Source: a virus
Virus genome (UHGV): UHGV-1662908
Strand: one strand, 5' to 3'
Length of the DNA: 18,670 nucleotides
In this document: positions 1-18,670 of the stretch, piece after piece
Numbering within the stretch: the first letter of the stretch is position 1
Layout: each line of letters begins with the position of its first letter
Program-made: the position numbers and the translations under genes
The notes under the pieces: generated by a model
The model's database searches: none
Seen by the model: the letters and a program-made list of their open reading frames with translations, nothing else
Told to the model about the DNA's origin: nothing

Positions 1-2
1 CG

Positions 3-407
3 TTCCTGGCCCCCGTAGCCGCTGCTGCTGCCGTTGGGGCGGGTATGGCGCAGGTTTCCGCTATCAGGTCCGCACGTGAACAGGGTGGTCAGTTATCCGC
101 GGGACAGGCTTCCACCATCGCTGAACGCGGTAAACCGGAAGTTATCATGCCCGCTGGGGCATCGCGTGTGCGCACCGCGCAGCAGATGAAAGAAATTATG
201 GGGCAAAACGGGTCTTCTTCCGGTCCGTCTAATGTTACTATTGTGAACAACACTAGTTCTCAAATTGGCAACGTATCCACAGAGCAGGATGATGAAGGCC
301 GTTTGCGTATCATCATCGAAGAGCAAGTGGCGGCATCTTTGCAGAACAGCAACAGTAAGATTAGCAAGGCCCGCAAGGCCACAAGAAATGCGCCGGGGTT
401 CAAATAA
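3..407 (+). CDS. C-terminal part of a virion structural protein continuing from upstream of the window (possibly tape measure or other tail protein); 5'-truncated
   Basis: Frame is open from window position 3 with no upstream stop (ORF track lists 45..407). Stop overlaps the next start (TAATG), coupling it to the tail gene cluster. No diagnostic motif recognised. Confidence 0.45.
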   Translation, partial: FLAPVAAAAAVGAGMAQVSAIRSAREQGGQLSAGQASTIAERGKPEVIMPAGASRVRTAQQMKEIMGQNGSSSGPSNVTIVNNTSSQIGNVSTEQDDEGRLRIIIEEQVAASLQNSNSKISKARKATRNAPGFK

Positions 408-907
408 TGAGCGACTTATATTTCCCACGTAGCCTTAAGCCGGTGGTATCGAAAGGCTACTCAATGACCAGACGCAACAACGTCTGGAGCGTTGATTTAG
501 CCGGTGGCGGTGTGCGTCAGGGCCGCGACACGTATTACGACGTGTTCCCGATAAGCGTAACCCTGATTACATCAGCACTAGGGCGGCAGGCGTTTCTGTC
601 GTTCCTTGAGAAAGTCGATGGTGGTGCTTCAAGTTTCTGGATGGCGCATGACTTCGGCATGGGTATCGAGGATTATCAGGTAACTATCACGTCAACCATC
701 GCAGAGTCCACAGAAGATGGCATTAACTGGACGATTACTTTCACGGCAACCGCTGAGAAATCGCCGTTCCAGAACCTTGAGAATCAGTGCCTTGTTAACA
801 ATCTGCCCGATTTGTATGGTTGCTATGGTGACAGTCTGAGAGGTTTCCTTAAAGCCTACGGAACTGCACAATCAACGTTTCCACGAATTTGGGACCCGAT
901 GCAATGA
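407..907 (+). CDS. hypothetical minor tail / tail-tip protein (166 aa)
   Basis: ORF track 407..907 with ATG start; coupled to both neighbours by overlapping stop/start codons; position between structural protein end and tail-tip genes. Confidence 0.55.
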   Translation: MSDLYFPRSLKPVVSKGYSMTRRNNVWSVDLAGGGVRQGRDTYYDVFPISVTLITSALGRQAFLSFLEKVDGGASSFWMAHDFGMGIEDYQVTITSTIAESTEDGINWTITFTATAEKSPFQNLENQCLVNNLPDLYGCYGDSLRGFLKAYGTAQSTFPRIWDPMQ

Positions 908-1419
908 GCCAGGAATCAGTAGAAGCAGCCTATCGCCGTAAGCTGGCCTCAAATCCCGACGGCGAGATGGACTACATCACGTTGCAAATCAGCCATCCGT
1001 TGCTGTCAAAGACGTATTATCTTGTGCGCGGGCTACAGGAACTTACGGCGACACTGGAGACGGGCGAAACAATCACGTTCGAGCCAACCCCGATGGAAGC
1101 GGCGGGAGCCGCTAACAACAGTGATATGGACCAGACGACGACGTTCACTTTACCGGATATTCTCAATCAACTGGACGACGAGATGGATAAAATCCCGATG
1201 AGTAATACTGAGTTGCCGAAGTTTGTATTCCGCCGTTATGTCAGCACCGACCTGTCTTACCCAGCGGATGGTCCAGTCGCGTACGAGTTACAGGCCATCA
1301 ACCAGGAGAAAGGTGAATTCTCCGCGGATGTCGGTACACCTATGCTGAACCAACGAAGCACTGGTATACTGATGACACCTAAAGAAATACCGTTATTACG
1401 CGGCCTGTTGACCACATGA
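904..1419 (+). CDS. hypothetical minor tail protein (~171 aa)
   Basis: ORF track 889..1419 begins at a TTG; the first in-frame ATG (MSQESVEAAY...) is at 904 and overlaps the upstream stop as ATGA, so 904 is the likelier start. Confidence 0.5.
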   Translation: MSQESVEAAYRRKLASNPDGEMDYITLQISHPLLSKTYYLVRGLQELTATLETGETITFEPTPMEAAGAANNSDMDQTTTFTLPDILNQLDDEMDKIPMSNTELPKFVFRRYVSTDLSYPADGPVAYELQAINQEKGEFSADVGTPMLNQRSTGILMTPKEIPLLRGLLTT

Positions 1420-1781
1420 ATATTAACGACTACACGGGCATACCTTACGACTTTCGCAAACGTAATTGCTGGCATCACGTGCGCATTGTCCGCGCGGATG
1501 CCGGGTTAGAAACCCCGGCGTTCGACGTTACAAGCCCAACGGCAATTAACGACGCGTTTGACGAAGGCCATCGCAACACGAAGGGACTTACAAAAATTGA
1601 TAAGCCTGAAAACTTCTGTGCGGTGCTTATGGGGTATCGCCGCGGGGGTCGTATCGTGTGGCACGCAGGAGTTTACTTCGACGGGATGGTGAGCCATTGC
1701 GAGCTTGCGTCCCGGCAGGTACGGCTTGACAGGCTGGCAGACCTCAGAGACACGTACACGGAGATTGAATTTTGGCGATAA
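1416..1781 (+). CDS. small tail-associated protein, possibly NlpC/P60-like peptidase (lambda gpK-like)
   Basis: ORF track 1416..1781; ATGA overlap with upstream gene; Cys- and His-containing segments (NCWHHV ... WHAGVYFDGMVSHCE) resemble the NlpC/P60 catalytic Cys and His-containing strand. Pattern-based only. Confidence 0.4.
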   Translation: MNINDYTGIPYDFRKRNCWHHVRIVRADAGLETPAFDVTSPTAINDAFDEGHRNTKGLTKIDKPENFCAVLMGYRRGGRIVWHAGVYFDGMVSHCELASRQVRLDRLADLRDTYTEIEFWR

Positions 1782-4327
1782 TCCTGCACTACACGCGAAA
1801 CGCAGATGGCGCTTTCGACCGCACAAAACACGTCGGGATGCCGATGGAGTTTGTCGTTAACCGTATCCCCGACGGCGTGCCGGTGCGCGTCTACCTCGGC
1901 GAGATTGGTGACGATACCGACGTAACTGACGACTTCGACGCGCTTAAAGACGAAGACGCGGTGTACCACATTATTGAGGGTGCTGGTGGTGGTATAGGTA
2001 ACGCTATTGGGAAGGTGTTTGGTTTTATCCTTAAGCCAATCGCTAAGTTGTTTGGTCTTAACCGGACACCTAATGCCGACTACACGGCGACTAACAATCA
2101 GACAACGTCACCGAACAACAGCCTTACCGACCGTTCCAACAAGCCGCGCCCTTACGAGCGCTCTTATGACATATGCGGGACTGTACAGACAATTCCTAAT
2201 GACCTGATGCAGACGTACAAGGCGTTCAACTCCACGGGCGCTTTGCTGGAGTATTCGTACTACGACGCAGGGCGCGGGCATCTGCATATTGAGGCCAATG
2301 GCGTCACAGAGGGTGACACCTTGATAAGCGACATCACGGGTTCCTCTGTTGCCGTGTATGCGCCGTATACTTCCCCTAACAACACCACATCCCCTCAACT
2401 ACAAATCGGCGACGTCATTGACCAGAAACTCTATGTGACATACTCCAATGATGACGTCGACGGCATTGTACTGAAAGCGCCAAACGACATCGGAGCTAAC
2501 CCAACCTCCGGCGGCACTGCCAAACGTATCTCAACCACCGGCTACATCTATGACCCGTCGGGCGACTCTGCTTTTTCTGAGTTTCTTAGTGTCGGTGATG
2601 TCGCGGTGCTGAGCAACTTTGACGTACGCGATGTCACTAACCTGAACGGCTCATTTGAGGTTTTATATGTCGACGACTTTGAGGTTCGGTTGTACGTCGG
2701 GAATATAGGTAACTGGGGCAATCTTAGTAATGGGCAGACTTACGCCCTGACAGAGCGTTCGGATACGTTTATAGGCCCGAGCAACACGTACGATGTGTCC
2801 CTGACCGACTGGTATTACATGGTGCGCGGAGAAGTTGACCGAGTGCTCGCCAACGTTGCTGGTCAGAACGGCCTCTACAAATACGATGGCGGCTATAACC
2901 GCACCAGCGTAACCGTAGAACTCCAGTACCAGATGATTGATTCCCGGCGCAACCCGTTGGGTGATATTTACACGGTACAGGCTACAATTACGGGCAACAA
3001 TACCGACTACGTCGGCACGTCTATCTACGGTCAACTGCCGACCGCGTCCCGTTTCCGCGCCCGCATGCGCCGTATAACGAATTTCGATAAGGACTATGAC
3101 GGTACAGTAAGCGACGAGATAACGTTCATCAACCTGTACGGGCAGTCCCTGGACACAACCCCACACTACGGCAACAGAACTACCGTACATTGCGCCCGTA
3201 AACAGACGCCACGTGCCGCAAGTATCGACAACCCGGAACTGCGCATGATCGCAACCGAGATGTGTTACAAATACCGGGGAAATGGGGTATTTGATACAGT
3301 AATGACGCCGAATACGCAGGCGGTACAATCGCTAATCAGACTGGCGCGTGACCCGGCGGTGGGCAATCTGGAACTCACAACGGCAAACATGGATAAGTTA
3401 CTATCCGTGCAGGAAGAAATTGAGTCCTATTTCGGAAGTGAATTGGCGGGGCAGTTCTGCTACACATTCGACGACTACGACACAACTATGCAGGACATCG
3501 TTCAGACTATAGCTGAAGCCGTGTTCTGTACCGCGTACCGTAAAGGCGCGGATATTATGCTGCGATTCGACCGCCCAGTCGCTGGGCCAGAGATGGTGTT
3601 CACCCACCGCAGCAAAACTACCGGGACGGAGAAATGGTCCCGCACGTTCAACGATTCGACAACCTACGATAGTCTGTCGTTCTCGTACATCGACCCGGAT
3701 ACTAACGTACAGGAAACGATTTATATCCCGGAAGAACTTGGGGTAAACACCGAAGAATACGAATCGAAGGGGGTGCGCAACTACCAGCAAGCGTACTGGC
3801 TTGCGTGGCGTCGCTACCAACGCAACGCGTTAAGTAAAGTTGTCGTAGAGTTCGAAGCTACCGAAGAGGGGGCACTCGCTACACCGGGCGGCGTAATCAG
3901 TGTGGTTAAAGGCTCGCGTATCGCGCCACAGGACGGCTATGTTGTTGCCGTTAATGGGCTTACGCTGACGCTGTCTCAACCTGTTACGTTTACTCCGGGG
4001 GATGACCACTCCATCATCCTCAAGAAGCGCGACGGCTCGGTGCAGAGTATCTCTGTTATCAAAGGAAGTCACGACCGTGAGGTGGTTATGCTCTCCGCGC
4101 CGGAGGAGGCAATCTACACAGGGAATAGTGCACTAAAAACTGAGTTTTCATTCGGCAACGAAGCAAGGCATAATGCTCAGAAGATAGTTGTTTCCTCAAT
4201 CGACCCGGGCGACGACCGCACGGTCAGGATTACTGGTTACAACTATGACGATGGATTCTATAAATACGACGGCGTCGCGCCATACGGCAGCGGTTTCTCC
4301 GACGGGTACAGCAACGGTTTTAATTAA
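1772..4327 (+). CDS. large tail-tip / host-specificity-like structural protein (851 aa in track; start uncertain)
   Basis: Long ORF 1772..4327 directly after the small tail proteins and before the tail fiber. Track start is a TTG overlapping the upstream stop; first ATGs are at about 1838 and 1844 (MPMEF). A Gly-rich hydrophobic stretch lies near the N-terminus (GGGIGNAIGKVFGFILKPIAKLFG). Confidence 0.6.
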   Translation: MAIILHYTRNADGAFDRTKHVGMPMEFVVNRIPDGVPVRVYLGEIGDDTDVTDDFDALKDEDAVYHIIEGAGGGIGNAIGKVFGFILKPIAKLFGLNRTPNADYTATNNQTTSPNNSLTDRSNKPRPYERSYDICGTVQTIPNDLMQTYKAFNSTGALLEYSYYDAGRGHLHIEANGVTEGDTLISDITGSSVAVYAPYTSPNNTTSPQLQIGDVIDQKLYVTYSNDDVDGIVLKAPNDIGANPTSGGTAKRISTTGYIYDPSGDSAFSEFLSVGDVAVLSNFDVRDVTNLNGSFEVLYVDDFEVRLYVGNIGNWGNLSNGQTYALTERSDTFIGPSNTYDVSLTDWYYMVRGEVDRVLANVAGQNGLYKYDGGYNRTSVTVELQYQMIDSRRNPLGDIYTVQATITGNNTDYVGTSIYGQLPTASRFRARMRRITNFDKDYDGTVSDEITFINLYGQSLDTTPHYGNRTTVHCARKQTPRAASIDNPELRMIATEMCYKYRGNGVFDTVMTPNTQAVQSLIRLARDPAVGNLELTTANMDKLLSVQEEIESYFGSELAGQFCYTFDDYDTTMQDIVQTIAEAVFCTAYRKGADIMLRFDRPVAGPEMVFTHRSKTTGTEKWSRTFNDSTTYDSLSFSYIDPDTNVQETIYIPEELGVNTEEYESKGVRNYQQAYWLAWRRYQRNALSKVVVEFEATEEGALATPGGVISVVKGSRIAPQDGYVVAVNGLTLTLSQPVTFTPGDDHSIILKKRDGSVQSISVIKGSHDREVVMLSAPEEAIYTGNSALKTEFSFGNEARHNAQKIVVSSIDPGDDRTVRITGYNYDDGFYKYDGVAPYGSGFSDGYSNGFN

Positions 4328-4339
4328 AGAGGACTCTAT

Positions 4340-7213
4340 ATGTCAAGCGGATGCGGTGACGTTTTAAGCCTGGCGGATTTACAGACCGCCAAGAAACACC
4401 AGATTTTTGAGGCAGAGGTCATTACCGGTAAATCCGGTGGGGTTGCTGGGGGTGCTGACATTGACGAAGCAACGAACGCTGTAACAGGGCAGGTGCAAAA
4501 AACATTACCAGCTGTTCTTGATGATATTGCGTTGAATGTAGTGCCTTTTAGCAAACAATATTCGGACCTTGCTGCCGCGCAGGCAGATATAGCTAATATC
4601 CCAGTAAATTCCTATACGTATATCAGAGATTCGTCTGGCAGCGCATTGGCGCTGGAATACCAGAACGTAGCCGGGGTCTTGACAGCCACAGGCCGAAAAA
4701 TGCCTTCACGGGCATCAATGGTCATTGGTTCTGTAGATTCGTGGGTTAATAACAATCTTTACTCATTTGATTCATTTTCATCGCCAAACGAAAACTTGGT
4801 ATCAATGAGCGTAGCCGCAGTAGATACGATTGCGTACCGAGAGGCCTACTCCGCTTTATTATCTACAGTTGCAGCGGGCGACATTATCACTGTCCGTTAT
4901 AGATACAGCGGAACCGGAGGCGCCCCAACCATTGGATTAAAAACATCGCTGAACGGCACATTTGTGAGTAATCAGCCAACGCTGACCTCTTCAAATGACT
5001 GGCAGGAAGTGCAGCTTACCGCTACCGCAGCTACCGCAACGCTCCTGGCTATCGGGGTGAACACAAGGCTTGCAACCACTGTTCAGTTATCGATTATCGC
5101 CTACGCATCGAAGAAAAATGCTATTACCACGGCAATTCTTAACTCACTGGATAGCATTTCCAGTTTAAATGGGAAGGTGCGTATTGGTTCTGTGGATTCG
5201 TGGGTTAATAATACCGGATATCCATTTTCCACATTTTCCCAGGTCAATAACAACCGCGTGAACTACGCTAATGCTTCAGGCGTATACTCTGAAATGTACG
5301 CCAACGCTTCCGTTCCTTCAGGCGAGAAGGTAACGCTCAGCTACTCGCTGGATATTACTTCAGGTCGTTTATTCGCTCGACTTGCCAACGGTAGCAACTG
5401 GACCAGCGACGAAGTCCAATTGACTAATGGTGATGCACGGCAGACTGTTATCCTGACAGCTACGGCAGACACTAAGCAGATTAAAATCTACTCAAAAGCA
5501 GAAGTTTCATCAGGGAGTATATTTGCAGAGGTAAACTTCGGACAGAAAAACTCACTGACCGAACAGATTGACGCGCTATATTCTTCAATCGCTTCAGCCA
5601 ATGCTGTTCTTGCTATTTTGTCACAAGATTCTACCTTCGACTCTTTCGTTAACAGTTCACCTTACACCTATACTCTTTCCGATGCCGGAACCGCGTATAA
5701 GCAATTGATGAACACAATCACCCCAGTATCTGGCGTTTCAACCGTCAAGATGATGTATAAAATTGCATCATCTAATGCGGCACTGAAGATTCAGAGTCGT
5801 AATGGTAATGCGTGGGGGGCAAATGAAAAGGCTCTCATTGCAGACGGTAATTATCATGAAGTGGACCTCGCATTAGCTTCGGGGCAGGTTTTCTCTGGGT
5901 GGGGTGTGTACTCAGCAGCAAAATCAGGTGGGTATCAAGCCGATGTGACGATGATTCCTGTTTCTGCCGATGGGGTATTTTTCACCCCAGCCACAGCTAT
6001 TTTGTACGGACTCATGACGTCCGCAGATTCACTCAACACCAGAGTTACCGCACTGGAAAACGGGCAGGTCACTAACCAGAATACTGACGTTATTTTCCCG
6101 GCATATTTTTATGCTGTAGATGGTCGTCCATTGCGTTTTTATGGTGCCAATATGGTCAGTGGTGCTCGCCCGTGGCGAAATAATACTGACGTTGTGCTGT
6201 CCAGTCATGGGTATGAGGGAAAGCCAGTATTACTTAAAAATGTTGTGCCTGACGCAACGATAATGCCGTCAGAAATCAACGGACCAACGCTGAACGTTAA
6301 TGCTCGTGCTGATGGTTCTGGGGATGTATTTCGTAAGAAAGCTGCGTTCACCAAACTGGCGGCGACTCAGACCGGTAACGTGAAAGTCGCTACTATTATG
6401 GACTCACTTGGTGAACGTTGCGTTCCTTGGTTGTACTTCGCCATCAATGCCACTGGTGCTGCTTACGTAGGTGCTGGTTCCCGAACCACTCGTGGTATAA
6501 CGGACGAGGGAGGTTACACTCTGCCAAATACACCGTCAGCAGGCATTCCTTTTGACGGTCGTGGTGGCTGGACGACGTTCGACTACATCGGGAAGACGCA
6601 GAAGACGAACTTCTCGCAGCCATTCCTGCGTGACGCTACGAGCACAGATTTCTCTGCTTATCCGCAGTATTGCTTCGATAAAGCCTACTCCGGGCAGAGC
6701 TATGCAGATAACCCTAATCTGGAGGGGTATCACATTTTTGATGTGACGGCATGGATGGCAGCGGCTGGCGTGAGCGCATCAGACAAACTGGTTGTGGTTA
6801 TCCAACTGGGATACAATGATTTGTATTATAACTACACCCCGCAGCAGACCGCCGACGCGCAGGAGTTCATGATTGCGAAATTCCGTGAGAAAATAGCGGA
6901 TTCCCGTTTCGTTATTTCTCACCAGGCATTTGGCTGGTCGGGAGCAAGTGCACCCAAGAATTGGCCTGACTTTGCAAAATGGATAACGGAGAAGGTCAGG
7001 AAGTTCGACAATCGCCTTGGCGAGAAAATAATTGTGGCGCCTGCATGGGCGCAGATGAGCTACAAATACGGAATGAACGAAACTATCACAACAACCAGTG
7101 ATACTGGTGTCCAGACTGTATCGTTACCTGATGACGTCCATCCCGGAGAGCTTGGCGGGGCGCAGTGGGGTGACGCTCTGGTTGCTCCTGTTCTGGCGGC
7201 GTGGAGTTTATAA
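4340..7213 (+). CDS. tail fiber / tailspike protein with tandem internal repeat domains and C-terminal SGNH (GDSL-like) esterase domain
   Basis: ORF track 4340..7213; ATG preceded by AAAGAGGA RBS. Repeated segments GSVDSWVNN(N/T)..(F)S.FS at aa ~129 and ~282, with a weaker third copy at ~aa 430. C-terminal ~280 aa carry SGNH-like blocks: IMDSLGE (block I-like), LGYND (block III GxND), DDVHPGE (block V DxxH). Confidence 0.7.
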   Translation: MSSGCGDVLSLADLQTAKKHQIFEAEVITGKSGGVAGGADIDEATNAVTGQVQKTLPAVLDDIALNVVPFSKQYSDLAAAQADIANIPVNSYTYIRDSSGSALALEYQNVAGVLTATGRKMPSRASMVIGSVDSWVNNNLYSFDSFSSPNENLVSMSVAAVDTIAYREAYSALLSTVAAGDIITVRYRYSGTGGAPTIGLKTSLNGTFVSNQPTLTSSNDWQEVQLTATAATATLLAIGVNTRLATTVQLSIIAYASKKNAITTAILNSLDSISSLNGKVRIGSVDSWVNNTGYPFSTFSQVNNNRVNYANASGVYSEMYANASVPSGEKVTLSYSLDITSGRLFARLANGSNWTSDEVQLTNGDARQTVILTATADTKQIKIYSKAEVSSGSIFAEVNFGQKNSLTEQIDALYSSIASANAVLAILSQDSTFDSFVNSSPYTYTLSDAGTAYKQLMNTITPVSGVSTVKMMYKIASSNAALKIQSRNGNAWGANEKALIADGNYHEVDLALASGQVFSGWGVYSAAKSGGYQADVTMIPVSADGVFFTPATAILYGLMTSADSLNTRVTALENGQVTNQNTDVIFPAYFYAVDGRPLRFYGANMVSGARPWRNNTDVVLSSHGYEGKPVLLKNVVPDATIMPSEINGPTLNVNARADGSGDVFRKKAAFTKLAATQTGNVKVATIMDSLGERCVPWLYFAINATGAAYVGAGSRTTRGITDEGGYTLPNTPSAGIPFDGRGGWTTFDYIGKTQKTNFSQPFLRDATSTDFSAYPQYCFDKAYSGQSYADNPNLEGYHIFDVTAWMAAAGVSASDKLVVVIQLGYNDLYYNYTPQQTADAQEFMIAKFREKIADSRFVISHQAFGWSGASAPKNWPDFAKWITEKVRKFDNRLGEKIIVAPAWAQMSYKYGMNETITTTSDTGVQTVSLPDDVHPGELGGAQWGDALVAPVLAAWSL
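4724..4753 (+). repeat. direct repeat copy 1 inside tail fiber gene (~29 bp, near-identical to copy at ~5183)
   Basis: Encodes IGSVDSWVNN; read as attggttctgtagattcgtgggttaataa versus attggttctgtggattcgtgggttaataa in copy 2 (about 28/29 identical). Coordinates derived from codon positions. Confidence 0.6.
5183..5212 (+). repeat. direct repeat copy 2 inside tail fiber gene
   Basis: Second occurrence of the same ~29-bp segment, ~459 bp downstream of copy 1, encoding the same IGSVDSWVNN peptide. Confidence 0.6.
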
Positions 7214-7240
7214 AAAAAAGGGCCGAAAGGCCCTTTTCTC
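7213..7240. terminator. bidirectional rho-independent terminator between convergent tail and replication modules
   Basis: A-run, GC stem GGGCC, GAAA loop, GGCCC, then TTTTCTC; flanked by A-run on one side and T-run on the other, so it can terminate both strands. Lies at the 3' end of the tail fiber gene and of the minus-strand operon. Confidence 0.7.
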
Positions 7241-7377
7241 TACTCTTCTGATAACTTCTCCAGTACAAACGCCAGTTGCGCATTAGCGGCGTCTCTTTGC
7301 TGCCGTAGGCGTAGAACCTCCTCTTCAAGTTCCTTGATACGTTTTTGCAATGCCGGAATCGGAGCTATGATGTTCAT
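7240..7377 (-). CDS. small hypothetical protein (~45 aa, predicted coiled coil)
   Basis: Not in the ORF track (under 60 aa). My translation gives MNIIAPIPALQKRIKELEEEVLRLRQQRDAANAQLAFVLEKLSEE; its ATG overlaps the stop of the upstream 61-aa ORF (ATGA) and it ends at the terminator. Confidence 0.3.
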   Translation of the reverse strand: MNIIAPIPALQKRIKELEEEVLRLRQQRDAANAQLAFVLEKLSEE

Positions 7378-7559
7378 TTCTCACCTTCGCTTTTCTTGAA
7401 GCTGCGCTTTATGTCCGGCAGCGTGTAACATCGTGACTTTTCGTATTTACCGTTCGAGCTTACCAAAACAAAGCTGTTGCCGTCTTTTGATATGTACTCG
7501 ATGGTGAAAGTATTGAATGTGCGTATGCTGTATATTTCATCACCAACATTAAGTTTCAT
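7374..7559 (-). CDS. hypothetical protein (61 aa)
   Basis: ORF track 7374..7559; start overlaps the helicase stop; last in the minus-strand operon. Confidence 0.45.
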   Translation of the reverse strand: MKLNVGDEIYSIRTFNTFTIEYISKDGNSFVLVSSNGKYEKSRCYTLPDIKRSFKKSEGEK

Positions 7560-8980
7560 TTCTTACCTCGTCTCTTCATGTAATTAAGCAACTCTTCCTG
7601 TACCGATTTTTTCTCGTCCGTACGCGCGGCAACAACCTCGTCCAGCGTGTCTTTAGCGACGATGTGGTAGAGGAACACCGGGCGCTCGTGTCCTGCCTGT
7701 TTCTGACGGACTGGACCTATACGCTCAACGACCTGCAAATAGTGCTCAAGGTTCCATCCCTGACTTATGAACGCCAGATGATGCCCGCCGTCCTGTAAAT
7801 TTAAACCATGACCGGCTGACGCAGGGTGGACGCATAGTATTTCGATTTCACCACGGTTCCACGCTTCCATCTGCTTATTACCCTTAGCGCCTTTTGCAAA
7901 CGCCTGTGCCTGCGGGAAACGTTTCAGGATGCGTTCCAGTTCGTGCTTGAACTGATAAGCCACAAGCAGCGGCGCGCCCTGTAACTCCTCGACAATTGAC
8001 TCAAGCGCGTCAAGTTTCGTATCGTGCACTTTCTCCCAGTCTTTGGTTGCTTCGCCGTCTGGCCCTGACACATATACGGCACCGGAGGCAATCTGCAAAC
8101 ACTTCGACGTCTTCGCCGCAGCGTTAGCGGCTTCAACCTCCCCGCTCTCCAGTTCCGCGAATAACTTCTCCTCCATATCGATGTACGCCTGACGTGCTTT
8201 CTTCGGCAGGTCGATTTCCACTGGCACGATAACAGGCGCTTCACACCCGAACCACTCGGCAGCGTCAATCGTGAGACTGATGTCCTTCATCTTCTGGTGA
8301 ATTTCGTTATCCGCCCCCGGGCGCGCATGATACTCTCGCGCCATAGCGGACTTACCCTTCTGGACCGAATTAAACCAGCGGTCGGTGAACGCGGTGTATG
8401 AAGAACCCAGTCGCTCGCCAGCGTCAATAAACCAGTTCTGCCCCCACAAGTCCTTCAGGCCGTTTGGTGATGGCGTACCTGTCAGGTTGATAAAACGCTT
8501 AACCTTACCGAATGCCACTTTGCTAAGCGCCTTTGCCCGCTTGCTTCCGCCGGAACGGCTGCGGAATGATTTAAGTTTCGTGCTTTCATCGGCAACGATA
8601 ACCGTAAAAGGCCAGTCGTCTTTGCCGTAGTAGTCAATCAGCCATTCGATAACTTCATAGTTCGTGCACACCACGTTAGCGTATGACTCCAGCGCCGCGA
8701 TGCGGCGCTTCTCCGAACCCGTGGCATCGACGACACTCAGGCATGGGAATCGCCATTTCTCTTGTTCTGCTGGCCATGTGCCGGACGCAACGCGCAGCGG
8801 AGCTAGTATTAACACGCGGTCGTCATCGTTAAGTTGGCCGTTGCGGAACAGTCGGTTTAATGCCCACAGTACGCTGCCAGTCTTCCCGGCACCCATGCTT
8901 GCCCATATGTTGCAGCGATTGTGCCGCAACATAAACGAAGTCATGAGCTTTTGGTACTCGCGCCTTTGAAACTTAGACAT
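7556..8980 (-). CDS. SNF2/DEAD-like superfamily 2 helicase (~474 aa)
   Basis: Track ORF 7556..9298, but its first ~106 codons overlap the upstream gene and look non-protein-like; likely start is the internal ATG (MSKFQRREYQ) at 8980. Motifs: Walker A GAGKTGS, DExx box VIVADEST, SNF2-type motif III LTGTPSPN. Confidence 0.8.
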   Translation of the reverse strand: MSKFQRREYQKLMTSFMLRHNRCNIWASMGAGKTGSVLWALNRLFRNGQLNDDDRVLILAPLRVASGTWPAEQEKWRFPCLSVVDATGSEKRRIAALESYANVVCTNYEVIEWLIDYYGKDDWPFTVIVADESTKLKSFRSRSGGSKRAKALSKVAFGKVKRFINLTGTPSPNGLKDLWGQNWFIDAGERLGSSYTAFTDRWFNSVQKGKSAMAREYHARPGADNEIHQKMKDISLTIDAAEWFGCEAPVIVPVEIDLPKKARQAYIDMEEKLFAELESGEVEAANAAAKTSKCLQIASGAVYVSGPDGEATKDWEKVHDTKLDALESIVEELQGAPLLVAYQFKHELERILKRFPQAQAFAKGAKGNKQMEAWNRGEIEILCVHPASAGHGLNLQDGGHHLAFISQGWNLEHYLQVVERIGPVRQKQAGHERPVFLYHIVAKDTLDEVVAARTDEKKSVQEELLNYMKRRGKK

Positions 8981-9656
8981 GATTAGCCTCGTAAACTGCT
9001 TTTGCGAGCCCACGCGGAGTAAGGCTGCGGATTGTTTTTGTTCTGGCGCTCTTTCCGCCGAGTTTAGCCCAACCAGGGTTATCTCCGCTGCCCACGGCAA
9101 CCTCGGCAACGTTAGGCATAACAAACCCATTTCCGGCCCACAGGCACGTCTTTTTAACATATGCATCTCGCGCCGGGATAACATCCGGGAACATTGGATG
9201 CGTGTCGTCTTCGGGTAAATAGCCGCCGTATTCGTACGGATTGAACGCGTAGTCAGGCTTACGCCATAAAGACGAAAGAACGCTAACCGGGTTCTCAATC
9301 ATATACGGTACGTTGTACTTTTTAGCCAGACGCGCAGCCACTTTGCATGTAATCACGGCCTCTACCTGAAACGTTGGGTTCCTTCTCCGCTTCGTTTCGA
9401 AATGGGCCGCGCCGCTAACGGCTAAATCTGTGCATGGGGGGAACGCGAAAATAATATCCGGCGCAACGTCGAAGTCGAATTTATTATCAATCCACGCGTT
9501 TATATAGTGGATATTTTCATGTTCAACTTTTGCACCCAATCGAGCGTAGTCTCCGTGGTCGGCGCCGTCGTAGTTGAAACAATAGCAAGTATGGCCCGCT
9601 TCCGCCCACGGTTGGGCCATAATGCCCGAACCGTCAAACAATGACCAGACAATCAT
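8973..9656 (-). CDS. SAM-dependent DNA (cytosine-5)-methyltransferase-like protein (227 aa, short)
   Basis: ORF track 8973..9656. Motif I-like SLFDGSG (FxGxG), motif IV-like FPPC with candidate catalytic Cys, motif VI-like IENP. Shorter than typical C5-MTases, so the target-recognition region may be minimal or the function different. Confidence 0.5.
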   Translation of the reverse strand: MIVWSLFDGSGIMAQPWAEAGHTCYCFNYDGADHGDYARLGAKVEHENIHYINAWIDNKFDFDVAPDIIFAFPPCTDLAVSGAAHFETKRRRNPTFQVEAVITCKVAARLAKKYNVPYMIENPVSVLSSLWRKPDYAFNPYEYGGYLPEDDTHPMFPDVIPARDAYVKKTCLWAGNGFVMPNVAEVAVGSGDNPGWAKLGGKSARTKTIRSLTPRGLAKAVYEANHV

Positions 9657-9844
9657 TTCAGCACCAGCACAAGCTCTTTACGCCCGAACGCCGTAACGTT
9701 ACCCGTTACATCTTCGATAACCAGTTTACCGTTCGACTCGACGAACACAGTATCGACGGCAACAGGCCGACGGGTCTTAACGTTGAAAATCATGTCGCCC
9801 GGTACGATGTCACGTGCTGGTTTGCGGTCATATTCGTGTTTCAT
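9653..9844 (-). CDS. hypothetical protein (63 aa)
   Basis: ORF track 9653..9844; first gene downstream of promoter A, with AAGGA RBS about 9 nt upstream of the ATG; stop overlaps the start of the methyltransferase-like gene. Confidence 0.45.
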   Translation of the reverse strand: MKHEYDRKPARDIVPGDMIFNVKTRRPVAVDTVFVESNGKLVIEDVTGNVTAFGRKELVLVLK

Positions 9845-9874
9845 TTCTCAATTCCTTATATTGTTGGTGTGTGA

Positions 9875-10159
9875 TTAACTATAATAGTTCGCTATTAGGT
9901 CGTCAACCTGTTTGAACGAGCCAACGACAAAAACATTTGCACCACGTTTACACATCCGCGCATGCTCGCGTAACTGGTGTGGGTCTGGCTTCGTGTTTTC
10001 GTCTTTCTTAACCTCGACGAACCAGATGATGCCGCCGGGGAGAATTACCAGCAGGTCGGGAGCGCCGGAGCGCCCCTCGTAGGAAAGTTTACGAACGAGG
10101 CCACCGAGGGCCTCGAATCGTTCTTTTGCGTATTTCTGAATCTTGCCCTCCGGGGTCAT
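9875..10159 (-). CDS. VRR-NUC domain nuclease (PD-(D/E)xK fold)
   Basis: ORF track 9875..10174 starts at a TTG; the in-frame ATG (MTPEGKIQ...) at 10159 overlaps the upstream small ORF stop (ATGA). Motif GAPDLLVILPGGIIWFVEVKK matches the VRR-NUC D..(E)VK signature. Confidence 0.65.
   Translation of the reverse strand: MTPEGKIQKYAKERFEALGGLVRKLSYEGRSGAPDLLVILPGGIIWFVEVKKDENTKPDPHQLREHARMCKRGANVFVVGSFKQVDDLIANYYS
9876..9906 (-). promoter_or_regulatory. sigma70-like promoter A (minus strand): TTGACG - 17 bp - TATAGT
   Basis: Minus-strand reading gttgacgacctaatagcgaactattatagtt; member of a 3-copy family (see 14349 and 17013). About 30-60 nt upstream of the 63-aa gene start. Coordinates approximate. 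Confidence 0.5.
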
Positions 10160-10308
10160 GAGCGCAGAACCCAAGTTATAAACGCCCCGCCTAGAACGGC
10201 AACACCGACAAACTTAAAGAACAGGCCATAACAGAACATCGCAGCTATTCCCGCACCGAGTAACAGTGCGAGCATGGTTACTATCGTCCAAAATACAAAC
10301 ATTGTCAT
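10156..10308 (-). CDS. small hydrophobic membrane peptide (~50 aa)
   Basis: Not in track. My translation MTMFVFWTIVTMLALLLGAGIAAMFCYGLFFKFVGVAVLGGAFITWVLRS; ATGA overlaps at both ends place it exactly in frame between neighbours. Confidence 0.4.
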   Translation of the reverse strand: MTMFVFWTIVTMLALLLGAGIAAMFCYGLFFKFVGVAVLGGAFITWVLRS

Positions 10309-10394
10309 AATACGCACCCCTCTCGTTTTGTATGCTCAATCCCGCAGCGCGGGCAGATTCGACAGTCTTCTTCGTATAACCCGTAAATTTTCAT
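10305..10394 (-). CDS. tiny Cys-rich peptide (~29 aa, CxxCxxC...C)
   Basis: Not in track. My translation MKIYGLYEEDCRICPRCGIEHTKREGCVL; ATGA overlaps with both flanking small ORFs. Confidence 0.3.
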   Translation of the reverse strand: MKIYGLYEEDCRICPRCGIEHTKREGCVL

Positions 10395-10522
10395 TCCAGC
10401 ACCCACAGATAAATTGCGATGAACATACCCAATACGGTGACAATCATGCCGTATTGACCCTCGTGACAGTAGACACCGGCGGCGAATCCCGCCAGTAATA
10501 CGATAATCAGTTTACTTAGCAT
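10391..10522 (-). CDS. small hydrophobic membrane peptide (~43 aa)
   Basis: Not in track. My translation MLSKLIIVLLAGFAAGVYCHEGQYGMIVTVLGMFIAIYLWVLE; its ATG overlaps the last codons of the DNA polymerase gene and its stop overlaps the next ATG. Confidence 0.4.
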   Translation of the reverse strand: MLSKLIIVLLAGFAAGVYCHEGQYGMIVTVLGMFIAIYLWVLE

Positions 10523-13500
10523 AACGTTTCATCTCCGCACCTTCCGCTACAAGCGGGAACCCCTCAGCCCACTCAGGCAGCGAACACATTAATTTTTCCA
10601 GTTCAGCCACCGTGTAATCAGGCGTATCTGGAGTTTCACACACCAGTTCATCGTGTACCGAAAGCACGATGGGATACCCGCCACCCTCAACATTAATCAT
10701 CGCATATGCTAGTAAATCACGGCACAACGCCTGAACAATGTTTTCACAGGCTTTGCCGCCGTGGGTGTACAGGGTAGTCCATTGGCGGGTTAACTGGTTT
10801 TCACCTTGGTACTTGATTCGCACATTCGTGTTTACCCGTCCGTCTTCGTCTGTTTCTTTTGTCACGCTAACGCCGATCCCCGGATACGAGAGGATACGGC
10901 CTGACGGCAACTCCATACACAACCACCAACCGGGAACCTTCCTACCTGATGAATCGGTTTCTACTGTTCTCCAGATTCGGATAGCGCGCTCGCCATTCTT
11001 GCGCAAGTGTGCTCCCGCCCAAAATTCACGACCAGGATTGCGCACAGCGGCTAAAATTCCGTCTTTAAGGTCCCGCCAGAACGCTACTGTTTCCGGGTGT
11101 GACTCGCGCCACATACGCTTGATCGCGTCACATGTGCGCCACACTTTCTTGTCCAGAATATACGATGGTCTGTCGTCCTTTTCACCTGGATGCGGTGGCC
11201 GCTTTGCTTCCTGGATGCGTGCCCACTCGTACCCGCGTGCGGTAGCGGCCCATATGTGGCCCGGGAATGTACCGTCCATTGTTTTTGCCATCTCAATAAG
11301 GTCAAGACCTAAGTTTTTAGCGAACGTAACGAACGCTCCGACGCCTCCCTCGTAGCCGAGGCCAAGCTCGCAGTTATGCGCCACAAGAAAGCCAGAGTCT
11401 GAGGCTATAAGAAAACGGTTGCCGTCTTCCACATCAATCAGGTCGTACACCGGCTCGCAGTAGGTTAATTTCCCGCTCAAGTTCAGCAATGCGGGCAACG
11501 GCTGCATCATACTTTCGTTGAAGCTCGGGTATTTGCCGTCTGTTTCGGCAGTTTTCAGAACGGCTGACAAACCGAATGTTTCCAGGTTCGTAGTTACCGT
11601 CTGTGTCGATTCTATCCATTTCGAGGTTCGGGTCATCCCAGCTTTCCAGAGTTTGAACATATCTAAGAAAAGACCTTTTATCAGTCCTCCACTGGTCGAA
11701 TACCGTGATGCCTCTTGCCCCATAGTTTTTATAACCCTTATCCCTGGGGCTTGTTGTTCGCGTGATAGCCGCGGACAGCCGGTTGAGTAATCGCGTTCTG
11801 TGCGCATCATCCGGCATTGCGTCTTCGTAGCAGAAATACTGTTTACGATATTTTTTTGTTGCTTCAAGGGCGCAGCGGTTGCATTGAGTGGTTTTACCCG
11901 CTCTGACGTTGTCATAATAGACCCGCCCCGGCATCCCCCCGCAATCACATTGGACGAGTAGTTGTCTTTGGCCTTGTCGTTTTGGTAACTCGCGCAGGAT
12001 AACCAAGCGTCCATACCTCTCTCCAGGGCGAGGCCCATCATATATCTGTTTGAAGCGAGTTGCTTTGCCTGCTTCCAGGAATGCGCCAAGATTTTGTGGT
12101 CTTCGGTCATTAGCACCCCGTCCACATTTATTACCGGTTTCCACCCCATAAGGTGCGCGCCTTTTGTATTCACCCATTTTTCACCGCTCCATACTTTATC
12201 TGTTGATGTAACCGCCATAATATCCTTAAATCCGCCATCGGTCAAAACTTGGGTATGACGGTGAAGGCACGCTTTACCAATCTGGCGCAAGTCTTTACGT
12301 TCTTTCTTAATGTCGTCTGGGTCCATGCCAAACATCTTACCTGCGGTTACGCAATAAATATCCAGCCCGGCGCGGAACGTATCTAGCGCGGTTTCTTCGC
12401 CTGCAAGCCACGCAAGCCCTCGGCCCTCAACGTTAGAATAATCGGCAACAACAAACTTATGTCCTGCTTCCGGTATGATGCAGCTACGCACCGTCGATGC
12501 CGTTAATTTAGCGACATCAAAACGGCGGTGCGCGCGGCCCTTAAGTAACGCTGAAATGCCTTTATCCAGTTCATCATCGTGATAGTACCCGCGCGCGAGG
12601 TTCTGCGGTTGGAAGCCTTTACCCGCCCATCGCAGAGTGCGTTTTGCCCCGCCGTACTGCAAGCAACCGCGGCGTCGGTCGTCAGAAGAGCGGCCCAACA
12701 GCAGTGGGTTATATTTCGTTGATGCGGTGGACGCGGCCCCGAGGCGCATTTCTATAATCATGCGAGCATCGTCGGGTAAATCATCGTCTGCCAGCAGGTC
12801 ATTCAGTGTCGACTTCTGTGCGTTATGGATGCGGTGCGCGGGTGCGAGTTCACGCAGAATCGGAAGGAAGTCTTTACCAGTAAGCGAGCCGCCGTATTTT
12901 CGTTGGGCTTCTTCCTGTAACTGTGCCTTGTGCTTCTCCACGGCTTCAATCGCGGCTTCCGCCAGTGCGACGTCAACCTTAAACCCGCGGTCATTGATTA
13001 ACTGGTCCAGCTCCAGTACACGGTCCTCGAACTCGGAGTTACCCCAACGCGGCAGTTTATGGAAGACTTCACGCATCGCGGTGATGTCGCTCACGGCGTA
13101 CTTGATGAACAGCGCCCACTCGTCAGGGTGTGTTTCTGCGGTGTATCGACGGATTTTGTAGTTCTTCGGCGTCGGTTTAGAGAAACGCTGAATCAGCGCC
13201 TTGCCGCGTTTGTCTTTTGCATTGTCCGCCGATACGCCCAGCACTTCGCACAGCGCATCAAGTGACCCAGGCAGCGCGTGACGAAACGCTCGAATCATAG
13301 TGTCGATGGTATTTCTCGGTTTGATATCCACACCCCAGCAGTGCTTCATAACTAGCCTGTCGAACATTAAAAAGTTATGGCCTACAATTCTCATACGCCC
13401 GCGCATAACATTACGTAGCGCAACGCGTAGGCTTATTGGCATTACTGGTTCGGAAGTGCAATCCCATACTTCTACAGGCCCATCATCAACGGCGTATGTA

Positions 13501-13607
13501 CATATTATAATCTCAGTTGTTGCGTGTTCCGCGTATGCGTATGACCCTACTTTCTTTAGGTCAGCTTCAGAGAATGTTTCGGTATCAAGATACAATAAAT
13601 TAGCCAT
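10512..13607 (-). CDS. family A DNA polymerase with N-terminal 3'-5' exonuclease domain, interrupted by an intein (precursor 1031 aa)
   Basis: ORF track 10512..13607. Exo motifs YLDTETFS, GHNFLMFD, YAVSDI; polymerase motif A VVADYSNVEGRG; motif B split as RQIGKA / CELGLGYEGG; motif C VLSVHDELV. Confidence 0.9.
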   Translation of the reverse strand: MANLLYLDTETFSEADLKKVGSYAYAEHATTEIIICTYAVDDGPVEVWDCTSEPVMPISLRVALRNVMRGRMRIVGHNFLMFDRLVMKHCWGVDIKPRNTIDTMIRAFRHALPGSLDALCEVLGVSADNAKDKRGKALIQRFSKPTPKNYKIRRYTAETHPDEWALFIKYAVSDITAMREVFHKLPRWGNSEFEDRVLELDQLINDRGFKVDVALAEAAIEAVEKHKAQLQEEAQRKYGGSLTGKDFLPILRELAPAHRIHNAQKSTLNDLLADDDLPDDARMIIEMRLGAASTASTKYNPLLLGRSSDDRRRGCLQYGGAKRTLRWAGKGFQPQNLARGYYHDDELDKGISALLKGRAHRRFDVAKLTASTVRSCIIPEAGHKFVVADYSNVEGRGLAWLAGEETALDTFRAGLDIYCVTAGKMFGMDPDDIKKERKDLRQIGKACLHRHTQVLTDGGFKDIMAVTSTDKVWSGEKWVNTKGAHLMGWKPVINVDGVLMTEDHKILAHSWKQAKQLASNRYMMGLALERGMDAWLSCASYQNDKAKDNYSSNVIAGGCRGGSIMTTSERVKPLNATAAPLKQQKNIVNSISATKTQCRMMRTERDYSTGCPRLSREQQAPGIRVIKTMGQEASRYSTSGGLIKGLFLDMFKLWKAGMTRTSKWIESTQTVTTNLETFGLSAVLKTAETDGKYPSFNESMMQPLPALLNLSGKLTYCEPVYDLIDVEDGNRFLIASDSGFLVAHNCELGLGYEGGVGAFVTFAKNLGLDLIEMAKTMDGTFPGHIWAATARGYEWARIQEAKRPPHPGEKDDRPSYILDKKVWRTCDAIKRMWRESHPETVAFWRDLKDGILAAVRNPGREFWAGAHLRKNGERAIRIWRTVETDSSGRKVPGWWLCMELPSGRILSYPGIGVSVTKETDEDGRVNTNVRIKYQGENQLTRQWTTLYTHGGKACENIVQALCRDLLAYAMINVEGGGYPIVLSVHDELVCETPDTPDYTVAELEKLMCSLPEWAEGFPLVAEGAEMKRYAK
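11373..12269 (-). mobile_element. intein (299 codons) inserted in motif B of the DNA polymerase
   Basis: Boundaries computed from track coordinates: Cys447 (CLHRHTQVLTDGGF, block A) to Asn745 (VYDLIDVEDGNRFLIASDSGFLVAHN, blocks F/G), followed by +1 Cys; block B TEDHKILA at aa ~501-508. Confidence 0.75.
11434..12177 (-). CDS. HNH homing-endonuclease-like ORF lying inside the intein but in a different reading frame from the polymerase/intein frame
   Basis: ORF track 11434..12177 (247 aa); frame differs from the polymerase ORF ((13607-12177) mod 3 = 2). Contains GRLVIL...CDCGG...QCNRC and GYKNYGARGITVFDQW...MDRIDTDGNYEPGNIRFVSRSENCRNR, typical of phage HNH endonucleases. Recognisable part starts ~aa 50; the first ~50 codons overlap intein blocks A/B. 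Confidence 0.6.
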   Translation of the reverse strand: MGEYKRRAPYGVETGNKCGRGANDRRPQNLGAFLEAGKATRFKQIYDGPRPGERYGRLVILRELPKRQGQRQLLVQCDCGGMPGRVYYDNVRAGKTTQCNRCALEATKKYRKQYFCYEDAMPDDAHRTRLLNRLSAAITRTTSPRDKGYKNYGARGITVFDQWRTDKRSFLRYVQTLESWDDPNLEMDRIDTDGNYEPGNIRFVSRSENCRNRRQIPELQRKYDAAVARIAELEREINLLRAGVRPD

Positions 13608-13623
13608 ATTATTTTCGACCCTT

Positions 13624-13650
13624 AGTAAAAAGGCCCAATGAAGGGCCTTA
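13624..13650 (-). terminator. intergenic stem-loop / partial terminator between ssDNA-binding-like gene and DNA polymerase gene
   Basis: Inverted repeat AAGGCCC ... GGGCCTT with a 6-nt loop, followed on the minus strand by a run of T; sits in the 61-nt gap between the two genes. Coordinates approximate. Confidence 0.5.
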
Positions 13651-13668
13651 GTTAAATTGATTCAGATA

Positions 13669-14295
13669 TTAACGGCGACGACGTTCACGGCGCGGTGCTC
13701 CATCTTCTTCGTCGTCTTCCAGGTCATTAACGCTTGCAGCAACTTTAGAACCGCCGAACGCTTTACCTTCGCCGACGTATTTAATTGCCAGCAGGTTAAC
13801 GCCGAGGACTTTATATTTCTGGCTAAACCAGATTTCAACGCTTACGTTGGCGACACAGCCGCTGTAAACCTGTTCACCTTCAATCTGTTCGCCGTCTACA
13901 TTGAAGTCCTGCTCTACCTGAGTCTCACCTTTTTTAGAGGTTACAATCAGCGGCTGTTTCTGTGCCTTCGCTTTGAAGTAGAATCCTTCCGGGAAGTCTT
14001 CATACGGATTGTCGCGCTCGGCAATGTCTTTAATCGCGCATTTATCCATGTGCTTGCCTTCGCCGTAGTTCGACTTCATCCATTTCTCGGCGGCGGCTGC
14101 ACCTAACGCTTCTTCAACTACAGCGTAAACAGTGTCGTAGAGCGCATCGATTTGAGCATGGTCAGATGGCAGGATAATAGTCGCGCTGTACTGGCCTTTA
14201 GTGATTGAGCCATCATCGTTTTCACGGTCTTTTTCGCGTTCGAATACGTTAACCCATGCAGTGTTTACTTTACGTAGATTTAATTTCAGTCCCAT
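13669..14295 (-). CDS. DUF2815-like phage ssDNA-binding protein with acidic C-terminal tail
   Basis: ORF track 13669..14295. N-terminal pattern (KVNTAWVNVFE...KGQYSATIILPSDHAQID) resembles the DUF2815 family that accompanies DUF2800 nucleases and PolA in phages; acidic tail DLEDDEEDG; first gene after promoter B. Confidence 0.55.
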   Translation of the reverse strand: MGLKLNLRKVNTAWVNVFEREKDRENDDGSITKGQYSATIILPSDHAQIDALYDTVYAVVEEALGAAAAEKWMKSNYGEGKHMDKCAIKDIAERDNPYEDFPEGFYFKAKAQKQPLIVTSKKGETQVEQDFNVDGEQIEGEQVYSGCVANVSVEIWFSQKYKVLGVNLLAIKYVGEGKAFGGSKVAASVNDLEDDEEDGAPRRERRRR

Positions 14296-14348
14296 CTTGA
14301 TTTCTCGCTTTTAAGTTTACTCCGGGAAACTGCCCGGCCAGTGATTAG

Positions 14349-14380
14349 AACTATAATAGCTAACTATTCAGGTGTCAACA
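14349..14380 (-). promoter_or_regulatory. sigma70-like promoter B (minus strand): TTGACA - 17 bp - TATAGT
   Basis: Minus-strand reading gttgacacctgaatagttagctattatagttc; 29 of 31 positions identical to promoter C. About 55-85 nt upstream of the ssDNA-binding-like gene start. Coordinates approximate. Confidence 0.55.
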
Positions 14381-14382
14381 CT

Positions 14383-15684
14383 TTATTCTAAATCTTCTTC
14401 ACTAACCTGATTCCACTCAGGCCGTTTGTCGTCTGCCGTTGCGACGCATGGCGCGCCTGGCTTACGAGTAACTTTCGTTTCCAGTTCGGCCCACATCCTG
14501 GCATACGCGCCTTTTAACACTTTTTCCGCTTCCGTTGGTGACATAACAGATTTCTTTGTTAGCAAATCCATGTCTACGTTATGGCGCGCTGCTAGTTCTT
14601 CGACCCATTTTTCATCACTCCAGCTACGATTACCCGGACGACCTTCAACCAGCTTATACCCCGGCACTTTCTTACCGGAATGCAAAGCGGCGGCCATAGC
14701 TTTCTCAACCTTGTCGATGTGCTGGCGCAACAACGGCAACTTCTCGTACTCAGCTACGAGTTGCTCTGGTGTCAGTTCCAGTGCAAAGTCGTCCTCCAGT
14801 TCTTCTGCCAGTACTGCGTTAACCGTCTTTGTACGCACGGCGCATTGTTCAGAGAACCGACACCACTGGCAGCCATCGACCGACGGCCTGAAGTCCGACG
14901 CTTTCAGGTTCTTCTTGCCGCGGAAATATGCATCAAGCGCCAACAGTGCACGTTTCCGTGCGAACTTAGCGAACAGTTCCAGACCTTCAACCGAGATGTC
15001 CCACTCCGACGCCCCACCAGCGTACGGTTGGAAGATTACCAGACGAACAGTTGTTATGTTATAACGTCTCTTGAGACGGCGATAAACACCGAGAGCGTAA
15101 AGCATAAGCTGTTTGTTTTCTTTCGCTTCGACACGATGTCGTCCTGTTTTCAGGTCGCCAATAATGAGCATGTGCTCGTCGGTGTTTGCCATCTCCTGTA
15201 CGGCAACAAGGTCAGAAGTTCCGAATGTCTGTAGTTCTTCTTGCCGTCCGTTAGGGCTATGAATGTAGCCAGGATGCAATACCTCAGTAAGATTGACGCA
15301 CATTTCCAGCTTGGCGTAAGTAGCCACGTCGATAATAGCTTTGCAGTAATCGGTGTACTTACGCACCTGCTCAATCATGTCAGCCGTAATCAGTACCGCG
15401 CCTTTCATCGGGCTGATTAGCGCCTTAATCTGGCCTTTGCCTTCATCCAGCACGTAAGCGCCAACTTCACGCCCTAACGGCAATGCAGTGCCACGGATAT
15501 AGGCGTTTAGATGGACCTCCGCTATGGTGTGCATGGCTGTGCCTAATACCGCAGCTTTACCGGACGTGTTAGGAATATCTTTCTCACAGGCCAGTGATGC
15601 AGCACAGCTTAGCCACTTTTTAGCGCCTGACGGTGACAGTAAGGCGTGCACATCGTTATTGCCGCCACGTTCTTTAAGAATCAT
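14383..15684 (-). CDS. PD-(D/E)xK nuclease of the DUF2800 / Cas4-RecB-like type (433 aa)
   Basis: ORF track 14383..15684. N-terminal HALLSPSGAKKWLSCAAS; IIGDLKTG...QLMLYALG matches a D..K...Q..Y nuclease motif; one N-terminal Cys plus a C-terminal CQWCRFSEQC cluster is consistent with a Cas4-like Fe-S site. Confidence 0.6.
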   Translation of the reverse strand: MILKERGGNNDVHALLSPSGAKKWLSCAASLACEKDIPNTSGKAAVLGTAMHTIAEVHLNAYIRGTALPLGREVGAYVLDEGKGQIKALISPMKGAVLITADMIEQVRKYTDYCKAIIDVATYAKLEMCVNLTEVLHPGYIHSPNGRQEELQTFGTSDLVAVQEMANTDEHMLIIGDLKTGRHRVEAKENKQLMLYALGVYRRLKRRYNITTVRLVIFQPYAGGASEWDISVEGLELFAKFARKRALLALDAYFRGKKNLKASDFRPSVDGCQWCRFSEQCAVRTKTVNAVLAEELEDDFALELTPEQLVAEYEKLPLLRQHIDKVEKAMAAALHSGKKVPGYKLVEGRPGNRSWSDEKWVEELAARHNVDMDLLTKKSVMSPTEAEKVLKGAYARMWAELETKVTRKPGAPCVATADDKRPEWNQVSEEDLE

Positions 15685-16178
15685 TTCTCAGCTCCGTTAA
15701 CTGTAAACCCATATTTAATCTCGGCTTGCCTACGAGCCTTAGCCGCGTTCTCTAACTTATCGTAAGCCCCTAAATAAATCGGCCTGCCGTCTACATAAAT
15801 TCTAGCGACCCACTTACCGTAGCGTTTATGAAACCCAACACCTTTAACCCCTGAAGTATTGTCGGTCCGTATGTTTGTGCCGTGTGCGATACTTCCCCGA
15901 CGCATTTTTATAAGATTTTCTATTCTGTTATCAGTTCTATCTTTATTTTTATGACGAATTACTTCCCCGGGCGCTATCACCCCGTTAAACATCTCCCAAA
16001 CTACGTGGTGGATAAGTTTAGTAGTCCCGTTAAAACGTAGTATTTTAAATTCACTCCCGTCGTTGTCCTCCCTCGTACTGCCAGCTTCTTGCCCTATTTT
16101 TACAGATTTTGACGGACTTATTTTCCAAAATAATTTACCGGTATCAGGGTCGTAGTCAAAAACTTCATGCCAGTTCAT
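15681..16178 (-). CDS. free-standing HNH homing endonuclease with C-terminal AP2-like DNA-binding domain
   Basis: ORF track 15681..16193; likely start is the ATG (MNWHEV) at 16178, overlapping the upstream stop (ATGA). HNH motif HHVVWEMFNG...IRHKNKDRTDNRIENL; AP2-like SGVKGVGFHKRYGKWVARIYVDGRPIYLGAYDKLENAAKARRQAEIKYG. Confidence 0.7.
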   Translation of the reverse strand: MNWHEVFDYDPDTGKLFWKISPSKSVKIGQEAGSTREDNDGSEFKILRFNGTTKLIHHVVWEMFNGVIAPGEVIRHKNKDRTDNRIENLIKMRRGSIAHGTNIRTDNTSGVKGVGFHKRYGKWVARIYVDGRPIYLGAYDKLENAAKARRQAEIKYGFTVNGAEK

Positions 16179-16447
16179 ACCCTGCTCTCCCACTGGTCAA
16201 TTAAATGTCGTGTCTTATGTTCGCAGTGCATAGCCCAGCTATACATCGACTCGAAGACATAAAAGTCAGGCTTGACGAACGTCGTGCGCTTAATCTGAGA
16301 CACGTGACGGCCTATATCTTTAGGCCATGGTACTTTGCCTAAGTACGCCATCTCTTCCATCTGGTGAGCACCGGACGGCGCACGTAACAGCCATAGCGCC
16401 TCTGTGGTATCCCGCCTGTCTACGGCGCGGTAGAGTTGGTAAATCAT
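16175..16447 (-). CDS. hypothetical protein (90 aa)
   Basis: ORF track 16175..16447; GAGGG RBS ~8 nt upstream of the ATG; stop overlaps the HNH-AP2 start. Confidence 0.5.
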   Translation of the reverse strand: MIYQLYRAVDRRDTTEALWLLRAPSGAHQMEEMAYLGKVPWPKDIGRHVSQIKRTTFVKPDFYVFESMYSWAMHCEHKTRHLIDQWESRV

Positions 16448-16465
16448 ATTTCCGACCCTCAGTTA

Positions 16466-16485
16466 AAGCGGCCCGAAGGCCGCGA
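16466..16485 (-). terminator. stable GC stem-loop (UUCG tetraloop on the minus-strand RNA) between two operon genes; weak terminator or RNA stability/processing element
   Basis: GCGGCC CGAA GGCCGC on the + strand, i.e. GCGGCC UUCG GGCCGC in the minus-strand transcript; no strong U-tract follows, so probably not an efficient terminator. Coordinates approximate. Confidence 0.4.
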
Positions 16486-16490
16486 GATAG

Positions 16491-16982
16491 TTATTCTTCT
16501 TCGAAATACTTGTTCTTGATTGCCGTCAGACGTTCCAGGTACTCGGCAAGGTCTTCGTCTTTAATCGCGGCAATCTTCATCTTCTTACCGGTGAACTCTT
16601 CCAGCAGTTCATCAGAGTCATCGCACGCGGCGTCGCTAGGGCCTTCGTTAATCGCATCATCGATAGCCTGAATCTGGTCGCGCAGAGACTGGTAATCGAC
16701 TTCTTCTTCCGGCTCTGGCGTCGGCTCCTCTGCTTTAGCTTTACGCGGCTTGCGTTTTGGCTTCTCTTCTTCTGCTGGTTTAGTGTCAACGATGTCTTCG
16801 CCTTCCACCGGGATTTCTTTTGTTTCTTCTTTAATACTTTCAGAGAACTGCTCAATTTTATGTGCGGCTACTGCGGCAGCCTCTTTGGCAGTAGTTGGCG
16901 CGAACTGTTTCGCACTATTCGCAGCAATCAGTTCATGTGCAACCACGAAACGTTCCAGTAATACTAAGAATTTCTCTAACAT
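16491..16982 (-). CDS. acidic hypothetical protein (163 aa), first gene downstream of promoter C
   Basis: ORF track 16491..16982; strong GAGGAG RBS; highly acidic, Lys/Glu/Pro-rich central region and D/E-rich C-terminal half. Confidence 0.55.
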   Translation of the reverse strand: MLEKFLVLLERFVVAHELIAANSAKQFAPTTAKEAAAVAAHKIEQFSESIKEETKEIPVEGEDIVDTKPAEEEKPKRKPRKAKAEEPTPEPEEEVDYQSLRDQIQAIDDAINEGPSDAACDDSDELLEEFTGKKMKIAAIKDEDLAEYLERLTAIKNKYFEEE

Positions 16983-17012
16983 TTGTTTCTCTCCTCTCGT
17001 TTGGTATGTGCT

Positions 17013-17043
17013 AACTATAATAGCGAACTATTCACGTGTCAAC
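17013..17043 (-). promoter_or_regulatory. sigma70-like promoter C (minus strand): TTGACA - 17 bp - TATAGT, within the divergent region shared with the HTH regulator gene
   Basis: Minus-strand reading gttgacacgtgaatagttcgctattatagtta; about 30-60 nt upstream of the acidic protein gene. A partial extra copy of the spacer motif (actattcacatatcaac) lies ~35 bp to the right. Coordinates approximate. Confidence 0.55.
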
Positions 17044-17106
17044 GGGCTTTTCTAAAATAATTAATATGGTACTATTCACATATCAACTAACTAAGGAGTA
17101 ATTGAC

Positions 17107-17322
17107 ATGCAACCATCTGAACTAGGCATCCGTGTAGAACAACGCCGTAAAGAACTTGGCATCTCCCAGCGCCGTCTGGCTGTCATGGCTGGCGTTTCCC
17201 AGGGCGCAATTAACCAGCTTGCGCTTGGGGTAACTCAGGACGTACGCCCGGCGACGCTGTTTAAACTGGCAGAAGTGCTGCAAGTAGACGCCAAGTGGCT
17301 GGCGTTCGGTGAAGGGGTTTAA
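17107..17322 (+). CDS. XRE-family helix-turn-helix transcriptional regulator (Cro/CI-like, 71 aa)
   Basis: ORF track 17107..17322; AAGGAG RBS ~9 nt upstream; HTH signature QRRKELGISQRRLAVMAGVSQGAINQLALG; the only + strand gene within the minus-strand replication module. Confidence 0.75.
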   Translation: MQPSELGIRVEQRRKELGISQRRLAVMAGVSQGAINQLALGVTQDVRPATLFKLAEVLQVDAKWLAFGEGV

Positions 17323-17338
17323 CGCCCCTTTCTTTTTA
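17311..17338 (+). terminator. rho-independent terminator after the HTH gene
   Basis: Hairpin AAGGGG ... CCCCTT overlapping the stop codon, followed by TCTTTTT; lies between the convergent HTH gene and the minus-strand 104-aa gene. Coordinates approximate. Confidence 0.55.
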
Positions 17339-17650
17339 TTGCAACTTATCGAGTTCTTCCAAATTCTTAACCGTGTGTTGCACGTTCAGGTACTGAATCC
17401 AGGCCAGAAACCACACACTTACAGGAAAACTTATTACAATAGTTATCGCGATAATCAACTTGAAAAGGCACTTTATAATCTCCGCCAGCGTCATATCTAA
17501 AATGTCTTTAAACTCCGCAAAAATCCCCGCCGTGTAAACACAAAAAGTCCACCAGTGGCCGCTTACCGCGGAAACACATGTCAGGTATGACGGGCGGTAT
17601 CCTGCCTTCACTGCTTTAAATGGGTTATCTATAAAATCGTAGATATTCAT
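17336..17650 (-). CDS. hypothetical membrane protein (104 aa)
   Basis: ORF track 17336..17650; hydrophobic C-terminal segment (LFKLIIAITIVISFPVSVWFLAWI); start overlaps the stop of the upstream ATPase gene. Confidence 0.5.
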   Translation of the reverse strand: MNIYDFIDNPFKAVKAGYRPSYLTCVSAVSGHWWTFCVYTAGIFAEFKDILDMTLAEIIKCLFKLIIAITIVISFPVSVWFLAWIQYLNVQHTVKNLEELDKLQ

Positions 17651-18670
17651 TCCAAATCCTCCTCTGTCACTGTTAACATTTCATTCGGTTCGTATATTGT
17701 CTTCGGAATCTTGTTATCCGTTATCCGGGTGTTCAGCCGGTAACGACCCGGGATTATCTGATTGTTTTCGTCAGTCCCGGGTACGAGATACCCGGCCTCA
17801 ACCATTTTCTTAATCTTCCCGCGTTCTATGGCTTCTTTGGAGTTGAACGCCTTTGCGTTAGGGTCAGACTGTGCTAGCTTATTCGCTGCGGCTACCGTGA
17901 TACCTTCGTTGCCTTTGTAAGTTCCTTCCGCCAGTTCAAACGCTGCGAGTATCGTAGCCTCTGAACTGTTGACAGCGTTCTCTACAGTTTTGCGTACGTT
18001 TTCTTTACCTTCCTTTGTCAGCCCTTCTTCCCGCTCTTTCTCCTCGTCGGTCTTGAACGGCTCGAAGCCCCACGGCATCAGCACAAGCGCCTTGTGTGGC
18101 TCCGGCAGGTCGAGGTTTACGATTGTGCCGTATTCCTCGGTGCCGCCAGGGAACTCAACCGCGCGGTACTCTTTCGGCGGCGGCGCTTCACGGAACTGTA
18201 CAGACTCCAGCACCATACCAACCGTCTTCTGTTGCGGTCCGTGTTTGAATTTAGAGTGGTATACGTTTATCTGGCGGTCTGTTGCACGCTCAATTGTCAG
18301 TTCTACGTCTACACCTGCATACAGCGCCCCGCTGCCACGGGCCTTCTTTCCACCTTTCGGCGTATGGTGGACGACGCCTACCGCGGCTTTAGTCGCATCA
18401 CGTACTTCTTTCAGGATGGCAATAACTTTACCCATGCCGATTGCCGTTGATGAACTGTTCTCATCGAACTTATCAATCGTCAGAGCCAGGGTCTGGTTAA
18501 GGGTGTCGAACGCGACCATCCCAATTGGCTCGTCGCCAGCGGTTTCACGCATCAACTTAATCAGGTTTTTTGAGGACTCAGAGGACGAGTTACCGGAACC
18601 GGTAAAGGCTGATTTCGTCGTTGAGGGGTACATGCCGTCGGATTGTATCTGGGATATTGTCGGGGAATCC
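17647..18670 (-). CDS. RecA-like ATPase resembling the helicase domain of phage/plasmid primase-helicases (AAA_25/RepA-like); 5'-truncated by the window edge
   Basis: Track ORF 17647..18633, but the frame stays open to the window end, so the true start is outside. GVVHHTPKGG resembles the His-rich motif of DnaB/RepA-like ATPases; the Walker A region is presumably upstream. Confidence 0.5.
   Translation of the reverse strand, partial: DSPTISQIQSDGMYPSTTKSAFTGSGNSSSESSKNLIKLMRETAGDEPIGMVAFDTLNQTLALTIDKFDENSSSTAIGMGKVIAILKEVRDATKAAVGVVHHTPKGGKKARGSGALYAGVDVELTIERATDRQINVYHSKFKHGPQQKTVGMVLESVQFREAPPPKEYRAVEFPGGTEEYGTIVNLDLPEPHKALVLMPWGFEPFKTDEEKEREEGLTKEGKENVRKTVENAVNSSEATILAAFELAEGTYKGNEGITVAAANKLAQSDPNAKAFNSKEAIERGKIKKMVEAGYLVPGTDENNQIIPGRYRLNTRITDNKIPKTIYEPNEMLTVTEEDLE

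Follow-up and report, generated by a model that had tools for sequence, protein, structure and literature searches.

A Kagunavirus tailspike with a probable Klebsiella-type prophage cassette of repeated modules and a predicted surface-sugar acetyl-esterase

The window analysed here is the whole 18,670-nt stretch of viral DNA taken from UHGV virus genome UHGV-1662908, and positions 4340-7213 of it were identified by sequence comparison as the gene for a receptor-binding tailspike in a Kagunavirus, a siphophage of E. coli type. The spike probably combines this Kagunavirus origin with a distal cassette of Klebsiella prophage type, consisting of repeated modules and an acetyl-esterase directed at surface sugars. 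The sequence-only reading had proposed a receptor-binding protein that deacetylates or otherwise modifies a surface polysaccharide, and this was largely supported, the activity and substrate being predicted ones. The exact protein is already held by nr (P0004, labelled 'tail spike'; at least 8 metagenome contigs, up to ~43.6 kb), and receptor-binding proteins with esterase domains are already known. The gene, its start site and the borders of the cassette are as follows.

4340..7213, + strand: coding sequence of the tailspike / receptor-binding protein, 957 aa with an ATG start, from the ORF list and its translation.
4329..4333, + strand: Shine-Dalgarno GAGGA, 6 nt 5' of the ATG, read from the sequence.
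4340..4515, + strand: Kagunavirus-specific N-terminal anchor on the phage backbone, aa 1 to ~59, from homology to fPoEco01.
4516..4567, + strand: stretch within which the left recombination junction of the cassette lies; Kagunavirus homology stops at 4515 and homology to the Klebsiella prophage L004 runs from 4568.
4547..4723, + strand: shared linker, aa ~70-128 (SKQYxxLAxAQADIANIP...TGRKMPS), from PHROG matches, identity to fibre 164_08 and the consensus of relatives.
7205..7213, + strand: right cassette junction, at the stop codon; L004 homology stops at 7205 and the Kagunavirus backbone is back at 7208.

Kagunavirus genomes align with 65-74% of the window at ~90% nucleotide identity, and the backbone homology to fPoEco01 covered positions 1-4515 at 87%. 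The gene directly follows an ORF for an 851-aa tail protein ending at 4327, which is the slot annotated 'tailspike' in related genomes, and the conserved N-terminal anchor together with synteny with tail and replication genes fits a Kagunavirus (Guernseyvirinae) tailspike. The anchor and the gene slot place the protein in the adsorption apparatus of the virion. The anchor is genus-specific and takes up roughly residues 1 to 60-75: aa 1-71 matched PHROG 29731 ('tail spike protein'; E=1.2e-30), and aa 1-68/85 were found by tblastn in hundreds of Guernseyvirinae. Amino-acid identity of the anchor was 84-88%. The linker behind it was matched by PHROGs 9750, 19652 and 14987 (aa 25/58-127), is common to many receptor-binding proteins with otherwise differing bodies, and was kept in the consensus of relatives bearing other anchors. 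From the left junction onward (window ~4516-7207) the protein resembled prophage tail fibres at 79-91% amino-acid identity; these prophages were from Klebsiella (Klebsiella pneumoniae, K. variicola and K. quasipneumoniae) and, rarely, from E. coli. A search of 50,697 phage records found this body on a Kagunavirus backbone nowhere else. The borders of the cassette and its domain layout are established, the order being linker, module M1 (aa 129-281), M2 (282-434), M3 (435-572), beta-sandwich (573-685) and SGNH hydrolase (686-957).

The modules and the short DNA repeat that marks their starts occupy the first half of the cassette.

4724..5182, + strand: module M1, aa 129-281, from Smith-Waterman, hhalign and a common pattern.
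5183..5641, + strand: module M2, aa 282-434, on the same three grounds.
5642..6055, + strand: module M3, aa 435-572, the third and diverged copy, with a short predicted helix SLNTRVTALENG at its end, from profile transitivity.
4724..4752, + strand: 29-nt direct repeat copy 1, at the start of M1, with the exact core GATTCGTGGGTTAATAA at 4736-4752, from self-comparison.
5183..5211, + strand: 29-nt direct repeat copy 2, at the start of M2, with the exact core at 5195-5211, from self-comparison.

Two related segments of ~150 aa near aa 129 and 282, and a weaker third near aa 430, had been read from the sequence, and all three held. M1 and M2 scored 139 against each other by Smith-Waterman versus a shuffled mean of 34.9 (z=16.5), and hhalign gave a probability of 98.2% (E=5e-14). 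M3 was weak in direct comparison with M1 or M2 (z=3.3-3.7 by Smith-Waterman); by hhalign the M2-M3 pair reached 62.9% (E=7e-5) and the M1-M3 pair 1.5% (E=0.033), with unrelated control segments at E=0.28-0.77. Single modules of distant relatives were, however, matched significantly by both the M2 and the M3 profiles (for example P0145 523-655, iE 1.9e-11 and 7e-13), and M3 was therefore accepted as a real homologous module; one pattern fits all three in alignment. Close relatives differ most from one another in M1, where their pairwise identity averages 73%. The module profile A4 retrieved nothing significant from the PDB (best E=0.28), and against Pfam only 1 of 18 members gave a match, to Golvesin_C and below threshold (E=8.9e-4), so that by these searches the modules form an unannotated domain family without a Pfam or PDB match. 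Protein P0163 (1,108 aa, with six 138-aa repeats and a weak M2 match of iE about 1e-4) was considered for the family and rejected, as it carries unrelated Pfam domains.

The near-identical DNA stretch of ~29 bp noted at ~4724 and ~5183 was confirmed: 4724-4752 and 5183-5211 are identical at 28 of 29 positions, lie 459 nt (153 codons) apart, and extend to 56 nt at 77%. When the codons of the gene were shuffled and no more than one mismatch was allowed, the longest repeat averaged 13.1 nt and never exceeded 15. Comparison with 120 relatives for variation in module number found an extra copy in six and fewer copies in none. The unit duplicated in the 3-copy relatives is M1, the duplications are exact 459-nt units, and in the 3-module relative P0001 the crossover site is the exact core GATTCGTGGGTTAATAA. 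Copy number has thus been gained at the repeat in relatives. The earlier suggestion that the repeats could allow modules to be expanded, contracted or swapped is in keeping with these gains.

The repeat may alternatively be without a role of its own, a footprint of the conserved module-start peptide IGSVDSWVNN, with copy changes that are rare, neutral and without effect on host range. The scarcity of copy changes among the relatives speaks for this, as does the codon usage at the repeat: the same codon was used at 7 of 9 identical residues within it versus 16 of 43 elsewhere (P=0.016 in the window gene), the same test on L004 gave P=0.13, and DNA identity beyond that expected from amino-acid conservation is just modestly raised. 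Against it stand two independent recent duplications with junctions within or adjoining the repeat stretch, an older duplicate that has been retained while diverging to ~70%, and distant relatives with three or four modules. Its retention implies that functional fibres at least tolerate extra copies. On balance, the footprint explanation is possible but rather doubtful. That the M1 and M2 starts have undergone gene conversion in the lineage of the window was also considered, but the codon test was too weak (P=0.016) to support it, and the window gene itself shows no sign of a recent recombination event.

For the C-terminal part, conservation was assessed in alignment A2 (19 sequences, down to 20% identity) and alignment A3 (32 sequences), and the structure model used was built on the deeper A3 only; a first model, built on the shallow alignment A1 of close relatives, had a mean pLDDT of 54.7 and was discarded. 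The predicted features are listed below.

6056..6394, + strand: beta-sandwich, aa 573-685, ahead of the catalytic domain in a CE2-like two-domain arrangement, from the structure model and the CE2 alignment.
6395..7210, + strand: SGNH hydrolase (acetyl-esterase-like) domain, aa 686-957, from motifs, profiles and the structure model.
6404..6406, + strand: codon of S689, predicted nucleophile in block I MDSLG (a GDSL variant); invariant in A2 and A3 and aligned with the GDS serine of 5B5S.
6476-6478, + strand: codon of G713, second candidate block II glycine; invariant in all alignments, A2 and A3 included.
6566..6568, + strand: codon of G743 (DGRGGW), candidate block II oxyanion glycine; aligned with EGHSGW of the CE3 esterase 5B5S.
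6815..6817, + strand: codon of N826, block III GYND; invariant in A2 and A3 and aligned with LGTND of 5B5S and 2WAO.
7130..7141, + strand: codons of D931-D-V-H934, block V DxxH, predicted catalytic acid and base; invariant in A2 and at least 90% in A3.

The SGNH blocks IMDSLGE, LGYND and DDVHPGE had been pointed out in the C-terminal part, and they lie at aa 686, 823 and 931 (MDSLG at 687-691, LGYND at 823-827). The ~280 C-terminal residues that had been assigned to an SGNH domain do hold one, of ~272 aa, preceded in the structure model by a beta-sandwich of ~113 aa (strands E17-E115 of the modelled segment). The modelled SGNH domain has a three-layer alpha/beta/alpha fold with a five-stranded parallel sheet, and CE2 esterases align over 403-433 columns, across the beta-sandwich and the SGNH domain together. 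An SGNH fold and a conserved Ser/Asp/His triad had been named as the tests of the assignment; the fold was modelled, and S689, D931 and H934 are invariant in A2, as is D688. G743 is invariant among close relatives and Serratia homologs. The leading glycine of block I is replaced by methionine in the clade of the window, and distant relatives have GDS. The domain thus belongs to the SGNH/GDSL superfamily by its fold and conserved catalytic residues. In a single-sequence scan at curated Pfam thresholds both relevant families fell below (PF00657, 23.3 versus 23.6 bits; PF13472, 22.9 versus 32.9 bits), which, given the fold and motifs, was taken as a sensitivity limit of single-sequence scanning and not as evidence against SGNH; some relatives at 87-90% identity carry a precomputed PF13472 match. 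No NCBIfam model matched the whole protein or any segment, and a single-sequence PDB search returned nothing meaningful. Word-indexed homolog searching with the C-terminal domain found only close relatives and Serratia at 48%, and a profile-seeded search found almost only close relatives, the new ids being just P0181-P0184 (78-79%).

As to what such a domain acts on, a substrate other than capsule or O-antigen acetyl, for instance peptidoglycan O-acetyl (Ape-like) or outer-membrane lipids, in aid of penetration instead of recognition, is improbable: by profile and fold the domain is nearest to carbohydrate acetyl-esterases (CE3 and CE2), it lies at the distal tip of the receptor-binding protein, in a slot that holds capsule-degrading enzymes in other Kagunaviruses, and experimental precedents target O-antigen or capsule. 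A catalytically inactive, lectin-like SGNH domain, in an adhesin that recognises a sugar but leaves it unaltered, would accord with a block I MDSLG that departs from the GDSLG consensus and with single-sequence Pfam scores under the gathering cut-offs. The deviating glycine position of block I is not catalytic, however, and relatives as distant as 20% identity, in which the surroundings have diverged, all keep the serine, the block III asparagine and the block V Asp/His, a pattern that indicates selection for catalysis; other phage SGNH spikes, when tested, were active. We regard the inactive domain as quite improbable. An acetyltransferase function for the domain, as in OatA, PatB or the OafB periplasmic domain, by which the host surface would gain acetyl groups, is scarcely credible.

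In the favoured reading, a probable acetyl-esterase tailspike, the spike would be fixed to the tail by its short anchor (aa 1 to ~60-75), which is specific to the genus, and the ~2.7-kb distal cassette would have been gained by recombination in the widely shared linker from the Klebsiella-type prophage tail-fibre pool. Three homologous modules of ~150 residues, with short predicted helices between them, lead to the beta-sandwich and the SGNH hydrolase. Catalysis is predicted to use S689 as nucleophile, H934 as base and D931 as acid, with an oxyanion hole formed by N826 and a glycine. Fold similarity and the literature point to esterase activity and to the removal of O-acetyl groups from capsular or O-antigen polysaccharide of the host, leaving the chain uncut as with G7C gp63.1, and this deacetylation may let the virion bind, release and advance to the membrane. 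The modules may be spacer or sugar-binding units, and unequal crossover at the conserved sequence that opens each module (IGSVDSWVNN / GATTCGTGGGTTAATAA) may shift their number. We infer the substrate, the host, a trimeric state and the role and fold of the modules. Under a bolder proposal, speculative and unlikely as a whole, the modules would be an undescribed polysaccharide-binding (CBM-like) family whose number is set by unequal crossover at the conserved module start, an 'accordion' by which reach or avidity is matched to the type or thickness of the capsule, and a Kagunavirus would have captured this Klebsiella-prophage device for a host with a Klebsiella-like acetylated surface polysaccharide.

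Receptor-binding proteins with esterase activity are a recently recognised and widespread alternative to capsule depolymerases, notably in Klebsiella prophages, and the window adds a probable new example of this known strategy, in which the host surface sugar is modified and not cut; the current picture of phage esterase spike function is unchanged. Here the predicted esterase cassette has moved onto a virulent-type E. coli siphophage backbone with a defined junction in a shared linker, a concrete case of use in engineering host range and in sequence-based prediction of tropism. Copy gains at the module-start repeat offer a simple, testable route to changes in fibre length.

Among known systems, the tailspike gp63.1 of E. 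coli phage G7C (PDB 4QNL) is an SGNH esterase that takes acetyl groups off the host O-antigen and leaves the chain uncleaved; its likeness to the window enzyme is at the level of the fold only, the two proteins showing no sequence homology. The esterase tailspikes of Shigella phages Moo19 and B2 (PDB 9D84) and the SFP21A tail fibre Gp09 (PDB 9LNA) likewise resemble it in fold only (12-15% identity), and their overall architecture is unlike that of the window protein. The CE3 and CE2 enzymes (Talaromyces TcAE206, 5B5S; Clostridium thermocellum, 2VPT and 2WAO) share 13-16% sequence identity with it and have GDS in block I where the window has MDS; their substrates are acetylated xylan or glucomannan, and they occur free, secreted or in cellulosomes, whereas the enzyme of the window is in a virion fibre. 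SGNH-domain tail fibres of Klebsiella prophages have been surveyed (PLoS Biol 2026, PMC13123978), with 164_08-KL2 and 174_38-KL55 validated, and the relatives of the window cassette at 79-91% belong to the same Klebsiella prophage population; the diagnostic peptide motifs of the window were absent from the supplementary sequence tables of that survey. Fibre 164_08 is 45% identical to the window protein over aa 26-127 only, that is, the linker (E=1e-20), and has a different body, without M modules and with a GQS-type block; the enzyme domains of both validated fibres are not homologous to that of the window. The proposed role, deacetylation of surface polysaccharide, is the same, but the Klebsiella fibres are carried by prophages and the window cassette by a virulent-type Kagunavirus backbone. 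On that backbone, the tailspikes of K1G (endosialidase) and fPoEco01 (K5-lyase-like) share the slot, the flanking genes and the anchor (aa 1-70, about 87% identical in amino acids) with the window; their bodies are capsule-cutting depolymerases, whereas that of the window is a predicted esterase cassette.

Kagunavirus genomes (Guernseyvirinae siphophages, e.g. vB_EcoS_fPoEco01 and K1G) were ~90% identical in nucleotide sequence to the 18.7-kb window across 65-74% of its length, and the following gene lies in a slot that is annotated as tailspike in these related genomes:

4340-7213, plus strand, tailspike ORF, 957 aa

This ORF is directly preceded by the gene for an 851-aa tail protein and has a ribosome-binding site (GAGGA) 6 nt upstream. 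The slot is filled by a K5-lyase-like spike in fPoEco01 and by an endosialidase in K1G. The window protein was already present in nr as "tail spike" (P0004, an identical protein) and is found on at least 8 metagenome contigs, several of which, at ~43.5 kb, are near-complete phage genomes. In the best-supported reading, it is a receptor-binding tailspike whose SGNH domain, at the distal end, would remove O-acetyl groups from capsule or O-antigen; the genomic slot, the fold and the catalytic residues come from the analysis itself, and we infer the esterase activity, its substrate, the trimeric state and the host.

Single-sequence searches with the C-terminal domain (aa 686-957) gave GDSL-family Pfam matches just under threshold, and NCBIfam has no model for it. 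When 1.84 billion representatives were scanned exhaustively with HMMER, only 50 related clusters emerged, the distant ones among them carrying canonical GDSL, GTND and DxVHP blocks. Residues D688, S689, G713, P761, F800, N826, D827, D931 and H934 were invariant in a 19-sequence alignment reaching down to 20% identity, a set that contains the SGNH signature (S689, G713, N826, D931, H934). The family profile matched 5B5S, a CE3 acetyl esterase (E=4.6e-11), and 2WAO, a CE2 esterase (E=8e-5), in both cases with blocks I-III aligned. A shallow alignment yielded only a poor structure model, which was rejected (pLDDT 54.7); the model from a deeper alignment reached pLDDT 89.6 and pTM 0.91. Foldseek against the PDB returned CE2, CE3, acetyl-xylan esterases and sialate O-acetylesterases at probability 1.00, as well as the phage proteins 9D84 and 9LNA, and in a viral structure library other phage tail proteins with the same beta-sandwich plus SGNH unit were matched at a query TM-score of up to 0.66 over ~400 columns. 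The C-terminal SGNH hydrolase blocks proposed in the sequence-only reading are borne out by both the invariant catalytic residues and the predicted fold.

Upstream of the enzyme, modules M1 (aa 129-281) and M2 (aa 282-434) are clearly homologous by sequence comparison (z=16.5 against shuffles; hhalign probability 98.2%, E=5e-14). In direct hhalign comparison, module M3 (aa 435-572) matched the other two weakly (M2, 62.9%, E=7e-5; M1, 1.5%, E=0.033); controls with unrelated segments gave E=0.28-0.77. The M2 and M3 profiles each gave significant matches to single modules of distant relatives, and one shared pattern aligned all three window modules with 15 modules from relatives; by this transitivity, M3 was accepted as a module copy, and its homology to M1 and M2 is supported despite the weak direct match, in keeping with the two related segments and weaker third recognized earlier. 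Searches of Pfam and the PDB with the module family gave no significant match, and the modules may be spacers or sugar-binding units. Among close relatives, diversity declines stepwise from M1 to the SGNH domain (mean pairwise identity M1 73%, M2 78%, M3 80%, beta-sandwich 84%, SGNH domain 89%), and the greater variability of the modules would fit a role in specificity. A 1,108-aa protein from the representative library (P0163) contains six tandem ~138-aa repeats, each a weak match to the M2 profile (iE ~1e-4), together with Pfam matches to GEVED, MACPF_D2 and DUF7809; this could reflect a very distant relationship to the module fold or a compositional artefact.

The DNA repeat noted in the sequence-only reading was seen as described, positions 4724-4752 and 5183-5211 being identical at 28/29 and separated by 153 codons (459 nt); after codon shuffling of the gene, the longest repeat was at most 15 nt. 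The same codon was used at 7/9 identical residues in the repeat vs 16/43 elsewhere (P=0.016), and since this codon-level excess is modest, the identity is in large part the footprint of a conserved peptide, IGSVDSWVNN. Functional relevance of the repeat is argued from the relatives, which also bear out the suggested variation in module number. An extra M1-type module was present in 6/120 relatives, each of which exceeds counterparts sharing its N-terminus by exactly 153 aa. The 3-copy gene at L003 and the 2-copy gene at L004, a Klebsiella prophage fibre gene, differ by one 459-nt insertion, the 2,478 nt downstream being 100% identical; the two M1-type copies in the 3-copy gene are 100% identical across ~470 nt, and its hybrid junction places the crossover within GATTCGTGGGTTAATAA, the exact 17-nt core of the window repeat (4736-4752, 5195-5211). 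In P0003, a further relative, the hybrid junction lies in TATCCATTT, a few codons downstream, which makes it an independent event. An older duplicate module, diverged to ~70%, is found in P0005-7, and modules number three or four in distant relatives; fewer modules were not seen among the relatives listed. Also specific to this system, unequal crossover at a well-delimited stretch of microhomology alters how many copies of the unannotated repeated module a fibre has.

Homology to the fPoEco01 backbone covers window positions 1-4515 and resumes at 7208, and homology to the L004 fibre gene covers 4568-7205; these breaks delimit a ~2.7-kb cassette from residue ~59-77 to the stop codon. The left junction falls within a linker (aa ~70-128) common to several PHROG families. 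GC content is 0.465-0.485 in the cassette region (window 4001-6500) but 0.52-0.54 in the tail and helicase genes on either side, a difference compatible with the cassette having been acquired recently from a different gene pool. In a search of 50,697 phage records, the cassette body was found in only two Klebsiella phages (Mydovirus and P2-like, 73-76% amino acid identity), hundreds of Guernseyvirinae had only aa 1-68/85 in common with the tailspike, and no other record paired this body with a Kagunavirus backbone. In a large protein collection, the body was 79-91% identical to fibres of K. pneumoniae, K. variicola, K. quasipneumoniae and a few E. coli/Shigella; fibres sharing it have at least 5 different N-terminal anchors and total 932-1237 aa. 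Only 3/5,426 complete E. coli genomes carry the cassette. Among the features specific to the window protein is this combination of a Klebsiella-prophage esterase cassette with a Kagunavirus backbone.

Other genes in the window were as follows:

7556-8980, minus strand, 474-aa SNF2-type helicase, the gene called in the identical contigs
7556-9298, minus strand, 580-aa TTG-start ORF from the mechanical ORF list
8973-9656, minus strand, 227-aa ORF immediately downstream of the gene for the SNF2 helicase
15681-16193, minus strand, 170-aa ORF (HNH_3, E=6e-13; AP2 below threshold)

The 580-aa TTG-start reading is probably spurious. The 227-aa ORF overlaps the 5' end of the 474-aa helicase gene and has no Pfam match; a 65-aa ORF takes its place in fPoEco01, and backbone homology stops at 8988 in the stretch compared. 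Its site, within the replication module, is a second variable slot. The 170-aa ORF sits between a DUF2800/PD-(D/E)XK nuclease gene and downstream small genes, where fPoEco01 has only a 57-aa ORF, and resembles an inserted gene for a free-standing homing endonuclease. In relatives' loci, ~400 nt downstream of the 3-module P0003 gene lies a gene (L011 4754-5339, K. pneumoniae CP141987.1) whose 495-aa product has an RVT_1 reverse-transcriptase domain; it may belong to a group II intron, be a retron or defence reverse transcriptase, or form part of a diversity-generating element linked to the fibre. Klebsiella phage vB_Kpn_K45PH128C2 (L001 6001-8670, OY978796.1) encodes an 890-aa homolog of the window cassette, overlain by ~10 small CDS features, several of them marked as partial and/or as pseudogenes and bearing names like "GP30.8 protein" and "exonuclease"; the deposited annotation does not seem to fit the sequence there.

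Receptor-binding proteins of the esterase type form an established class, the "capsule surface remodellers", and pNPA assays support deacetylation by the Moo19/B2 spikes and two Klebsiella prophage fibres (PMC13123978, PMC11654681). The validated Klebsiella prophage esterase fibre 164_08 shares the linker (45% identity over aa 26-127 of the window protein), with no similarity beyond it. The enzyme clade of the window tailspike has CE3/CE2 as its nearest families; at the sequence level it is distinct from the validated Klebsiella esterase fibres and from the E. coli phage tailspike G7C gp63.1, for which the deacetylation mechanism proposed here has been demonstrated.

Follow-up and report, generated by a model that had tools for sequence, protein, structure and literature searches.

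The analysis of an 18,670-nt stretch of viral DNA (UHGV-1662908; referred to as the window) revealed a gene for a protein of 227 residues that is very probably an active SAM-dependent orphan C5 DNA methyltransferase of the PHROG 757 family, with a DNMT3-like core and a target-recognition region of about 40 residues. A preliminary description of the window had proposed a C5-methyltransferase here without giving its strand, which is minus; that reading is supported by the motifs, their conservation, the fold and a 60%-identical active homologue. The activity, target sequence and biological role of the window protein itself we infer. The window derives from a siphophage resembling Kagunavirus (Guernseyvirinae). 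As a find, the gene is routine: it encodes a known, unusually short phage enzyme with a characterised family member, and public genomes of Kagunavirus and Jerseyvirus already contain near-identical copies that bear the annotation DNA cytosine methyltransferase. Positions of the gene, its motifs and its neighbours are listed in Table 1.

Table 1. Coordinates in the window of the methyltransferase gene, its overlaps and neighbours, and the sequence elements of its product.
Feature	Position	Strand	Basis
Short C5-cytosine DNA methyltransferase CDS, 227 aa	8973..9656	-	ORF list and translation; stop codon included
Stop/start overlap of methyltransferase and helicase, 8 nt, ATGTCTAA	8973..8980	-	read directly from sequence
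Overlap ATGA, 4 nt, 63-aa ORF stop and methyltransferase start	9653..9656	-	read directly from sequence
SNF2-family helicase, 474 aa, downstream, same operon	7556..8980	-	Pfam SNF2-rel_dom, E 7.4e-12
63-aa ORF, upstream neighbour	9653..9844	-	homologue PE1_035 in fPoEco01
Motif I FDGSG, residues 7-11, SAM-binding loop after beta-1	9624..9638	-	coordinates checked; aligns to DNMT3B SLFDG
N28-Y-D30, end of beta-2, motif II acidic position	9567..9575	-	D30 aligns to Glu of DNMT3B SEV
Motif IV FPPC, residues 72-75, predicted catalytic Cys75	9432..9443	-	C75 invariant in 90 diverse members
Motif VI ENP, residues 121-123, Glu121	9288..9296	-	E121 and P123 invariant; N122 at least 90% conserved
Signature D164-x-Y166-x-K168-K169-T170-x-x-W173, on and before beta-7	9138..9167	-	conservation in 90 members; model strand 170-175
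Exchangeable cassette (putative), aa ~161-200, ~120 nt, DNPGWAK allele	9057..9176	-	nucleotide comparison with LM02P1, LM08P2 and SM86
IRSLTPRG and last helix, residues 209-225, motif IX/X-like by inspection	8982..9032	-	R210, S211, P214 and G216 at least 90% conserved

According to the ORF list and translation the methyltransferase reading frame starts with ATG. Its stop codon TAA occupies 8975..8973 and the helicase ATG 8980..8978, so that the overlap, put at about 8 nt in the preliminary description, is exactly 8 nt. The annotation of phage EC3-1 shows this overlap as well and agrees with the helicase start. Equal overlap geometry is annotated in K1ind2, but the methyltransferase there is unrelated. 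A GAGG Shine-Dalgarno sequence was read upstream of the helicase ATG. A scan for a dedicated promoter or terminator returned none above the shuffled expectation.

Residues 1-226 of the protein match PHROG 757 ("DNA methyltransferase") with E 4.6e-86; this family occurs in about 1,500 phage records, often annotated as "DNA cytosine methyltransferase". A protein of Kagunavirus BCH953P1 is 98% identical. That the reading frame and its motifs are far beyond chance is shown by 6,933 homologues at E<=1e-3 and 2,023 clusters at 50% identity, and by 90 sequences in which C75, E121 and P123 are invariant and P73 and N122 at least 90% conserved. Most full-length homologues among the matches listed are about 200-260 aa long. 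Homology over the full length, a size within about 210-260 aa and the C/E/K/K residues place the protein in the short phage "Dcm-like" class. The contigs carrying distant members of the family are short; one such member sits in a PolA/DUF3987 replication module.

General domain profiles recognise the protein marginally. Residues 3-102 match positions 3-98 of Pfam PF00145 with E 1.4e-3 and 18.6 bits, which does not reach the gathering cut-off of 22 bits; among 29 close family members nine match this profile at E<=0.01, the best with 1.3e-6. An NCBIfam search with the window protein gave no match and phmmer against PDB found nothing, while profiles built from the family gave marginal matches over motifs I-IV to DNMT3B, HaeIII and DNMT2. 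The structure is predicted with good confidence (AF2, pLDDT 89.5, pTM 0.88), and its top 47 Foldseek matches in PDB are all methyltransferase domains of DNMT3A/3B/3C or plant MET1; the window protein thus has the C5-methyltransferase fold. Together, the profile search and structure prediction that had been suggested as a check produced a PF00145 match, PHROG 757 membership and a DNMT3-like fold, all in favour of the proposed enzyme; the PF00145 score below the cut-off and the lack of an NCBIfam match count against it. The catalytic domains of DNMT3A and DNMT3B are the best structural match, yet identity to them is only 12-17%, and the DNMT3 domain has about 285 aa whereas the window protein has 227 aa and no accessory domain. 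DNMT3 enzymes are oligomeric, CpG-specific and equipped with regulatory domains.

The motif I-, IV- and VI-like elements named in the preliminary description are all in place, as FDGSG, FPPC and ENP. Conservation was assessed in 90 family members 35-70% identical to the window protein. The catalytic Cys, on which the preliminary description had made its reading depend, is invariant in this set down to 35% identity; P73 is at least 90% conserved. The SAM-binding motif, the other such feature, held in part: FDGSG is invariant in the close subfamily, but the wider family keeps only F-D-x-[S/T]-G, where x is Y, F or H, and the glycine-rich form belongs to the close subfamily alone. At the motif II acidic position, where contact with the SAM ribose is expected, 106 of 118 wider-family sequences have Asp in the N28 column. 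The PC motifs of DNMT3B, HaeIII, E. coli Dcm and the K1ind2 methyltransferase line up with FPPC, and ENP falls on a strand of the model (residues 118-122). In the signature on and before beta-7, Y166 and W173 are invariant and D164, K168 and T170 at least 90% conserved. The model ends in a helix (residues 215-225), and by inspection only, IRSLTPRG with this helix resembles motifs IX and X (compare GRSW of DNMT3A and GNSV of M.HhaI); none of the sequence or profile alignments that were run reached this region.

Canonical prokaryotic C5-methyltransferases (M.HhaI, M.HaeIII, E. coli Dcm, K1ind2) are enzymes of 300-470 aa whose target-recognition domain is large and which carry QxRxR and GN motifs. 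The protein of 227 aa is indeed much shorter, as had been noted at the outset, and the canonical motif VIII QxRxR is absent from it, the corresponding strand reading D-A-Y-V-K-K-T-C-L-W. The 309-aa K1ind2 enzyme passes the Pfam threshold with 60.9 bits, compared to 18.6 bits here, and hhalign aligned the two over motif IV only. BLASTP against E. coli Dcm gave nothing significant, and hhalign aligned 24 columns around motif IV with a probability of 1%. Orthology to E. coli Dcm or EcoRII-type enzymes is ruled out by this lack of detectable similarity past motif IV, and "Dcm-like" should be taken as a functional nickname.

A closely related known enzyme is the Dcm of phage KarlJaspers (Bas06; bas06_0055, 711 bp, 236 aa), to which the window protein is 60% identical over its full length (E 5e-105). 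The K42 phage dcm (711 bp; 95.4% identity to KarlJaspers) raised 5mC on the msDNA of retron Ec86 as measured by LC-MS (bioRxiv 10.1101/2023.08.16.553469), and K42 Dcm activates this retron (same preprint; published in Cell Rep 2024, 43:114857). With the C82A/E128A/K175A/K176A mutant neither the 5mC rise nor retron activation was observed; the study's authors had superposed the protein on DNMT3A and from this chosen K175 and K176 as the residues that bind substrate (bioRxiv 10.1101/2023.08.16.553469). Alignment equates C82, E128, K175 and K176 with C75, E121, K168 and K169 of the window protein, so all four are kept. The demonstration of 5mC formation belongs to the K42 enzyme alone, 60% identical to the window protein. 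Like KarlJaspers Dcm, the window enzyme has no partner, is encoded by a lytic E. coli siphophage and carries the DNPGWAK cassette allele. The two differ in context: KarlJaspers belongs to Drexlerviridae and the window phage to Guernseyvirinae; KarlJaspers dcm adjoins no related helicase whereas the window gene adjoins an SNF2 helicase; and KarlJaspers encodes a Dam and has a normal number of GATC sites, which are almost missing from the Kagunavirus genomes examined.

Comparison with LM02P1, LM08P2 and SM86 located an exchangeable stretch within the gene. Nucleotide identity changes along the gene from 88-97% to 67%, then to 40% within the cassette, and returns to 80% after it. Among 122 close homologues the cassette is of the DNPGW type in 54 and of the GYSxQH type in 59, and this split cuts across overall similarity; LM08P2 has the latter type, as GYSDQHNK. 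The part of the model with the lowest confidence (residues 191-200, pLDDT 56) lies here. Judging from this pattern of variation, the segment of about 40 residues is probably a mini target-recognition element. A bolder reading, which we regard as possible but rather doubtful, is that among autonomous C5 DNA methyltransferases these proteins are the smallest class, in which the cassette sets specificity on a DNMT3-like core and the DNPGWAK and GYSxQHxK alleles correspond to two targets. If true, nature would here have plugged a miniature recognition domain into such a core. The two alleles of the cassette offer a simple way into DNA recognition by a protein of this size.

The methyltransferase gene is accessory. 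It is present or absent among near-identical genomes, and in relatives the slot upstream of the helicase may be empty or taken by an HNH endonuclease or, as in K1ind2, by an unrelated C5-methyltransferase of 309 aa; in relatives that lack a methyltransferase, such as fPoEco01, the 63-aa ORF abuts the helicase directly. The neighbours in the window are the 63-aa ORF, a VRR-NUC protein and the SNF2 helicase, with no partner nuclease. Since the VRR-NUC gene, termed "restriction endonuclease" in some records, is retained in genomes lacking the methyltransferase, a restriction-modification (RM) pair of the two is ruled out. Functional coupling to the SNF2 helicase is likewise ruled out because the slot is variable and the helicase near KarlJaspers dcm is unrelated; the helicase is a neighbour of the methyltransferase and no functional part of it. 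The orphan status suggested in the preliminary description is borne out by the absence of a cognate nuclease and by the persistence of VRR-NUC and helicase where the methyltransferase is missing. Intein or homing-endonuclease domains were also sought with Pfam in the polymerase insertion, with no significant match.

In the mechanism that we propose, the gene would be translated from the replication-module operon, packed by its stop/start overlaps between the 63-aa ORF and the SNF2 helicase. Cys75 of the FPPC loop would attack C6 of a flipped-out cytosine while Glu121 of ENP protonates N3, and SAM, bound by the FDGSG loop together with the acidic residue that closes beta-2, would donate the methyl group; the D-x-Y-x-K-K-T-x-x-W segment would stand in for canonical motif VIII. 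Newly made phage DNA, and host DNA too, would become methylated. The most likely target, by extension from the K42 homologue with its shared cassette allele, is CCWGG; for K42 Dcm itself this specificity was deduced from msDNA site mutants rather than mapped directly, in a dcm+ MG1655 host (bioRxiv 10.1101/2023.08.16.553469). The phage would probably benefit by being shielded from restriction enzymes that cut at the methylated target site. A cost may be expected by analogy, as the enzyme family is known to trigger abortive infection by retron Ec86 (Eco1) through msDNA methylation. Phages with this gene are predicted to contain 5mC in their DNA, a point to consider in cloning, restriction analysis and nanopore basecalling, and to be detected by retron Ec86 (Eco1), a point to consider in selecting phages for therapy or engineering.

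An active C5 DNA methyltransferase could also serve a role other than anti-restriction, such as marking DNA for replication, packaging or repair, altering host expression or countering another defence; we consider this unlikely, although several observations point that way. The gene lies inside a replication and recombination operon, between the VRR-NUC and SNF2 helicase genes. Kagunavirus phages are reported to be highly sensitive to the RM systems tested, and in Drexlerviridae no pattern ties resistance to restriction with the presence of methyltransferase genes; the BASEL panel of RM systems was, however, small. Among Guernseyvirinae, the ratio of observed to expected CCWGG sites is 0.73-0.95 in four genomes that carry the gene and 0.71-0.93 in three that lack it, and because these frequencies are equal, no genomic footprint of CCWGG protection is seen in this comparison. 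Moreover, if CCWGG is the target, the hosts methylate it already. Against such a role, the phage can do without the gene: it is missing from many close relatives or replaced in them by an unrelated C5-methyltransferase or HNH gene, and presence/absence with slot replacement is typical of accessory counter-defence cargo and not of a core replication function.

Departures from the SAM-dependent chemistry or from the DNA substrate are far less probable. The same fold and chemistry could use carboxy-SAM supplied by E. coli CmoA and, like the phage enzyme CmoX, give 5-carboxymethylcytosine instead of or beside 5mC, and the conserved Arg210 might let the enzyme also accept this donor; we judge this very improbable. 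The comparison is with R350, the Arg contacting the carboxymethyl group in CmoX, a DNA cytosine C5-carboxymethyltransferase from Synechococcus phage S-B43 (PDB 8YF3; the solved chain has 333 residues and the paper's numbering runs to at least R350), and profile comparisons align motif IV only, short of Arg210. An Arg stands at the compared position in DNMT3 too (GRSW), and DNMT3, the best structural match, is a SAM enzyme. CmoX has the motif SPPC and acts alongside a phage-encoded CmoA and a ligase, whereas the window protein has FPPC and no linked gene of either kind, as neither the ORFs of the window nor the full annotation of its relative fPoEco01 showed one. The K42 homologue, moreover, made 5mC in CmoA-positive MG1655. 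Still less probable is a non-DNA substrate, either tRNA as for DNMT2 or free nucleotides: DNMT2 ranks below the DNA enzymes in score, K42 Dcm methylates the DNA part of msDNA, and a swapped variable cassette fits DNA sequence recognition. Least probable of all is a catalytically dead fold serving only in DNA binding or regulation. The degenerate motif I of the wider family and the score below the Pfam threshold would agree with it, but no variation in the catalytic Cys and Glu is seen across the family, the close subfamily keeps the full FDGSG, and the activity of the K42 homologue depends on its active site.

The preliminary description placed a 227-aa C5-methyltransferase (MTase)-like ORF with FDGSG, PPC and ENP elements next to the SNF2 helicase gene, and gave an overlap of about 8 nt between its stop and the helicase start. 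The ORF list and translation contained the ORF and all three elements, and the overlap proved to be exactly 8 nt, ATGTCTAA, with a GAGG Shine-Dalgarno sequence on its 5′ side (see the Table). Overall, that observation was confirmed and its interpretation was essentially right. A minus-strand chain of the 63-aa ORF, MTase, helicase and 61-aa ORF is linked by ATGA, ATGTCTAA and ATGA stop/start overlaps, which suggests translational coupling along the operon. The operon order is primase-helicase, DUF2800 nuclease, Enc34-type SSB, PolA, VRR-NUC, 63-aa ORF, MTase, SNF2 helicase and 61-aa ORF. Since overlaps are present at both of its ends, the MTase gene lies within a tightly packed replication/recombination operon.

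Table. Positions of the MTase gene, its elements and neighbouring features, and contents of the MTase slot in related phages
Feature	Position	Strand	Remarks
MTase ORF	8973..9656	-	ATG start, 227 aa
FDGSG	residues 7-11	-	read in translation
FPPC	residues 72-75	-	read in translation
ENP	residues 121-123	-	read in translation
Cassette, DNPGWAK allele	9057..9176	-	~120 nt, aa ~161-200
MTase stop TAA	8975..8973	-	inside start of helicase gene
SNF2 helicase ATG	8980..8978	-	read from sequence
MTase stop/helicase start overlap	8973..8980	-	8 nt, read from sequence
63-aa ORF stop/MTase start overlap	9653..9656	-	4 nt, ATGA
Helicase stop/61-aa ORF start overlap	7556..7559	-	ATGA
PolA ORF	10512..13607	-	family A DNA polymerase, 1,031 aa
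PolA insertion	11373..12269	-	299 aa
Slot, window and many relatives	between helicase start 8980 and 63-aa ORF 9653	-	short MTase
Slot, K1ind2			unrelated canonical 309-aa C5-MTase, PF00145 at 60.9 bits; 8-nt overlap as in window
Slot, EM1 and Psm105			HNH endonuclease
Slot, fPoEco01 and many Jerseyviruses			empty; 63-aa ORF abuts helicase

PHROG 757 ('DNA methyltransferase') matched the full length of the protein (E 4.6e-86); Pfam PF00145 matched residues 3-102 only, at 18.6 bits, below the curated threshold of 22, and was matched by 9 of 29 relatives at E<=0.01. NCBIfam, and PDB searched with the single sequence, gave no match. A search of 5.8 billion proteins gave 6,933 homologues, so the family is large. 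It is also uniformly short: clustering at 50% identity gave 2,023 clusters, in which ~200-260 aa is the length of most members. It occurs in 1,528 phage records, among them Guernseyvirinae, Drexlerviridae, Dhillonvirus, rV5-like myoviruses and Klebsiella siphoviruses. The refuting outcome named beforehand was an alignment in which the catalytic Cys or the SAM motif is not conserved. Among 90 members of 35-70% identity, C75, E121, P123, P140, Y166, W173 and P181 are invariant, and P73, N122, D164, K168, T170, R210, S211, P214 and G216 are conserved in at least 90%; this conservation therefore does not refute the assignment. Only the close subfamily has the two-glycine FDGSG loop; in the wider family the loop reads F-D-x-[S/T]-G, and beta-2 ends with the canonical Asp.

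Structure prediction, also proposed as a check, gave a confident class I methyltransferase fold with the expected strand order (AlphaFold2 with 29 sequences; pLDDT 89.5, pTM 0.88), ending in a poorly defined loop (191-200) and a terminal helix (215-225). The first 47 Foldseek PDB matches were methyltransferase domains of DNMT3A/3B/3C and plant MET1; generic Rossmann methyltransferases align over just ~115-125 residues. Alignment of the family profile to DNMT3B covers the N-terminal 85 residues, SLFDG corresponding to SLFDG and PPCTDLA to SPCNDLS. Canonical motif VIII (QxRxR) is absent, its place being taken by D-x-Y-x-K-K-T-x-x-W. By eye, the C-terminal IRSLTPRG and helix look like motif IX/X; none of the sequence or profile alignments to known enzymes extended to this region.

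A relative has been tested experimentally in phage K42 (10.1101/2023.08.16.553469, later Cell Reports 43:114857), whose identity to KarlJaspers/Bas06 is 95.4%. In that study of retron Ec86, the 711-bp dcm was disrupted in all K42 escape mutants; its expression increased 5mC in Ec86 msDNA (LC-MS) and activated the retron, and the C82A/E128A/K175A/K176A mutant did neither. Such a Dcm was encoded by 34 of 35 Ec86-sensitive phages. KarlJaspers bas06_0055 (exactly 711 bp, 236 aa), whose annotation reads 'Dcm-like C5 cytosine methyltransferase', shares 60% identity with the window MTase over the full length (E 5e-105), and the four mutated residues correspond to C75, E121, K168 and K169. Because of this identity and the matched residues, the window MTase belongs to a family of enzymes for which C5 methylation has been demonstrated. 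'Dcm-like' is a functional name only; beyond motif IV, no homology to E. coli Dcm could be detected.

Between beta-7 and the C-terminal element, 122 close homologues carry a cassette in two forms, ...DNPGWAKLGGKS in 54 and ...GYSxQHxKLGGKS in 59, distributed across rather than along overall similarity. The DNPGWAK and GYSDQHNK alleles both recur across the wider family. Nucleotide identity of the window gene to those of LM02P1, LM08P2 and SM86 is 88-97% over nt 1-480, 67% over 481-540, 40% over 541-600 and, at the 3′ end, 80%, showing a clean recombinational replacement of ~120 nt. In the model, the cassette corresponds to the loop with the lowest confidence. Canonical enzymes have their target-recognition domain at this place, which makes the cassette the best candidate for a putative mini recognition element. 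The CCWGG target of K42 Dcm was inferred from msDNA site mutants, not direct mapping (10.1101/2023.08.16.553469). The window MTase has the same allele, and solely on this basis we infer that it may share this specificity.

Anti-restriction methylation, the usual reading for an orphan phage MTase, is the putative role by default. In the BASEL papers, Kagunavirus phages are described as highly sensitive to the tested RM systems, and in Drexlerviridae resistance showed no simple relation to MTase genes. In a genome comparison, relatives that carry the gene and relatives that lack it did not differ in CCWGG frequency, as would be expected if hosts already methylate CCWGG. The one established consequence of the family is a cost, the triggering of Ec86. 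In KarlJaspers (first 50 kb) the number of CCWGG sites matches the expected one (125 vs 122), and CCSGG is strongly depleted (2 sites vs 12 expected from a Markov model or 52 from base composition). GATC is nearly missing from the window (3 sites vs 62-73 expected) and from seven Guernseyvirinae genomes of ~44 kb (4-11 sites, obs/exp 0.03-0.07), and CTAG is likewise low (0.25-0.47); in KarlJaspers, which encodes its own Dam, GATC obs/exp is 1.00. This phage group seems to be under strong selection against Dam/MboI-type sites; no adenine methyltransferase was found in its examined region.

The slot between the 63-aa ORF and the helicase varies in content across Guernseyvirinae, and BLAST detected no similarity between its K1ind2 occupant and the window MTase. 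KarlJaspers dcm has no related helicase beside it. A meaningful MTase-helicase adjacency was rejected on both counts: the slot is a hot spot and the MTase gene one of its accessory cargoes, which is expressed together with the operon and is not a partner of the helicase. VRR-NUC was likewise rejected as a cognate restriction enzyme because it is retained in MTase-less genomes.

Nucleotide identity of the region is 88-91% to the Kagunavirus genomes BCH953P1, EC3-1, phiWAO78-1 and SZH-1 and 86-87% to Jerseyvirus genomes, all Guernseyvirinae. These records annotate the homologous gene as 'DNA cytosine methyltransferase', 'C-5 cytosine DNA methylase' or 'Dcm', and the BCH953P1 protein is 98% identical. 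The window MTase belongs to a family of which one representative has been characterised, and it is already annotated as such; only the two-allele cassette and the variable slot are modestly new.

The window PolA exceeds that of EC3-1 (727 aa) by an insertion whose first residue is Cys (CLHRH...) and whose last residues are ...VAHN; the residue after it is again Cys (CELGLGY), and EC3-1 reads GKAC-ELGLGY at the exact insertion point. A Pfam search of the insert found no intein or homing-endonuclease domain, and the fPoEco01 polymerase, of equal size, has no annotated intein. The insertion has the hallmarks of a candidate intein. In several Jerseyviruses (Salmonella phages vB_SenS-Ent3, vB-SeS-01 and the Kenya-K52 group), all without the MTase, an intein is annotated in the SNF2 helicase homologue, and these helicase loci span ~1 kb more.

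Follow-up and report, generated by a model that had tools for sequence, protein, structure and literature searches.

Three promoters at the heads of segments of a phage replication module share a conserved spacer core, the perfect 14-bp dyad AATAG-N4-CTATT, with invariant half-sites around a freely varying 4-bp centre. The window analysed here, the complete 18,670-nt stretch of UHGV virus genome UHGV-1662908, stems from a Kagunavirus (Guernseyvirinae), a virulent siphophage of E. coli. We read the elements as promoters of the host RNA polymerase (RNAP) that carry an operator for a phage Cro-like repressor and give this reading, in which we infer both the binder and the direction of control, a probability of about 0.58.

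Promoter sequences and the shared dyad

The first-pass annotation had described three minus-strand elements of the form TTGAC(A/G), 17 bp, TATAGT. Searching for TTGAC-N18-TATAGT with at most one mismatch returned exactly these three (promoters A, B and C, Table 1) compared to 0.23 expected, and none of 200 shuffles gave three. An independent consensus scan of positions 7000-18670 likewise had C, B (11/12) and A (10/12) as its top three minus-strand matches. Judged by consensus, all three are real and probably strong promoters of the host sigma70 type, and gene content and promoter scan agree with the earlier suggestion that such promoters head three segments of the minus-strand replication module. 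The distance from the end of the -10 hexamer to the next ATG is 33 nt for A (9844), 54 nt for B (14295) and 31 nt for C (16982), within the 30-90 nt given before. Promoter A lies inside the final codons of the VRR-NUC gene (9875-10174).

Over the 31-mer GTTGAC...ATAGTT, B and C are identical at 29 positions, reproducing the figure reported previously, compared to 24/31 for A-B and 22/31 for A-C. The consensus 30-mer of B and C matched only these two (0.00 expected). All three promoters have CTATTATAGTT in common, which has three exact matches, at A, B and C, and four matches with at most one mismatch (0.21 expected), the fourth being the opposite strand of A. The final T of each dyad is at the same time the first T of the -10 hexamer. 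In the window, the dyad occurs in three exact copies, and five matches were found if one mismatch was allowed (0.56 expected). Among the latter is a fourth, imperfect dyad, whose centre lies 44 bp from that of the promoter C dyad and which is kept in all Kagunavirus loci. A hexamer resembling a -10, TACTAT, falls into its right half (plus strand, 17070-17075), an arrangement also seen at class 2 promoters of relatives (see below), and on the minus strand the dyad lies within a weak promoter-like arrangement, TTGATA-18-AATTAT. The dyad symmetry, the fourth copy and the place of promoter A inside VRR-NUC were absent from the first-pass annotation.

Table 1. Positions of promoters, dyads and genes in the window; for genes, the promoter in front of the segment is given.
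Feature	Position	Strand	Details
Promoter A	9906..9878	-	TTGACG-ACCTAATAGCGAACTAT-TATAGT; -35 9906-9901, spacer 17 nt, -10 9883-9878; 10/12 consensus positions
Promoter B	14378..14350	-	TTGACA-CCTGAATAGTTAGCTAT-TATAGT; -35 14378-14373, spacer 17 nt, -10 14355-14350; 11/12 consensus positions
Promoter C	17042..17014	-	TTGACA-CGTGAATAGTTCGCTAT-TATAGT; -35 17042-17037, spacer 17 nt, -10 17019-17014; 11/12 consensus positions
Operator-like dyad, promoter A	9883..9896	.	AATAG-CGAA-CTATT on minus strand; about -25 to -12
Operator-like dyad, promoter B	14355..14368	.	AATAG-TTAG-CTATT on minus strand
Operator-like dyad, promoter C	17019..17032	.	AATAG-TTCG-CTATT on minus strand
Fourth dyad, imperfect	17063..17076	.	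plus AATATGGTACTATT, minus AATAGTACCATATT; 31 nt upstream of HTH start codon
71-aa Cro-like HTH gene	17107..17322	+	divergent from promoter C; Pfam HTH_3, E = 5.7e-13
Terminator-like hairpin	17311..17331	+	GAAGGGGTTTAACGCCCCTTT, then T-run; end of HTH gene, before convergent 104-aa gene
63-aa gene	9653-9844	-	promoter A, first gene driven
Dcm-like methylase	8973-9656	-	promoter A; Pfam
SNF2 helicase	7556 to about 8980	-	promoter A; Pfam
61-aa gene	7374-7559	-	promoter A
DUF2815/Enc34-type ssDNA-binding protein	13669-14295	-	promoter B; Pfam
Family A DNA polymerase	10512-13607	-	promoter B; Pfam
53-aa ORF		-	promoter B
VRR-NUC	9875-10174	-	promoter B
163-aa gene	16491-16982	-	promoter C, first gene driven
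90-aa gene	16175-16447	-	promoter C
HNH/AP2 endonuclease	15681-16193	-	promoter C; Pfam/PHROGs
DUF2800 PD-(D/E)XK nuclease	14383-15684	-	promoter C; Pfam/PHROGs

Conservation and distribution in related phages

Among 28 unique orthologs of promoter B, anchored on the gene start, the half-sites had 0-1 variant sequences per column and the four central columns 3-6, so that the core promoter varies most at this centre. Orthologs of promoter A, anchored on the downstream gene, kept the half-sites around the centres CGAA, CGAG, CGGA, CAAA, CACA, CTAG and AACA; between genera, the -35, the -10 and the dyad centre change and both half-sites are kept. For promoter C, the centre reads TTCG, TTCA, TTAG, CTCG, CTAG or TTTG in Kagunavirus orthologs, the distance from the -35 to the dyad differs by 1 nt, and the spacer is 17 or 18 nt long among relatives. 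At the level of sequence, these comparisons show selection on the half-sites, not on the centre. Thus, the proposed conservation of the spacer applies to the two 5-bp half-sites but not to the spacer as a whole, as its central 4 nt and the 3-5 nt following the -35 vary in relatives. Directly next to the right half-site CTATT lies a (C/G)TATTATAGTT block, whose conservation extends to very distant lineages; therefore, the half-site may owe part of its own conservation to the promoter itself.

The complete relative fPoEco01 contains 11 matches to the dyad (0.96 expected), nine of them strictly intergenic in a genome with an intergenic share of 6.7% (binomial p = 1.3e-9); the remaining two lie at a gene's 3' end and in a probably mis-annotated 5' extension. 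A random spread, including inside genes, had been named as the outcome that would speak against the motif; the dyad is distributed non-randomly. The same numbers qualify the idea of a coordinated trio for the replication module: the segments headed by A, B and C stand, but the trio belongs to about 11 sites genome-wide and is not dedicated to this module. In 47 of 48 Kagunavirus and Jerseyvirus loci, no 5-mer dyad was more frequent than the AATAG dyad (it tied for second in the other one), and it held this rank in whole genomes as well. It is present at most of the predicted promoters of these genomes. Relative to the hexamers it occupies three registers: in the spacer at -25..-12 (class 1, including A, B and C), over the -10 at -19..-6 of TTGCAC-17-TACTAT promoters (class 2), or centred on the -35 hexamer, with TTGACT within the dyad (class 3). 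It was found in both orientations relative to transcription, and its position is independent of the RNAP hexamers.

Other lineages have different dyads at the same promoter positions, namely AATAC-N4-GTATT in L157 (four sites vs 0.27 expected), TAATA-N6-TATTA in L152 (nine vs 0.42) and TTAGC-N2-GCTAA in L163 and L165 (five vs 0.58), with nominal significance inflated because these dyads were chosen after the fact among many possible ones. Cornellvirus, in which the AATAG dyad was not found, has ATTAS-N4-STAAT there. Every lineage examined has a copy of its own dyad also in front of the Cro-like gene.

A Cro-like protein as candidate binder

The HTH protein encoded next to promoter C, previously named as a candidate, is 434-Cro-like by sequence and predicted fold. 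Its best match among solved structures was phage 434 Cro (E = 3.6e-7, residues 6-68), the AF2 model (pLDDT 83.8, five helices) had 2cro as top fold match (TM 0.73/0.79), and PHROGs lists the protein as 'transcriptional repressor'. The gene adjoins two operator copies, and its synteny with promoter C is kept in almost all of the 63 related loci. Of 36 Kagunavirus-type sequences, 35 have the same recognition helix, SQGAINQLALG, including one with just 77% overall identity. This protein is the prime candidate for binding the dyad, most likely as a dimer.

In the proposed mechanism, host sigma70 RNAP would read A, B and C, each with the 14-bp palindromic operator between -35 and -10. A dimer of the 71-aa protein may bind the dyad and, sitting on the core promoter, exclude RNAP, so that the replication operons and other transcription units would be repressed as the protein accumulates; through the operator copy in its own promoter region, the gene would repress itself. 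Repression rather than activation is suggested by one feature, the position of the operator.

The operator of 434 Cro is likewise a 14-bp dyad, of which the outer bases are conserved and the centre is not contacted by the protein. The 434 Cro/repressor system with OR and OL (also lambda and P22 c2/Cro) resembles the present one in its single-domain HTH_3 protein of about 70 aa, in operators with this architecture that overlap core promoter elements, in two operator copies in a divergent regulatory region beside the regulator gene, and in a regulated rightward-type operon with replication functions. In contrast to 434, the annotation of the complete relative lists no partner CI repressor, integrase or lysogeny module, and these phages are described as virulent. 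Furthermore, the operators are dispersed at about 10 promoters instead of forming the triplets of OR and OL, the half-site reads AATAG instead of ACAA, and the Cro-like gene stands alone on the opposite strand and does not lead the early operon (in Cornellvirus it heads the primase operon). Many copies of a short site across the genome, served by one phage regulator, are known from the P1 C1 operators and the 'stoperators' of mycobacteriophage L5 gp71. These are scattered over promoters and intergenic regions as here; however, they lack symmetry and serve the lysogeny repressors of temperate phages, whereas the present sites are palindromic and come without a lysogeny module. Structural neighbours of the model include the restriction-modification controller proteins C.AhdI and C.BclI. 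These small HTH_3 dimers autoregulate through dyads that they bind within their own promoter, but this is one promoter with paired C-boxes, at which activation gives way to repression depending on concentration, and there is no sign of activation here. Control of the promoters by a Cro-like repressor would be a familiar kind of regulation.

Alternative explanations and earlier descriptions of the motif

The dyad could be an operator bound by another protein, a small HTH_17 (excisionase-type) protein or a host factor, which we consider unlikely. Counting against the Cro-like binder, Kagunavirus and Jerseyvirus have the AATAG core in common but differ in the Cro-like recognition helix (QGAINQ vs QSLITH); the operator difference found is restricted to the outer flank, with T in 88% of Jerseyvirus half-sites and G or T in Kagunavirus. 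The HTH_17 protein (gp51 of fPoEco01, outside the window), whose gene leads the primase operon in both genera, is about 82% identical between them with a nearly unchanged helix. Moreover, its distribution exactly matches that of the AATAG dyad: records with this protein (443 records) were confined to Kagunavirus and Jerseyvirus, and it was undetectable in Cornellvirus and more distant lineages even by profile search. Yet comparable dyads occupy these promoter positions in lineages without the HTH_17 protein too, and of the regulators the Cro-like protein alone is present in all of them. Perfect 5-4-5 palindromes are not the usual targets of HTH_17/Xis-type proteins (Pfam) of about 56 aa, the promoter of the HTH_17 gene itself (TTGCTT-17-TATACT) lacks the dyad, and K1H-like variants keep five exact AATAG dyads despite four changes in its HTH (VSTMTLNRW vs VTRQTINNW). 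Most transcription factors are common to E. coli and Salmonella, so a host factor would also explain the shared dyad, but Cornellvirus infects Salmonella like Jerseyvirus and is without it.

That the similarity merely reflects shared ancestry or sequence exchange (duplication, gene conversion, promoters as recombination linkers), with a functionless spacer, is improbable. The near-identity of B and C in the window would fit, as would the 96-99% identity of the promoter B region and gene across both genera and one FSL SP-101-like genome (L078), which flips from Jersey-type to Kagunavirus-type exactly at promoter C. Exchange should, however, homogenise centre and flanks too, and these differ between paralogous promoters and between orthologs, with the half-sites alone fixed; the dyad is also found in promoters otherwise unrelated by sequence and register, and B and C do not stay nearly identical in relatives (in fPoEco01, for example, the spacer of C measures 18 nt and the flanks differ). 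Slightly less probable still is a promoter-intrinsic element read by a phage or modified host RNAP without a separate repressor. The motif is detected by PHIRE, and 'phage-specific promoters' predicted in this way were published for the Kagunavirus genomes fBC-Eco01 (PMC9825357) and vB_EcoS-Golestan (PMC7203180), the former with seven copies labelled 'Phage RNAP promoter' (consensus tgAATAGTa-ccTATTat-T); the right half-site, too, merges into the deeply conserved TATTATAGTT -10 region. Of the 'shared operator or phage-specific recognition element' offered by the first-pass annotation, the recognition element is disfavoured because the annotation of the complete relative includes no phage RNAP gene and the dyad, in three registers and both orientations, is not fixed relative to the hexamers; neither an RNAP nor a sigma gene was annotated there or found in the window (Pfam, PHROGs). 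In addition, the hexamers are near-consensus sigma70 at 17-nt spacing and remain sigma70-like between lineages while the dyad changes, and a palindrome with a free centre points to binding by a dimer rather than to recognition by a polymerase. The shared operator fits well because of this symmetry, the different registers at other promoters and the lineage-differing dyads.

The motif itself has thus been described in genome papers, and the present evidence does not support the label 'phage RNAP promoters'. These papers credit it to a phage-encoded RNAP, which is absent from these genomes, mention neither the dyad symmetry nor a link to the Cro-like protein, and leave the orthologs of B and C out of their lists. 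Binding or expression data were looked for in the literature on Guernseyvirinae phages, and none were found. In fBC-Eco01, element A has its ortholog in PP4, and the fourth dyad site corresponds to PP5 (supplementary table). In the record of phage Jersey (NC_021777), the orthologs of promoters A and B are annotated as sigma70 promoters.

Promoters of the replication module

Kagunavirus phages (Guernseyvirinae), E. coli siphophages such as vB_EcoS_fPoEco01, match the window at 87-92% identity over ~70-80% of the queried 9.7-kb half. Tail genes on the plus strand and a replication module on the minus strand make up the layout, the latter with a single plus-strand gene inside it; RNA families were absent from the window in an Rfam search. 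The first-pass annotation had described three minus-strand elements, here A, B and C, each consisting of TTGAC(G/A), a 17-nt spacer and TATAGT within CTATTATAGTT, and had placed them upstream of the first genes of operon segments. Both descriptions were borne out, with the elements lying 31-54 nt before the start codon of three gene blocks. In the window, A, B and C are the sole matches of the hexamer pattern (0.23 expected), and the 30-mer common to B and C matches these two only (0.00 expected). The near-identity claimed for B and C was confirmed at 29/31 positions, compared with 24/31 for A and B and 22/31 for A and C; it is partly incidental, as C of fPoEco01 has an 18-nt spacer and other flanking bases. 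With hexamers near TTGACA and TATAAT, 17 +/- 1 nt apart, all three are of the sigma70 type: A matches 10 and B and C match 11 of the 12 consensus positions, the spacer measures 17 nt in each, and they are the top three such matches on the minus strand within 7000-18670. The GenBank record of the Jerseyvirus phage Jersey (NC_021777) carries annotated sigma70 promoters at the orthologs of A and B.

Coordinates of the features discussed (positions in the window unless stated otherwise)
Feature	Position	Strand	Remarks
Tail genes	1-7213	plus
Replication module	7374 to window end	minus	one plus-strand gene inside
Promoter A	9878-9906	minus	heads block A: 63-aa protein, Dcm-like methylase, SNF2 helicase
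Overlap of promoter A and its dyad with the VRR-NUC end	9875-9906	minus	last ten codons and stop
DNA polymerase, family A	10512-13607	minus	1031 aa
Polymerase insert	~11373-12269	minus	residues 447-745
Hairpin downstream of promoter B	~14318-14337	minus	CCGGG-CAGTTT-CCCGG
Promoter B	14350-14378	minus	heads block B: ssDNA-binding protein, DNA polymerase A, VRR-NUC
Promoter C	17014-17042	minus	heads block C: 163-aa protein, 90-aa protein, HNH endonuclease, DUF2800 nuclease
Dyad pair at promoter C	17019-17076		44 bp, centre to centre
Fourth dyad	17063-17076		minus-strand reading AATAGTACCATATT, one mismatch
Cro-like gene	17107-17322	plus	71 aa, HTH_3, divergent from promoter C
104-aa gene	17336-17650	minus	phrog_2638
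gp24 of fPoEco01	L001, 14806-15135		'superinfection immunity protein'
Perfect dyad in gp24	L001, 15038-15051		class 2 promoter

The spacers of A, B and C each hold a perfect inverted repeat, AATAG-N4-CTATT, with the centre CGAA in A, TTAG in B and TTCG in C; its final T is also where the -10 hexamer begins. Between the fourth copy and the start of the divergent gene there are 31 nt; the centre of this copy and that of the C dyad are 44 bp apart. Orthologs of the promoters were gathered via neighbouring genes as anchors, which made their selection independent of the motif. Among 28 unique B orthologs, every half-site column carries 0-1 variant sequences, and the four central columns carry 3-6, the maximum within the core promoter. 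Constant half-sites and a variable centre were likewise found for A and C, with the -35-to-dyad distance differing by one base among the C orthologs. Promoter A changes across genera from TTGACG to TTGATA at -35, from TATAGT to TATATT at -10 and in its centre, and keeps both half-sites. The spacer conservation asserted in the first-pass annotation thus reduces to selection on two 5-bp half-sites, and the spacer as a whole is not conserved in the ortholog columns.

Two known types of site do not fit. TGTGA occurs upstream of some dyads, as in a CRP site, but the right half fails to match by inspection. A MerR-type spacer operator needs an over-long spacer of 19-20 nt that an activator must distort, whereas the spacers here are, at 17 nt, of optimal length (one base longer, 18 nt, in some C orthologs), and it is contradicted also by the dyads over -10 and over -35.

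Promoter A and its dyad overlap the end of VRR-NUC (...CTA ATA GCG AAC TAT TAT AGT TAA), so that the same bases form coding sequence, promoter and putative operator; in a few related genomes a terminator hairpin precedes the 63-aa gene and promoter A is absent. The hairpin in the 5'UTR downstream of promoter B comes after the predicted mRNA start of the ssDNA-binding protein and might act as a 5' stabiliser or serve as a translational operator. Kagunavirus, Jerseyvirus and Cornellvirus all retain it, and the lineage of locus L163 has a similar GC-rich stem; the stability of the hairpin does not exceed that of shuffled sequence (z = -0.07). In L078/L141, the IMG/VR copy of Salmonella phage FSL SP-101, the sequence upstream of the 163-aa gene ortholog changes type at promoter C: as far as the -10 it is Jersey-type, with a Cro-like gene that is 100% Jersey-type, and immediately downstream it is Kagunavirus-type; the conserved promoter therefore coincides with an inter-module recombination junction.

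Genome-wide distribution and registers of the dyad

The complete genome of fPoEco01 contains 11 dyad matches with at most one mismatch, against 0.96 expected. Nine of them are strictly intergenic in a genome whose intergenic share is 6.7% (p = 1.3e-9); of the remaining two, one is element A, at the 3' terminus of VRR-NUC, and the other falls in an apparently over-extended 5' annotation. The shared element proposed in the first-pass annotation is clearly not spread at random through this genome, gene interiors included. When 5-mer dyads were counted in 48 Kagunavirus and Jerseyvirus loci (fetched stretches of up to 20 kb), AATAG ranked first or joint first in 47 and tied second in one; in Jersey, too, no 5-mer dyad is more frequent.

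Relative to the sigma70 hexamers, the sites fall into three registers. Class 1, to which A, B and C belong, reads TTGACA-nnTG-dyad-ATAGT, with the dyad at ~-25 to -12. In class 2 (TTGCAC-17-TACTAT) the dyad occupies ~-19 to -6 and its right half-site contains the -10 hexamer; such sites are found ahead of two short minus-strand units and of small genes in the early region. Class 3 has the -35 hexamer TTGACT at the dyad centre and always one mismatch, the weakened half switching side between Kagunavirus (ACTAG..CTATT) and Jerseyvirus (AATAG..CTAGT). A few promoter candidates are free of the dyad, for instance the TTGCTT-17-TATACT promoter of the primase operon and another in front of the small terminase gene. 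The class 2 promoter of gp24 in fPoEco01 lies in the annotated 5' part of the gene, the equivalent site in Jersey is intergenic, and the gp24 start is probably annotated too far upstream.

A Cro-like protein as candidate binder

The product of the gene divergent from promoter C is a single-domain protein with a Pfam HTH_3 domain (E = 5.7e-13, residues 11-65 of 71). Among solved structures, its best match is 434 Cro, which also has 71 aa (E = 3.6e-7, residues 6-68), and a single-sequence AF2 model (five helices, pLDDT 83.8) found 2cro, again 434 Cro, as top Foldseek match (TM 0.73/0.79, 40% identity). The homologous gene is annotated cro in temperate lambdoid phages. Its recognition helix, SQGAINQLALG, is identical in 35/36 Kagunavirus-type sequences, including one with 77% identity overall. 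The operators of 434 Cro and repressor are 14-bp dyads, ACAA-N6-TTGT, in which the centre makes no contact with the protein. The AATAG dyad is alike in geometry, being 14 bp long and symmetric, constant in its half-sites, variable at the centre, and lying over the spacer, -10 or -35.

With the gene downstream of C as query, 63 viral contigs were obtained, some of them from distant relatives with 31-44% identity. In almost every one of these loci a Cro-like gene was found near the homologous promoter, divergent from and adjacent to it where short flanks reveal the arrangement. The dyad at these promoters differs from lineage to lineage, and in every lineage examined its own type has a copy in front of the Cro-like gene as well. 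The types are AATAC-N4-GTATT in L157 (4 sites vs 0.27 expected), TAATA-N6-TATTA in L152 (9 vs 0.42), TTAGC-N2-GCTAA in L163 and L165 (5 vs 0.58; nTTAG-CnnG-CTAAn in the 14-bp frame) and ATTAS-N4-STAAT in Cornellvirus, from which AATAG-N4-CTATT is absent. Because the putative operator of Cornellvirus has an unpaired G or C as its fifth base, exact 5-mer counting overlooked it; the degenerate pattern WWTAS-N4-STAWW recovered it and is enriched in most lineages tested, clearly in the shorter loci of L152, L154, L157 and L163. The B ortholog of L163, TTGACT-CTACTTTAGCGAGCTAA-TATAGT, has its dyad in the spacer just upstream of -10, as in B, and the dyad stops one base before the hexamer. The lineage patterns were chosen after the fact, which inflates their nominal significance, and their consistent placement at promoters is the stronger argument. 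A comparison of recognition-helix residues with half-site bases in seven lineages found no simple code, and Kagunavirus and Jerseyvirus have a common dyad core with differing helices; the covariation argument thus remains qualitative. In the region between the HTH gene and promoter C, the distance between the paired sites is 44-45 bp for Kagunavirus, 55 bp for Jerseyvirus and 64-65 bp for two distant lineages (the window, L045, L089 and L094; few lineages, with a partly ambiguous choice of sites), and these steps of about one helical turn hint at a constraint for the same DNA face, a hint given no weight in our argument.

The most likely mechanism, to which we assign a probability of about 0.6, is that host-type promoters carry an operator for the phage Cro-like repressor. 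A, B, C and related promoters would be read by host RNA polymerase; a dimer of the Cro-like protein would bind the dyad and exclude polymerase, because the dyad overlaps the spacer, -10 or -35. The accumulating protein may then turn down the replication operons, other units and its own gene. Both the predicted binding and the direction of its effect are read from sequence and position. A much wider proposal, which we regard as doubtful when taken as a whole, is that a single Cro-like protein without a CI partner might set the whole transcription programme of a virulent siphophage family through graded operators in three registers. It would comprise perfect sites over the spacer or -10 at early and replication promoters, conserved one-mismatch -35 sites at promoters into structural and post-lysis-cassette genes, and operator/protein specificities (AATAG, AATAC, ATTAS, TTAGC) diversified into immunity-like groups, with which cross-repression among co-infecting relatives could occur.

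In a reading that we consider unlikely, the dyad would instead be the operator of another binder, either the HTH_17 protein (gp51 of fPoEco01, 56-60 aa, encoded outside the window) or a host factor. The HTH_17 protein is confined to Kagunavirus and Jerseyvirus, exactly as is the AATAG dyad, and was not found outside them, which leaves no outgroup for comparison. However, its own promoter is without a dyad, K1H-like variants retain the dyad despite four changes in the HTH_17 helix, and comparable dyads persist in lineages without this protein. Against a host factor stands the difference in dyad between Jerseyvirus and Cornellvirus, which share Salmonella as host; such a factor is unlikely. The motif has also been published, from PHIRE, as a 'phage promoter' (PMC9825357; PMC7203180), that is, as an element intrinsic to the promoter or read by a phage polymerase. 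Conservation of the right half-site may in part come from the deeply conserved (C/G)TATTATAGTT block, but a search of fPoEco01, of Jersey and of the window showed no RNA polymerase gene, and the motif keeps no fixed position, three registers and both orientations being in use; we hold this explanation to be highly improbable. Duplication or recombination without function could account for the likeness of the promoters, given the mosaic junction exactly at promoter C in L078 and a promoter B region nearly identical across genera; as exchange would not spare the half-sites alone, we give it little credence.

Relation to known systems and minor observations

The proposed Cro-operator system shares its working principle with those of 434, lambda and P22. 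In the lambdoid immunity switch the divergent gene is CI, whereas here the Cro-like gene's divergent partner is the replication operon; no CI-type repressor, integrase or lysogeny module is annotated in the complete relative fPoEco01. The absence of the CI partner and the lysogeny module sets the system apart from the lambdoid switch. The P1 C1 and mycobacteriophage L5 gp71 regulons of temperate phages have dispersed operators with asymmetric sites. The likeness to them lies in one operator being dispersed, here over about ten promoters, and the difference in the palindromic nature of the dyad. Our literature search, covering Guernseyvirinae transcriptomes, start-site and RNA-seq data and operator studies, found nothing relevant, and the recognition of the motif as a dyad, its placement in three registers, the link to the Cro-like protein and the diversification among lineages appear to be new.

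Guernseyvirinae (Kagunavirus, Jerseyvirus) are widely isolated and have been suggested as therapeutics against E. coli K1 and Salmonella. If the repressor reading is true, the motif that genome papers repeatedly list as a 'phage promoter' would be a repressor operator in host-type promoters, which would correct an annotation habit, and a Cro-type regulator would be kept, with genome-wide reach, in phages without a lysogeny module. Two named proteins and about ten sites would be open to direct testing, and the promoters would offer strong, compact and repressible elements, for which sister lineages supply orthogonal operator variants.

Further observations concern the genes of the window. The apparent split of the helicase-primase gene is an artefact of ORF listing, and the frame stays open up to the window end. 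Between the end of this gene and the Cro-like gene lies the 104-aa gene, of unknown function and with weak membrane-protein-like Pfam matches; it has no counterpart at the helicase-primase of fPoEco01, which ends where the 328-aa ORF of the window ends. The DNA polymerase, which has 726 aa in Jersey, contains 299 extra residues at IGKA|CELG; this insert begins with Cys, ends with His-Asn and is followed by Cys, the canonical intein signature.

Follow-up and report, generated by a model that had tools for sequence, protein, structure and literature searches.

Three small coupled genes, probably cargo of a variable slot, between the DNA polymerase and VRR-NUC genes of a Guernseyvirinae phage

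In an 18,670-nt stretch of the virus genome UHGV-1662908 (the window, by which we mean the whole of the DNA analysed), the minus-strand gap between a DNA polymerase gene and a VRR-NUC-type nuclease gene is tiled by three tiny ORFs, A, B and C, as read from the sequence and the six-frame ORF list (Table 1). Are these chance reading frames or genes and, if genes, what might such small products do between two replication genes? The explanation that we consider likely is that they are real coupled genes in a variable cargo slot, A and C encoding putative membrane accessories and B a putative metal-binding peptide.

Table 1. Features in and around the polymerase to VRR-NUC interval (window coordinates)
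Feature	Position	Strand	Remarks
DNA polymerase A gene	10512..13607	-	1031 aa, intein-containing; upstream anchor of the chain
Polymerase stop codon	10512..10514	-	
GGAG Shine-Dalgarno for A	10533..10536	-	in polymerase 3' end, 10 nt before ATG
ORF A	10391..10522	-	43 aa, MLSKLIIVLLAGFAAGVYCHEGQYGMIVTVLGMFIAIYLWVLE
ORF B	10305..10394	-	29 aa from ATG, MKIYGLYEEDCRICPRCGIEHTKREGCVL
GAGGGG Shine-Dalgarno	10317..10322	-	within B's last codons
ATGA following GAGGGG	10305..10308	-	
ORF C	10156..10308	-	50 aa from ATG, MTMFVFWTIVTMLALLLGAGIAAMFCYGLFFKFVGVAVLGGAFITWVLRS
VRR-NUC-type nuclease gene	9875..10159	-	94 aa from ATG 10159; downstream anchor
Antisense ORF	10274..10498	+	74 aa

The upstream anchor was identified by its Pfam DNA_pol_A and 3'-5' exonuclease domains and by the DNA polymerase label of its relatives. 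The downstream anchor matches the endonuclease family phrog_93 (9e-32) and has relatives labelled VRR-NUC or Holliday junction resolvase; its match to Pfam VRR_NUC (E = 0.0037) is below the cut-off. A, B and C share the orientation of both anchors, with replication genes on either side. The window belongs to a Guernseyvirinae phage with 93% nucleotide identity to Escherichia phage fFiEco03, and by sequence the host phage is Kagunavirus/Jerseyvirus-like, of the E. coli/Salmonella group. GenBank records of relatives already list orthologues of all three as hypothetical proteins: FE3_040, FE3_039 and FE3_038 of fFiEco03 have the same order, overlaps and neighbours, and we see no substantive difference between such proteins, or their PHROG families, and ours. 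B is left unannotated in several GenBank records, and that of fBC-Eco01 skips it. Profile matches assign the three to families without assigned function, A to phrog_10404 (positions 1–43 of 43, E = 3.1e-28), B to phrog_38225 (residues 1–28 to profile positions 5–32 of 36, E = 4.1e-19) and C to phrog_14925 (positions 1–50 of 50, E = 5.3e-34). Outside the subfamily no homologues of A, B or C were found; word-indexed searches, which covered 5.8 billion proteins, brought up only members of the same phage group, at least 73% identical and on phage-sized contigs (the query for B was a 41-codon in-frame extension). Pfam and NCBIfam yielded nothing for the three beyond hydrophobic matches such as EMC6 and PufX, noise below the threshold, and no PADLOC-DB defence/exclusion profile matched A, B or C at E ≤ 1.

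The original prediction held that frames interlocking so precisely between two anchored genes would be real genes rather than random ORFs. Chance tiling of the gap is itself unlikely, yet not negligible: 113 of 20,000 simulated gaps (0.6%) were filled by three or fewer ORFs, in first-order Markov sequences and under a lenient junction rule. We nonetheless judge A, B and C to be real, selected protein-coding genes, each under purifying selection in its own frame, because the comparative evidence is decisive, with intact copies and low dN/dS in the called frames only. No internal stop occurred in any of 47 copies of A, 54 of B or 25 of C, and one relative that starts B with GTG retains the overlap as GTGA. 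In the called frames dN/dS was 0.21 for A, 0.13 for B and 0.18 for C, beside 0.10 for the polymerase C-terminus and 0.15 for VRR-NUC, and 0.77–2.8 off-frame. The antisense ORF, which served as a control, is interrupted by in-frame stop codons in 27 of 48 relatives. That A, B and C are chance ORFs within a non-coding spacer, a view that could draw on the simulated tiling rate, is thus already refuted by the full-length PHROG matches, the frame-specific selection in copies that are all intact, and the decay of the antisense control; we leave it practically no probability. The earlier expectation of real genes, conserved in related phages, was upheld.

Six-frame re-translation also bore out the three continuous minus-strand ORFs that had been proposed, at the lengths in Table 1. 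They had been described as joined to each other and to both neighbours by overlapping start and stop codons of the ATGA type. The overlaps are all there, and are ATGA at A/B, B/C and C/VRR-NUC, but the polymerase/A junction is instead an 11-nt overlap (ATGCTAAGTAA). Over all the architectures found in relatives, junctions are of ATGA, GTGA, TGATG, TAATG or 11-nt overlap form, that is, overlapping or abutting throughout. Such stop/start overlap is likewise a mark of translationally coupled phage operon genes (ATGA-type). The claim of tight coupling holds to the extent that the interlocking overlaps are confirmed and are conserved across relatives; from the gene overlap we infer that the interlocking reflects translational coupling. 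No excess of promoters or terminators was found between polymerase and VRR-NUC, and an Rfam scan of the whole window found no RNA family.

Shine-Dalgarno strength differs along the chain. The GGAG ahead of A, conserved in relatives, gives an anti-SD duplex of –6.6 kcal/mol, the GAGGGG within B gives the strongest of the chain (–8.4 kcal/mol), and VRR-NUC's own is weak (–3.1 kcal/mol). GAGGGG and the ATGA after it form a conserved junction that invariably carries the start of the following gene, regardless of its identity: depending on the relative, C, X, a TM peptide of 23–25 aa, an HNH endonuclease or VRR-NUC. Any gene inserted here would have to keep the coupling so that VRR-NUC, with its weak SD, is still made.

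The gap contents vary widely, with 13 architectures in 50 non-redundant relatives. The presence of A, B or C does not depend on that of the others: of about 447 related phage records, 224, 445 and 121 have them, respectively, and the trio is neither obligate nor supported as the special unit that it had seemed. On this distribution B appears as a core gene of the subfamily, nearly universal and the constant element of the slot, and A and C as accessory genes, individually present or absent among near-identical phages. Elsewhere the slot holds other small TM peptides, a soluble protein of 63–64 aa, or HNH endonucleases; in distant relatives polymerase and VRR-NUC overlap directly by 4 nt, which we take as the ancestral junction, and recurrent cargo there includes TM peptides of 30–37 aa. 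Small membrane peptides had been thought unusual in such a replication operon, a view that these other TM peptides in the same slot do not support. A 116-nt deletion fuses A(1–7) in frame to B(4–29), so that B stays translated without A. Content is also mosaic: one relative (L029) stands at 79% in the polymerase C-terminus and 98% in C, another (L015) at 96% in the polymerase and 88% in C. Taken from these comparisons, the polymerase/VRR-NUC junction is best described as a general insertion slot, a hypervariable cargo site. It resembles moron-like accessory slots, in which small cargo is likewise gained and lost at a fixed place between two conserved genes. Classical morons bring their own promoter and terminator, whereas A, B and C have neither and plug into an existing coupling chain.

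A and C are, as predicted, strongly hydrophobic (GRAVY 1.52 and 1.77). A has two hydrophobic segments, over which 11-residue Kyte-Doolittle windows reach 2.0–2.9, separated by a conserved polar loop, Y18-x-H-x-G-Q-Y-G25. In C such windows run at 1.3–2.6 along the full length, and AF2 predicts a continuous helix over residues 2–49 (48 residues, pLDDT 90), a single long helix that is compatible with either a hairpin or a single span. Both peptides thus have the hydrophobic helical segments of bilayer-spanning length expected of membrane micro-proteins. We take A and C to be hydrophobic helical micro-peptides, with membrane insertion and topology suggested by hydropathy.

B is different in kind: classed as soluble (GRAVY –0.38), it carries the CxxCxxC...C pattern noted earlier, as C11-x2-C14-x2-C17-x9-C27, with C14 and C17 in a CPRCG (CPxCG) knuckle. 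Among 50 copies, C14 and C27 are invariant and C17 nearly so; C11 is R or F in five, H21 is Q or Y in two, and the two changes never fall in the same copy. All 50 variants thus keep at least four of C11, C14, C17, H21 and C27, which says no more than that no copy has two substitutions, and the putative fourth metal ligand is ambiguous between C11 and H21. AF2 models B as a beta-hairpin with the knuckle at the predicted tip, at low confidence (pLDDT 63), and a Foldseek search of the PDB from this low-confidence model gave only matches of E ≥ 5.5. A sequence-profile search of the PDB gave motif-only, sub-threshold matches to zinc-ribbon knuckles (E ≥ 0.15). When the B profile was run with HMMER against all 1.84 billion representatives, two family members came back, along with two repetitive Cys-rich proteins that match the knuckle only, and no Rosetta-stone fusion appeared. 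We suggest that B may bind a metal ion, probably Zn.

Known Cys/His folds fit B poorly. It shares the exact CPRCG with zinc-ribbon or rubredoxin-type knuckles (ribosomal protein S27ae, the rubredoxin-like site of 3-hydroxyanthranilate dioxygenase, RpoM), and the TPA label of one metagenomic B homologue names 3-hydroxyanthranilate dioxygenase. But those folds have two CxxC knuckles where B has one canonical knuckle, its remaining candidate ligands being single residues (C27 with H21 or C11), and the proteins that carry them are far larger than the 29 aa of B; on the knuckle count B does not qualify as a zinc-ribbon or rubredoxin-like domain. A retroviral-type CCHC zinc knuckle (C-X2-C-X4-H-X4-C) was rejected on the actual spacing, C14-X2-C17-X3-H21-X5-C27, and a 4Fe-4S ferredoxin motif (CxxCxxCxxxCP) because the fourth Cys lies nine residues past the third, with no CP, and C11 varies in 5 of 50 copies. 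The B frame is open for at least 48 codons and assemblies contain 72-aa A/B fusion proteins, which raised the possibility of programmed frameshifting from A into B. No two of the five fusions change frame at the same place, a pattern that fits random indels or assembly errors, and we rejected this reading too.

What, then, might the products do? Two roles at the membrane seem to us tentative candidates. In the one, A and/or C would lodge in the inner membrane of the infected cell and keep later-arriving related phages from injecting their DNA, as T4 Imm does. Products of T4 early genes do mediate exclusion, and Sp, like Imm a small early product acting at the envelope, is a soluble protein of the periplasm (PMC7677548). 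Both A and C are small, hydrophobic, dispensable and encoded in a replication operon, and they vary among co-circulating close relatives in the pattern expected of genes for inter-phage competition, a role that would suit their patchiness. A and C nevertheless have no homology to Imm or Sp, none of the three has a sequence or family link to known exclusion proteins, B is left unexplained, and nothing separates exclusion from other membrane-targeted roles. In the other candidate role, to which we give the same low weight, A and/or C would be host-takeover effectors that either depolarise the membrane or bind and inhibit a host protein of the envelope or of cell division. The comparison here is with Gp11 of the staphylococcal phage PhiNM1, an early protein of 53 aa with a predicted double TM that inhibits MurG and DivIC (PMC11237401), which A and C match in size (~50 aa), strong hydrophobicity and location among non-structural genes; the conserved YxHxGQYG loop of A also suggests a specific partner. 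Homology to Gp11 is not expected, the host phylum is a different one, and A and C are dispensable in many relatives: if takeover were important, close relatives lacking the gene would hardly make up half to three quarters of the total. The patchy occurrence of A and C, and their dispensability, are compatible with an exclusion or host-interference role, which misfits B, a soluble and nearly universal peptide.

Other readings have less in their favor. In phi29, p1 and p16.7 anchor the replisome to the membrane, and the position of A, B and C between, and coupled to, the polymerase and nuclease genes could point to peptides that tether this machinery; it is improbable, as many otherwise near-identical phages replicate without A and C, and distant relatives have nothing between polymerase and VRR-NUC. 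The peptides might even be irrelevant, with only the act of translation mattering as ribosomes are carried from polymerase to VRR-NUC. Such a relay would explain why every junction of every architecture overlaps or abuts and would suit the weak SD of VRR-NUC in the window, but we find it very hard to credit: dN/dS of 0.13–0.21 is selection on the amino-acid sequence itself, specific residues are invariant over 68–93 cluster representatives, and in many relatives, which lack A and C, VRR-NUC is coupled straight to B or to the polymerase. We attach scarcely any probability to a lysis role (holin, pinholin or antiholin). A and C are indeed small and hydrophobic with one or two TM segments, but they are shorter than typical holins and end in ...WVLE (A) and ...WVLRS (C), without a charged, hydrophilic C-terminal tail, and their neighbours are polymerase and nuclease rather than an endolysin; on these grounds holin identity was rejected. 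The 'holin protein' label at a megablast match, Salmonella phage SGP007, is that of another ORF, 63 aa long and further downstream, in a poorly annotated record that also labels a methylase gene portal. In the close relative fBC-Eco01 the holins, endolysin and spanins are located elsewhere (PMC9825357). Type I toxin-like peptides (Hok, TisB, Ldr class) were likewise rejected, with no Rfam antisense RNA in the window and no Pfam or NCBIfam match.

Under the explanation that we favor, of coupled genes in a variable cargo slot, A and C would enter the inner membrane of the infected host as dispensable accessory factors acting on a membrane process, perhaps keeping out the DNA of superinfecting phage or inhibiting a host protein of the envelope or of cell division. 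B would bind a metal ion, probably Zn, and act on a protein of the replication module or on nucleic acid. A bolder version, which we think doubtful, would see in B a metal-binding micro-subunit, 29 residues long and not described before, of the machinery for replication and recombination in Guernseyvirinae, a partner of polymerase or VRR-NUC. The B gene would serve at the same time as a socket (SD plus ATGA) into which exchangeable cargo plugs, and A and C would form an uncharacterised class of micro-peptides for phage-phage competition or host-membrane interference.

As a discovery the locus carries little weight, its products being orthologues of annotated hypothetical proteins and small accessory genes being routine in phage operons. 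It does show that frame-specific selection can validate ORFs down to 29 codons, and it identifies a conserved plug-in junction for cargo exchange between polymerase and nuclease genes. In a phage group widely used in biocontrol of E. coli K1 and Salmonella, the nearly universal B and the variable A and C are tractable candidates for functional work.

Megablast placed the region in the Guernseyvirinae, among Kagunavirus/Jerseyvirus phages, which infect E. coli and Salmonella, with Escherichia phage vB_EcoS_fFiEco03 as top match (93% identity). The minus-strand surroundings of the three tiny ORFs, A, B and C, form a replication module, in which an AAA protein, HNH endonuclease, DUF2800/PD-(D/E)XK nuclease, Enc34-type SSB and DNA polymerase A precede them and VRR-NUC, a 63-aa ORF, a methylase-like gene and a SNF2 helicase follow. 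Minus-strand reading over 9900..10800 and an all-ORF listing reproduced the originally predicted anatomy almost exactly. The mechanical listing placed the starts of B, C and VRR-NUC further upstream, at GTG or TTG codons; the ATG codons used here are those annotated and conserved in relatives. Overlap of the ATGA type, proposed for every link, holds at A/B, B/C and C/VRR-NUC; the polymerase and A do overlap, but not as ATGA, since the polymerase stop codon ends 11 nt downstream of A's ATG (ATGCTAAGTAA). A and C are hydrophobic as described (GRAVY 1.52 and 1.77), and B, which is hydrophilic, carries the reported cysteine pattern as C11-x2-C14-x2-C17-x9-C27. No promoter or terminator excess was detected between polymerase and VRR-NUC, nor any Rfam family within the window.

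Features of the polymerase–VRR-NUC slot and its surroundings. Positions are those of the window, except that L numbers denote loci of relatives (IMG/VR or GenBank) in their own coordinates.
Feature	Coordinates	Strand	Size	Remark
Large protein	4340..7213	plus	957 aa	tail-fibre or tailspike size
ORF just downstream of VRR-NUC	9653..9844	minus	63 aa	phrog_4879, E=4e-46
ORF C	10156..10308	minus	50 aa	counted from ATG
ORF B	10305..10394	minus	29 aa	counted from ATG
Open frame of B	10308..10451		at least 48 codons	upstream of B's stop
Antisense ORF	10274..10498	plus	74 aa	
ORF A	10391..10522	minus	43 aa	
DNA polymerase	10512..13607	minus	1031 aa	
Polymerase insert	11385..12266	minus	294 aa	residues 448-741
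HNH_3 + AP2-domain protein	15684..16193	minus	170 aa	homing-endonuclease type
A::B fusion, L016-L021 and L026	~2443..2553		116-nt deletion	
X, L006	2657..2851		63-64 aa	also L002, L005, L009, L024, L028, L036, L047, L050
Single-TM peptide, L007	2657..2728		23-25 aa	at C position
Single-TM peptide, L011 and L051	2657..2734		23-25 aa	at C position
HNH gene, L010	2450..2965			
HNH gene, L031	2531..3226			
HNH gene, L022 and L025	2657..3154			
HNH gene, L004 and L046 (phage Jersey)	843..974 / 2648..2779			

Tiling by itself is suggestive, not decisive, because three or fewer ORFs sufficed to tile 113 of 20,000 simulated gaps (0.6%; first-order Markov sequences, both end junctions forced, lenient junction rule). 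Coding status was judged on 80 IMG/VR loci around homologues of the polymerase C-terminus plus four GenBank loci, in which A, B, C and VRR-NUC were placed by tblastn. Pooled Nei-Gojobori dN/dS on unique sequences, in the called frame, was 0.21 for A (47 copies), 0.13 for B (54) and 0.18 for C (25), compared with 0.10 for the polymerase C-terminus and 0.15 for VRR-NUC (54 copies each), while the two other same-strand frames gave 0.77-2.8. Not one of these copies of A, B or C contained an internal stop; of 48 relatives, 27 carried in-frame stops in the antisense ORF. In relative L012, B begins with GTG, and the overlap is retained as GTGA. Judged by these substitution patterns, A, B and C are protein-coding genes under purifying selection, which bears out the original prediction that the ORFs are real and, with their overlaps, probably coupled genes; such selection at the peptide level rules out that the ORFs serve as mere ribosome relays.

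By sequence comparison the three are orthologues of proteins already annotated as hypothetical, with counterparts in fFiEco03, fBC-Eco01, SE479 and Jersey and end-to-end matches to phrog_10404, phrog_38225 and phrog_14925, families with no assigned function. The annotation of a number of deposited genomes omits B, among them fBC-Eco01, K1ind2, SS3e and several RefSeq Salmonella phages with 'none' listed at the match; these records still carry its intact sequence. Family, defence-system and curated models gave zero matches to A, B or C, and searches of 5.8 billion proteins and 1.84 billion representatives matched the same phage group only; the three are thus lineage-restricted ORFans.

Conservation of the frames among relatives proved real and unequal: by tblastn against 50,697 phage records, about 447 of which have the region at all, B was found in 445, A in 224 and C in 121, A being absent from about half of the related records. 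Escherichia-named records had A in 103 of 103 and C in 61, and the roughly 325 Salmonella-named records had A in 106 and C in 50. Fifty non-redundant gap sequences displayed 13 architectures, including A-B-C (16), A-B (11), A-B-X-C (6) and A-B-X (3), X being a 63-64-aa soluble Cys-containing protein; A-B followed by a 23-25-aa single-TM peptide (3), by a 165-aa HNH endonuclease (2) or, in Jersey, by a decayed HNH remnant (1); HNH between polymerase and A (2); and an in-frame A(1-7)::B(4-29) fusion without (4) or with C (2). Set against the polymerase, the slot is a mosaic: the polymerase C-terminus is 79% identical in L029, where C is 98%, and the polymerase is 96% in L015, where C is 88%. This distribution marks A, B and C as slot contents, not a trio.

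The fusion arises by a 116-nt deletion that sets A codons 1-7 in frame with B codon 4 onward (MLSKLII|YYFREEDCRICPRCG...), so that the Cys core of B is read from A's start and Shine-Dalgarno and A is lost. Five further 68-72-aa proteins from Logan/ENA assemblies (P0001-P0005) run from A's N-terminus into B's frame, switching at five different positions; most likely these are indels or assembly errors, and the long open stretch of B's frame upstream of its stop explains why they were called as fusions. X (...DMPEWEFIMVMGDGFFSDVCAGCTHKGVYYSEHDIYQAYFLRNPDAEPLL, function unassigned) sits between B and C or VRR-NUC and starts at the same B-terminal ATGA. The single-TM peptides are unrelated (MITIIAVLVALLLGAAIFSRIIG; MTMLTFIMVIVAVFLGVAVLCKVTD), and the slot repeatedly holds hydrophobic micro-peptides differing in sequence. 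HNH homing-endonuclease genes enter at polymerase/A or after B, the latter reduced in Jersey to a 43-aa N-terminal remnant, and endonuclease traffic may drive the mosaicism.

In all architectures the gene after B, whether C, X, a short TM peptide, HNH endonuclease or VRR-NUC itself, begins exactly at the B-terminal ATGA, and post-cargo junctions likewise overlap (ATGA, GTGA, TGATG or TAATG). The strongest Shine-Dalgarno of the chain lies inside B's last codons (...cgaGAGGGGtgcgtattATGA); its duplex energy is -8.4 kcal/mol, versus -6.6 for A, -3.7 for B and -3.1 for VRR-NUC. Precise interlocking would be the outcome of gene insertion into a translationally coupled pair, the surviving insertions presumably being only those that pass ribosomes on to VRR-NUC. 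Among distant relatives (L055-L084; polymerase about 47% identical), many contigs have a 4-nt polymerase/VRR-NUC overlap or 1-nt spacing, and others hold unrelated cargo, namely methyltransferase-like genes, 63-65-aa soluble proteins and hydrophobic peptides (37 aa in L065, 30 aa in L075); polymerase|VRR-NUC is therefore an old, presumably coupled junction, recurrently taking small cargo.

B contains an exact CPRCG knuckle, around which AF2 drew a low-confidence beta-hairpin (pLDDT 63). In a PDB profile search the sole matches were to the knuckle and below threshold (S27ae, RpoM and the rubredoxin-like site of 3-hydroxyanthranilate dioxygenase; E >= 0.15), Foldseek found nothing, and the spacing fits neither CCHC knuckles nor the ferredoxin motif. 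In 50 copies C14 and C27 never vary; one copy has Y in place of C17, five have R or F in place of C11, and two have Q or Y in place of H21. This conservation makes C14/C17/C27 plus H21 or C11 a plausible candidate metal site. B is the conserved core element; it probably binds metal and would work within the replication module.

A has hydrophobic segments at about residues 2-18 and 25-42, separated by polar Y18-C-H-E-G-Q-Y-G25; Y18, Y24 and G12 are the same in all 68 cluster representatives and H20, G22, Q23 and G25 in nearly all, a pattern that fits a putative helical hairpin with a functional loop. C is hydrophobic along its entire length, its sole charges being K32 and R49, and AF2 (93 sequences) modelled a single helix over residues 2-49 (pLDDT 90); as this predicted helix exceeds simple-span length, a hairpin or a tilted or kinked helix would be alternatives. 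A holin role is unlikely, because both peptides lack a charged C-terminal tail and in a close relative holins, endolysin and spanins are encoded elsewhere (PMC9825357). For A and C, anchoring of the replisome is likewise unlikely, because near-identical phages lack them. A and C are best read as accessory micro-proteins of the membrane that the phage can dispense with. They may keep out competing phages, or they may target a protein of the host envelope in the way of the 53-aa double-TM PhiNM1 Gp11 (PMC11237401).

Elsewhere in the window, the conserved 63-aa ORF after VRR-NUC has no assigned function; the label 'holin' given to its orthologue in a single GenBank record (SGP007) has no visible support. 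The replication module also encodes the HNH_3/AP2 protein. The polymerase insert starts CLHRH... and ends ...LVAHN before C742; it is present in L005, L016, L017, L022, L026 and L027, and most relatives lack it, their flanks joining seamlessly. It looks like an intein, relatives being annotated 'intein-containing DNA polymerase precursor', with no Pfam intein match at E <= 0.001. The 957-aa protein ends in a GDSL lipase/esterase-like domain (weak Pfam scores) that could be a receptor-modifying domain of O-antigen or capsule deacetylase type.

Slots that take up small cargo genes are ordinary in phage genomes, and the value of the finding lies mainly in the near-universal B and the plug-in junction.

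Follow-up and report, generated by a model that had tools for sequence, protein, structure and literature searches.

What occupies the motif B codons of a family A DNA polymerase gene in the virus genome UHGV-1662908, and does that stretch hold one gene or two? The window analyzed here is the whole 18,670-nucleotide sequence. A first-pass annotation placed an intein-interrupted polymerase gene at 10512-13607. Those limits hold for the whole polymerase gene, but the intein proper covers only 11373-12269, and it does not code in one frame alone.

The reading favored here, with considerable confidence, is a composite of a splicing intein and a separately made, out-of-frame HNH endonuclease that homes. 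Such a selfish element would be lodged in an essential phage polymerase gene, within the codons of its O-helix (motif B). In the polymerase frame, it would encode an N-terminal Hint part of about 85 aa and a C-terminal part of about 35 aa, bridged by about 190 stop-free codons, and after translation the 299-aa insert would excise itself, joining RQIGKA to CELGLGY so that motif B is whole again. Read in the -1 (+2) frame, this DNA would yield a separate 247-aa HNH-family endonuclease from its own ATG, with a Shine-Dalgarno-like GGAG, the ATG, and a promoter-like site all overprinted on the Hint-N coding sequence. The endonuclease would presumably cut intein-less polymerase alleles during co-infection, and the repair of those alleles would then bring in the intein with a short flank. 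The anatomy of the locus, the conservation of two frames, frame-specific selection, alleles with an empty site, and a recombination footprint are all observed.

The interrupted polymerase

The polymerase and intein features, all on the minus strand, are as follows.

10512..13607, minus: family A DNA polymerase precursor, 1031 aa including the intein (ORF translation, Pfam, Pol I structure matches)
12270..13607, minus: N-extein, aa 1-446, spanning a DnaQ-like exonuclease region, motif A, and motif B up to the insert
12417-12443, minus: motif A, DYSNVEGRG, in the N-extein
12270-12287, minus: first half of motif B, RQIGKA, in the N-extein
11373..12269, minus: predicted class-1 intein, 299 aa (897 nt), Cys447-Asn745, followed by Cys746; exactly the 299-aa difference from 732-aa alleles
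12012..12269, minus: Hint N-terminal splicing region, with block A CLHRHTQVLTDGG, a WSGEKWV motif, block B, and WKQAKQL
12096-12110, minus: block B, MTEDH (T-x-x-H), in Hint-N
11373..11474, minus: Hint C-terminal splicing region, blocks F and G, VYDLIDVEDGNRFLIASDSGFLVAHN
10512..11372, minus: C-extein, aa 746-1031, with the second half of motif B and motif C
11343-11372, minus: second half of motif B, CELGLGYEGG, in the C-extein
10647-10658, minus: motif C, VHDE, in the C-extein

Two stretches match Pfam DNA_pol_A (E=4.8e-16; 59 bits, with the cutoff at 34.3). When the spliced extein is compared with Pol I structures by phmmer, the alignments to Taq, Klenow, and 8jrb span motifs A, B, and C in order, which agrees with the earlier placement of motif A upstream and motif C downstream of the insert and with the expectation that the joined exteins would align to characterized PolA enzymes. 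For example, VVADYSNVEGRG of the extein pairs with the Taq motif A segment ALDYSQIELR, the RQIGKA/CELGLGYEGG junction pairs with RQLAKAINFGLIYG in 8jrb, and LSVHDELV pairs with LQVHDELV of a solved Pol I. Since motif B of the spliced extein aligns to these structures, the insert sits inside motif B, one residue past its Lys-Ala pair, between Ala and Cys. From the motif B sequence, this point is presumably equivalent to the A759/I760 boundary of E. coli Pol I.

The empty site is common. The 120 best protein homologues include 98, of 732-764 aa, that are contiguous across KKNFKEIRQIGKACELGLGYEGG / RQIGKACELGLGY, and nearly all of these read-through proteins are exactly 732 aa, which is 1031-299. 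The 732-aa P0142 shares 98% and 97% identity with the two exteins. Among phage genome records, 473 have the contiguous spliced junction, and 166 have the insert.

The intein runs from CLHRH to VAHN (aa 447-745 of the ORF translation). Its residues C1, T55, H58, H119, and N120 are invariant in a 31-sequence alignment (A2) of diverse relatives. The cysteines proposed as Cys1 and Cys+1 are both there, and Cys+1 is likewise invariant in the 31; in a set of 53 relatives, the +1 residue is Ser in 4. A family profile built on the Hint parts only matches the PDB inteins NEQ068 (3.9e-5) and Mtu RecA (0.01) and the Spl DnaX mini-intein (2.3e-4, positions 3-115 of 120). Pfam and NCBIfam, searched with the single sequence, found no Hint domain, and the AF2 model of the intein has a pLDDT of 30. 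On sequence grounds, the interruption of PolA inside motif B by a class-1 intein can be taken as confirmed. Protein splicing itself we infer from the essential gene, its interrupted O-helix, and the viability of the isolate phages that carry it.

The failure of single-sequence searches to find a Hint domain is what one would expect of a lineage-specific polymerase domain that is never spliced out. Such a domain is extremely improbable here: it would split the O-helix between the Ala and Cys of motif B, near-identical polymerases lack exactly this insert, its ends bear every catalytic residue of a class-1 intein and give a profile that hits inteins in the PDB, and its middle shows no protein-level selection in the polymerase frame.

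A gene nested within the intein

One part of the earlier description has to be given up, namely that the 299-aa insert is a single in-frame intein polypeptide. The middle of the intein has no in-frame domain, and its central ~190 codons are the read-through of a 247-aa HNH-family gene. The features concerned are these.

11434..12177, minus: nested HNH-family endonuclease ORF, 247 aa, in polymerase frame +2 (= -1) (PHROG match)
11473..12030, minus: about 190 polymerase-frame codons, about aa 526-711, linking Hint-N to Hint-C; out-of-frame read-through of the HNH core
12175..12190, minus: putative initiation signals, GGAG at 12187-12190, a 9-nt spacer, and ATG at 12175-12177, in the codons of Hint W-S-G-E-K-W
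12217..12245, minus: sigma-70 promoter-like TTGACC-17 nt-TATTAT, inside Hint block A

The nested ORF is contained entirely within the intein, and its start shares the 3' two-thirds of the Hint-N region. Its protein has a CxC...CxxC zinc ribbon and the motifs HRxRLLNRL, YGxRGI, and DRIDxxGxYEPGNxRF...N..N. It matches the PHROG HNH endonuclease family phrog_374 (E=9.5e-47), with other PHROG HNH families at 4.2e-22 and 8.2e-21, whereas the match to the endonuclease VII PHROG is weak (E=1.9e-5). Among its PHROG matches are also phrog_3377, 2081, and 8790, and the protein has 291 homologues. The AF2 model has a pLDDT of 80 overall, above 90 for most of residues 50-210, and contains a candidate beta-beta-alpha element at 185-241; the first ~45 residues are weakly conserved and predicted to be disordered. 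Pfam HNH models matched 0 of 37 nested members (the only Pfam match was CapR, in 7 of the 37), and hhalign of the nested family against the window's own HNH_3 protein was negative. The catalytic first His of H-N-H is absent, with an invariant Arg in its place (D188-R189, "DRID") in all 37 nested members. His126 is invariant elsewhere in the protein, as are the Asn residues N200, N209, and N212. Because the DRID motif, with its Arg, is common to free-standing relatives, it does not mark a degenerate state. The protein is presumably a nuclease directed at intein-less alleles, and the gene is likely the mobility engine of the element.

Of course, the missing His could also be taken as a sign of decay. 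The locus would then be a plain, immobile mini-intein with a junk linker, vertically inherited, whose alternative-frame ORF is the decaying relic of an in-frame HNH domain displaced by two compensating indels. The order of Hint-N, HNH, and Hint-C is that of canonical HNH inteins, and the annotation of phage vB_SenS-Ent1 mentions "encoding splicing domains" only. Decay is nonetheless improbable, given that all 166 of the 166 isolate phage records align to at least 80% of the nested ORF and that its frame is unbroken in complete metagenomic loci. The HNH frame also shows third-position bias and twice the amino-acid conservation of the polymerase frame, the ATG is conserved, and the predicted fold is confident. 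Finally, the intein is far less diverged than the exteins and lies next to co-converted sequence, with intein-free sister alleles alongside.

Coding and selection in two frames

In 59 related metagenomic viral loci, chosen for an HNH identity of at least 37%, the polymerase and HNH frames are both open in every case (59/59). The open frame at offset +1 spans the entire HNH in all 59 and extends for 800-1300 codons unless it is truncated by the contig, sequencing gaps, or (in SS3e) frameshifts. The HNH frame is unbroken wherever the contig contains the entire ORF, down to 37% identity. Across 51 genes, the host frame has 0 stops and the third frame has 923, while random synonymous codons would give 9.4 host-frame stops per gene. 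These genes contain no xTA or xTG before A and no M-[IMTNK] dipeptides, a dual-frame constraint that extends over a dual-coding length of about 245 codons. As in other out-of-frame endonuclease inteins, a complete ORF lies between the splicing blocks, and the extein frame is open throughout.

At the Hint ends, selection acts on the polymerase frame; in the core, it acts on the HNH frame. In the Hint-N region, amino-acid conservation is 0.45-0.50 in the host frame vs 0.23-0.32 in the HNH frame; in the core, amino-acid identity is 0.44-0.59 in the HNH frame vs 0.22-0.30 in the host frame, and the change of frame falls near HNH residue 40. In the exteins, variable sites at the three polymerase codon positions number 100/57/432, compared with 6/28/15 for the HNH core (chi-square p=5e-20), and by third codon position the core substitutions fit the HNH frame. 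The linker is held stop-free and bears no other sign of selection on its amino acids; its AF2 read-through model, built on a shallow alignment, has a pLDDT of about 20.

These data bear on whether the polymerase is restored from RNA rather than protein, with the insert removed as a group I intron. SO-1 gp38 and gp39 are annotated "contains type I self-splicing intron," it is well established that group I introns in phage polymerase genes can carry HNH genes (PMC3428280), and an endonuclease frame that differs from that of the exons is typical of intron ORFs. However, a permissive Rfam search (E<=1) of both strands of 11000-12700 in the window gave no group I intron hit. Every relative keeps an open exon frame and avoids stops, which an intron does not need. 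The insert, at 281-305 codons, is always a multiple of three in the relatives, and its ends are conserved Hint blocks under polymerase-frame selection, with Cys1, TxxH, and HN/Cys. An intron is very improbable.

Turning to expression, the nested ATG, which arises from the Hint motif xxA-TGG-GTN, is kept in 51 of 51 unique relatives, and a strict Shine-Dalgarno sequence precedes it in 17 of the 51, against a background of 9.6%. The promoter-like element lies about 40 nt upstream of this ATG, and 25 of 51 diverse inteins have TTGAC-17-TATxxT in that place. Synonymous codon choice is strongly biased here: Leu9 is TTG in 27 of 41 sequences vs 13%, Ile17 is ATA in 21 of 46 vs 16.5%, and the third base of codon 16 is T in 31 of 47 vs 18%. 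The conserved Hint-N codons V-L-T, x-I-V, and W-D-G-E-E-W-V themselves appear to double as the -35, the -10, and the Shine-Dalgarno and ATG. Judged by its sequence, the promoter-like element probably drives the nested gene, and the endonuclease appears to be made independently from the conserved ATG.

The HNH frame is the -1 frame of the polymerase, so ribosomes could in principle enter it by programmed -1 frameshifting and produce a fusion of N-extein, Hint-N, and HNH. Entry could occur anywhere in a stretch of ~45 residues, because that stretch is poorly conserved and predicted to be disordered. This route is very improbable, since only 5 of 51 relatives have a canonical X XXY YYZ slippery heptamer in the permissive zone, the window has none there, and the universally kept ATG would be superfluous. 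In addition, relatives at other insertion sites have the HNH in the other (+1) frame, and the promoter-like element and GGAG lie upstream. Independent initiation remains the preferred reading. More tentatively, with doubt slightly ahead of belief, keeping the endonuclease out of frame may be an old and stable design and not a rare accident. If the Hint-N codons do serve as these signals, the splicing domain and the expression signals have coevolved in the same nucleotides, and the element would be a compact selfish module of two genes and a natural, testable intermediate for the view of intein origin in which splicing comes first and the endonuclease invades later.

Mobility and related systems

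Salmonella phage fSE4S has an intein 99-100% identical to this one, while identity between the N-exteins is 58-81%. The exteins find their nearest counterparts in intein-free Kagunavirus alleles (98% amino-acid identity). Beside the intein lies this feature.

12270..12311, minus: putative co-converted extein flank, ~42 nt, identical to the Salmonella-phage donor-type allele

Against the closest intein-free allele examined at the nucleotide level, this flank has 14 clustered differences. The 99% intein identity despite such divergent N-exteins, together with the flank, is read from sequence as a recent homing footprint. Graded co-conversion tracts (NFKEI to NFKDI, NFKDL, and ERKDL) and the low divergence of the intein (8.7% variable sites vs 26.8% in the exteins), beside intein-free sister alleles, likewise indicate recent horizontal spread. 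Together with the mosaic identity profile, the graded tracts offer indirect support for cleavage of the element-free allele. One clade of phage Hint domains matched 1065 clusters (50% identity) in a library of 1.84 billion proteins. Its insertion sites are three adjacent PolA motif B positions, a second PolA site, and a SNF2 helicase. In the loci examined for it, a free-standing-type HNH gene is overprinted in either alternative frame.

The same element, with the same 897-nt span, the same motif B insertion point, and 93-99% nucleotide identity in the intein, is present in the Jersey-like Salmonella phages SETP3, SETP5, SETP12, and vB_SenS-Ent1. InBase also lists it, as SaP-SETP3 dpol. The host here differs in being a Kagunavirus-type coliphage with exteins nearest to intein-free alleles. 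This span is labeled "intein" in HE775250, GenBank has the label "intein-containing DNA polymerase precursor," and the intein is annotated in the relatives vB_SenS-Ent1, S55, and GSP003; the observation as first written was therefore already known. However, the Jersey-like annotation names "splicing domains" without an endonuclease, and among the 45 records listed of the 166 and the 40 listed intein matches, a separate nested ORF is annotated only in SO-1 and SS3e. The paper on vKMB36, the nearest relative, says that inteins had not been reported in coliphages and leaves the present one unmentioned (PMC11162368). It is the nested gene, not the ordinary intein, that carries the interest.

Out-of-frame endonuclease inteins were first reported in preprints of 2025-26, in other genes, from actinophages and cyanobacteria. 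A 2026 preprint on a cyanobacterial dnaX intein is reportedly related, to go by its title. What is new here is a nested endonuclease gene in a polymerase intein; the architecture itself has only recently been described. In the preprint on non-canonical actinobacteriophage inteins (Gosselin, Arsenault, Gogarten, bioRxiv 10.1101/2025.01.02.630785), the Hint blocks are likewise in the extein frame with the endonuclease ORF between them in another, separate frame, the extein-frame read-through is unstructured, and there are signs of ongoing horizontal transfer. Their endonucleases resemble endonuclease VII and use "frame 3," or are LAGLIDADG or VSR enzymes encoded antisense, unlike the DRID/YEPGN HNH_3-like family (phrog_374) found here, and the sections consulted describe no promoter or Shine-Dalgarno sequence overprinted on a Hint domain.

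Other systems share some of these traits. In mycobacteriophage ShiLan (PMC11855218), a "hidden" out-of-frame HNH lies in a DNA methylase gene whose frame stays open, and homing is active. That insert has no Hint domain and so remains as a protein loop, whereas the present one would be removed by a class-1 intein; also, ShiLan has no detectable ribosome-binding site, and leaderless initiation was proposed, in contrast to the GGAG and promoter-like site here. Fractured genes (Dassa et al. 2009, PMC2677866) likewise combine Hint with a separately translated free-standing-type endonuclease, but they divide host gene and intein between two ORFs that splice in trans, whereas the frame here is continuous and splicing is predicted in cis. 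This pairing of Hint with a free-standing-type endonuclease fits a model in which free-standing endonuclease genes invade inteins. Canonical HNH inteins and the group I intron HNH I-PfoP3I (PMC3428280) also target a conserved polymerase motif. In the former, the endonuclease is an in-frame domain; in introns with HNH, the host frame is not kept open, unlike the present insert, for which no intron RNA was detected.

Since E. coli and Salmonella phages are culturable and offer many natural intein-plus and intein-minus sister alleles, they could serve as a system for testing expression and homing. The locus is also a clean, long dual-coding example, useful for overprinting studies, and it may be useful for intein engineering because, judging from sequence, the Hint domain tolerates a linker of ~190 aa with no sign of amino-acid selection. 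Among current annotations, one record gives a group I intron and another an intein without an endonuclease, and metagenome gene callers sometimes take the HNH ORF and lose the polymerase.

An intein within motif B of the polymerase gene

The source phage is a Guernseyvirinae siphophage of the Kagunavirus/Jerseyvirus type, and the element described here lies in its family A DNA polymerase gene. ORF lists and translation place its parts as follows:

10512-13607 (-), polymerase ORF, 1031 aa
12269-11373 (-), insert of 897 nt, Cys447-Asn745, followed by Cys746
11434-12177 (-), nested ORF of 247 aa in polymerase frame +2, wholly within the intein

Pfam detects DNA_pol_A in the polymerase ORF as two stretches. 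The gene shares 93% identity with the polymerase gene of Escherichia phage vB-Eco-KMB36 and has matches in 407 phage records. The first-pass annotation had proposed an insert inside motif B, with motif A upstream and motif C downstream, and alignment of the spliced extein (aa 1-446 joined to 746-1031) with solved Pol I structures bears this out for all three motifs. ADYSNVEGRG falls opposite motif A of Taq, RQIGKA/CELGLGYEGG opposite RQLAKAINFGLIYG of 8jrb, and SVHDELV is aligned with motif C. The insert thus splits motif B (the O-helix) one residue past the invariant Lys-Ala, which we take to be the point between A759 and I760 of E. coli Pol I. The DNA of intein-free motif B contains CGCCAGATTGGTAAAGCGTGCGAGCTTGGCCTC. 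Cys is both the first intein residue and the +1 extein residue (Cys447 and Cys746), as originally read.

Alleles without the insert are common. The uninterrupted KKNFKEIRQIGKACELGLGYEGG is found in 98 of the best 120 protein homologues (732-764 aa, nearly all exactly 732, which is 1031-299), and one intein-free protein, P0142 (732 aa), matches the two exteins of the window's polymerase at 98% and 97% identity. In the phage genome collection, the spliced junction is contiguous in 473 records and the insert is present in 166. Both junctions were recovered for 53 related inteins of 281-305 aa, with Cys or Ser at +1. When 31 of the 53 are aligned over the Hint part only, Cys1, block B T-x-x-H and the terminal His-Asn are invariant. 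The profile made from this alignment matches the solved inteins NEQ068 (3.9e-5) and Mtu RecA (0.01), as well as the Spl DnaX mini-intein (2.3e-4, across positions 3-115 of 120). The insert could otherwise be read as a polymerase domain that is never spliced out, and this is rejected because empty alleles exist and the catalytic residues of an intein are present.

In single-sequence Pfam and NCBIfam scans, neither the intein and mini-Hint nor the nested ORF gave a Hint or HNH match, and Pfam HNH models matched none of 37 members of the nested family. Since these scans were empty for Hint and HNH, PHROGs and a custom family profile were used. With the 299-aa intein as query, only 4 homologous proteins were found, so the AlphaFold2 (AF2) model of the intein comes from a shallow alignment and, with a pLDDT of 30, is of no use.

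Existing records disagree about the insert. In the entry for Sodalis phage SO-1 (GQ502199), the polymerase gene (302-3490) is annotated 'contains type I self-splicing intron', and the nested ORF, gp39 (1786-2544), is given as part of that intron. A group I intron is rejected because there is no Rfam ribozyme match, the exon frame is open through the insert with stops avoided, and the insert ends encode conserved Hint blocks; the SO-1 note seems to mislabel the intein together with its out-of-frame HNH gene. GenBank, in turn, has a mat_peptide 'intein, encoding splicing domains' over the same 897-nt span in the vB_SenS-Ent1 record, and uses the name 'intein-containing DNA polymerase precursor' for several relatives. 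The window's intein is the SETP3/Ent1 polymerase intein. The polymerase intein as first noted is therefore correct and already known. According to the paper on vB-Eco-KMB36, the nearest phage, no inteins are known in coliphages (PMC11162368).

A second gene in another frame

The first-pass annotation recognized the intein and overlooked the complete 247-aa ORF that lies within it in a second frame. With two genes in a dual-frame arrangement, the element is more interesting than first described. The nested ORF matches PHROG families of HNH endonucleases (phrog_374 at 9.5e-47, also 3377, 2081 and 8790) and has 291 homologues of about 235-260 aa. In the family alignment, the motifs CxC...CxxC, HRxRLLNRL, YGxRG and DRxD..Y.P.N.RF...N..N are invariant, and the AF2 model built from it has a pLDDT of 80 (above 90 for most of residues 50-210, below 50 for the first 25), with a beta-beta-alpha element at 185-241. 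In place of the first His of H-N-H, the nested genes and the many free-standing relatives have an invariant Arg (DRID), and 7 of the 37 family members match CapR in Pfam. The same stretch translated in the polymerase frame matches only a PHROG made from these same polymerases; its AF2 pLDDT of about 20 comes from a shallow alignment and is weak evidence. The nested protein belongs to a large phage family annotated as HNH and is a predicted endonuclease.

The two frames are maintained together. Among 80 viral loci collected with an HNH alignment, 59 have at least 37% HNH identity, and in 59/59 the frame at offset +1 relative to the HNH is open over a long stretch that spans the entire HNH. This stretch runs for 800-1300 codons except where the contig end, sequencing gaps or, in phage SS3e, frameshifts truncate it. 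The host ORFs at these loci encode PolA with the intein in motif B, and three metagenomic contigs from the protein search have the same dual open frames. Within the HNH ORFs of 51 unique genes, there are 0 stops in the polymerase frame and 923 in the third frame; the expectation with random synonymous codons is 9.4 stops per gene, and no recoded version was stop-free. In these genes, no A-initial codon follows a Leu or Val codon that ends in TA or TG, and Met-[I/M/T/N/K] dipeptides number 0 among 181 Met residues.

Variation is also divided between the frames. In five close relatives, variable sites by polymerase codon position are 100/57/432 in the exteins versus 6/28/15 in the HNH core (chi-square p=5e-20), and the core maximum at polymerase position 2 is HNH position 3. 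In a diverse set, amino acid identity over HNH residues 1-30, which overlap Hint-N, is higher in the polymerase frame (0.45-0.50) than in the HNH frame (0.23-0.32), and over residues 49-215 it is higher in the HNH frame (0.44-0.59) than in the polymerase frame (0.22-0.30). The position pattern and the frame-specific identity thus indicate that Hint-N and Hint-C are selected in the polymerase frame and the core in the +2 frame. In the polymerase frame, the only evident constraint on the core is freedom from stops.

Separate annotation of the nested ORF is found only in SO-1 and SS3e among the matches listed (40 of 166 for the intein, 45 of 166 for the HNH). At one locus, L006, gene calling picked up the HNH ORF instead of the polymerase. 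Salmonella phage SS3e (NC_006940; L089/L008) is the one relative with a broken polymerase frame: its insert (1601-2499) is 899 nt rather than 897, with 2 extra nt compared to all other alleles, and the polymerase is annotated as two fragments plus a 268-aa 'HNH endonuclease' in which part of Hint-N is joined with the HNH. The idea of SS3e as an in-frame ancestor was set aside, as the 2 extra nt are probably sequencing errors in an old record.

Homing footprints and related elements

Compared with Salmonella phage fSE4S, the intein shows 99.1% identity and the whole gene 87.6%. Across the N-extein, identity to fSE4S is 58-81% in 150-nt windows, and it climbs to 99-100% from about 42 nt 5' of the insertion site through the end of the intein. 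L090, the closest intein-free allele at the nucleotide level among those examined, has 14 clustered differences in the last ~33 nt of the N-extein. Upstream of RQIGKA, NFKEI is present in 98/98 intein-free homologues, and intein-bearing alleles carry graded replacements of it (NFKDI, NFEDI, NFKDL, ERKDL). Variable sites make up 8.7% of the intein versus 26.8% of the exteins, and the element is also found in Dhillonvirus phages (Pubbukkers, SO-1). Together these patterns are the footprints of recent, repeated homing with co-conversion. Such footprints imply a working endonuclease, and apart from the nested ORF there is no candidate for it in cis. A relic pseudogene is rejected as a reading of the ORF: at every place examined its frame is unbroken and shows purifying selection, and the footprints of transfer also speak against it.

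The Hint family is large: clustered at 50% identity, it has 1065 clusters when the limit is E<=1e-3 and 348 when it is E<=1e-10, and most of the proteins are 900-1100 aa long. Within motif B, three insertion points, 1 and 4 codons apart (slash, insertion), are K-x/C-x-L-G-L-G-Y, K-I-A/C-L-A-L-G-Y and K-x-x-x-L-[AG]/C-G-[FY]-G, from a contrast of L013, L012, L010 and others with the window's allele, L038 and L046 and with L017. The +1 Cys is native to intein-free alleles of the window's type. The HNH occupies the other alternative frame, at offset 2 and not 1, in three elements within PolA motif B. Related Hint domains with an out-of-frame HNH are also seen after LTGTLLLNRPSE of an SNF2 helicase and at GGKICEN/C, a second PolA site; the loci of all these related elements are L059 (host aa ~290-650), L063, L068, L069 and L084. 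For most metagenomic homologues of the nested HNH (P0003-P0120), the contig is just 0.9-1.3 kb long, close to the intein in size; possibly the assembly graph breaks where intein-plus and intein-minus forms coexist in natural populations.

The element is best read as a two-gene, dual-frame homing module of a kind described only very recently. Actinophage inteins with the endonuclease in another frame were reported in 2025; they have an endonuclease VII-like ORF in 'frame 3' or antisense LAGLIDADG or VSR ORFs (bioRxiv 10.1101/2025.01.02.630785). Going by its title, a 2026 preprint describes the same architecture in a cyanobacterial dnaX intein. The ShiLan methylase insertion has an out-of-frame HNH as here, but without a Hint domain (PMC11855218). 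A literature search found no paper on the nested ORF of this polymerase intein.

Possible expression signals and neighboring genes

Two sequence features could serve expression of the nested gene:

12187-12190 (-), GGAG, 9 nt 5' of the nested ATG at 12175-12177
12217-12245 (-), sigma-70-like TTGACC-17-TATTAT inside Hint block A (intein nt 25-53 in the related loci L004-L058)

In 51/51 unique relatives, an ATG is present in the HNH-frame stretch left open after the last upstream stop. It arises from the conserved Hint motif L-W-D-G-x-x-W-V by several codon routes, in which xxA TGG GTN yields ATG GGT, xxA TGG GAY yields ATG GGA, and TGG GTA TGC yields ATG CC. A strict Shine-Dalgarno sequence (3-12 nt spacer) precedes it in 17/51 versus a background of 9.6%. 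A three-codon mini-ORF in the HNH frame (ATG GAG CGG TGA, 12181-12192, -) ends 3 nt before the nested ATG and is conserved in close relatives only. The HNH-frame product could also be made by a programmed -1 frameshift from the polymerase frame; this is unlikely, as canonical -1 slippery heptamers are found in only 5/51 relatives and frameshifting is thus not the general route.

Codons for V-L-T and x-I-V in Hint block A spell the promoter-like element. The count of sigma-70-like sites in the region is not above shuffle expectation; a site at the identical position is found in 25/51 diverse inteins versus 0.45 per kb elsewhere in these inteins. The synonymous codons that produce the site are strongly biased, with Leu9 as TTG in 27/41 (13% in exteins), Ile17 as ATA in 21/46 (versus 16.5%) and T as the third base of codon 16 in 31/47 (versus 18%), at p-values of 1e-14 to 4e-6 that ignore shared ancestry. 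On this statistical support, an internal promoter embedded in Hint block A is probable.

Other genes of the window deserve mention. A free-standing 170-aa HNH_3 + AP2 homing-endonuclease gene (15681-16193, -; Pfam 6.3e-13 and 5e-6) lies upstream of a DUF2800/PD-(D/E)XK nuclease gene and may be a second mobile element of the replication module; by annotation, it is absent from the same place in three relatives. The nested-HNH profile did not match its protein in hhalign. The SNF2 helicase ORF (7556-9298, -) is intein-free, and its homologue in SETP3 and Ent1 carries a LAGLIDADG intein; the listed 580-aa ORF begins at a TTG well 5' of the likely true start (MSKFQRREYQ...). A 227-aa ORF (8973-9656, -) had no Pfam match at E<=0.001 and contains the motifs LFDGSG and FPPCTDLAVSG, which recall a C5 DNA methyltransferase. 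Finally, a 957-aa tail-fibre or tailspike-like protein (4340-7213, +) carries a GDSL/SGNH esterase domain at its C terminus, with a Pfam match of 8e-5 that falls slightly short of the cutoff.

What the first reader, a model, noticed from the sequence alone, without database searches (positions are those of the whole stretch)
11373..12269. Intein whose HNH endonuclease is encoded out of frame with its splicing domain, while both frames stay open
Inside the polymerase ORF, aa 447-745 carry intein blocks A, B and F/G in the polymerase frame. Between blocks B and F that frame translates to a featureless S/T/K/R/Q/M-rich stretch with no endonuclease motifs. A different frame of the same strand (ORF 11434..12177) encodes a well-formed HNH endonuclease, and its stop lies within a few codons of where block F begins in the polymerase frame. 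The total length (299 codons) fits a canonical HNH intein, so this looks like a canonical intein with two compensating frame changes. Yet the polymerase frame has no stop across roughly 200 out-of-frame codons, which by chance is roughly (61/64)^200, on the order of 1e-4. That suggests read-through is under selection (needed to make the C-terminal half of the polymerase) while the endonuclease frame also remains intact. Possible explanations: (i) an overprinted, dual-coding intein whose endonuclease is translated independently (a GGAG lies ~9 nt upstream of the ATG at 12177); (ii) a recently frame-disrupted intein endonuclease; (iii) two compensating sequencing indels. I saw no slippery heptamer that would suggest programmed frameshifting.
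Basis: partly seen in the sequence, partly recalled or inferred. Interest (0 to 1): 0.9.

Follow-up and report, generated by a model that had tools for sequence, protein, structure and literature searches.

The report
Polymerase intein with overprinted homing-endonuclease gene
A self-splicing protein insert (intein) in a phage DNA polymerase carries a putative HNH-like homing-endonuclease gene in a second reading frame of the same DNA, and selection keeps both frames open across a large, old family of phage polymerases.

Summary
Window 11373..12269(-) is an 897-nt intein in a family A DNA polymerase of a Jersey/Kaguna-like coliphage. The polymerase frame has no stop, the -1 frame holds a 247-codon HNH-like ORF (11434..12177), and the third frame has 28 stops.

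It is neither a sequencing artefact nor a recent disruption. 163 GenBank phages carry the full-length intein (nearly all listed matches are 897 nt), and all 80 IMG/VR relatives fetched (HNH identity 41-99%) show the same nesting in the same frame relation.

Selection switches frame along the element. The Hint ends have omega about 0.05 in the polymerase frame. In the middle the HNH frame has omega about 0.10, while the polymerase frame has omega about 1.1-1.4 and is only kept stop-free.

The HNH start (ATG or GTG in 64 of 65 loci) sits at intein nt 93, on the invariant Trp codon of the Hint motif W-D-G-x-x-W. A sigma-70-like promoter lies in block A codons and shows codon-choice bias across the family.

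Outside this clade, the nuclease's homologs are free-standing phage genes. The intein is far more similar between phages than the flanking polymerase, and intein-less alleles are common, which points to mobility.

Inteins with out-of-frame endonucleases were described in 2025-26 preprints for other nuclease families. I found no report of this family. Whether the protein is a true HNH enzyme is unresolved, because it has Arg where the catalytic His is expected.

The parts
10512..13607 (-). Family A DNA polymerase precursor ORF (1031 aa): N-extein 12270..13607, intein 11373..12269, C-extein 10512..11372
   Evidence: ORF list. Pfam DNA_pol_A and 3'-5' exonuclease hits flank the intein. Intein-less homologs of 732 aa are 96-98% identical over the N-extein.
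11373..12269 (-). Intein, 897 nt / 299 codons, inserted in polymerase motif B between RQIGKA and CELGLGY
   Evidence: Identical to the annotated intein mat_peptide of vB_SenS-Ent2. Intein-less alleles read RQIGKA|CELGLGY without interruption. Cys1, TxxH, terminal His-Asn and +1 Cys/Ser are present in 65 of 65 family loci.
12036..12269 (-). N-terminal Hint part (polymerase-frame codons 1-78: block A CLHRHTQVLT, motif W-S-G-E-K-W, block B TEDH)
   Evidence: Polymerase-frame omega is about 0.05 for codons 1-30 and 0.2-0.9 in the overlap zone, codons 31-79. A Hint profile hits the solved Neq Pol split-intein fragment at E = 1.1e-4 and the Spl DnaX mini-intein at E = 3.1e-3.
11535..12032 (-). Polymerase-frame linker (codons 80-245): translated but not constrained at the amino-acid level, only kept free of stops
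   Evidence: Polymerase-frame omega is 0.7-1.4 while HNH-frame omega is about 0.10. Variable sites concentrate at polymerase codon position 2, which is HNH position 3. AF2 pLDDT is about 20 here, though the whole model is poor. No stop in 65 of 65 loci.
11373..11498 (-). C-terminal Hint part (blocks F and G: VYDLIDVEDGNRFLIASDSGFLVAHN)
   Evidence: Polymerase-frame omega is about 0.05 for codons 279-299. The NRF...HN|C pattern is conserved in all loci.
11434..12177 (-). Nested HNH-like endonuclease gene, 247 codons, in the -1 frame of the polymerase
   Evidence: phrog_374 'HNH endonuclease' E = 9.5e-47. 286 homologs in the protein collection and 261 loci in IMG/VR. HNH-frame omega about 0.10. 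AF2 mean pLDDT 80.8.
11533..12027 (-). Conserved core of the nuclease (residues 51-215), the part shared with free-standing phage homologs
   Evidence: tblastn hits to free-standing phage genes cover residues about 52-215. Alignment with three such genes. pLDDT is 84-96 over most of this range.
11872..11949 (-). Cys4 zinc-ribbon-like motif, CDC...CNRC (C77, C79, C99, C102)
   Evidence: The four Cys are invariant in 37 family members. Weak profile similarity to zinc-binding COX5B.
11542..11622 (-). Putative beta-beta-alpha-Me motif EMDRIDTDGNYEPGNIRFVSRSENCRN (D188, R189, N200, N209, N212 invariant)
12175..12177 (-). Start codon of the nested gene, formed by the last base of Lys31 (AAA) plus TG of the Trp32 codon of the Hint motif
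   Evidence: A start codon sits at intein nt 93 or 96 in 64 of 65 loci (ATG 54, GTG 10). The codon before Trp ends in a purine in 49 of 49 non-redundant loci, including 11 of 11 where it belongs to a family of four or more codons.
12187..12190 (-). Shine-Dalgarno-like GGAG, 9 nt upstream of the ATG
   Evidence: Sequence. Across the family the W-D-G codons (UGGGAYGG) give anti-SD pairing of -6.4 to -10.7 kcal/mol, with no codon-choice signal beyond what the amino acids impose.
12217..12245 (-). Candidate internal sigma-70-type promoter: TTGACC (12240..12245), 17-nt spacer, TATTAT (12217..12222), written in block A codons (V-L-T ... D-I-M)
   Evidence: Consensus scan, 10 of 12 matches. The same position scores at least 8 of 12 in about 38 of 65 loci. 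Synonymous resampling gives observed 8.27 versus 6.77, with 23 of 49 loci at P < 0.05. Leu codon 9 is TTG in 27 of 42 loci against a 13% background. For the window alone P = 0.17.
11434..11436 (-). TGA stop of the nested gene, inside the block F codons (VYDLID)
   Evidence: In relatives the stop lies 1-70 nt before the intein end, often as the TAA within CAT-AAC of block G.

Best explanation
This is a dual-coded mobile element: a mini-intein and an endonuclease gene interleaved on the same DNA.

- **Polymerase frame.** Ribosomes translating the polymerase read straight through 299 intein codons. Only the first ~78 and last ~42 codons encode the Hint splicing domain. The ~166 codons between are the +1 frame of another gene and form a sequence-unconstrained linker that only has to stay free of stop codons. 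The Hint domain then splices the linker out and rejoins polymerase motif B. This splicing step is inferred, not shown.
- **Nuclease frame.** In the -1 frame the same DNA encodes a 247-aa HNH-like protein. It has a ~50-residue N-terminal extension predicted to be largely disordered, then a small beta-barrel, a Cys4 zinc ribbon, a helical region, a putative beta-beta-alpha-Me motif and a long C-terminal helix.
- **Expression.** The protein is made on its own from a start codon at intein nt 93. That codon is locked in place by the invariant Trp codon of the Hint motif W-x-G-x-x-W, and the purine-rich W-[DS]-G codons serve as the ribosome-binding site. It may be transcribed from a sigma-70-like promoter written into block A codons; this is inferred from consensus and codon bias only.
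- **Function.** The protein most likely cuts or nicks intein-less polymerase alleles in co-infecting phages, so that repair copies the whole element in (homing). This is inferred from the sporadic distribution and from the much higher similarity of the intein than of the exteins.
- **Origin.** The arrangement probably arose when a free-standing phage endonuclease gene lodged in the loop of a mini-intein. It has been stable since, always in the same frame relation.
For: - **Frames.** 0, 5 and 28 stops in the three frames. Both frames are open in 10 GenBank relatives.
- **Family-wide nesting.** In 80 of 80 IMG/VR relatives the nuclease gene lies inside a 600-1280-codon open frame at +1. The three long-contig homologs examined are also nested.
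- **Selection.** Codon-position profile. Nei-Gojobori omega: polymerase frame about 0.05 at both Hint ends; HNH frame about 0.10 and polymerase frame 0.7-1.4 in the middle; both intermediate in the overlap zones.
- **Stop avoidance.** Given the HNH protein, P(no polymerase-frame stop) is 0.010 for the core and 0.0016 for the full ORF.
- **Hint.** Cys1, TxxH, HN and +1 Cys/Ser in 65 of 65 loci. Profile hits to solved inteins: NEQ068 at 1.1e-4 and Spl DnaX mini-intein at 3.1e-3.
- **Start codon.** ATG or GTG at the same nucleotide in 64 of 65 loci. The preceding codon ends in a purine in 49 of 49, and in 11 of 11 cases from families of four or more codons.
- **Promoter.**
- **Free-standing relatives.** They cover only residues 52-215.
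- **Mobility.** 163 intein-plus versus 476 contiguous intein-less records. Against SO-1 the intein is 82.8% identical and the exteins 64-65%. Against Jerseyviruses the figures are 92-95% and 75%. The 100-nt flanks are 91-96% identical in most intein-plus Jersey comparisons. The window's nearest extein relatives (96-98% aa) lack the intein.
Against: - No expression, splicing or cleavage data exist; everything is sequence inference.
- No Pfam HNH or Hint model matches.
- The AF2 model of the polymerase-frame intein failed, with pLDDT 30.7, so the Hint fold was not shown structurally.
- For this window alone the promoter match is largely forced by the amino acids (P = 0.17). The SD-like sequence is also forced by W-[DS]-G.
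- Part of the intein's higher nucleotide identity could come from dual-coding constraint rather than transfer.
- The reason for the conserved 50-codon N-terminal extension is unknown.
Confidence: 0.82

Rival explanations
1. The nested gene is real and selected, but its product is not a homing nuclease. It could be a DNA-binding or regulatory protein, or a helper for another nuclease, that merely hitch-hikes in the intein loop. Mobility, if any, would then depend on other endonucleases of the phage.
Against: The protein matches several PHROG families annotated as HNH or endonuclease VII and resembles the beta-beta-alpha-Me enzymes PacI and Hpy99I. N200, N209 and a Cys4 zinc site are invariant. 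The element is sporadic among close relatives, with flank similarity that looks like co-conversion. That pattern is what a site-specific nuclease produces.
Confidence: 0.12
2. Programmed ribosomal frameshifting joins the frames. Ribosomes shift -1 after block B and +1 before block F, producing a canonical Hint-HNH-Hint intein. The independent ORF would then be incidental.
For: The HNH frame is open from just before block B to block F. The total length of 299 codons fits a canonical endonuclease-containing intein.
Against: There is no X_XXY_YYZ site between 12177 and about 12030 in the polymerase frame (by inspection). The only heptamer is mid-gene and clade-specific. If the shifted product were the functional one, the polymerase-frame linker would not need to stay stop-free, yet it does in 65 of 65 loci. 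A start codon is conserved at nt 93 with codon-choice bias. Free-standing homologs show that the nuclease works as a separate protein.
Confidence: 0.04
3. The element is a recently frame-disrupted, decaying endonuclease domain of a canonical intein. Both frames are open only because too little time has passed.
For: Inteins are known to lose their endonucleases. One old record (SS3e) shows a broken polymerase frame.
Against: HNH-frame omega is about 0.10 at dS up to about 0.96. The ORF is intact and always in the same frame relation at 41-50% protein identity in 80 of 80 loci. No in-frame relative was found. The SS3e record is 899 nt against 897 nt for nearly all other listed matches.
Confidence: 0.01
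4. Two compensating sequencing or assembly indels create an apparent frame change in an ordinary HNH intein.
For: None beyond the a priori possibility. An A7 run exists at 11851..11857.
Against: 163 independently sequenced phage genomes carry the full-length intein and nearly all listed matches are 897 nt. So do dozens of metagenomic contigs from unrelated samples. The selection pattern follows the two frames exactly.
Confidence: 0.005

Closest known systems
Actinobacteriophage inteins with a homing endonuclease in a separate reading frame (Gosselin, Arsenault & Gogarten, bioRxiv 10.1101/2025.01.02.630785)
   Same: Hint blocks lie in the host frame. The region between them gives no recognisable fold in that frame. 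A nuclease ORF lies in another frame of the same DNA. The nuclease is related to free-standing phage endonuclease genes, and there are signs of ongoing horizontal transfer. The authors propose that a free-standing endonuclease gene invaded an intein.
   Different: - Their same-strand case is an endonuclease VII-like nuclease (IPR004211) in actinophages; their other cases are antisense LAGLIDADG or VSR-like. Here the nuclease is a different, HNH-annotated family in enterobacterial and metagenomic phage PolA genes.
[quoted passage not shown] Here the ORF starts inside the N-terminal Hint codons and ends in block F or G.
- They do not discuss start codons, ribosome-binding sites or promoters.
- They treat the state as possibly transitional. 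Here it is conserved down to about 41% protein identity.
Cyanobacterial DnaX intein with an out-of-frame homing endonuclease (bioRxiv 10.64898/2026.09.14.751524; earlier antisense LAGLIDADG reports cited)
   Same: An intein whose endonuclease is not in the splicing-domain frame, with sporadic distribution (title and abstract start only). The Hint profile built here also hits the solved Spl DnaX mini-intein.
   Different: The host gene (dnaX) and host organisms differ. I could not read the paper, so nuclease type and frame relation could not be compared.
ShiLan-type hidden out-of-frame HNH insertions in phage DNA methylases (Arsenault et al. 2025, PMC11855218)
   Same: An insertion that stays stop-free in the host frame while an HNH-like gene is read in another frame. 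The start codon lies a short way into the insert. The stop is a TAA within the last four bases (TAAC); many relatives of the present family end the same way, in CAT-AAC.
   Different: ShiLan has no detectable Hint domain and is thought to remain as a loop in the mature protein. Here the Hint catalytic residues are complete and the insert sits in polymerase motif B.
Fractured genes: split inteins with a free-standing endonuclease gene between the halves (Dassa et al. 2009, PMC2677866)
   Same: A free-standing-type endonuclease gene occupies the endonuclease insertion point of an intein, which fits a 'splicing first, nuclease later' history.
   Different: In fractured genes the host gene is broken into two ORFs and splicing is in trans. 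Here the host frame is continuous in 65 of 65 loci.
Canonical bifunctional inteins with an in-frame HNH or LAGLIDADG domain (for example the LAGLIDADG helicase intein annotated in the same phage group)
   Same: Same overall length class, same position of the nuclease-coding DNA between blocks B and F, and same presumed homing cycle.
   Different: The nuclease is not part of the intein polypeptide. The intein protein is functionally a mini-intein with a long unconstrained loop.

Membership tests
Intein (class 1, Hint domain) | N-terminal Cys/Ser nucleophile and block B TxxH | tested here: met
   Cys1 in 65 of 65 loci. TxxH (TEDH in the window, TPDH most common) in 65 of 65.
Intein (class 1, Hint domain) | C-terminal His-Asn followed by Cys/Ser/Thr at +1 | tested here: met
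   HN in 65 of 65 loci. The +1 residue is Cys in 64 and Ser in 1.
Intein (class 1, Hint domain) | In-frame insertion in a conserved site of a host protein, with uninterrupted intein-less alleles | tested here: met
   Inserted in PolA motif B. 476 phage records carry the contiguous allele RQIGKA|CELGLGY.
Intein (class 1, Hint domain) | Sequence or profile similarity to known Hint domains | tested here: met
   A profile of the Hint parts hits the NEQ068 split-intein fragment at E = 1.1e-4 and the Spl DnaX mini-intein at E = 3.1e-3 over nearly its full length. Caveats: Pfam and NCBIfam intein models do not match, and the AF2 model failed.
Intein (class 1, Hint domain) | Protein splicing activity | not testable with these tools
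   Inferred only, because the insertion interrupts the O-helix motif of an essential polymerase.
Canonical bifunctional intein | Endonuclease domain in the same reading frame as the splicing blocks | tested here: not met
   The polymerase-frame middle matches no nuclease family; its only family match, phrog_93 'endonuclease', appears to rest on translations of this same linker (inferred). It evolves at omega about 1. The nuclease is in the -1 frame.
HNH / beta-beta-alpha-Me endonuclease | Match to curated HNH profiles | tested here: inconclusive
   PHROG families annotated as HNH match: phrog_374 at 9.5e-47, phrog_3377 at 4e-22, phrog_2081 at 8e-21. No Pfam HNH model matches the window protein, the 36 relatives, or three free-standing homologs.
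HNH / beta-beta-alpha-Me endonuclease | Catalytic His on the first beta strand (the first H of H-N-H) | tested here: not met
   The aligned position is an invariant Arg (D188-R189 in E-M-D-R-I-D), also in the free-standing homologs.
HNH / beta-beta-alpha-Me endonuclease | Conserved Asn residues and a structural zinc site | tested here: met
   N200, N209 and N212 are invariant. C77, C79, C99 and C102 are invariant.
HNH / beta-beta-alpha-Me endonuclease | Beta-beta-alpha-Me fold | tested here: inconclusive
Inteins with an endonuclease in a separate reading frame (2025-26 preprints) | Hint blocks in the host frame, with an intact nuclease ORF in another frame between or over them | tested here: met
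Inteins with an endonuclease in a separate reading frame (2025-26 preprints) | Distribution indicating horizontal movement | tested here: met
   The intein is 83-99% identical where exteins are 64-90%. The closest extein relatives lack the intein. 163 records carry it and 476 do not.
Fractured gene / split intein with intervening endonuclease gene | Host gene split into two separately translated ORFs | tested here: not met
   The host frame is continuous across the intein in 65 of 65 loci.
Group I intron (as annotated in the Sodalis phage SO-1 record) | Group I intron RNA structure | tested here: not met
   No Rfam match at E <= 1 over 10400..13700. The host frame is open and carries the intein catalytic residues.
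Programmed -1 ribosomal frameshift site | Slippery X_XXY_YYZ heptamer at the frame junction | tested here: not met
   None between 12177 and about 12030. The only heptamer (11851..11857) is mid-gene and absent from the Dhillonvirus clade.

The most novel reading that the evidence does not exclude
This is not a transitional accident. It is a large, old and stable lineage of fully overprinted mobile elements, in which the endonuclease gene's whole expression cassette (sigma-70-type promoter in block A codons, ribosome-binding site in W-D-G codons, start codon on an invariant Trp codon, stop in block F/G codons) is written into the splicing-domain coding sequence. Intein and nuclease gene then cannot be separated by recombination or decay independently. 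That would be a new solution to how an intein and its endonuclease stay linked, in genetically tractable E. coli and Salmonella phages.
Probability: 0.4. Interest if true: 0.75.

Novelty: new variant of a known kind. Interest (0 to 1): 0.62.

Why it matters
How inteins acquired their homing endonucleases, and how the two parts stay together, is a long-standing question. The 'splicing first, nuclease invades later' model has mostly rested on split-intein relics and a few recent actinophage cases.

Here the intermediate architecture, a free-standing-type nuclease gene lodged in a mini-intein in another frame, turns out to be a large, conserved family. 261 relatives of the nested gene turned up in IMG/VR. 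More than 1000 representative protein clusters match the polymerase-frame intein, though only their protein sequences were compared. The family includes over 160 cultured Salmonella and E. coli phages. Homing, splicing, internal initiation and the candidate promoter can therefore all be tested directly by phage genetics.

It is also a clean natural example of long-range overprinting, with a measurable 'keep it open, nothing else' constraint on one frame.

On the practical side, it explains recurrent mis-annotation of these polymerases: split CDSs, 'endonuclease', 'group I intron', and a PHROG family apparently built on the non-selected frame. It also warns intein surveys that 'mini-inteins' of about 290 aa may hide a nuclease gene.

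Tried and rejected
- **Pfam and NCBIfam on both frames.** No Hint or HNH hits. The membership tests had to rely on PHROGs, custom profiles and motifs.
- **Structure search with the nuclease model.** Foldseek against the PDB gave nothing significant. The profile search against PDB sequences found only zinc-ribbon-like similarity to COX5B.
- **AF2 of the polymerase-frame intein.** The only alignment allowed (20 close homologs) gave a useless model, pLDDT 30.7. I draw no structural conclusion about the Hint fold from it.
- **Word-indexed search with the polymerase-frame intein.** It returned only 4 close hits. The exhaustive representative search was the informative one.
- **Group I intron reading from the SO-1 record.** Rejected, no Rfam hit.
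- **Frameshifting.** No junction heptamer. The mid-gene A_AAA_AAT is clade-specific.
- **SD codon-choice test.** No signal beyond what the W-D-G amino acids impose, so the ribosome-binding site is plausible but not independently supported.
- **Other Jerseyvirus inteins.** The helicase intein of Ent2 is annotated as a canonical LAGLIDADG intein, so the arrangement is not a general property of inteins in these phages.
- **Related Hint domains with a different middle.** I looked for in-frame nucleases in P0247, P0251, P0264, P0135 and P0183. Pfam sees none and I had no DNA for them.
- **The 2026 dnaX preprint.** It could not be opened.


Full report
**1. What is in the window**

The window comes from a Jersey/Kaguna-like siphophage of Salmonella/E. 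coli. The region around the finding is 97% identical to Escherichia phage vB-Eco-KMB36 and to several Salmonella Jerseyviruses. The minus strand carries a 1031-codon family A DNA polymerase ORF, 10512..13607.

Codons 447-745 (11373..12269) begin CLHRHTQVLT, contain TEDH, and end VAHN followed by Cys. These limits coincide exactly with the 'intein' mat_peptide annotated in Salmonella phage vB_SenS-Ent2, where it is described as 'encoding splicing domains' only.

The -1 frame holds a 247-codon ORF, 11434..12177. GGAG lies 9 nt before its ATG. Across the 897 nt the polymerase frame has 0 stops. The -1 frame has 5, all outside the ORF. The third frame has 28.

**2. Not an artefact and not recent**

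A blastn search finds the full-length intein in 163 GenBank phage records, at 83-99% identity. Nearly all listed matches are exactly 897 nt. The one listed exception is the 2005-era SS3e record, which is 899 nt and has its polymerase split into three CDSs.

In ten relatives fetched, both frames are open and the third frame has 24-29 stops. These include Dhillonviruses at 83% identity (SO-1, EP23, Pubbukkers). Sequencing error is excluded.

**3. Which frame is under selection**

Among 11 sequences there are 217 variable sites. In polymerase codons 1-50 and 276-299 they fall mainly on polymerase codon position 3. In codons 76-250 they fall on polymerase position 2, which is position 3 of the -1 frame.

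| Polymerase codons | Polymerase-frame omega | HNH-frame omega |
|---|---|---|
| 1-30 (N-terminal Hint only) | about 0.05 | not constrained |
| 31-79 (overlap zone) | 0.2-0.9 | 0.2-0.6 |
| 80-245 (linker / HNH core) | 0.7-1.4 | about 0.10, at dS up to 0.96 |
| 246-278 (overlap zone) | 0.3-0.5 | 0.2-0.4 |
| 279-299 (C-terminal Hint only) | about 0.05 | not constrained |

The nuclease gene is a functional protein-coding gene. The polymerase-frame translation of the middle is free to change as long as it contains no stop.

I held the HNH protein fixed and resampled synonymous codons with the phage's own usage. The polymerase frame is then stop-free in 1.0% of trials for the 167-codon core (mean 3.5 stops) and 0.16% for the full ORF. 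It becomes overwhelming once conservation is considered.

**4. A large family with the same architecture**

- The -1 frame protein has 286 homologs of about 230-260 aa at 42-73% identity.
- Three homologs that lie on long contigs are each nested out of frame in a PolA intein, with both frames open.
- A scan of IMG/VR with the family alignment found 261 loci. In all 80 fetched (41-99% identity) the nuclease gene lies wholly inside a 600-1280-codon open frame, always at +1 relative to the nuclease.
- In 65 distinct loci the host protein is a PolA with an intein of 277-299 codons. All have no polymerase-frame stop, Cys1, TxxH, terminal His-Asn, and +1 Cys (64) or Ser (1).
- An exhaustive search with the polymerase-frame intein found 1065 representative clusters at E < 1e-3. 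Most align over the full 299 residues inside proteins of about 900-1050 aa. The eight I scanned were seven PolA proteins and one SNF2 helicase.

No relative with the nuclease in frame was found. The arrangement is therefore old and stable, not a passing state.

**5. Expression signals**

A start codon sits at intein nt 93 (nt 96 in three loci) in 64 of 65 loci: ATG in 54 and GTG in 10. It is formed by the last base of the preceding codon plus TG of the invariant Trp codon in the Hint motif W-D-G-x-x-W. The preceding codon ends in a purine in 49 of 49 non-redundant loci. That includes 11 of 11 cases where it belongs to a family of four or more codons (TCA, GCA, ACG).

The W-[DS]-G codons give an SD-like purine tract, with pairing of -6.4 to -10.7 kcal/mol. 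There is no codon-choice signal beyond what the amino acids impose.

A consensus scan finds TTGACC-17-TATTAT at 12245..12217, written in block A codons about 40 nt upstream of the ATG. The same position scores at least 8 of 12 in about 38 of 65 loci. Under synonymous resampling the observed mean is 8.27 against 6.77, and 23 of 49 non-redundant loci reach P < 0.05. Leu codon 9 is TTG in 27 of 42 loci against a 13% background. For the window alone P = 0.17, because the amino acids nearly force the match. I regard an internal promoter as a reasonable but unproven inference.

The stop of the nested gene lies 1-70 nt before the intein end. In many relatives it is the TAA inside CAT-AAC, the His-Asn codons of block G.

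**6. What the two proteins are**

*Hint.* Pfam and NCBIfam do not recognise it. A profile of the Hint parts from 29 diverse members hits the solved Nanoarchaeum PolB split-intein fragment NEQ068 (E = 1.1e-4). It also hits the Spl DnaX mini-intein over nearly its whole length (E = 3.1e-3), with RecA and DnaB inteins just below threshold.

*Nuclease.*
- It matches PHROG families annotated as HNH endonuclease (E from 1e-46 to 1e-19) and, weakly, endonuclease VII.
- AF2 gives a confident model, pLDDT 80.8. Residues 1-25 have pLDDT below 50 and residues 26-50 score 51-66 (one helix at 30-40). The core is well packed, and there is a long helix at 206-241.
- Four Cys and N200, N209, N212 are invariant. 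The position of the canonical catalytic His is an invariant Arg (E-M-D-R-I-D), and this holds in the free-standing homologs too.

Outside this clade the homologs are free-standing phage genes of about 170-270 aa. They align only to residues 52-215. I therefore call the protein HNH-like and leave strict HNH membership open.

**7. Mobility**

- 476 phage records carry the uninterrupted allele RQIGKA|CELGLGY, with the +1 Cys native to the polymerase.
- Against SO-1 the intein is 82.8% identical while the exteins are 64-65%.
- Against Jerseyviruses the intein is 92-95% identical while the N-extein is about 75%. In most of these comparisons the 100 nt on either side of the intein are 91-96% identical, which looks like co-conversion.
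- The window's nearest extein relatives (96-98% aa) are intein-less 732-aa Kagunavirus polymerases. Its intein is 99% identical to those of Salmonella phages.

This pattern fits recent horizontal acquisition by homing. Dual-coding constraint may contribute to the higher intein identity.

**8. Comparison with the literature**

- A 2025 preprint on actinobacteriophage inteins reports inteins whose endonuclease is in another frame or on the other strand: an endonuclease VII-like nuclease in 'frame 3', plus antisense LAGLIDADG and VSR-like nucleases. It proposes invasion of inteins by free-standing endonuclease genes. It says nothing about start codons, promoters or ribosomes.
- A 2026 preprint title reports an out-of-frame endonuclease in the cyanobacterial DnaX intein. 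I could not read it.
- A 2025 paper describes hidden out-of-frame HNH insertions in phage methylases that lack any Hint domain.
- None of the papers I could open mentions Salmonella phages or this PolA intein. Further searches of the held library found no description of it.
- GenBank records show that the ORF had been seen but not interpreted. SO-1 annotates a nested gp39 and calls the element a 'type I self-splicing intron'. SS3e annotates an HNH endonuclease between two polymerase fragments. Rfam finds no intron.

**9. Verdict**

- **Known:** the general category, an intein with a nuclease in another reading frame.
- **Apparently new:** this nuclease family in this setting; the size and age of the lineage; the strict conservation of the frame relation; the anchoring of the start and stop in Hint catalytic-motif codons; and the candidate promoter in block A codons.
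- **Unproven:** splicing, independent translation, nuclease activity and promoter function.
- **Unexplained:** the conserved 50-codon N-terminal extension, which is predicted to be largely disordered.

Noticed in passing
L015, L017 and most of L030-L097 versus window 11343..11372 / 12270..12299: Family members use two insertion registers in polymerase motif B, four codons apart: GKA|CELGLGY (window, L016, L033 and others) and GKVxELA|CG[FY]xGG (most metagenomic loci). Each has a Cys at +1. This suggests the element has shifted its homing site at least once.
   Followed up: partly
L037, L046, L051, L055-L057, L066-L071 and others (intein 3' ends); compare window 11373..11378: In many relatives the nested gene ends with the TAA inside CAT-AAC (His-Asn of block G), so the intein's last four bases are TAAC. 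The published ShiLan hidden-HNH insertion in phage methylases has the same ending, although it has no detectable Hint domain.
   Followed up: no
L002 (Salmonella phage SS3e NC_006940) 1501-2399; L001 (Sodalis phage SO-1); L004; L009: Public annotation of this gene is inconsistent. SS3e has 899 instead of 897 nt and a polymerase split into three CDSs. SO-1 calls the element a group I intron. The VT223 polymerase is named 'endonuclease' and the ABTNLP14 polymerase 'ssDNA-binding protein'. PHROG phrog_93 ('endonuclease') matches the polymerase-frame linker at E = 3e-196, so it appears to rest on translations of the frame that is not under amino-acid selection.
   Followed up: partly
window 11851..11857 (-): An A7 run forms A_AAA_AAT in the polymerase frame, in the middle of the nested gene (K-K in the HNH frame). 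It is present in the Jersey-type inteins but absent from the Dhillonvirus and L028 versions, so it is probably incidental. It is a likely hotspot for sequencing or replication slippage.
   Followed up: partly
proteins P0003-P0120: Most metagenomic contigs carrying homologs of the nested gene are only 0.9-1.3 kb, about one intein long. On two of the three long contigs examined (L015, L016) the gene sits at a contig end. Assemblies seem to break at intein boundaries, as expected if intein-plus and intein-less alleles coexist in the sampled populations.
   Followed up: no
P0249: A related N-terminal Hint region (48% identity over 76 residues) occurs in an SNF2-family helicase. Several PolA proteins share the Hint ends but have an unalignable middle with no Pfam nuclease in frame. 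These may carry other nested or decayed nuclease genes.
   Followed up: partly
L102 (vB_SenS-Ent2 helicase gene, HG934469 25365..27830): In related Jerseyviruses the helicase carries a second intein, annotated as a canonical LAGLIDADG type. The window's helicase-sized ORF (7556..9298, 580 aa) is short enough to lack it. The vKMB36 paper reports a 900-bp intein in a minor head protein gene but does not mention the polymerase intein.
   Followed up: partly
window 8973..9656 (-) and 7556..9298 (-): A 227-aa ORF whose N-terminus looks to me like a DNA methyltransferase (FDGSG motif, by eye, no profile search) overlaps the mechanically listed 580-aa ORF by about 326 nt on the same strand. The true start of the downstream gene is probably further in. 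Not examined.
   Followed up: no

Follow-up and report, generated by a model that had tools for sequence, protein, structure and literature searches.

The minus-strand gene at 15681..16178 raises the question of whether a protein that belongs by sequence to a lineage of homing endonucleases is still a nuclease, or whether it is kept for another property. The window, by which we mean the whole stretch of 18,670 nucleotides analysed, is that of a Kagunavirus (Guernseyvirinae, K1G-like coliphage) whose best relatives are about 90% identical. A plain HNH-AP2 homing-endonuclease gene is routine, thousands of them existing, and for the present gene the family and its architecture, the type of insertion site and the annotation of the orthologues are already known. 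The new points are small: (i) a conserved active-site variant with neither metal ligand, and (ii) a control at the level of the slot that the gene occupies.

Genomic position and domain architecture

The first-pass annotation had described a free-standing HNH-AP2 gene lying between a 90-aa gene and a DUF2800 nuclease gene, with ATGA overlaps on both sides. The coordinates of the open reading frames and the GenBank annotation agree with this position, and both overlaps are present:

15681..16178, minus strand: HNH-AP2 open reading frame, 165 aa (498 bp), with its ATG start at 16178
16175..16178, minus strand: ATGA overlap of the 90-aa gene stop and the HNH-AP2 start; left insertion edge
15681..15684, minus strand: ATGA overlap of the HNH-AP2 stop and the exonuclease start; right insertion edge
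16175..16447, minus strand: upstream neighbour, a conserved 90-aa gene of unknown function (PHROG 4965)
14383..15684, minus strand: downstream neighbour, a DUF2800 / PD-(D/E)XK exonuclease gene, 433 aa (PHROG 69)
17014..17042, minus strand: best promoter-like site, 5' of the 163-aa gene, with 11/12 matches (a consensus match alone)

The gene is part of a minus-strand replication/recombination module that consists, in this order, of the 163-aa gene, the 90-aa gene, the HNH-AP2 gene, the exonuclease gene and genes for a Gp2.5-like ssDNA-binding/annealing protein and a DNA polymerase. Strong promoter-like sites lie 5' of the 163-aa gene and downstream of the exonuclease gene, and the match at 17014..17042 is the likely start of an operon comprising the 163-aa, 90-aa, HNH-AP2 and exonuclease genes. 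The consensus scan found no promoter-like site of comparable quality directly upstream of the HNH-AP2 gene, and a promoter of its own was rejected, there being just weak 9/12 matches inside the gene. Since ATGA overlaps flank it at both ends, the gene is probably expressed within the operon through translational coupling with both neighbours. Its composition is foreign, with a GC content of 42.4% against 50.5% for the window and a GC3 of 39.8% against 52-60% in the flanking genes. A split helicase-primase, suspected at 17336..18633, was also rejected: the frame is open up to the window edge, and its C-terminal part is a divergent allele, 34% identical to the counterpart in EcoPhCCP1.

The two-domain architecture proposed in the first-pass annotation, an HNH core followed by an AP2-like domain, is correct, because matches from Pfam, PHROG, phmmer and a family profile agree with one another and with the fold. 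In Pfam, HNH_3 (PF13392) scores 48.7 bits over residues 55-90 (cut-off 24.8; E 6e-13), and AP2 (PF00847) matches residues 109-152 with 27.2 bits, under its cut-off of 33.3 bits (E 4.7e-6). The 165-aa protein matches PHROG 99, 'HNH endonuclease', at 1.7e-50, and phmmer aligns its C-terminal part with the AP2 domain of plant WRI1 (E 1.2e-5). A profile of 31 family sequences likewise matches the AP2 domains of WRI1, TEM1 and ERF (AP2 E value, 2.6e-7), and the N-terminal part of this profile matches I-HmuI (E 1.1e-6). At the fold level, the HNH_3 part is a beta-beta-alpha fold with an I-PpoI-like sheet before it, and the AP2 part is a three-stranded sheet packed on a single helix:

15879..16016, minus strand: HNH_3-like beta-beta-alpha core, residues 55-100, the best-conserved stretch across the six known copies
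15711..15860, minus strand: AP2-type DNA-binding domain, residues 107-156

NCBIfam holds no model for this gene, for the 90-aa gene or for the nested open reading frame in the polymerase insert (see below). The family itself is very large: at E<=1e-3 it comprises 63,052 cluster representatives, and tblastn finds matches to it in 2,724 phage records; it is known as the HNH-AP2 homing endonucleases, placed in His-Me finger group 2 (PMC5714182), and 'IPA-HNH' is the name given to the HNH-AP2 homing endonucleases of ICP1 and other phages (PMC10448857). The 165-aa gene certainly belongs to this HNH_3-AP2 homing-endonuclease lineage.

Insertion into a hypervariable slot

The junction is empty in phage K1H, where an ATGA overlap joins the 90-aa gene directly to the exonuclease gene, and the window is exactly 494 bp longer than K1H at this point. 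Because the difference is exact, the insertion recreates ATGA at both ends, which defines the optional cassette:

494 bp, minus strand, between the two ATGA overlaps of 15681..16178: optional cassette

Among 40 IMG/VR relatives, that is, loci with both flanks, the gene is found in 2 and the junction is empty in 23. Full-length copies with 89-97% nucleotide identity occur in 4 of 448 related GenBank records, which represent three phages, EcoPhCCP1, ZCEC5 and LM02P1, and about six carrier genomes are known. The same 498-bp open reading frame is already annotated in GenBank, as 'HNH endonuclease' in EcoPhCCP1 (XHQ01495.1) and as 'hypothetical protein' in ZCEC5 (QBJ03004.1). The earlier view of the gene as an insertion is thereby borne out by the empty K1H junction, the exact length difference and the absence of the gene from most close relatives; synteny with relatives that lack it fixes the insertion site at the ATGA junction, and the gene is not universally conserved in place. 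Presence/absence polymorphism at one exact site in close relatives, a mark of homing endonuclease genes, is thus observed.

The same junction, however, is not specific to the HNH-AP2 gene. It also receives inserts of 137, 155, 200, 205, 257, 333, 344 and 481 bp, which encode, singly or combined, at least four unrelated small non-nuclease open reading frames, most of them also joined to their neighbours by ATGA overlaps:

Slot open reading frame of 45 aa, starting MFVIMYS...
Slot open reading frame of 51 aa, starting MTNRKARLL...
Slot open reading frame of 85 aa, starting MNWVSVNE...
Slot open reading frame of 114 aa, starting MTDKWWLNL...

Two further HNH-AP2 types are found in the slot, one in Kagunavirus BCH953P1 (46% identical), the genome of which has an additional paralogue beyond the exonuclease gene, and one in Jerseyvirus, e.g., UPWr_S2 (54% identical); the first 80 nt of the HNH-AP2 gene are common to at least 48 Salmonella phage records. 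At one further locus (L014), the slot holds a 66-aa in-frame deletion remnant of a BCH953P1-type gene, in which residues 1-51 run straight into residues 146-162, the HNH core being lost together with most of the AP2 domain. The slot is therefore a general, hypervariable cassette hotspot.

Residues of the active site

The catalytic residues of I-HmuI are D74, H75 and N96 (PMC12724721). Across the His-Me fingers, the two key residues are the His of strand 1 and an Asn or His of the helix, the latter contacting the metal directly; the residue preceding the catalytic His is often, not always, a metal ligand, and some His-Me nucleases make do with one protein ligand and water molecules (PMC5714182). 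Profile alignment places the family consensus DH...DN...NL......N..N on I-HmuI D74 H75 ... N83 ... N87 L88 ... N96 .. N99, with family D75 corresponding to D74, H76 to H75 and N97 to N96. At these positions, the window protein has Arg75, His76, Asn84, Asn88, Ile97 and Gly100. Two codon sites are concerned:

15951..15956, minus strand: codons of Arg75-His76 (CGT CAT), where the family consensus is Asp-His (I-HmuI D74-H75)
15888..15890, minus strand: codon of Ile97 (ATC), at the position of the metal-binding helix Asn (I-HmuI N96)

The general base that closes strand 1 is present as His76, invariant in the alignment, as are the structural loop residues Asn84 and Asn88 (I-HmuI N83 and N87). The acidic metal ligand is replaced by Arg75 and the metal-binding helix Asn/His by Ile97, both in 6/6 copies, and Gly100 takes the place of the next conserved Asn (I-HmuI N99). 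The alignment of this region is ungapped, since the stretch from Asn88 to Gly110 (23 residues) is equally long in the Jerseyvirus relative; in the structure model the helix spans residues 94-100, and position 97 falls in its first turn.

How unusual this combination is can be judged from 203 HNH_3 domain instances taken from the 186 best family members. Asp75 is found in 185, His76 in 200, Asn88 in 202, Asn97 in 164 and Asn100 in 171 of the 203, and 157 of them show D-H-N-N, the canonical combination. R-H-I-G is confined, among these instances, to this Kagunavirus clade. The other slot-associated Guernseyvirinae HNH-AP2 proteins keep D-H...N..N in 3/3 cases. Degenerate HNH_3 modules (IRH...GSIH and similar) do occur as extra N-terminal units in three tandem proteins (P0110, P0185 and P0074), where each sits beside a canonical HNH_3-AP2 unit and presumably serves DNA binding rather than catalysis.

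The first-pass annotation had made its reading depend on the presence of HNH catalytic residues; two-thirds of them are missing, the equivalents of D74 and N96 being lost, and His76 is kept. Metal-dependent nuclease activity of the 165-aa protein is doubtful, because neither protein ligand of the one-metal site remains and the degenerate state is itself conserved; this loss of activity we infer from homology to one solved enzyme. The label 'HNH endonuclease', if given from a domain match alone, conceals here that two of the three catalytic residues are gone.

Selection and signatures of homing

Pairwise dN/dS among the six copies ranges from 0.04 to 0.13, with dS up to 0.45, which indicates purifying selection, and neither frameshifts nor stops were found in any of them (0 and 0). 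The motif GEVIRHxNKDRTDNRIENLIKMRRGSIAHG is invariant in the six copies except at x, and variable positions number 2/49 in the core (residues 53-101), 9/52 in the N-terminal part and 8/64 in the linker and AP2 domain. With dN/dS near 0.1 and a near-invariant core, the gene is no pseudogene in decay, and conservation extends to the altered core itself.

Among the six carriers, the HNH-AP2 gene, with a dS of 0.11-0.45, has diverged less at synonymous sites than the exonuclease gene has over its first 360 nt (0.40-0.97), and about as much as the 90-aa gene. The lower dS relative to the exonuclease gene is compatible with past mobility, but the slot supplies a control: the non-nuclease cassettes A, C and D have dN/dS values of 0.03-0.32 and dS values that are mostly no higher than exonuclease dS. 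Low divergence relative to the flanks was therefore rejected as proof of mobility. Since the non-nuclease cassettes behave alike, patchiness and relative conservation are properties of the slot and not evidence for homing; they form a built-in control against reading patchy distribution or low divergence in these mosaic phages as a sign of it.

Two other signatures of homing were looked for. No co-conversion tract and no flank alleles linked to the gene were found within 900 bp on each side, aligned over 43-45 loci, and the carriers differ among themselves right at the junction, the exonuclease gene varying between them already in its first 60 nt. The carriers share 89-97% identity in the HNH-AP2 gene, 89-95% in the 90-aa gene and 93-95% in the ssDNA-binding gene (with the exception of 67.6% identity to EcoPhCCP1 in the latter), so that the HNH-AP2 gene tracks these two genes and a sweep signature is absent. 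The polymerase intein of the window, on the other hand, has copies of 99.4% identity in coliphage KMB36 and of 99.0% in Salmonella phage FSL SP-101, a pattern that is the signature of a recent sweep, unlike that of the HNH-AP2 gene.

The polymerase insert and its nested HNH frame

Two distinct homing-type endonucleases had been placed near the replication genes in the first-pass annotation, one of them as the endonuclease of an intein. A second HNH-family open reading frame does lie about 3.5 kb away in the polymerase insert, but it is nested and out of frame: what was taken for an in-frame intein domain is a 247-codon reading frame of its own.

10512..13607: polymerase open reading frame, 1031 aa
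11373..12269: 299-aa in-frame polymerase insert relative to K1H, residues 447-745
11434..12177: nested 247-codon HNH open reading frame, in another frame on the same strand as the polymerase (PHROG 374)

The first residue of the insert is Cys, its last two are His-Asn and the residue after it is again Cys; exactly this segment of the polymerase is annotated as an intein in vB_SenS-Ent1. Searches of its in-frame sequence against Pfam and PDB sequences found no Hint, LAGLIDADG or HNH domain; an in-frame endonuclease domain was rejected, the HNH frame having been found in a different frame. That frame matches PHROG 374, 'HNH endonuclease', at 9.5e-47 and is annotated as a nested gene in phage SO-1. 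Among five colinear copies of the insert with 197 variable sites, variation falls at third positions of the polymerase frame in the first 90 nt (14/18 sites) and the last 87 nt (12/13 sites), while in the central part (nt 181-810) it falls chiefly at second positions of the polymerase frame, which are third positions of the nested frame; the polymerase frame is free of stops in 5/5 copies. The arrangement resembles the 'hidden HNH' insertions described in PMC11855218, combined here with intein splicing blocks.

Proposed explanation and its alternatives

With a probability of roughly 0.55, we favor the explanation that the gene encodes a binding-competent but catalytically crippled HNH-AP2 derivative that is kept by selection and exchanged through homologous recombination in its flanks. 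The ancestor would have been a homing endonuclease that entered Guernseyvirinae genomes at this slot, which canonical relatives in Jerseyvirus and Kagunavirus BCH953P1 also occupy. In the present lineage, the one-metal active site has been dismantled through the change of Asp to Arg before the catalytic His and of Asn to Ile in the helix, leaving a protein that is probably no longer a conventional Mg/Mn-dependent nuclease but that would still fold and bind a specific DNA site through its AP2 domain and the I-PpoI-like sheet of HNH_3. Selection would retain it as a DNA-binding protein, and its spread between genomes would rely on ordinary homologous recombination within conserved flanking sequence, as for the other cassettes of the slot. 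Among His-Me fingers, there is a precedent for the loss of catalysis with retention of DNA binding in SMAD MH1 (PMC5714182).

A substantial minority possibility is that the protein remains an active homing endonuclease, probably an I-HmuI-like nickase with a non-canonical metal site, which, in co-infecting Kagunaviruses, would cleave either the empty junction or the gene next to it and then be copied in by recombinational repair, aided by the neighbouring exonuclease and the ssDNA-annealing proteins. Several lines of reasoning speak for it: (i) the family is rich in presumed active homing endonucleases; (ii) the insertion is precise, the distribution sporadic and the composition foreign; (iii) purifying selection is strong, and the conservation of His76, Asn84 and Asn88 within the most-conserved core is a pattern that would also be expected of an active enzyme; (iv) the gene is less diverged than its exonuclease flank; and (v) the residue before the catalytic His is merely 'often' a metal ligand (PMC5714182), while His99, Asp80 or Glu87 might substitute for the lost ones. 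Against it, the helix Asn has become Ile and the Asp has become Arg in 6/6 copies, co-conversion tracts and linked flank alleles are absent within the 900 bp, and there is no near-identical spread over diverged genomes such as the polymerase intein displays; the arguments from patchiness, dN/dS and lower divergence than the exonuclease gene are matched by the non-nuclease cassettes.

Neutral decay, in which the gene would be a functionless, inactivated selfish element on its way to deletion, is improbable. The lost catalytic residues, the deletion remnant of a related HNH-AP2 gene at locus L014 and the frequency of truncated HNH genes at shared Skunavirus insertion sites (PMC12724721) are all in keeping with it, but it is largely refuted by dN/dS of about 0.1 (0.04-0.13 at dS up to 0.45), intact frames in all six copies and the near-invariant core. 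A conserved housekeeping HNH protein without any mobile element, e.g., a terminase-associated packaging HNH, is very improbable and was rejected on genomic position and subfamily: phage HNH proteins with packaging roles do exist (PMC5714182, PMC12724721), but this gene is missing from most close relatives (23/40 loci with an intact operon lack it), lies in a replication/recombination operon away from the terminase and belongs to the I-HmuI/HNH_3-AP2 subfamily and not to the GVE2/HK97 gp74 type.

If the favored explanation of a binding-only protein under selection is true, the gene offers a tractable case of homing-endonuclease domestication, with canonical relatives in the same slot for comparison. 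A more specific form of it, which we regard as rather unlikely, is that this Kagunavirus lineage has domesticated the homing endonuclease for an anti-homing or operon-regulating role, giving up the metal site and keeping the sequence-specific grip on DNA. The protein might then either (i) act in immunity, occupying the junction of the 90-aa and exonuclease genes and shielding it from active HNH-AP2 endonucleases of competing Guernseyvirinae that aim at the slot or (ii) regulate the replication/recombination operon. Such a domestication, if real, would provide a phage-scale snapshot of the transition from endonuclease to AP2 transcription factor that has been proposed for plants.

Comparison with known systems

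I-HmuI of Bacillus phage SPO1 (PDB 1U3E) is an intron-encoded HNH nicking homing endonuclease, whereas the window gene is free-standing; I-HmuI carries a C-terminal helix-turn-helix/NUMOD DNA-binding region where the window protein has an AP2 domain, and its metal ligands D74 and N96 stand against Arg75 and Ile97. The 'IPA-HNH' class (PMC10448857, PMC5714182) is, like the window gene, free-standing with an N-terminal HNH_3 and a C-terminal AP2 domain, adjoining essential replication genes, patchy in related phages and often near other homing elements; its typical members keep D-H...N..N (157/203 domain instances), which the window clade does not. The I-HmuI-like HNH genes of lactococcal Skunavirus (PMC12724721) are similar in that several distinct genes are found per insertion location, truncated copies are common and the genes are concentrated in the replication module; they differ in keeping the equivalents of D74, H75 and N96 and in having no AP2 domain, and some of them have shown marker exclusion in vivo. 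The catalytically dead His-Me finger of SMAD MH1 and the AP2 transcription factors of plants and apicomplexans have demonstrated functions as regulators in cells, whereas for the window protein we infer the loss of catalysis.

The orthologues in EcoPhCCP1, ZCEC5 and Kagunavirus LM02P1 (97.6%, 92.7% and about 89% amino-acid identity, respectively) occupy the same slot and have the same R75 and I97, and the window copy shows no substantive difference from these GenBank entries, being one more allele. The proteins of UPWr_S2 (QNJ54361.1, Jerseyvirus) and BCH953P1 (P0005, Kagunavirus) share with it the insertion point after the 90-aa gene and the architecture, and their first 30 residues are near-identical to those of the window gene, with 78-84% DNA identity over the first 80 nt; at 54% and 46% identity overall, respectively, they retain the Asp and the two Asn residues of the helix, unlike the window protein.

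Contents of the slot in related phages

The junction between the 90-aa gene and the DUF2800 exonuclease gene (window 15684/16175) is hypervariable among the IMG/VR relatives compared (loci L003-L045). The slot is empty in 23 of 40 relatives, and the non-empty slots hold four unrelated small ORFs, of 45, 51, 85, and 114 aa, alone or in combination, most of them with ATGA overlaps and all of them under purifying selection. Further HNH-AP2 genes were found at or near the same position:

L014 (IMG/VR relative) 4270..4470: HNH-AP2 gene of the BCH953P1 type, reduced by an in-frame deletion to a 66-aa remnant
L049 (Kagunavirus BCH953P1) 2622..3098 and 890..1366: canonical HNH-AP2 paralogues

The remnant joins residues 1-51 to residues 146-162 and has lost the HNH core together with most of the AP2 domain. 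In BCH953P1, the exonuclease gene is flanked by the two canonical paralogues, one on each side; compared with the window protein, they show 46% and 39% identity. Among the three HNH-AP2 types of the slot, DNA identity is 78 to 84% over the first 80 nt (window 16099..16178, encoding ~27 aa), and protein identity beyond this stretch is below 55%. This pattern suggests either that the 5' end of these genes is under strong constraint or that it has been exchanged repeatedly.

Genes neighboring the slot

Occupancy of the slot is associated with the start of the exonuclease gene. Codons 3 and 4 (window 15673..15678) read TTA AAG in 15/24 empty junctions and in none of the 20 occupied ones, whichever cassette type is present, where CTN AAA or a similar sequence is found instead (Fisher p ~1e-5, with kinship among loci ignored). 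The association could reflect (i) a recombination boundary, (ii) a target or immunity polymorphism, or (iii) the context of translational coupling. The exonuclease gene of the window (14383..15684) is a divergent allele, with 80 to 85% nucleotide identity to all HNH-AP2 carriers, and the 90-aa and ssDNA-binding genes beside it are 89 to 95% identical in most comparisons with carriers.

In the region 17336..18670 (minus strand), the C-terminal part of the helicase-primase is only 34% identical to its counterpart in EcoPhCCP1, a phage carrying the HNH-AP2 gene, and is followed by an additional 104-aa ORF (PHROG 2638). Since the frame is open up to the window edge, a split gene was ruled out, and the region looks instead like a mosaic replacement.

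The polymerase insert

The DNA polymerase gene carries a second element, within which another ORF is nested:

11373..12269, minus strand: intein-like insert of 299 aa, Cys1 ... His-Asn/Cys+1
11434..12177, minus strand: nested ORF of 247 codons in another frame, PHROG 374 match
10512..11372 versus 12270..13607: polymerase parts on either side of the insert, compared for divergence

No endonuclease domain was found in frame in the 299-aa insert; the nested ORF matches PHROG 374 "HNH endonuclease" (9.5e-47). Codon-position statistics over five copies show that selection acts in the polymerase frame at the ends of the insert and in the other frame at its center, the polymerase frame being open across the insert in all five. 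Relative to K1H, a related phage whose polymerase lacks the insert, the N-extein is 91% identical and the C-extein only 76%, an asymmetry around the insertion point that would be expected if homing had pulled in donor sequence on one side.

The 897-bp insert was found in 166 phage records, for the most part Salmonella Jerseyvirus, with some Kagunavirus and with Dhillonvirus EP23 and SO-1, whose copies show 83% identity. It bears a signature of recent spread: some copies are up to 99.4% identical to that of the window, although the genes around them reach only ~90% identity. No such signature is apparent for the HNH-AP2 gene. Judged from its sequence, the polymerase insert appears to be an intein harboring an out-of-frame nested homing endonuclease gene, an arrangement that resembles the "hidden HNH" of PMC11855218.

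Follow-up and report, generated by a model that had tools for sequence, protein, structure and literature searches.

Our analysis points to a small repressor of the phage 434 Cro type that operates without a CI partner in a strictly lytic phage, and we think it rather likely that this protein damps the early and middle promoters of the phage together with its own. The window, by which we mean the whole stretch of 18,670 nucleotides that was analysed (UHGV virus genome UHGV-1662908), comes from a Kagunavirus, that is, a K1G-like virulent siphovirus of the Guernseyvirinae with E. coli as its host, and the regulator is the product of a 71-aa gene at 17107-17322. Early transcription is probably turned down by this protein during infection, because its likely site lies both within its own promoter and within the strongest promoters of the replication genes. 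Binding to that site, repression and timing are what we infer from the sequence. In a full-text literature search, neither the regulator gene nor the promoters described here turned up in any functional or transcriptomic study; GenBank already names the gene repressor or Cro, and genome reports often flag “repressor”, “Cro” or “DicA” without comment.

The regulator gene and its surroundings

Judged by its sequence, the open reading frame at 17107-17322 (+ strand, stop codon included) is a real XRE/HTH_3 protein of the Cro type, as the preliminary description had proposed. Pfam HTH_3 matches residues 11-65 of the 71 at 49.1 bits (5.7e-13), well over the curated cut-off of 23 bits, HTH_19 and HTH_31 likewise exceed their thresholds, and a dN/dS of 0.042 over 29 alleles indicates strong purifying selection. 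The Shine-Dalgarno AAGGAG that we read at 17093-17098 (+ strand), 8 nt before the ATG, is kept in the upstream regions of Kagunavirus and Jerseyvirus. The nearest solved relative is phage 434 Cro (E 3.6e-7, residues 6-68), and the AF2 model (pLDDT 78.9) consists of five helices (residues 5-17, 21-28, 32-39, 48-57 and 62-66) which Foldseek superimposes on 434 Cro (2cro, TM 0.74/0.80), on 1pra (0.77/0.79) and on P22 c2 (0.74/0.79), with TM values of 0.74-0.81 across SinR-N, 434 Cro, CapH-N and P22 c2; 434 cI-N also matches the fold. Helices 2 and 3 are unchanged even in a lineage whose regulator is only 77% identical overall. Between genera the recognition helix differs, reading SQGAINQ in Kagunavirus, SQSLITH in Jerseyvirus and TQSAISH in Cornellvirus. 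We found the regulator in 356 Salmonella, 115 Escherichia and 11 Kagunavirus phage records, no fewer than for the helicase-primase, with 325, 99 and 11, respectively.

The gene had been described as the only plus-strand gene among minus-strand replication genes, and this holds for 7240-18670 once open reading frames nested in longer minus-strand frames are set aside; the same strand layout is common to the annotated relatives Ivi, Jersey and fTaEco03. The last of these, reached through the helicase-primase search, belongs to Kagunavirus too; its helicase allele is a swapped one but its regulator is the same, and for that reason it adds no independent lineage. An apparent break in helicase-primase homology at 18570 is probably only a divergent linker together with the edge of the window rather than an insertion. 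On the left the regulator is separated by a divergent region of 124 bp (16983-17106), the length given in the preliminary description, from the gene at 16491-16982 (- strand) of a 163-aa protein of unknown function (phrog_3127) whose translation is by eye rich in Glu and Asp, in keeping with its earlier label as an acidic protein. On the right it converges with the gene of a predicted 104-aa membrane protein (17336-17650, - strand). We found no minus-strand terminator between 17650 and 17107, and leftward transcription of the helicase-primase operon would cross the regulator gene antisense. Scanning the window against Rfam and for tRNAs gave no hits.

The terminator assigned earlier to the regulator fared less uniformly. 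At 17311-17339 (+ strand) a predicted intrinsic terminator consists of the hairpin GAAGGGGTTTAACGCCCCTTT, with an 8-bp stem and the stop codon within its loop, followed by CTTTTTATT. The hairpin and U-tract are kept in all Kagunavirus loci, and Jerseyvirus has the same shape built from a different stem sequence; Cornellvirus has no such terminator at this locus, and its downstream gene is co-oriented. The folding energy in a 50-nt context is indistinguishable from that of shuffled sequences (z -0.75), so the call rests on shape and on conservation across genera. The minus strand of the hairpin carries no U-tract, and the predicted terminator would thus act on the plus strand only.

The promoters and the 14-bp dyad

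Within the divergent region we confirmed promoter C, predicted at 17014-17042 (- strand), in which TTGACA (17042-17037) and TATAGT (17019-17014) flank a 17-bp spacer and match 11 of the 12 positions of the sigma-70 consensus. It lies upstream of the acidic-protein and exonuclease genes and is predicted to drive both; its hexamers are near-invariant in relatives, with a single variant in the -10, and other Kagunaviruses have different first genes downstream of the same promoter. Scanning 7000-18670, the only other match of 11/12 was predicted promoter B (TTGACA-17-TATAGT, 14350-14378, - strand, scored at 14378), which would drive the genes of the ssDNA-binding protein and the DNA polymerase, and predicted promoter A (TTGACG-17-TATAGT, 9878-9906, - strand, scored at 9906) reached 10/12. 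The regulator's own promoter appears weaker, with a -35 of CTTTTC (17047-17052) and, as the most likely candidate -10, an extended TGgTACTAT read from the sequence at 17067-17075 (+ strand); alternative -10 elements are TAAAAT (17053-17058) and TAATAT (17062-17067), and the promoter scan for this gene gave TTCACG-16-TAAAAT. At the same place Jerseyvirus has TTGCAC or TTGCGT, 17 bp and TACTAT. A MerR-type spacer-binding regulator was rejected, as the spacers measure 17 bp (occasionally 18) and not 19-20, and the protein is of the XRE type.

The partial second copy of the spacer motif mentioned in the preliminary description is borne out by an 81% match of 17062-17087 to 17018-17043 (repeat family D3), and the search for dyad-symmetric operators that it had recommended for the divergent region yielded two. 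O1, the perfect dyad AATAGCGAACTATT at 17019-17032, has the form AATAG-N4-CTATT and sits inside promoter C, in its spacer, where it has one base in common with the -10, while O2, the imperfect dyad AATATGGTACTATT at 17063-17076, carries one mismatch (left arm AATAT) and overlaps the core promoter and -10 of the regulator itself. The same dyad recurs in promoter B (AATAGCTAACTATT, 14355-14368) and in promoter A (AATAGTTCGCTATT, 9883-9896). Allowing up to one mismatch the window contains 5 matches, with 0.56 expected, and none of 200 shuffles reached 5; four of them (three perfect and one near-perfect) fall inside promoters A, B and C and that of the regulator, and the fifth, a one-mismatch dyad at 3418 inside a long plus-strand open reading frame (1772-4327), we treated as chance. 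In the complete K1G genome AATAG-N4-CTATT is the commonest gapped pair of 5-mers, its six perfect copies all lying in promoter regions (five intergenic, one within the 3' end of a gene), and among dyads it likewise ranks first in Jersey and in L054/L055. Paired copies are found only upstream of the regulator itself, where O1 and O2 stand 44 bp apart as a pair and not a triplet, each over one of two back-to-back promoters.

Conservation follows the symmetry of the dyad. The arms of O1 show no variant in 32 unique sequences; variation occurs in its central 4 bp and in the 4-5 bp that flank it on the -35 side, the flank including indels across relatives that give 17- or 18-bp spacers. O2 lies within a 23-bp block that is invariant in 29 unique Kagunavirus sequences, and its defective arm is kept in the lineage with the 77% identical regulator. 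In promoter A the central tetramer is the reverse complement of that of O1 with alike arms (inverted repeat I12), which fits a dimer reading the symmetry and not a copied cassette. Moreover, relative to the -35 the dyad takes up three registers, and it is found in both orientations; it lies between the -35 and -10 in A, B and C, and relatives have it over the -10 of their rightward early promoters, which fall outside the window. Such differences in register and orientation point to a site for a protein, not to an element of the core promoter. RNA polymerase may account for some of the dyad's conservation, since the right arm overlaps the -10 hexamer.

Comparison of helix and operator across the three genera was, on the sequences at hand, ambiguous and not supportive. 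The likeness of the recognition helices does not track that of the operators: Kagunavirus and Jerseyvirus have identical arms and a different helix 3, and the Cornellvirus helix 3 is nearer to that of Jerseyvirus than to that of Kagunavirus, yet its half-sites are shifted.

How the regulator may act, and competing explanations

We propose that a dimer of the regulator would bind the 14-bp dyad AATAG-N4-CTATT, which forms part of the strong sigma-70 promoters of the phage, and that the bound protein would block RNA polymerase. The regulator would be read from the weaker promoter that stands back to back with promoter C and overlaps the deliberately imperfect O2, and its own terminator would keep it monocistronic. 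As the protein builds up after infection, transcription of replication and early genes would be shut down or damped first, at the perfect sites, and at higher concentration the regulator could limit its own synthesis through O2; this suggested order of shut-off, perfect sites first and self later, follows from the weaker promoter of the regulator and the imperfection of O2. A bolder version, which is possible but which we doubt, would make this single CI-less Cro-like protein the master timer of transcription in Guernseyvirinae, with one 14-bp operator built into virtually all early and middle sigma-70 promoters, a weakened copy through which the protein limits itself, and promoter-operator cassettes that also serve as homologous junctions for the exchange of modules. 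Were it true, expression of the protein in a host might confer broad immunity to the whole group.

The main rival assigns the dyad to another protein as its operator, the most plausible candidate being an excisionase/AlpA-like HTH_17 protein of 56-60 aa encoded upstream of the helicase-primase, outside the window, and supposes that the XRE protein autoregulates via some other site or acts elsewhere. We consider this unlikely but a live alternative, and the phyletic comparison of HTH_17 cuts both ways. HTH_17 is found in K1G, Jersey, Ivi, L054 and L055, and copies from Kagunavirus-type and from Jerseyvirus genomes, both of which have the exact dyad, share 68-86% identity; in the complete genome of Cornellvirus VSiA it could not be detected, and AATAG-N4-CTATT is lost there as well, so that the occurrence of the exact AATAG dyad seems to match its distribution no worse than that of the XRE protein, whose helix 3 differs between Kagunavirus and Jerseyvirus when the arms do not. 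However, Cornellvirus keeps the XRE gene and, though it has no HTH_17 protein, still shows 5-4-5 dyads at the orthologous promoters, and the sole paired dyad brackets the promoter of the XRE gene. Xis/AlpA-type winged helices are usually monomers on direct repeats, so that a Cro-type homodimer is the better match for a 14-bp site of perfect symmetry. A further explanation, which we find quite improbable, takes the dyad as a strong-promoter cassette spread by duplication or recombination and not as a regulator site, leaving the HTH protein with an unrelated or local role. Near-consensus hexamers do always accompany the motif, whose right arm overlaps the -10, and the cassettes are junctions of mosaic modules; but the arms are invariant, with free variation in the four central positions and in the 4-5 bp beside the -35, the dyad takes three registers against the -35 and both orientations, and the central tetramer is flipped between promoters A and C with the arms unchanged. 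Spacers of sigma-70 promoters are normally without sequence constraint. Published mentions returned by the literature search stay at annotation level, apart from a PHIRE consensus attributed to a phage RNA polymerase, though these phages encode none; one paper gives the motif simply as a “phage promoter” consensus obtained with PHIRE (PMC9825357). No gene for a phage RNA polymerase is annotated in the complete relatives K1G and Jersey.

Two other readings were considered. That the regulator targets the host, prophages or defence systems, as an orphan antitoxin or by mimicking a repressor such as DicA or CapH, draws on the DicA name used in some GenBank records and one paper and on fold matches to CapH and to the antitoxins HipB and HigA. 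We judge it very unlikely, since the gene is monocistronic with its own predicted terminator and has neither a plus-strand neighbour nor a toxin partner, a matching dyad lies in its own promoter and in all main phage promoters, and the DNA-reading region is frozen across lineages, as would be expected if many phage operators must stay matched. Least probable of all, and to our minds scarcely credible, is that the regulator forms half of a lambdoid-style lysogeny or pseudolysogeny switch. The preliminary description had likened the layout to a switch of the Cro/CI kind or to a controller of early genes that regulates itself, preferring timing over lysogeny, and the controller fits the homology to 434 Cro and the dyads at promoters. 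Kinship in sequence to lambdoid Cro proteins that adjoin CI, together with divergent promoters carrying two operators, would favour the switch, but the product of the divergent acidic-protein gene has no HTH, peptidase or any other Pfam domain and is thus not a CI. As the preliminary description had advised, homologous phages were checked: no integrase is annotated in the relatives K1G, Jersey and fTaEco03, and no CI-type repressor in complete K1G or Jersey. We therefore see no support for a bistable lambdoid Cro/CI switch. A Megablast search with 16900-17700 found no match in any of 5,426 complete E. coli genomes, hence no prophage copy, and papers on this group of phages call them lytic and report no lysogeny genes.

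A Cro-like timer of the lytic cycle would be a sensible and fairly ordinary regulator and not the first of a new mechanistic class. Therapy and biocontrol against E. coli K1/UPEC and Salmonella are widely proposed uses of Kagunaviruses and Jerseyviruses, and a lytic-cycle regulator with a defined operator and no lysogeny partner would remove the ambiguity over safety that the label “repressor” carries. It would also provide a testable model of gene timing in a small virulent siphovirus that uses host RNA polymerase only, and a compact set of promoter, operator and repressor for engineering.

Relation to known regulators

The closest parallel is phage 434 Cro (PDB 2cro, 3cro, 1zug), which also has 71 aa, can be aligned end to end at about 40% identity in the structural alignment, shares the five-helix fold with a conserved Gln opening helix 3, and is likewise transcribed divergently from a neighbouring promoter. 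The 434 operator is 14 bp long with short arms and a variable centre, and the candidate operator here, with its 5-4-5 geometry and a centre that looks uncontacted, is alike. Unlike in 434, a CI partner is missing here, as are lysogeny and an OR1-3 triplet in common with PRM; the candidate site is AATAG-N4-CTATT rather than ACAA-N6-TTGT, and in place of two operator clusters the sites are dispersed over about eight promoters of the genome. The lambdoid Cro of Klebsiella phage RCIP0098, at about 44% identity, is among the highest-identity matches outside Guernseyvirinae in the phage collection; that phage is temperate and has its cro in a canonical CI-cro-cII immunity region, whereas here the phage is virulent and the gene stands by itself amid the replication module. 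The restriction-modification C proteins C.AhdI and C.BclI are small XRE dimers of the same fold (TM 0.72-0.77). C proteins bind paired operators upstream of the gene that encodes them and serve as delay timers; the pair of perfect O1 and imperfect O2 is analogous. They are, however, co-transcribed with the endonuclease gene and also activate, whereas the gene described here is monocistronic, has replication genes on the other strand as neighbours and no co-transcribed restriction endonuclease gene, and the position of the candidate sites, in spacers or over -10 elements, suggests repression only. Mu Ner and phi29 p4 are small early phage DNA-binding proteins that turn early promoters down as infection proceeds; they resemble the regulator in concept, p4 differing in fold and family and Ner in its temperate context.

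The regulator gene and its phage group

Megablast of 16400-18670 matched 437 phage records, led by Kagunavirus entries (among them K1G, K1H, Ivi and fPoEco01) that share 87-93% identity and followed by many Salmonella Jerseyviruses; these matches place the window in a K1G-like member of the Guernseyvirinae, a group described in the literature as lytic and without lysogeny genes. Our ORF map puts tail genes on the plus strand (45-7213) and all long ORFs from 7240 to the window end on the minus strand, where domain searches identified an HNH homing-endonuclease-like ORF, a DUF2800/PD-(D/E)XK exonuclease, an Enc34-type ssDNA-binding protein, a family A DNA polymerase and the C-terminal part only of a helicase-primase truncated at the window end. 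The preliminary description had singled out a 71-aa HTH gene as the lone plus-strand gene in this minus-strand block, and we confirm this: ORF 17107-17322(+) (product MQPSELGIRVEQRRKELGISQRRLAVMAGVSQGAINQLALGVTQDVRPATLFKLAEVLQVDAKWLAFGEGV) has an AAGGAG Shine-Dalgarno 8 nt upstream, and its counterpart stands equally alone in Ivi, Jersey and fTaEco03, whose annotations call it "transcriptional regulator", "helix-turn-helix domain-containing protein" or "transcriptional repressor DicA". The K1G RefSeq entry (NC_027993) has no annotated regulator and leaves a gap at 33303-33657, yet the ORF is intact there and 96% identical to the window protein.

Judged from its alleles, the gene is real and constrained. 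Thirty Kagunavirus sequences comprise 29 distinct nucleotide alleles encoding 12 proteins (mean dN 0.011, mean dS 0.26, ratio 0.042). Protein identity within Kagunavirus is 91-99%, versus 71-99% for the adjoining helicase-primase segment. In one lineage (P0012-P0016), where overall identity is 76-79%, residues 17-47 (helices 2 and 3) are unchanged and synteny is kept. By tblastn the regulator occurs in 568 phage records (356 Salmonella, 115 Escherichia, 11 "Kagunavirus") compared with 325, 99 and 11 records, respectively, for the helicase-primase, and by these counts the gene is universal in the group.

By domain, sequence and fold the regulator belongs to the XRE/Cro-C1 family. It matches Pfam HTH_3 at 49 bits (cut-off 23), as well as HTH_19, HTH_31 and PHROG "transcriptional repressor/regulator" families, and among solved structures phage 434 Cro, of the same 71-aa length, is its closest relative (residues 6-68 aligned, E 3.6e-7), followed by the 434 repressor N-domain, HipB, HigA and P22 c2. 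The AlphaFold2 model has five helices (pLDDT 78.9), and Foldseek pairs it with 434 Cro at 40% identity and TM 0.74/0.80; other neighbours are SinR-N, 434 cI-N, CapH-N, the controller proteins C.AhdI and C.BclI, and P22 c2.

A candidate operator within the promoters

The divergent region (16983-17106) measures 124 bp and, as first described, holds minus-strand promoter C (TTGACA-17-TATAGT, 17042 to 17014, 11/12), which heads the acidic-protein gene and has sister promoters B at 14378 (11/12) and A at 9906 (10/12), together with a second copy of the spacer motif (17062-17087, 81% identical to 17018-17043). Searching this region for dyad-symmetric operators returned a candidate 14-bp dyad, AATAG-N4-CTATT, which is the conserved spacer motif itself. 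It is perfect at 9883, 14355 and 17019 (O1, 17019-17032), with a one-mismatch copy, AATATGGTACTATT, at 17063 (O2, 17063-17076); allowing at most one mismatch the window holds 5 sites versus 0.56 expected, a number reached in 0 of 200 shuffles. When every inverted 5-mer pair with a gap of 0-10 bp was counted without preselection, this dyad came out first in the window and likewise in K1G (6 perfect sites), Jersey (4) and the related loci L054 and L055 (5 each), and in K1G it also ranks first among all gapped 5-mer pairs, palindromic or not, with terminator stems lower. All six perfect K1G dyads lie in promoter regions, five of them intergenic: three correspond to promoters A, B and C, one lies in the divergent region that separates the superinfection-immunity and tail-chaperone genes, and two belong to rightward early promoters beyond the helicase-primase operon.

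The dyad is not fixed in its position relative to the hexamers. In class I promoters (A, B and C) it occupies the spacer and has one base in common with the -10 (TTGACA-N4-AATAG-N4-CTAT running directly into TATAGT), in class II (CTTGCA-N10/11-AATAG-N4-CTATT) the -10 (TACTAT or TATAAT) lies inside it, and the Jersey register falls between these two, 7 nt downstream of the -35. Promoters A and C have identical arms and central tetramers that are reverse complements of each other. Aligning orthologous promoter regions from about 25-32 distinct Kagunavirus sequences, we found that in O1 all 10 arm positions never vary and 3 of the 4 central positions do, the most variable part of the promoter C region being the 3-4 bases from the -35 to the dyad, where a 1-bp indel also occurs; the pattern is similar at promoters A and B, with arm variants in only 1-2 sequences versus 2-8 per central column. 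O2 and its surrounding AT-rich block (GAATAGTACCATATTAATTATTT, minus strand) are invariant in 29 unique Kagunavirus sequences, against a dS of 0.26 at neighbouring synonymous sites, and the defective O2 arm AATAT is retained in the 77% lineage, where the centre changes from GGTA to GCTA. With its invariant arms, free centre, lack of any fixed register or orientation, and tuned weak copy at the regulator's promoter, the dyad shows, at the level of sequence, the pattern classically expected of a dimeric HTH operator and not of a core promoter element. Variant near-dyads, A(A/C)TAGTTGACT(A/T)(T/G)T, contain the -35 hexamer TTGACT in K1G (40925 and 4404) and in two related loci (L003, 42338; L004, 40828), where they precede the rightward small-gene/terminase block and spanin/head genes; late-region promoters may thus be touched by the same protein too.

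Transcription from promoter C would start at about 17007, leftward into the acidic-protein gene (16491-16982). For the rightward regulator promoter the best candidate is an extended -10, TGgTACTAT (17067-17075), with a poor -35 (CTTTTC, 17047-17052) 4 bp from that of promoter C; the corresponding Jerseyvirus position reads TTGCAC/TTGCGT-17-TACTAT, and alternative -10 candidates lie slightly upstream (TAAAAT, 17053-58; TAATAT, 17062-67). Whichever of the three is used, O2 should cover the -10 or the start site. The O1-O2 centre-to-centre distance is 44 bp here, 43 bp in L054/55 and 55 bp in Jersey. The regulator gene does have its own terminator, a hairpin and T-run at 17311-17339 predicted to be plus-strand-specific. 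In Jerseyvirus the hairpin retains this shape on another stem sequence (AGGGGCC/GGCCCCT), and in both the stop codon lies in the loop; no such hairpin directly follows the stop codon in Cornellvirus, where the helicase-primase gene is next and co-oriented. Our window scan found no minus-strand terminator between 17650 and 17107, so transcripts running leftward from the helicase-primase operon probably continue through the regulator gene in antisense, and their collision with its promoter could add a layer of transcriptional interference.

Mosaic neighbouring modules

The promoter-operator cassettes (14373-14420 and 16975-17010; loci L006-L033 of related phages) form junctions of mosaic modules. 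In different Kagunaviruses at least five unrelated sequences adjoin the promoter B -35, and the promoter C Shine-Dalgarno is followed by any of at least four first genes, the cassette itself being nearly identical throughout; modules may be exchanged by recombination at the cassette. The DNA polymerase gene, 10512-13607(-), encodes 1031 aa versus 726 aa in K1G, with an in-frame insert of ~298 aa (~11376-12269) after ...RQIGKA that starts CLHRHTQVLTDGG, contains MTEDH (TxxH) and ends VYDLIDVEDGNRFLIASDSGFLVAHN before CELGLGY. These motifs correspond to the canonical A, B, F and G blocks of inteins; Pfam found no Hint or endonuclease domain in the insert. ORF 15681-16193(-), between the exonuclease gene and a 90-aa gene, has HNH_3 and AP2 domains and resembles a homing endonuclease; since K1G has no gene at that place, the ORF has the appearance of a mobile insertion. 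The regulator and the helicase-primase are separated by a 104-aa predicted membrane protein (17336-17650(-), phrog_2638), named '13.88 kDa late protein' in some records, which is variable (65 aa in K1G and Ivi, absent in L055). Outside the window, in the unannotated early region beyond the K1G helicase-primase operon, 37510-37580 holds three tandem 24-bp repeats (CCGTA-N6-ACCGC) that are iteron-like and could mark an origin.

Which protein reads the dyad, and to what end

We consider it reasonably probable that the XRE regulator binds the dyad. A second small HTH protein could instead be its reader, namely the excisionase/AlpA-like HTH_17 protein (56-60 aa) encoded outside the window, upstream of the helicase-primase, in Kagunavirus-type and Jerseyvirus genomes, between which it is 68-86% identical. 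Its distribution is that of the exact AATAG-N4-CTATT: the dyad is identical in both genera and is replaced in the complete Cornellvirus VSiA genome, where HTH_17 is undetectable. The VSiA substitute is a 5-4-5 dyad with A(T>A)TA(G/C/T) half-sites (such as ATTAG-AACA-GTAAT, ATTAT-GGAA-CTAAT and ATTAG-TGTC-GTAAT), and TATTA-N6-TAATA has 3 perfect and 3 one-mismatch sites there versus 1.2 expected. Moreover, the XRE recognition helices read SQGAINQ in Kagunavirus, SQSLITH in Jerseyvirus and TQSAISH in Cornellvirus, and therefore operator similarity does not follow helix similarity across the three genera. However, dyads stand at the orthologous Cornellvirus promoters despite the missing HTH_17, the only paired sites flank the XRE promoter, and the geometry fits a Cro-type dimer, and we regard HTH_17 as an improbable reader.

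With the XRE regulator as reader, host RNA polymerase would transcribe from the near-consensus promoters immediately while the regulator, expressed from its weaker promoter, builds up; it would then fill the perfect dyads between or over the hexamers and exclude polymerase, damping replication-gene and early-gene transcription, and at higher levels would occupy O2 and limit its own synthesis. In the literature we searched, the gene is mentioned as an annotation and nothing more, and the motif is listed solely as a "phage RNA-polymerase promoter" consensus obtained with PHIRE (tgAATAGTa-ccTATTat-T, seven copies; PMC9825357); complete relatives carry no annotated RNA polymerase gene. Earlier work seems not to have stated the connection of regulator to motif, the motif's dyad nature or its footprint.

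The preliminary description had favoured an autoregulated early-gene controller over a role in lysogeny, which the sequence evidence supports. Nothing suggests lysogeny, because domain searches found no HTH in the acidic divergent partner, complete relatives have no annotated integrase or CI-type repressor gene, and the region is absent from all 5,426 of 5,426 complete E. coli genomes searched. Membership of a Cro/CI immunity switch was rejected after a CI partner, an integrase and prophage copies were each sought and not found, as were antitoxin and R-M controller identities, the gene having no co-operonic partner. Beyond the Guernseyvirinae, the closest phage matches include genuine Cro/CI-type genes of temperate phages, among them cro of Klebsiella phage RCIP0098, which is ~44% identical to the regulator and lies between CI and cII. 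The regulator probably works like Cro during lytic growth, or like the C-protein timer of R-M systems.
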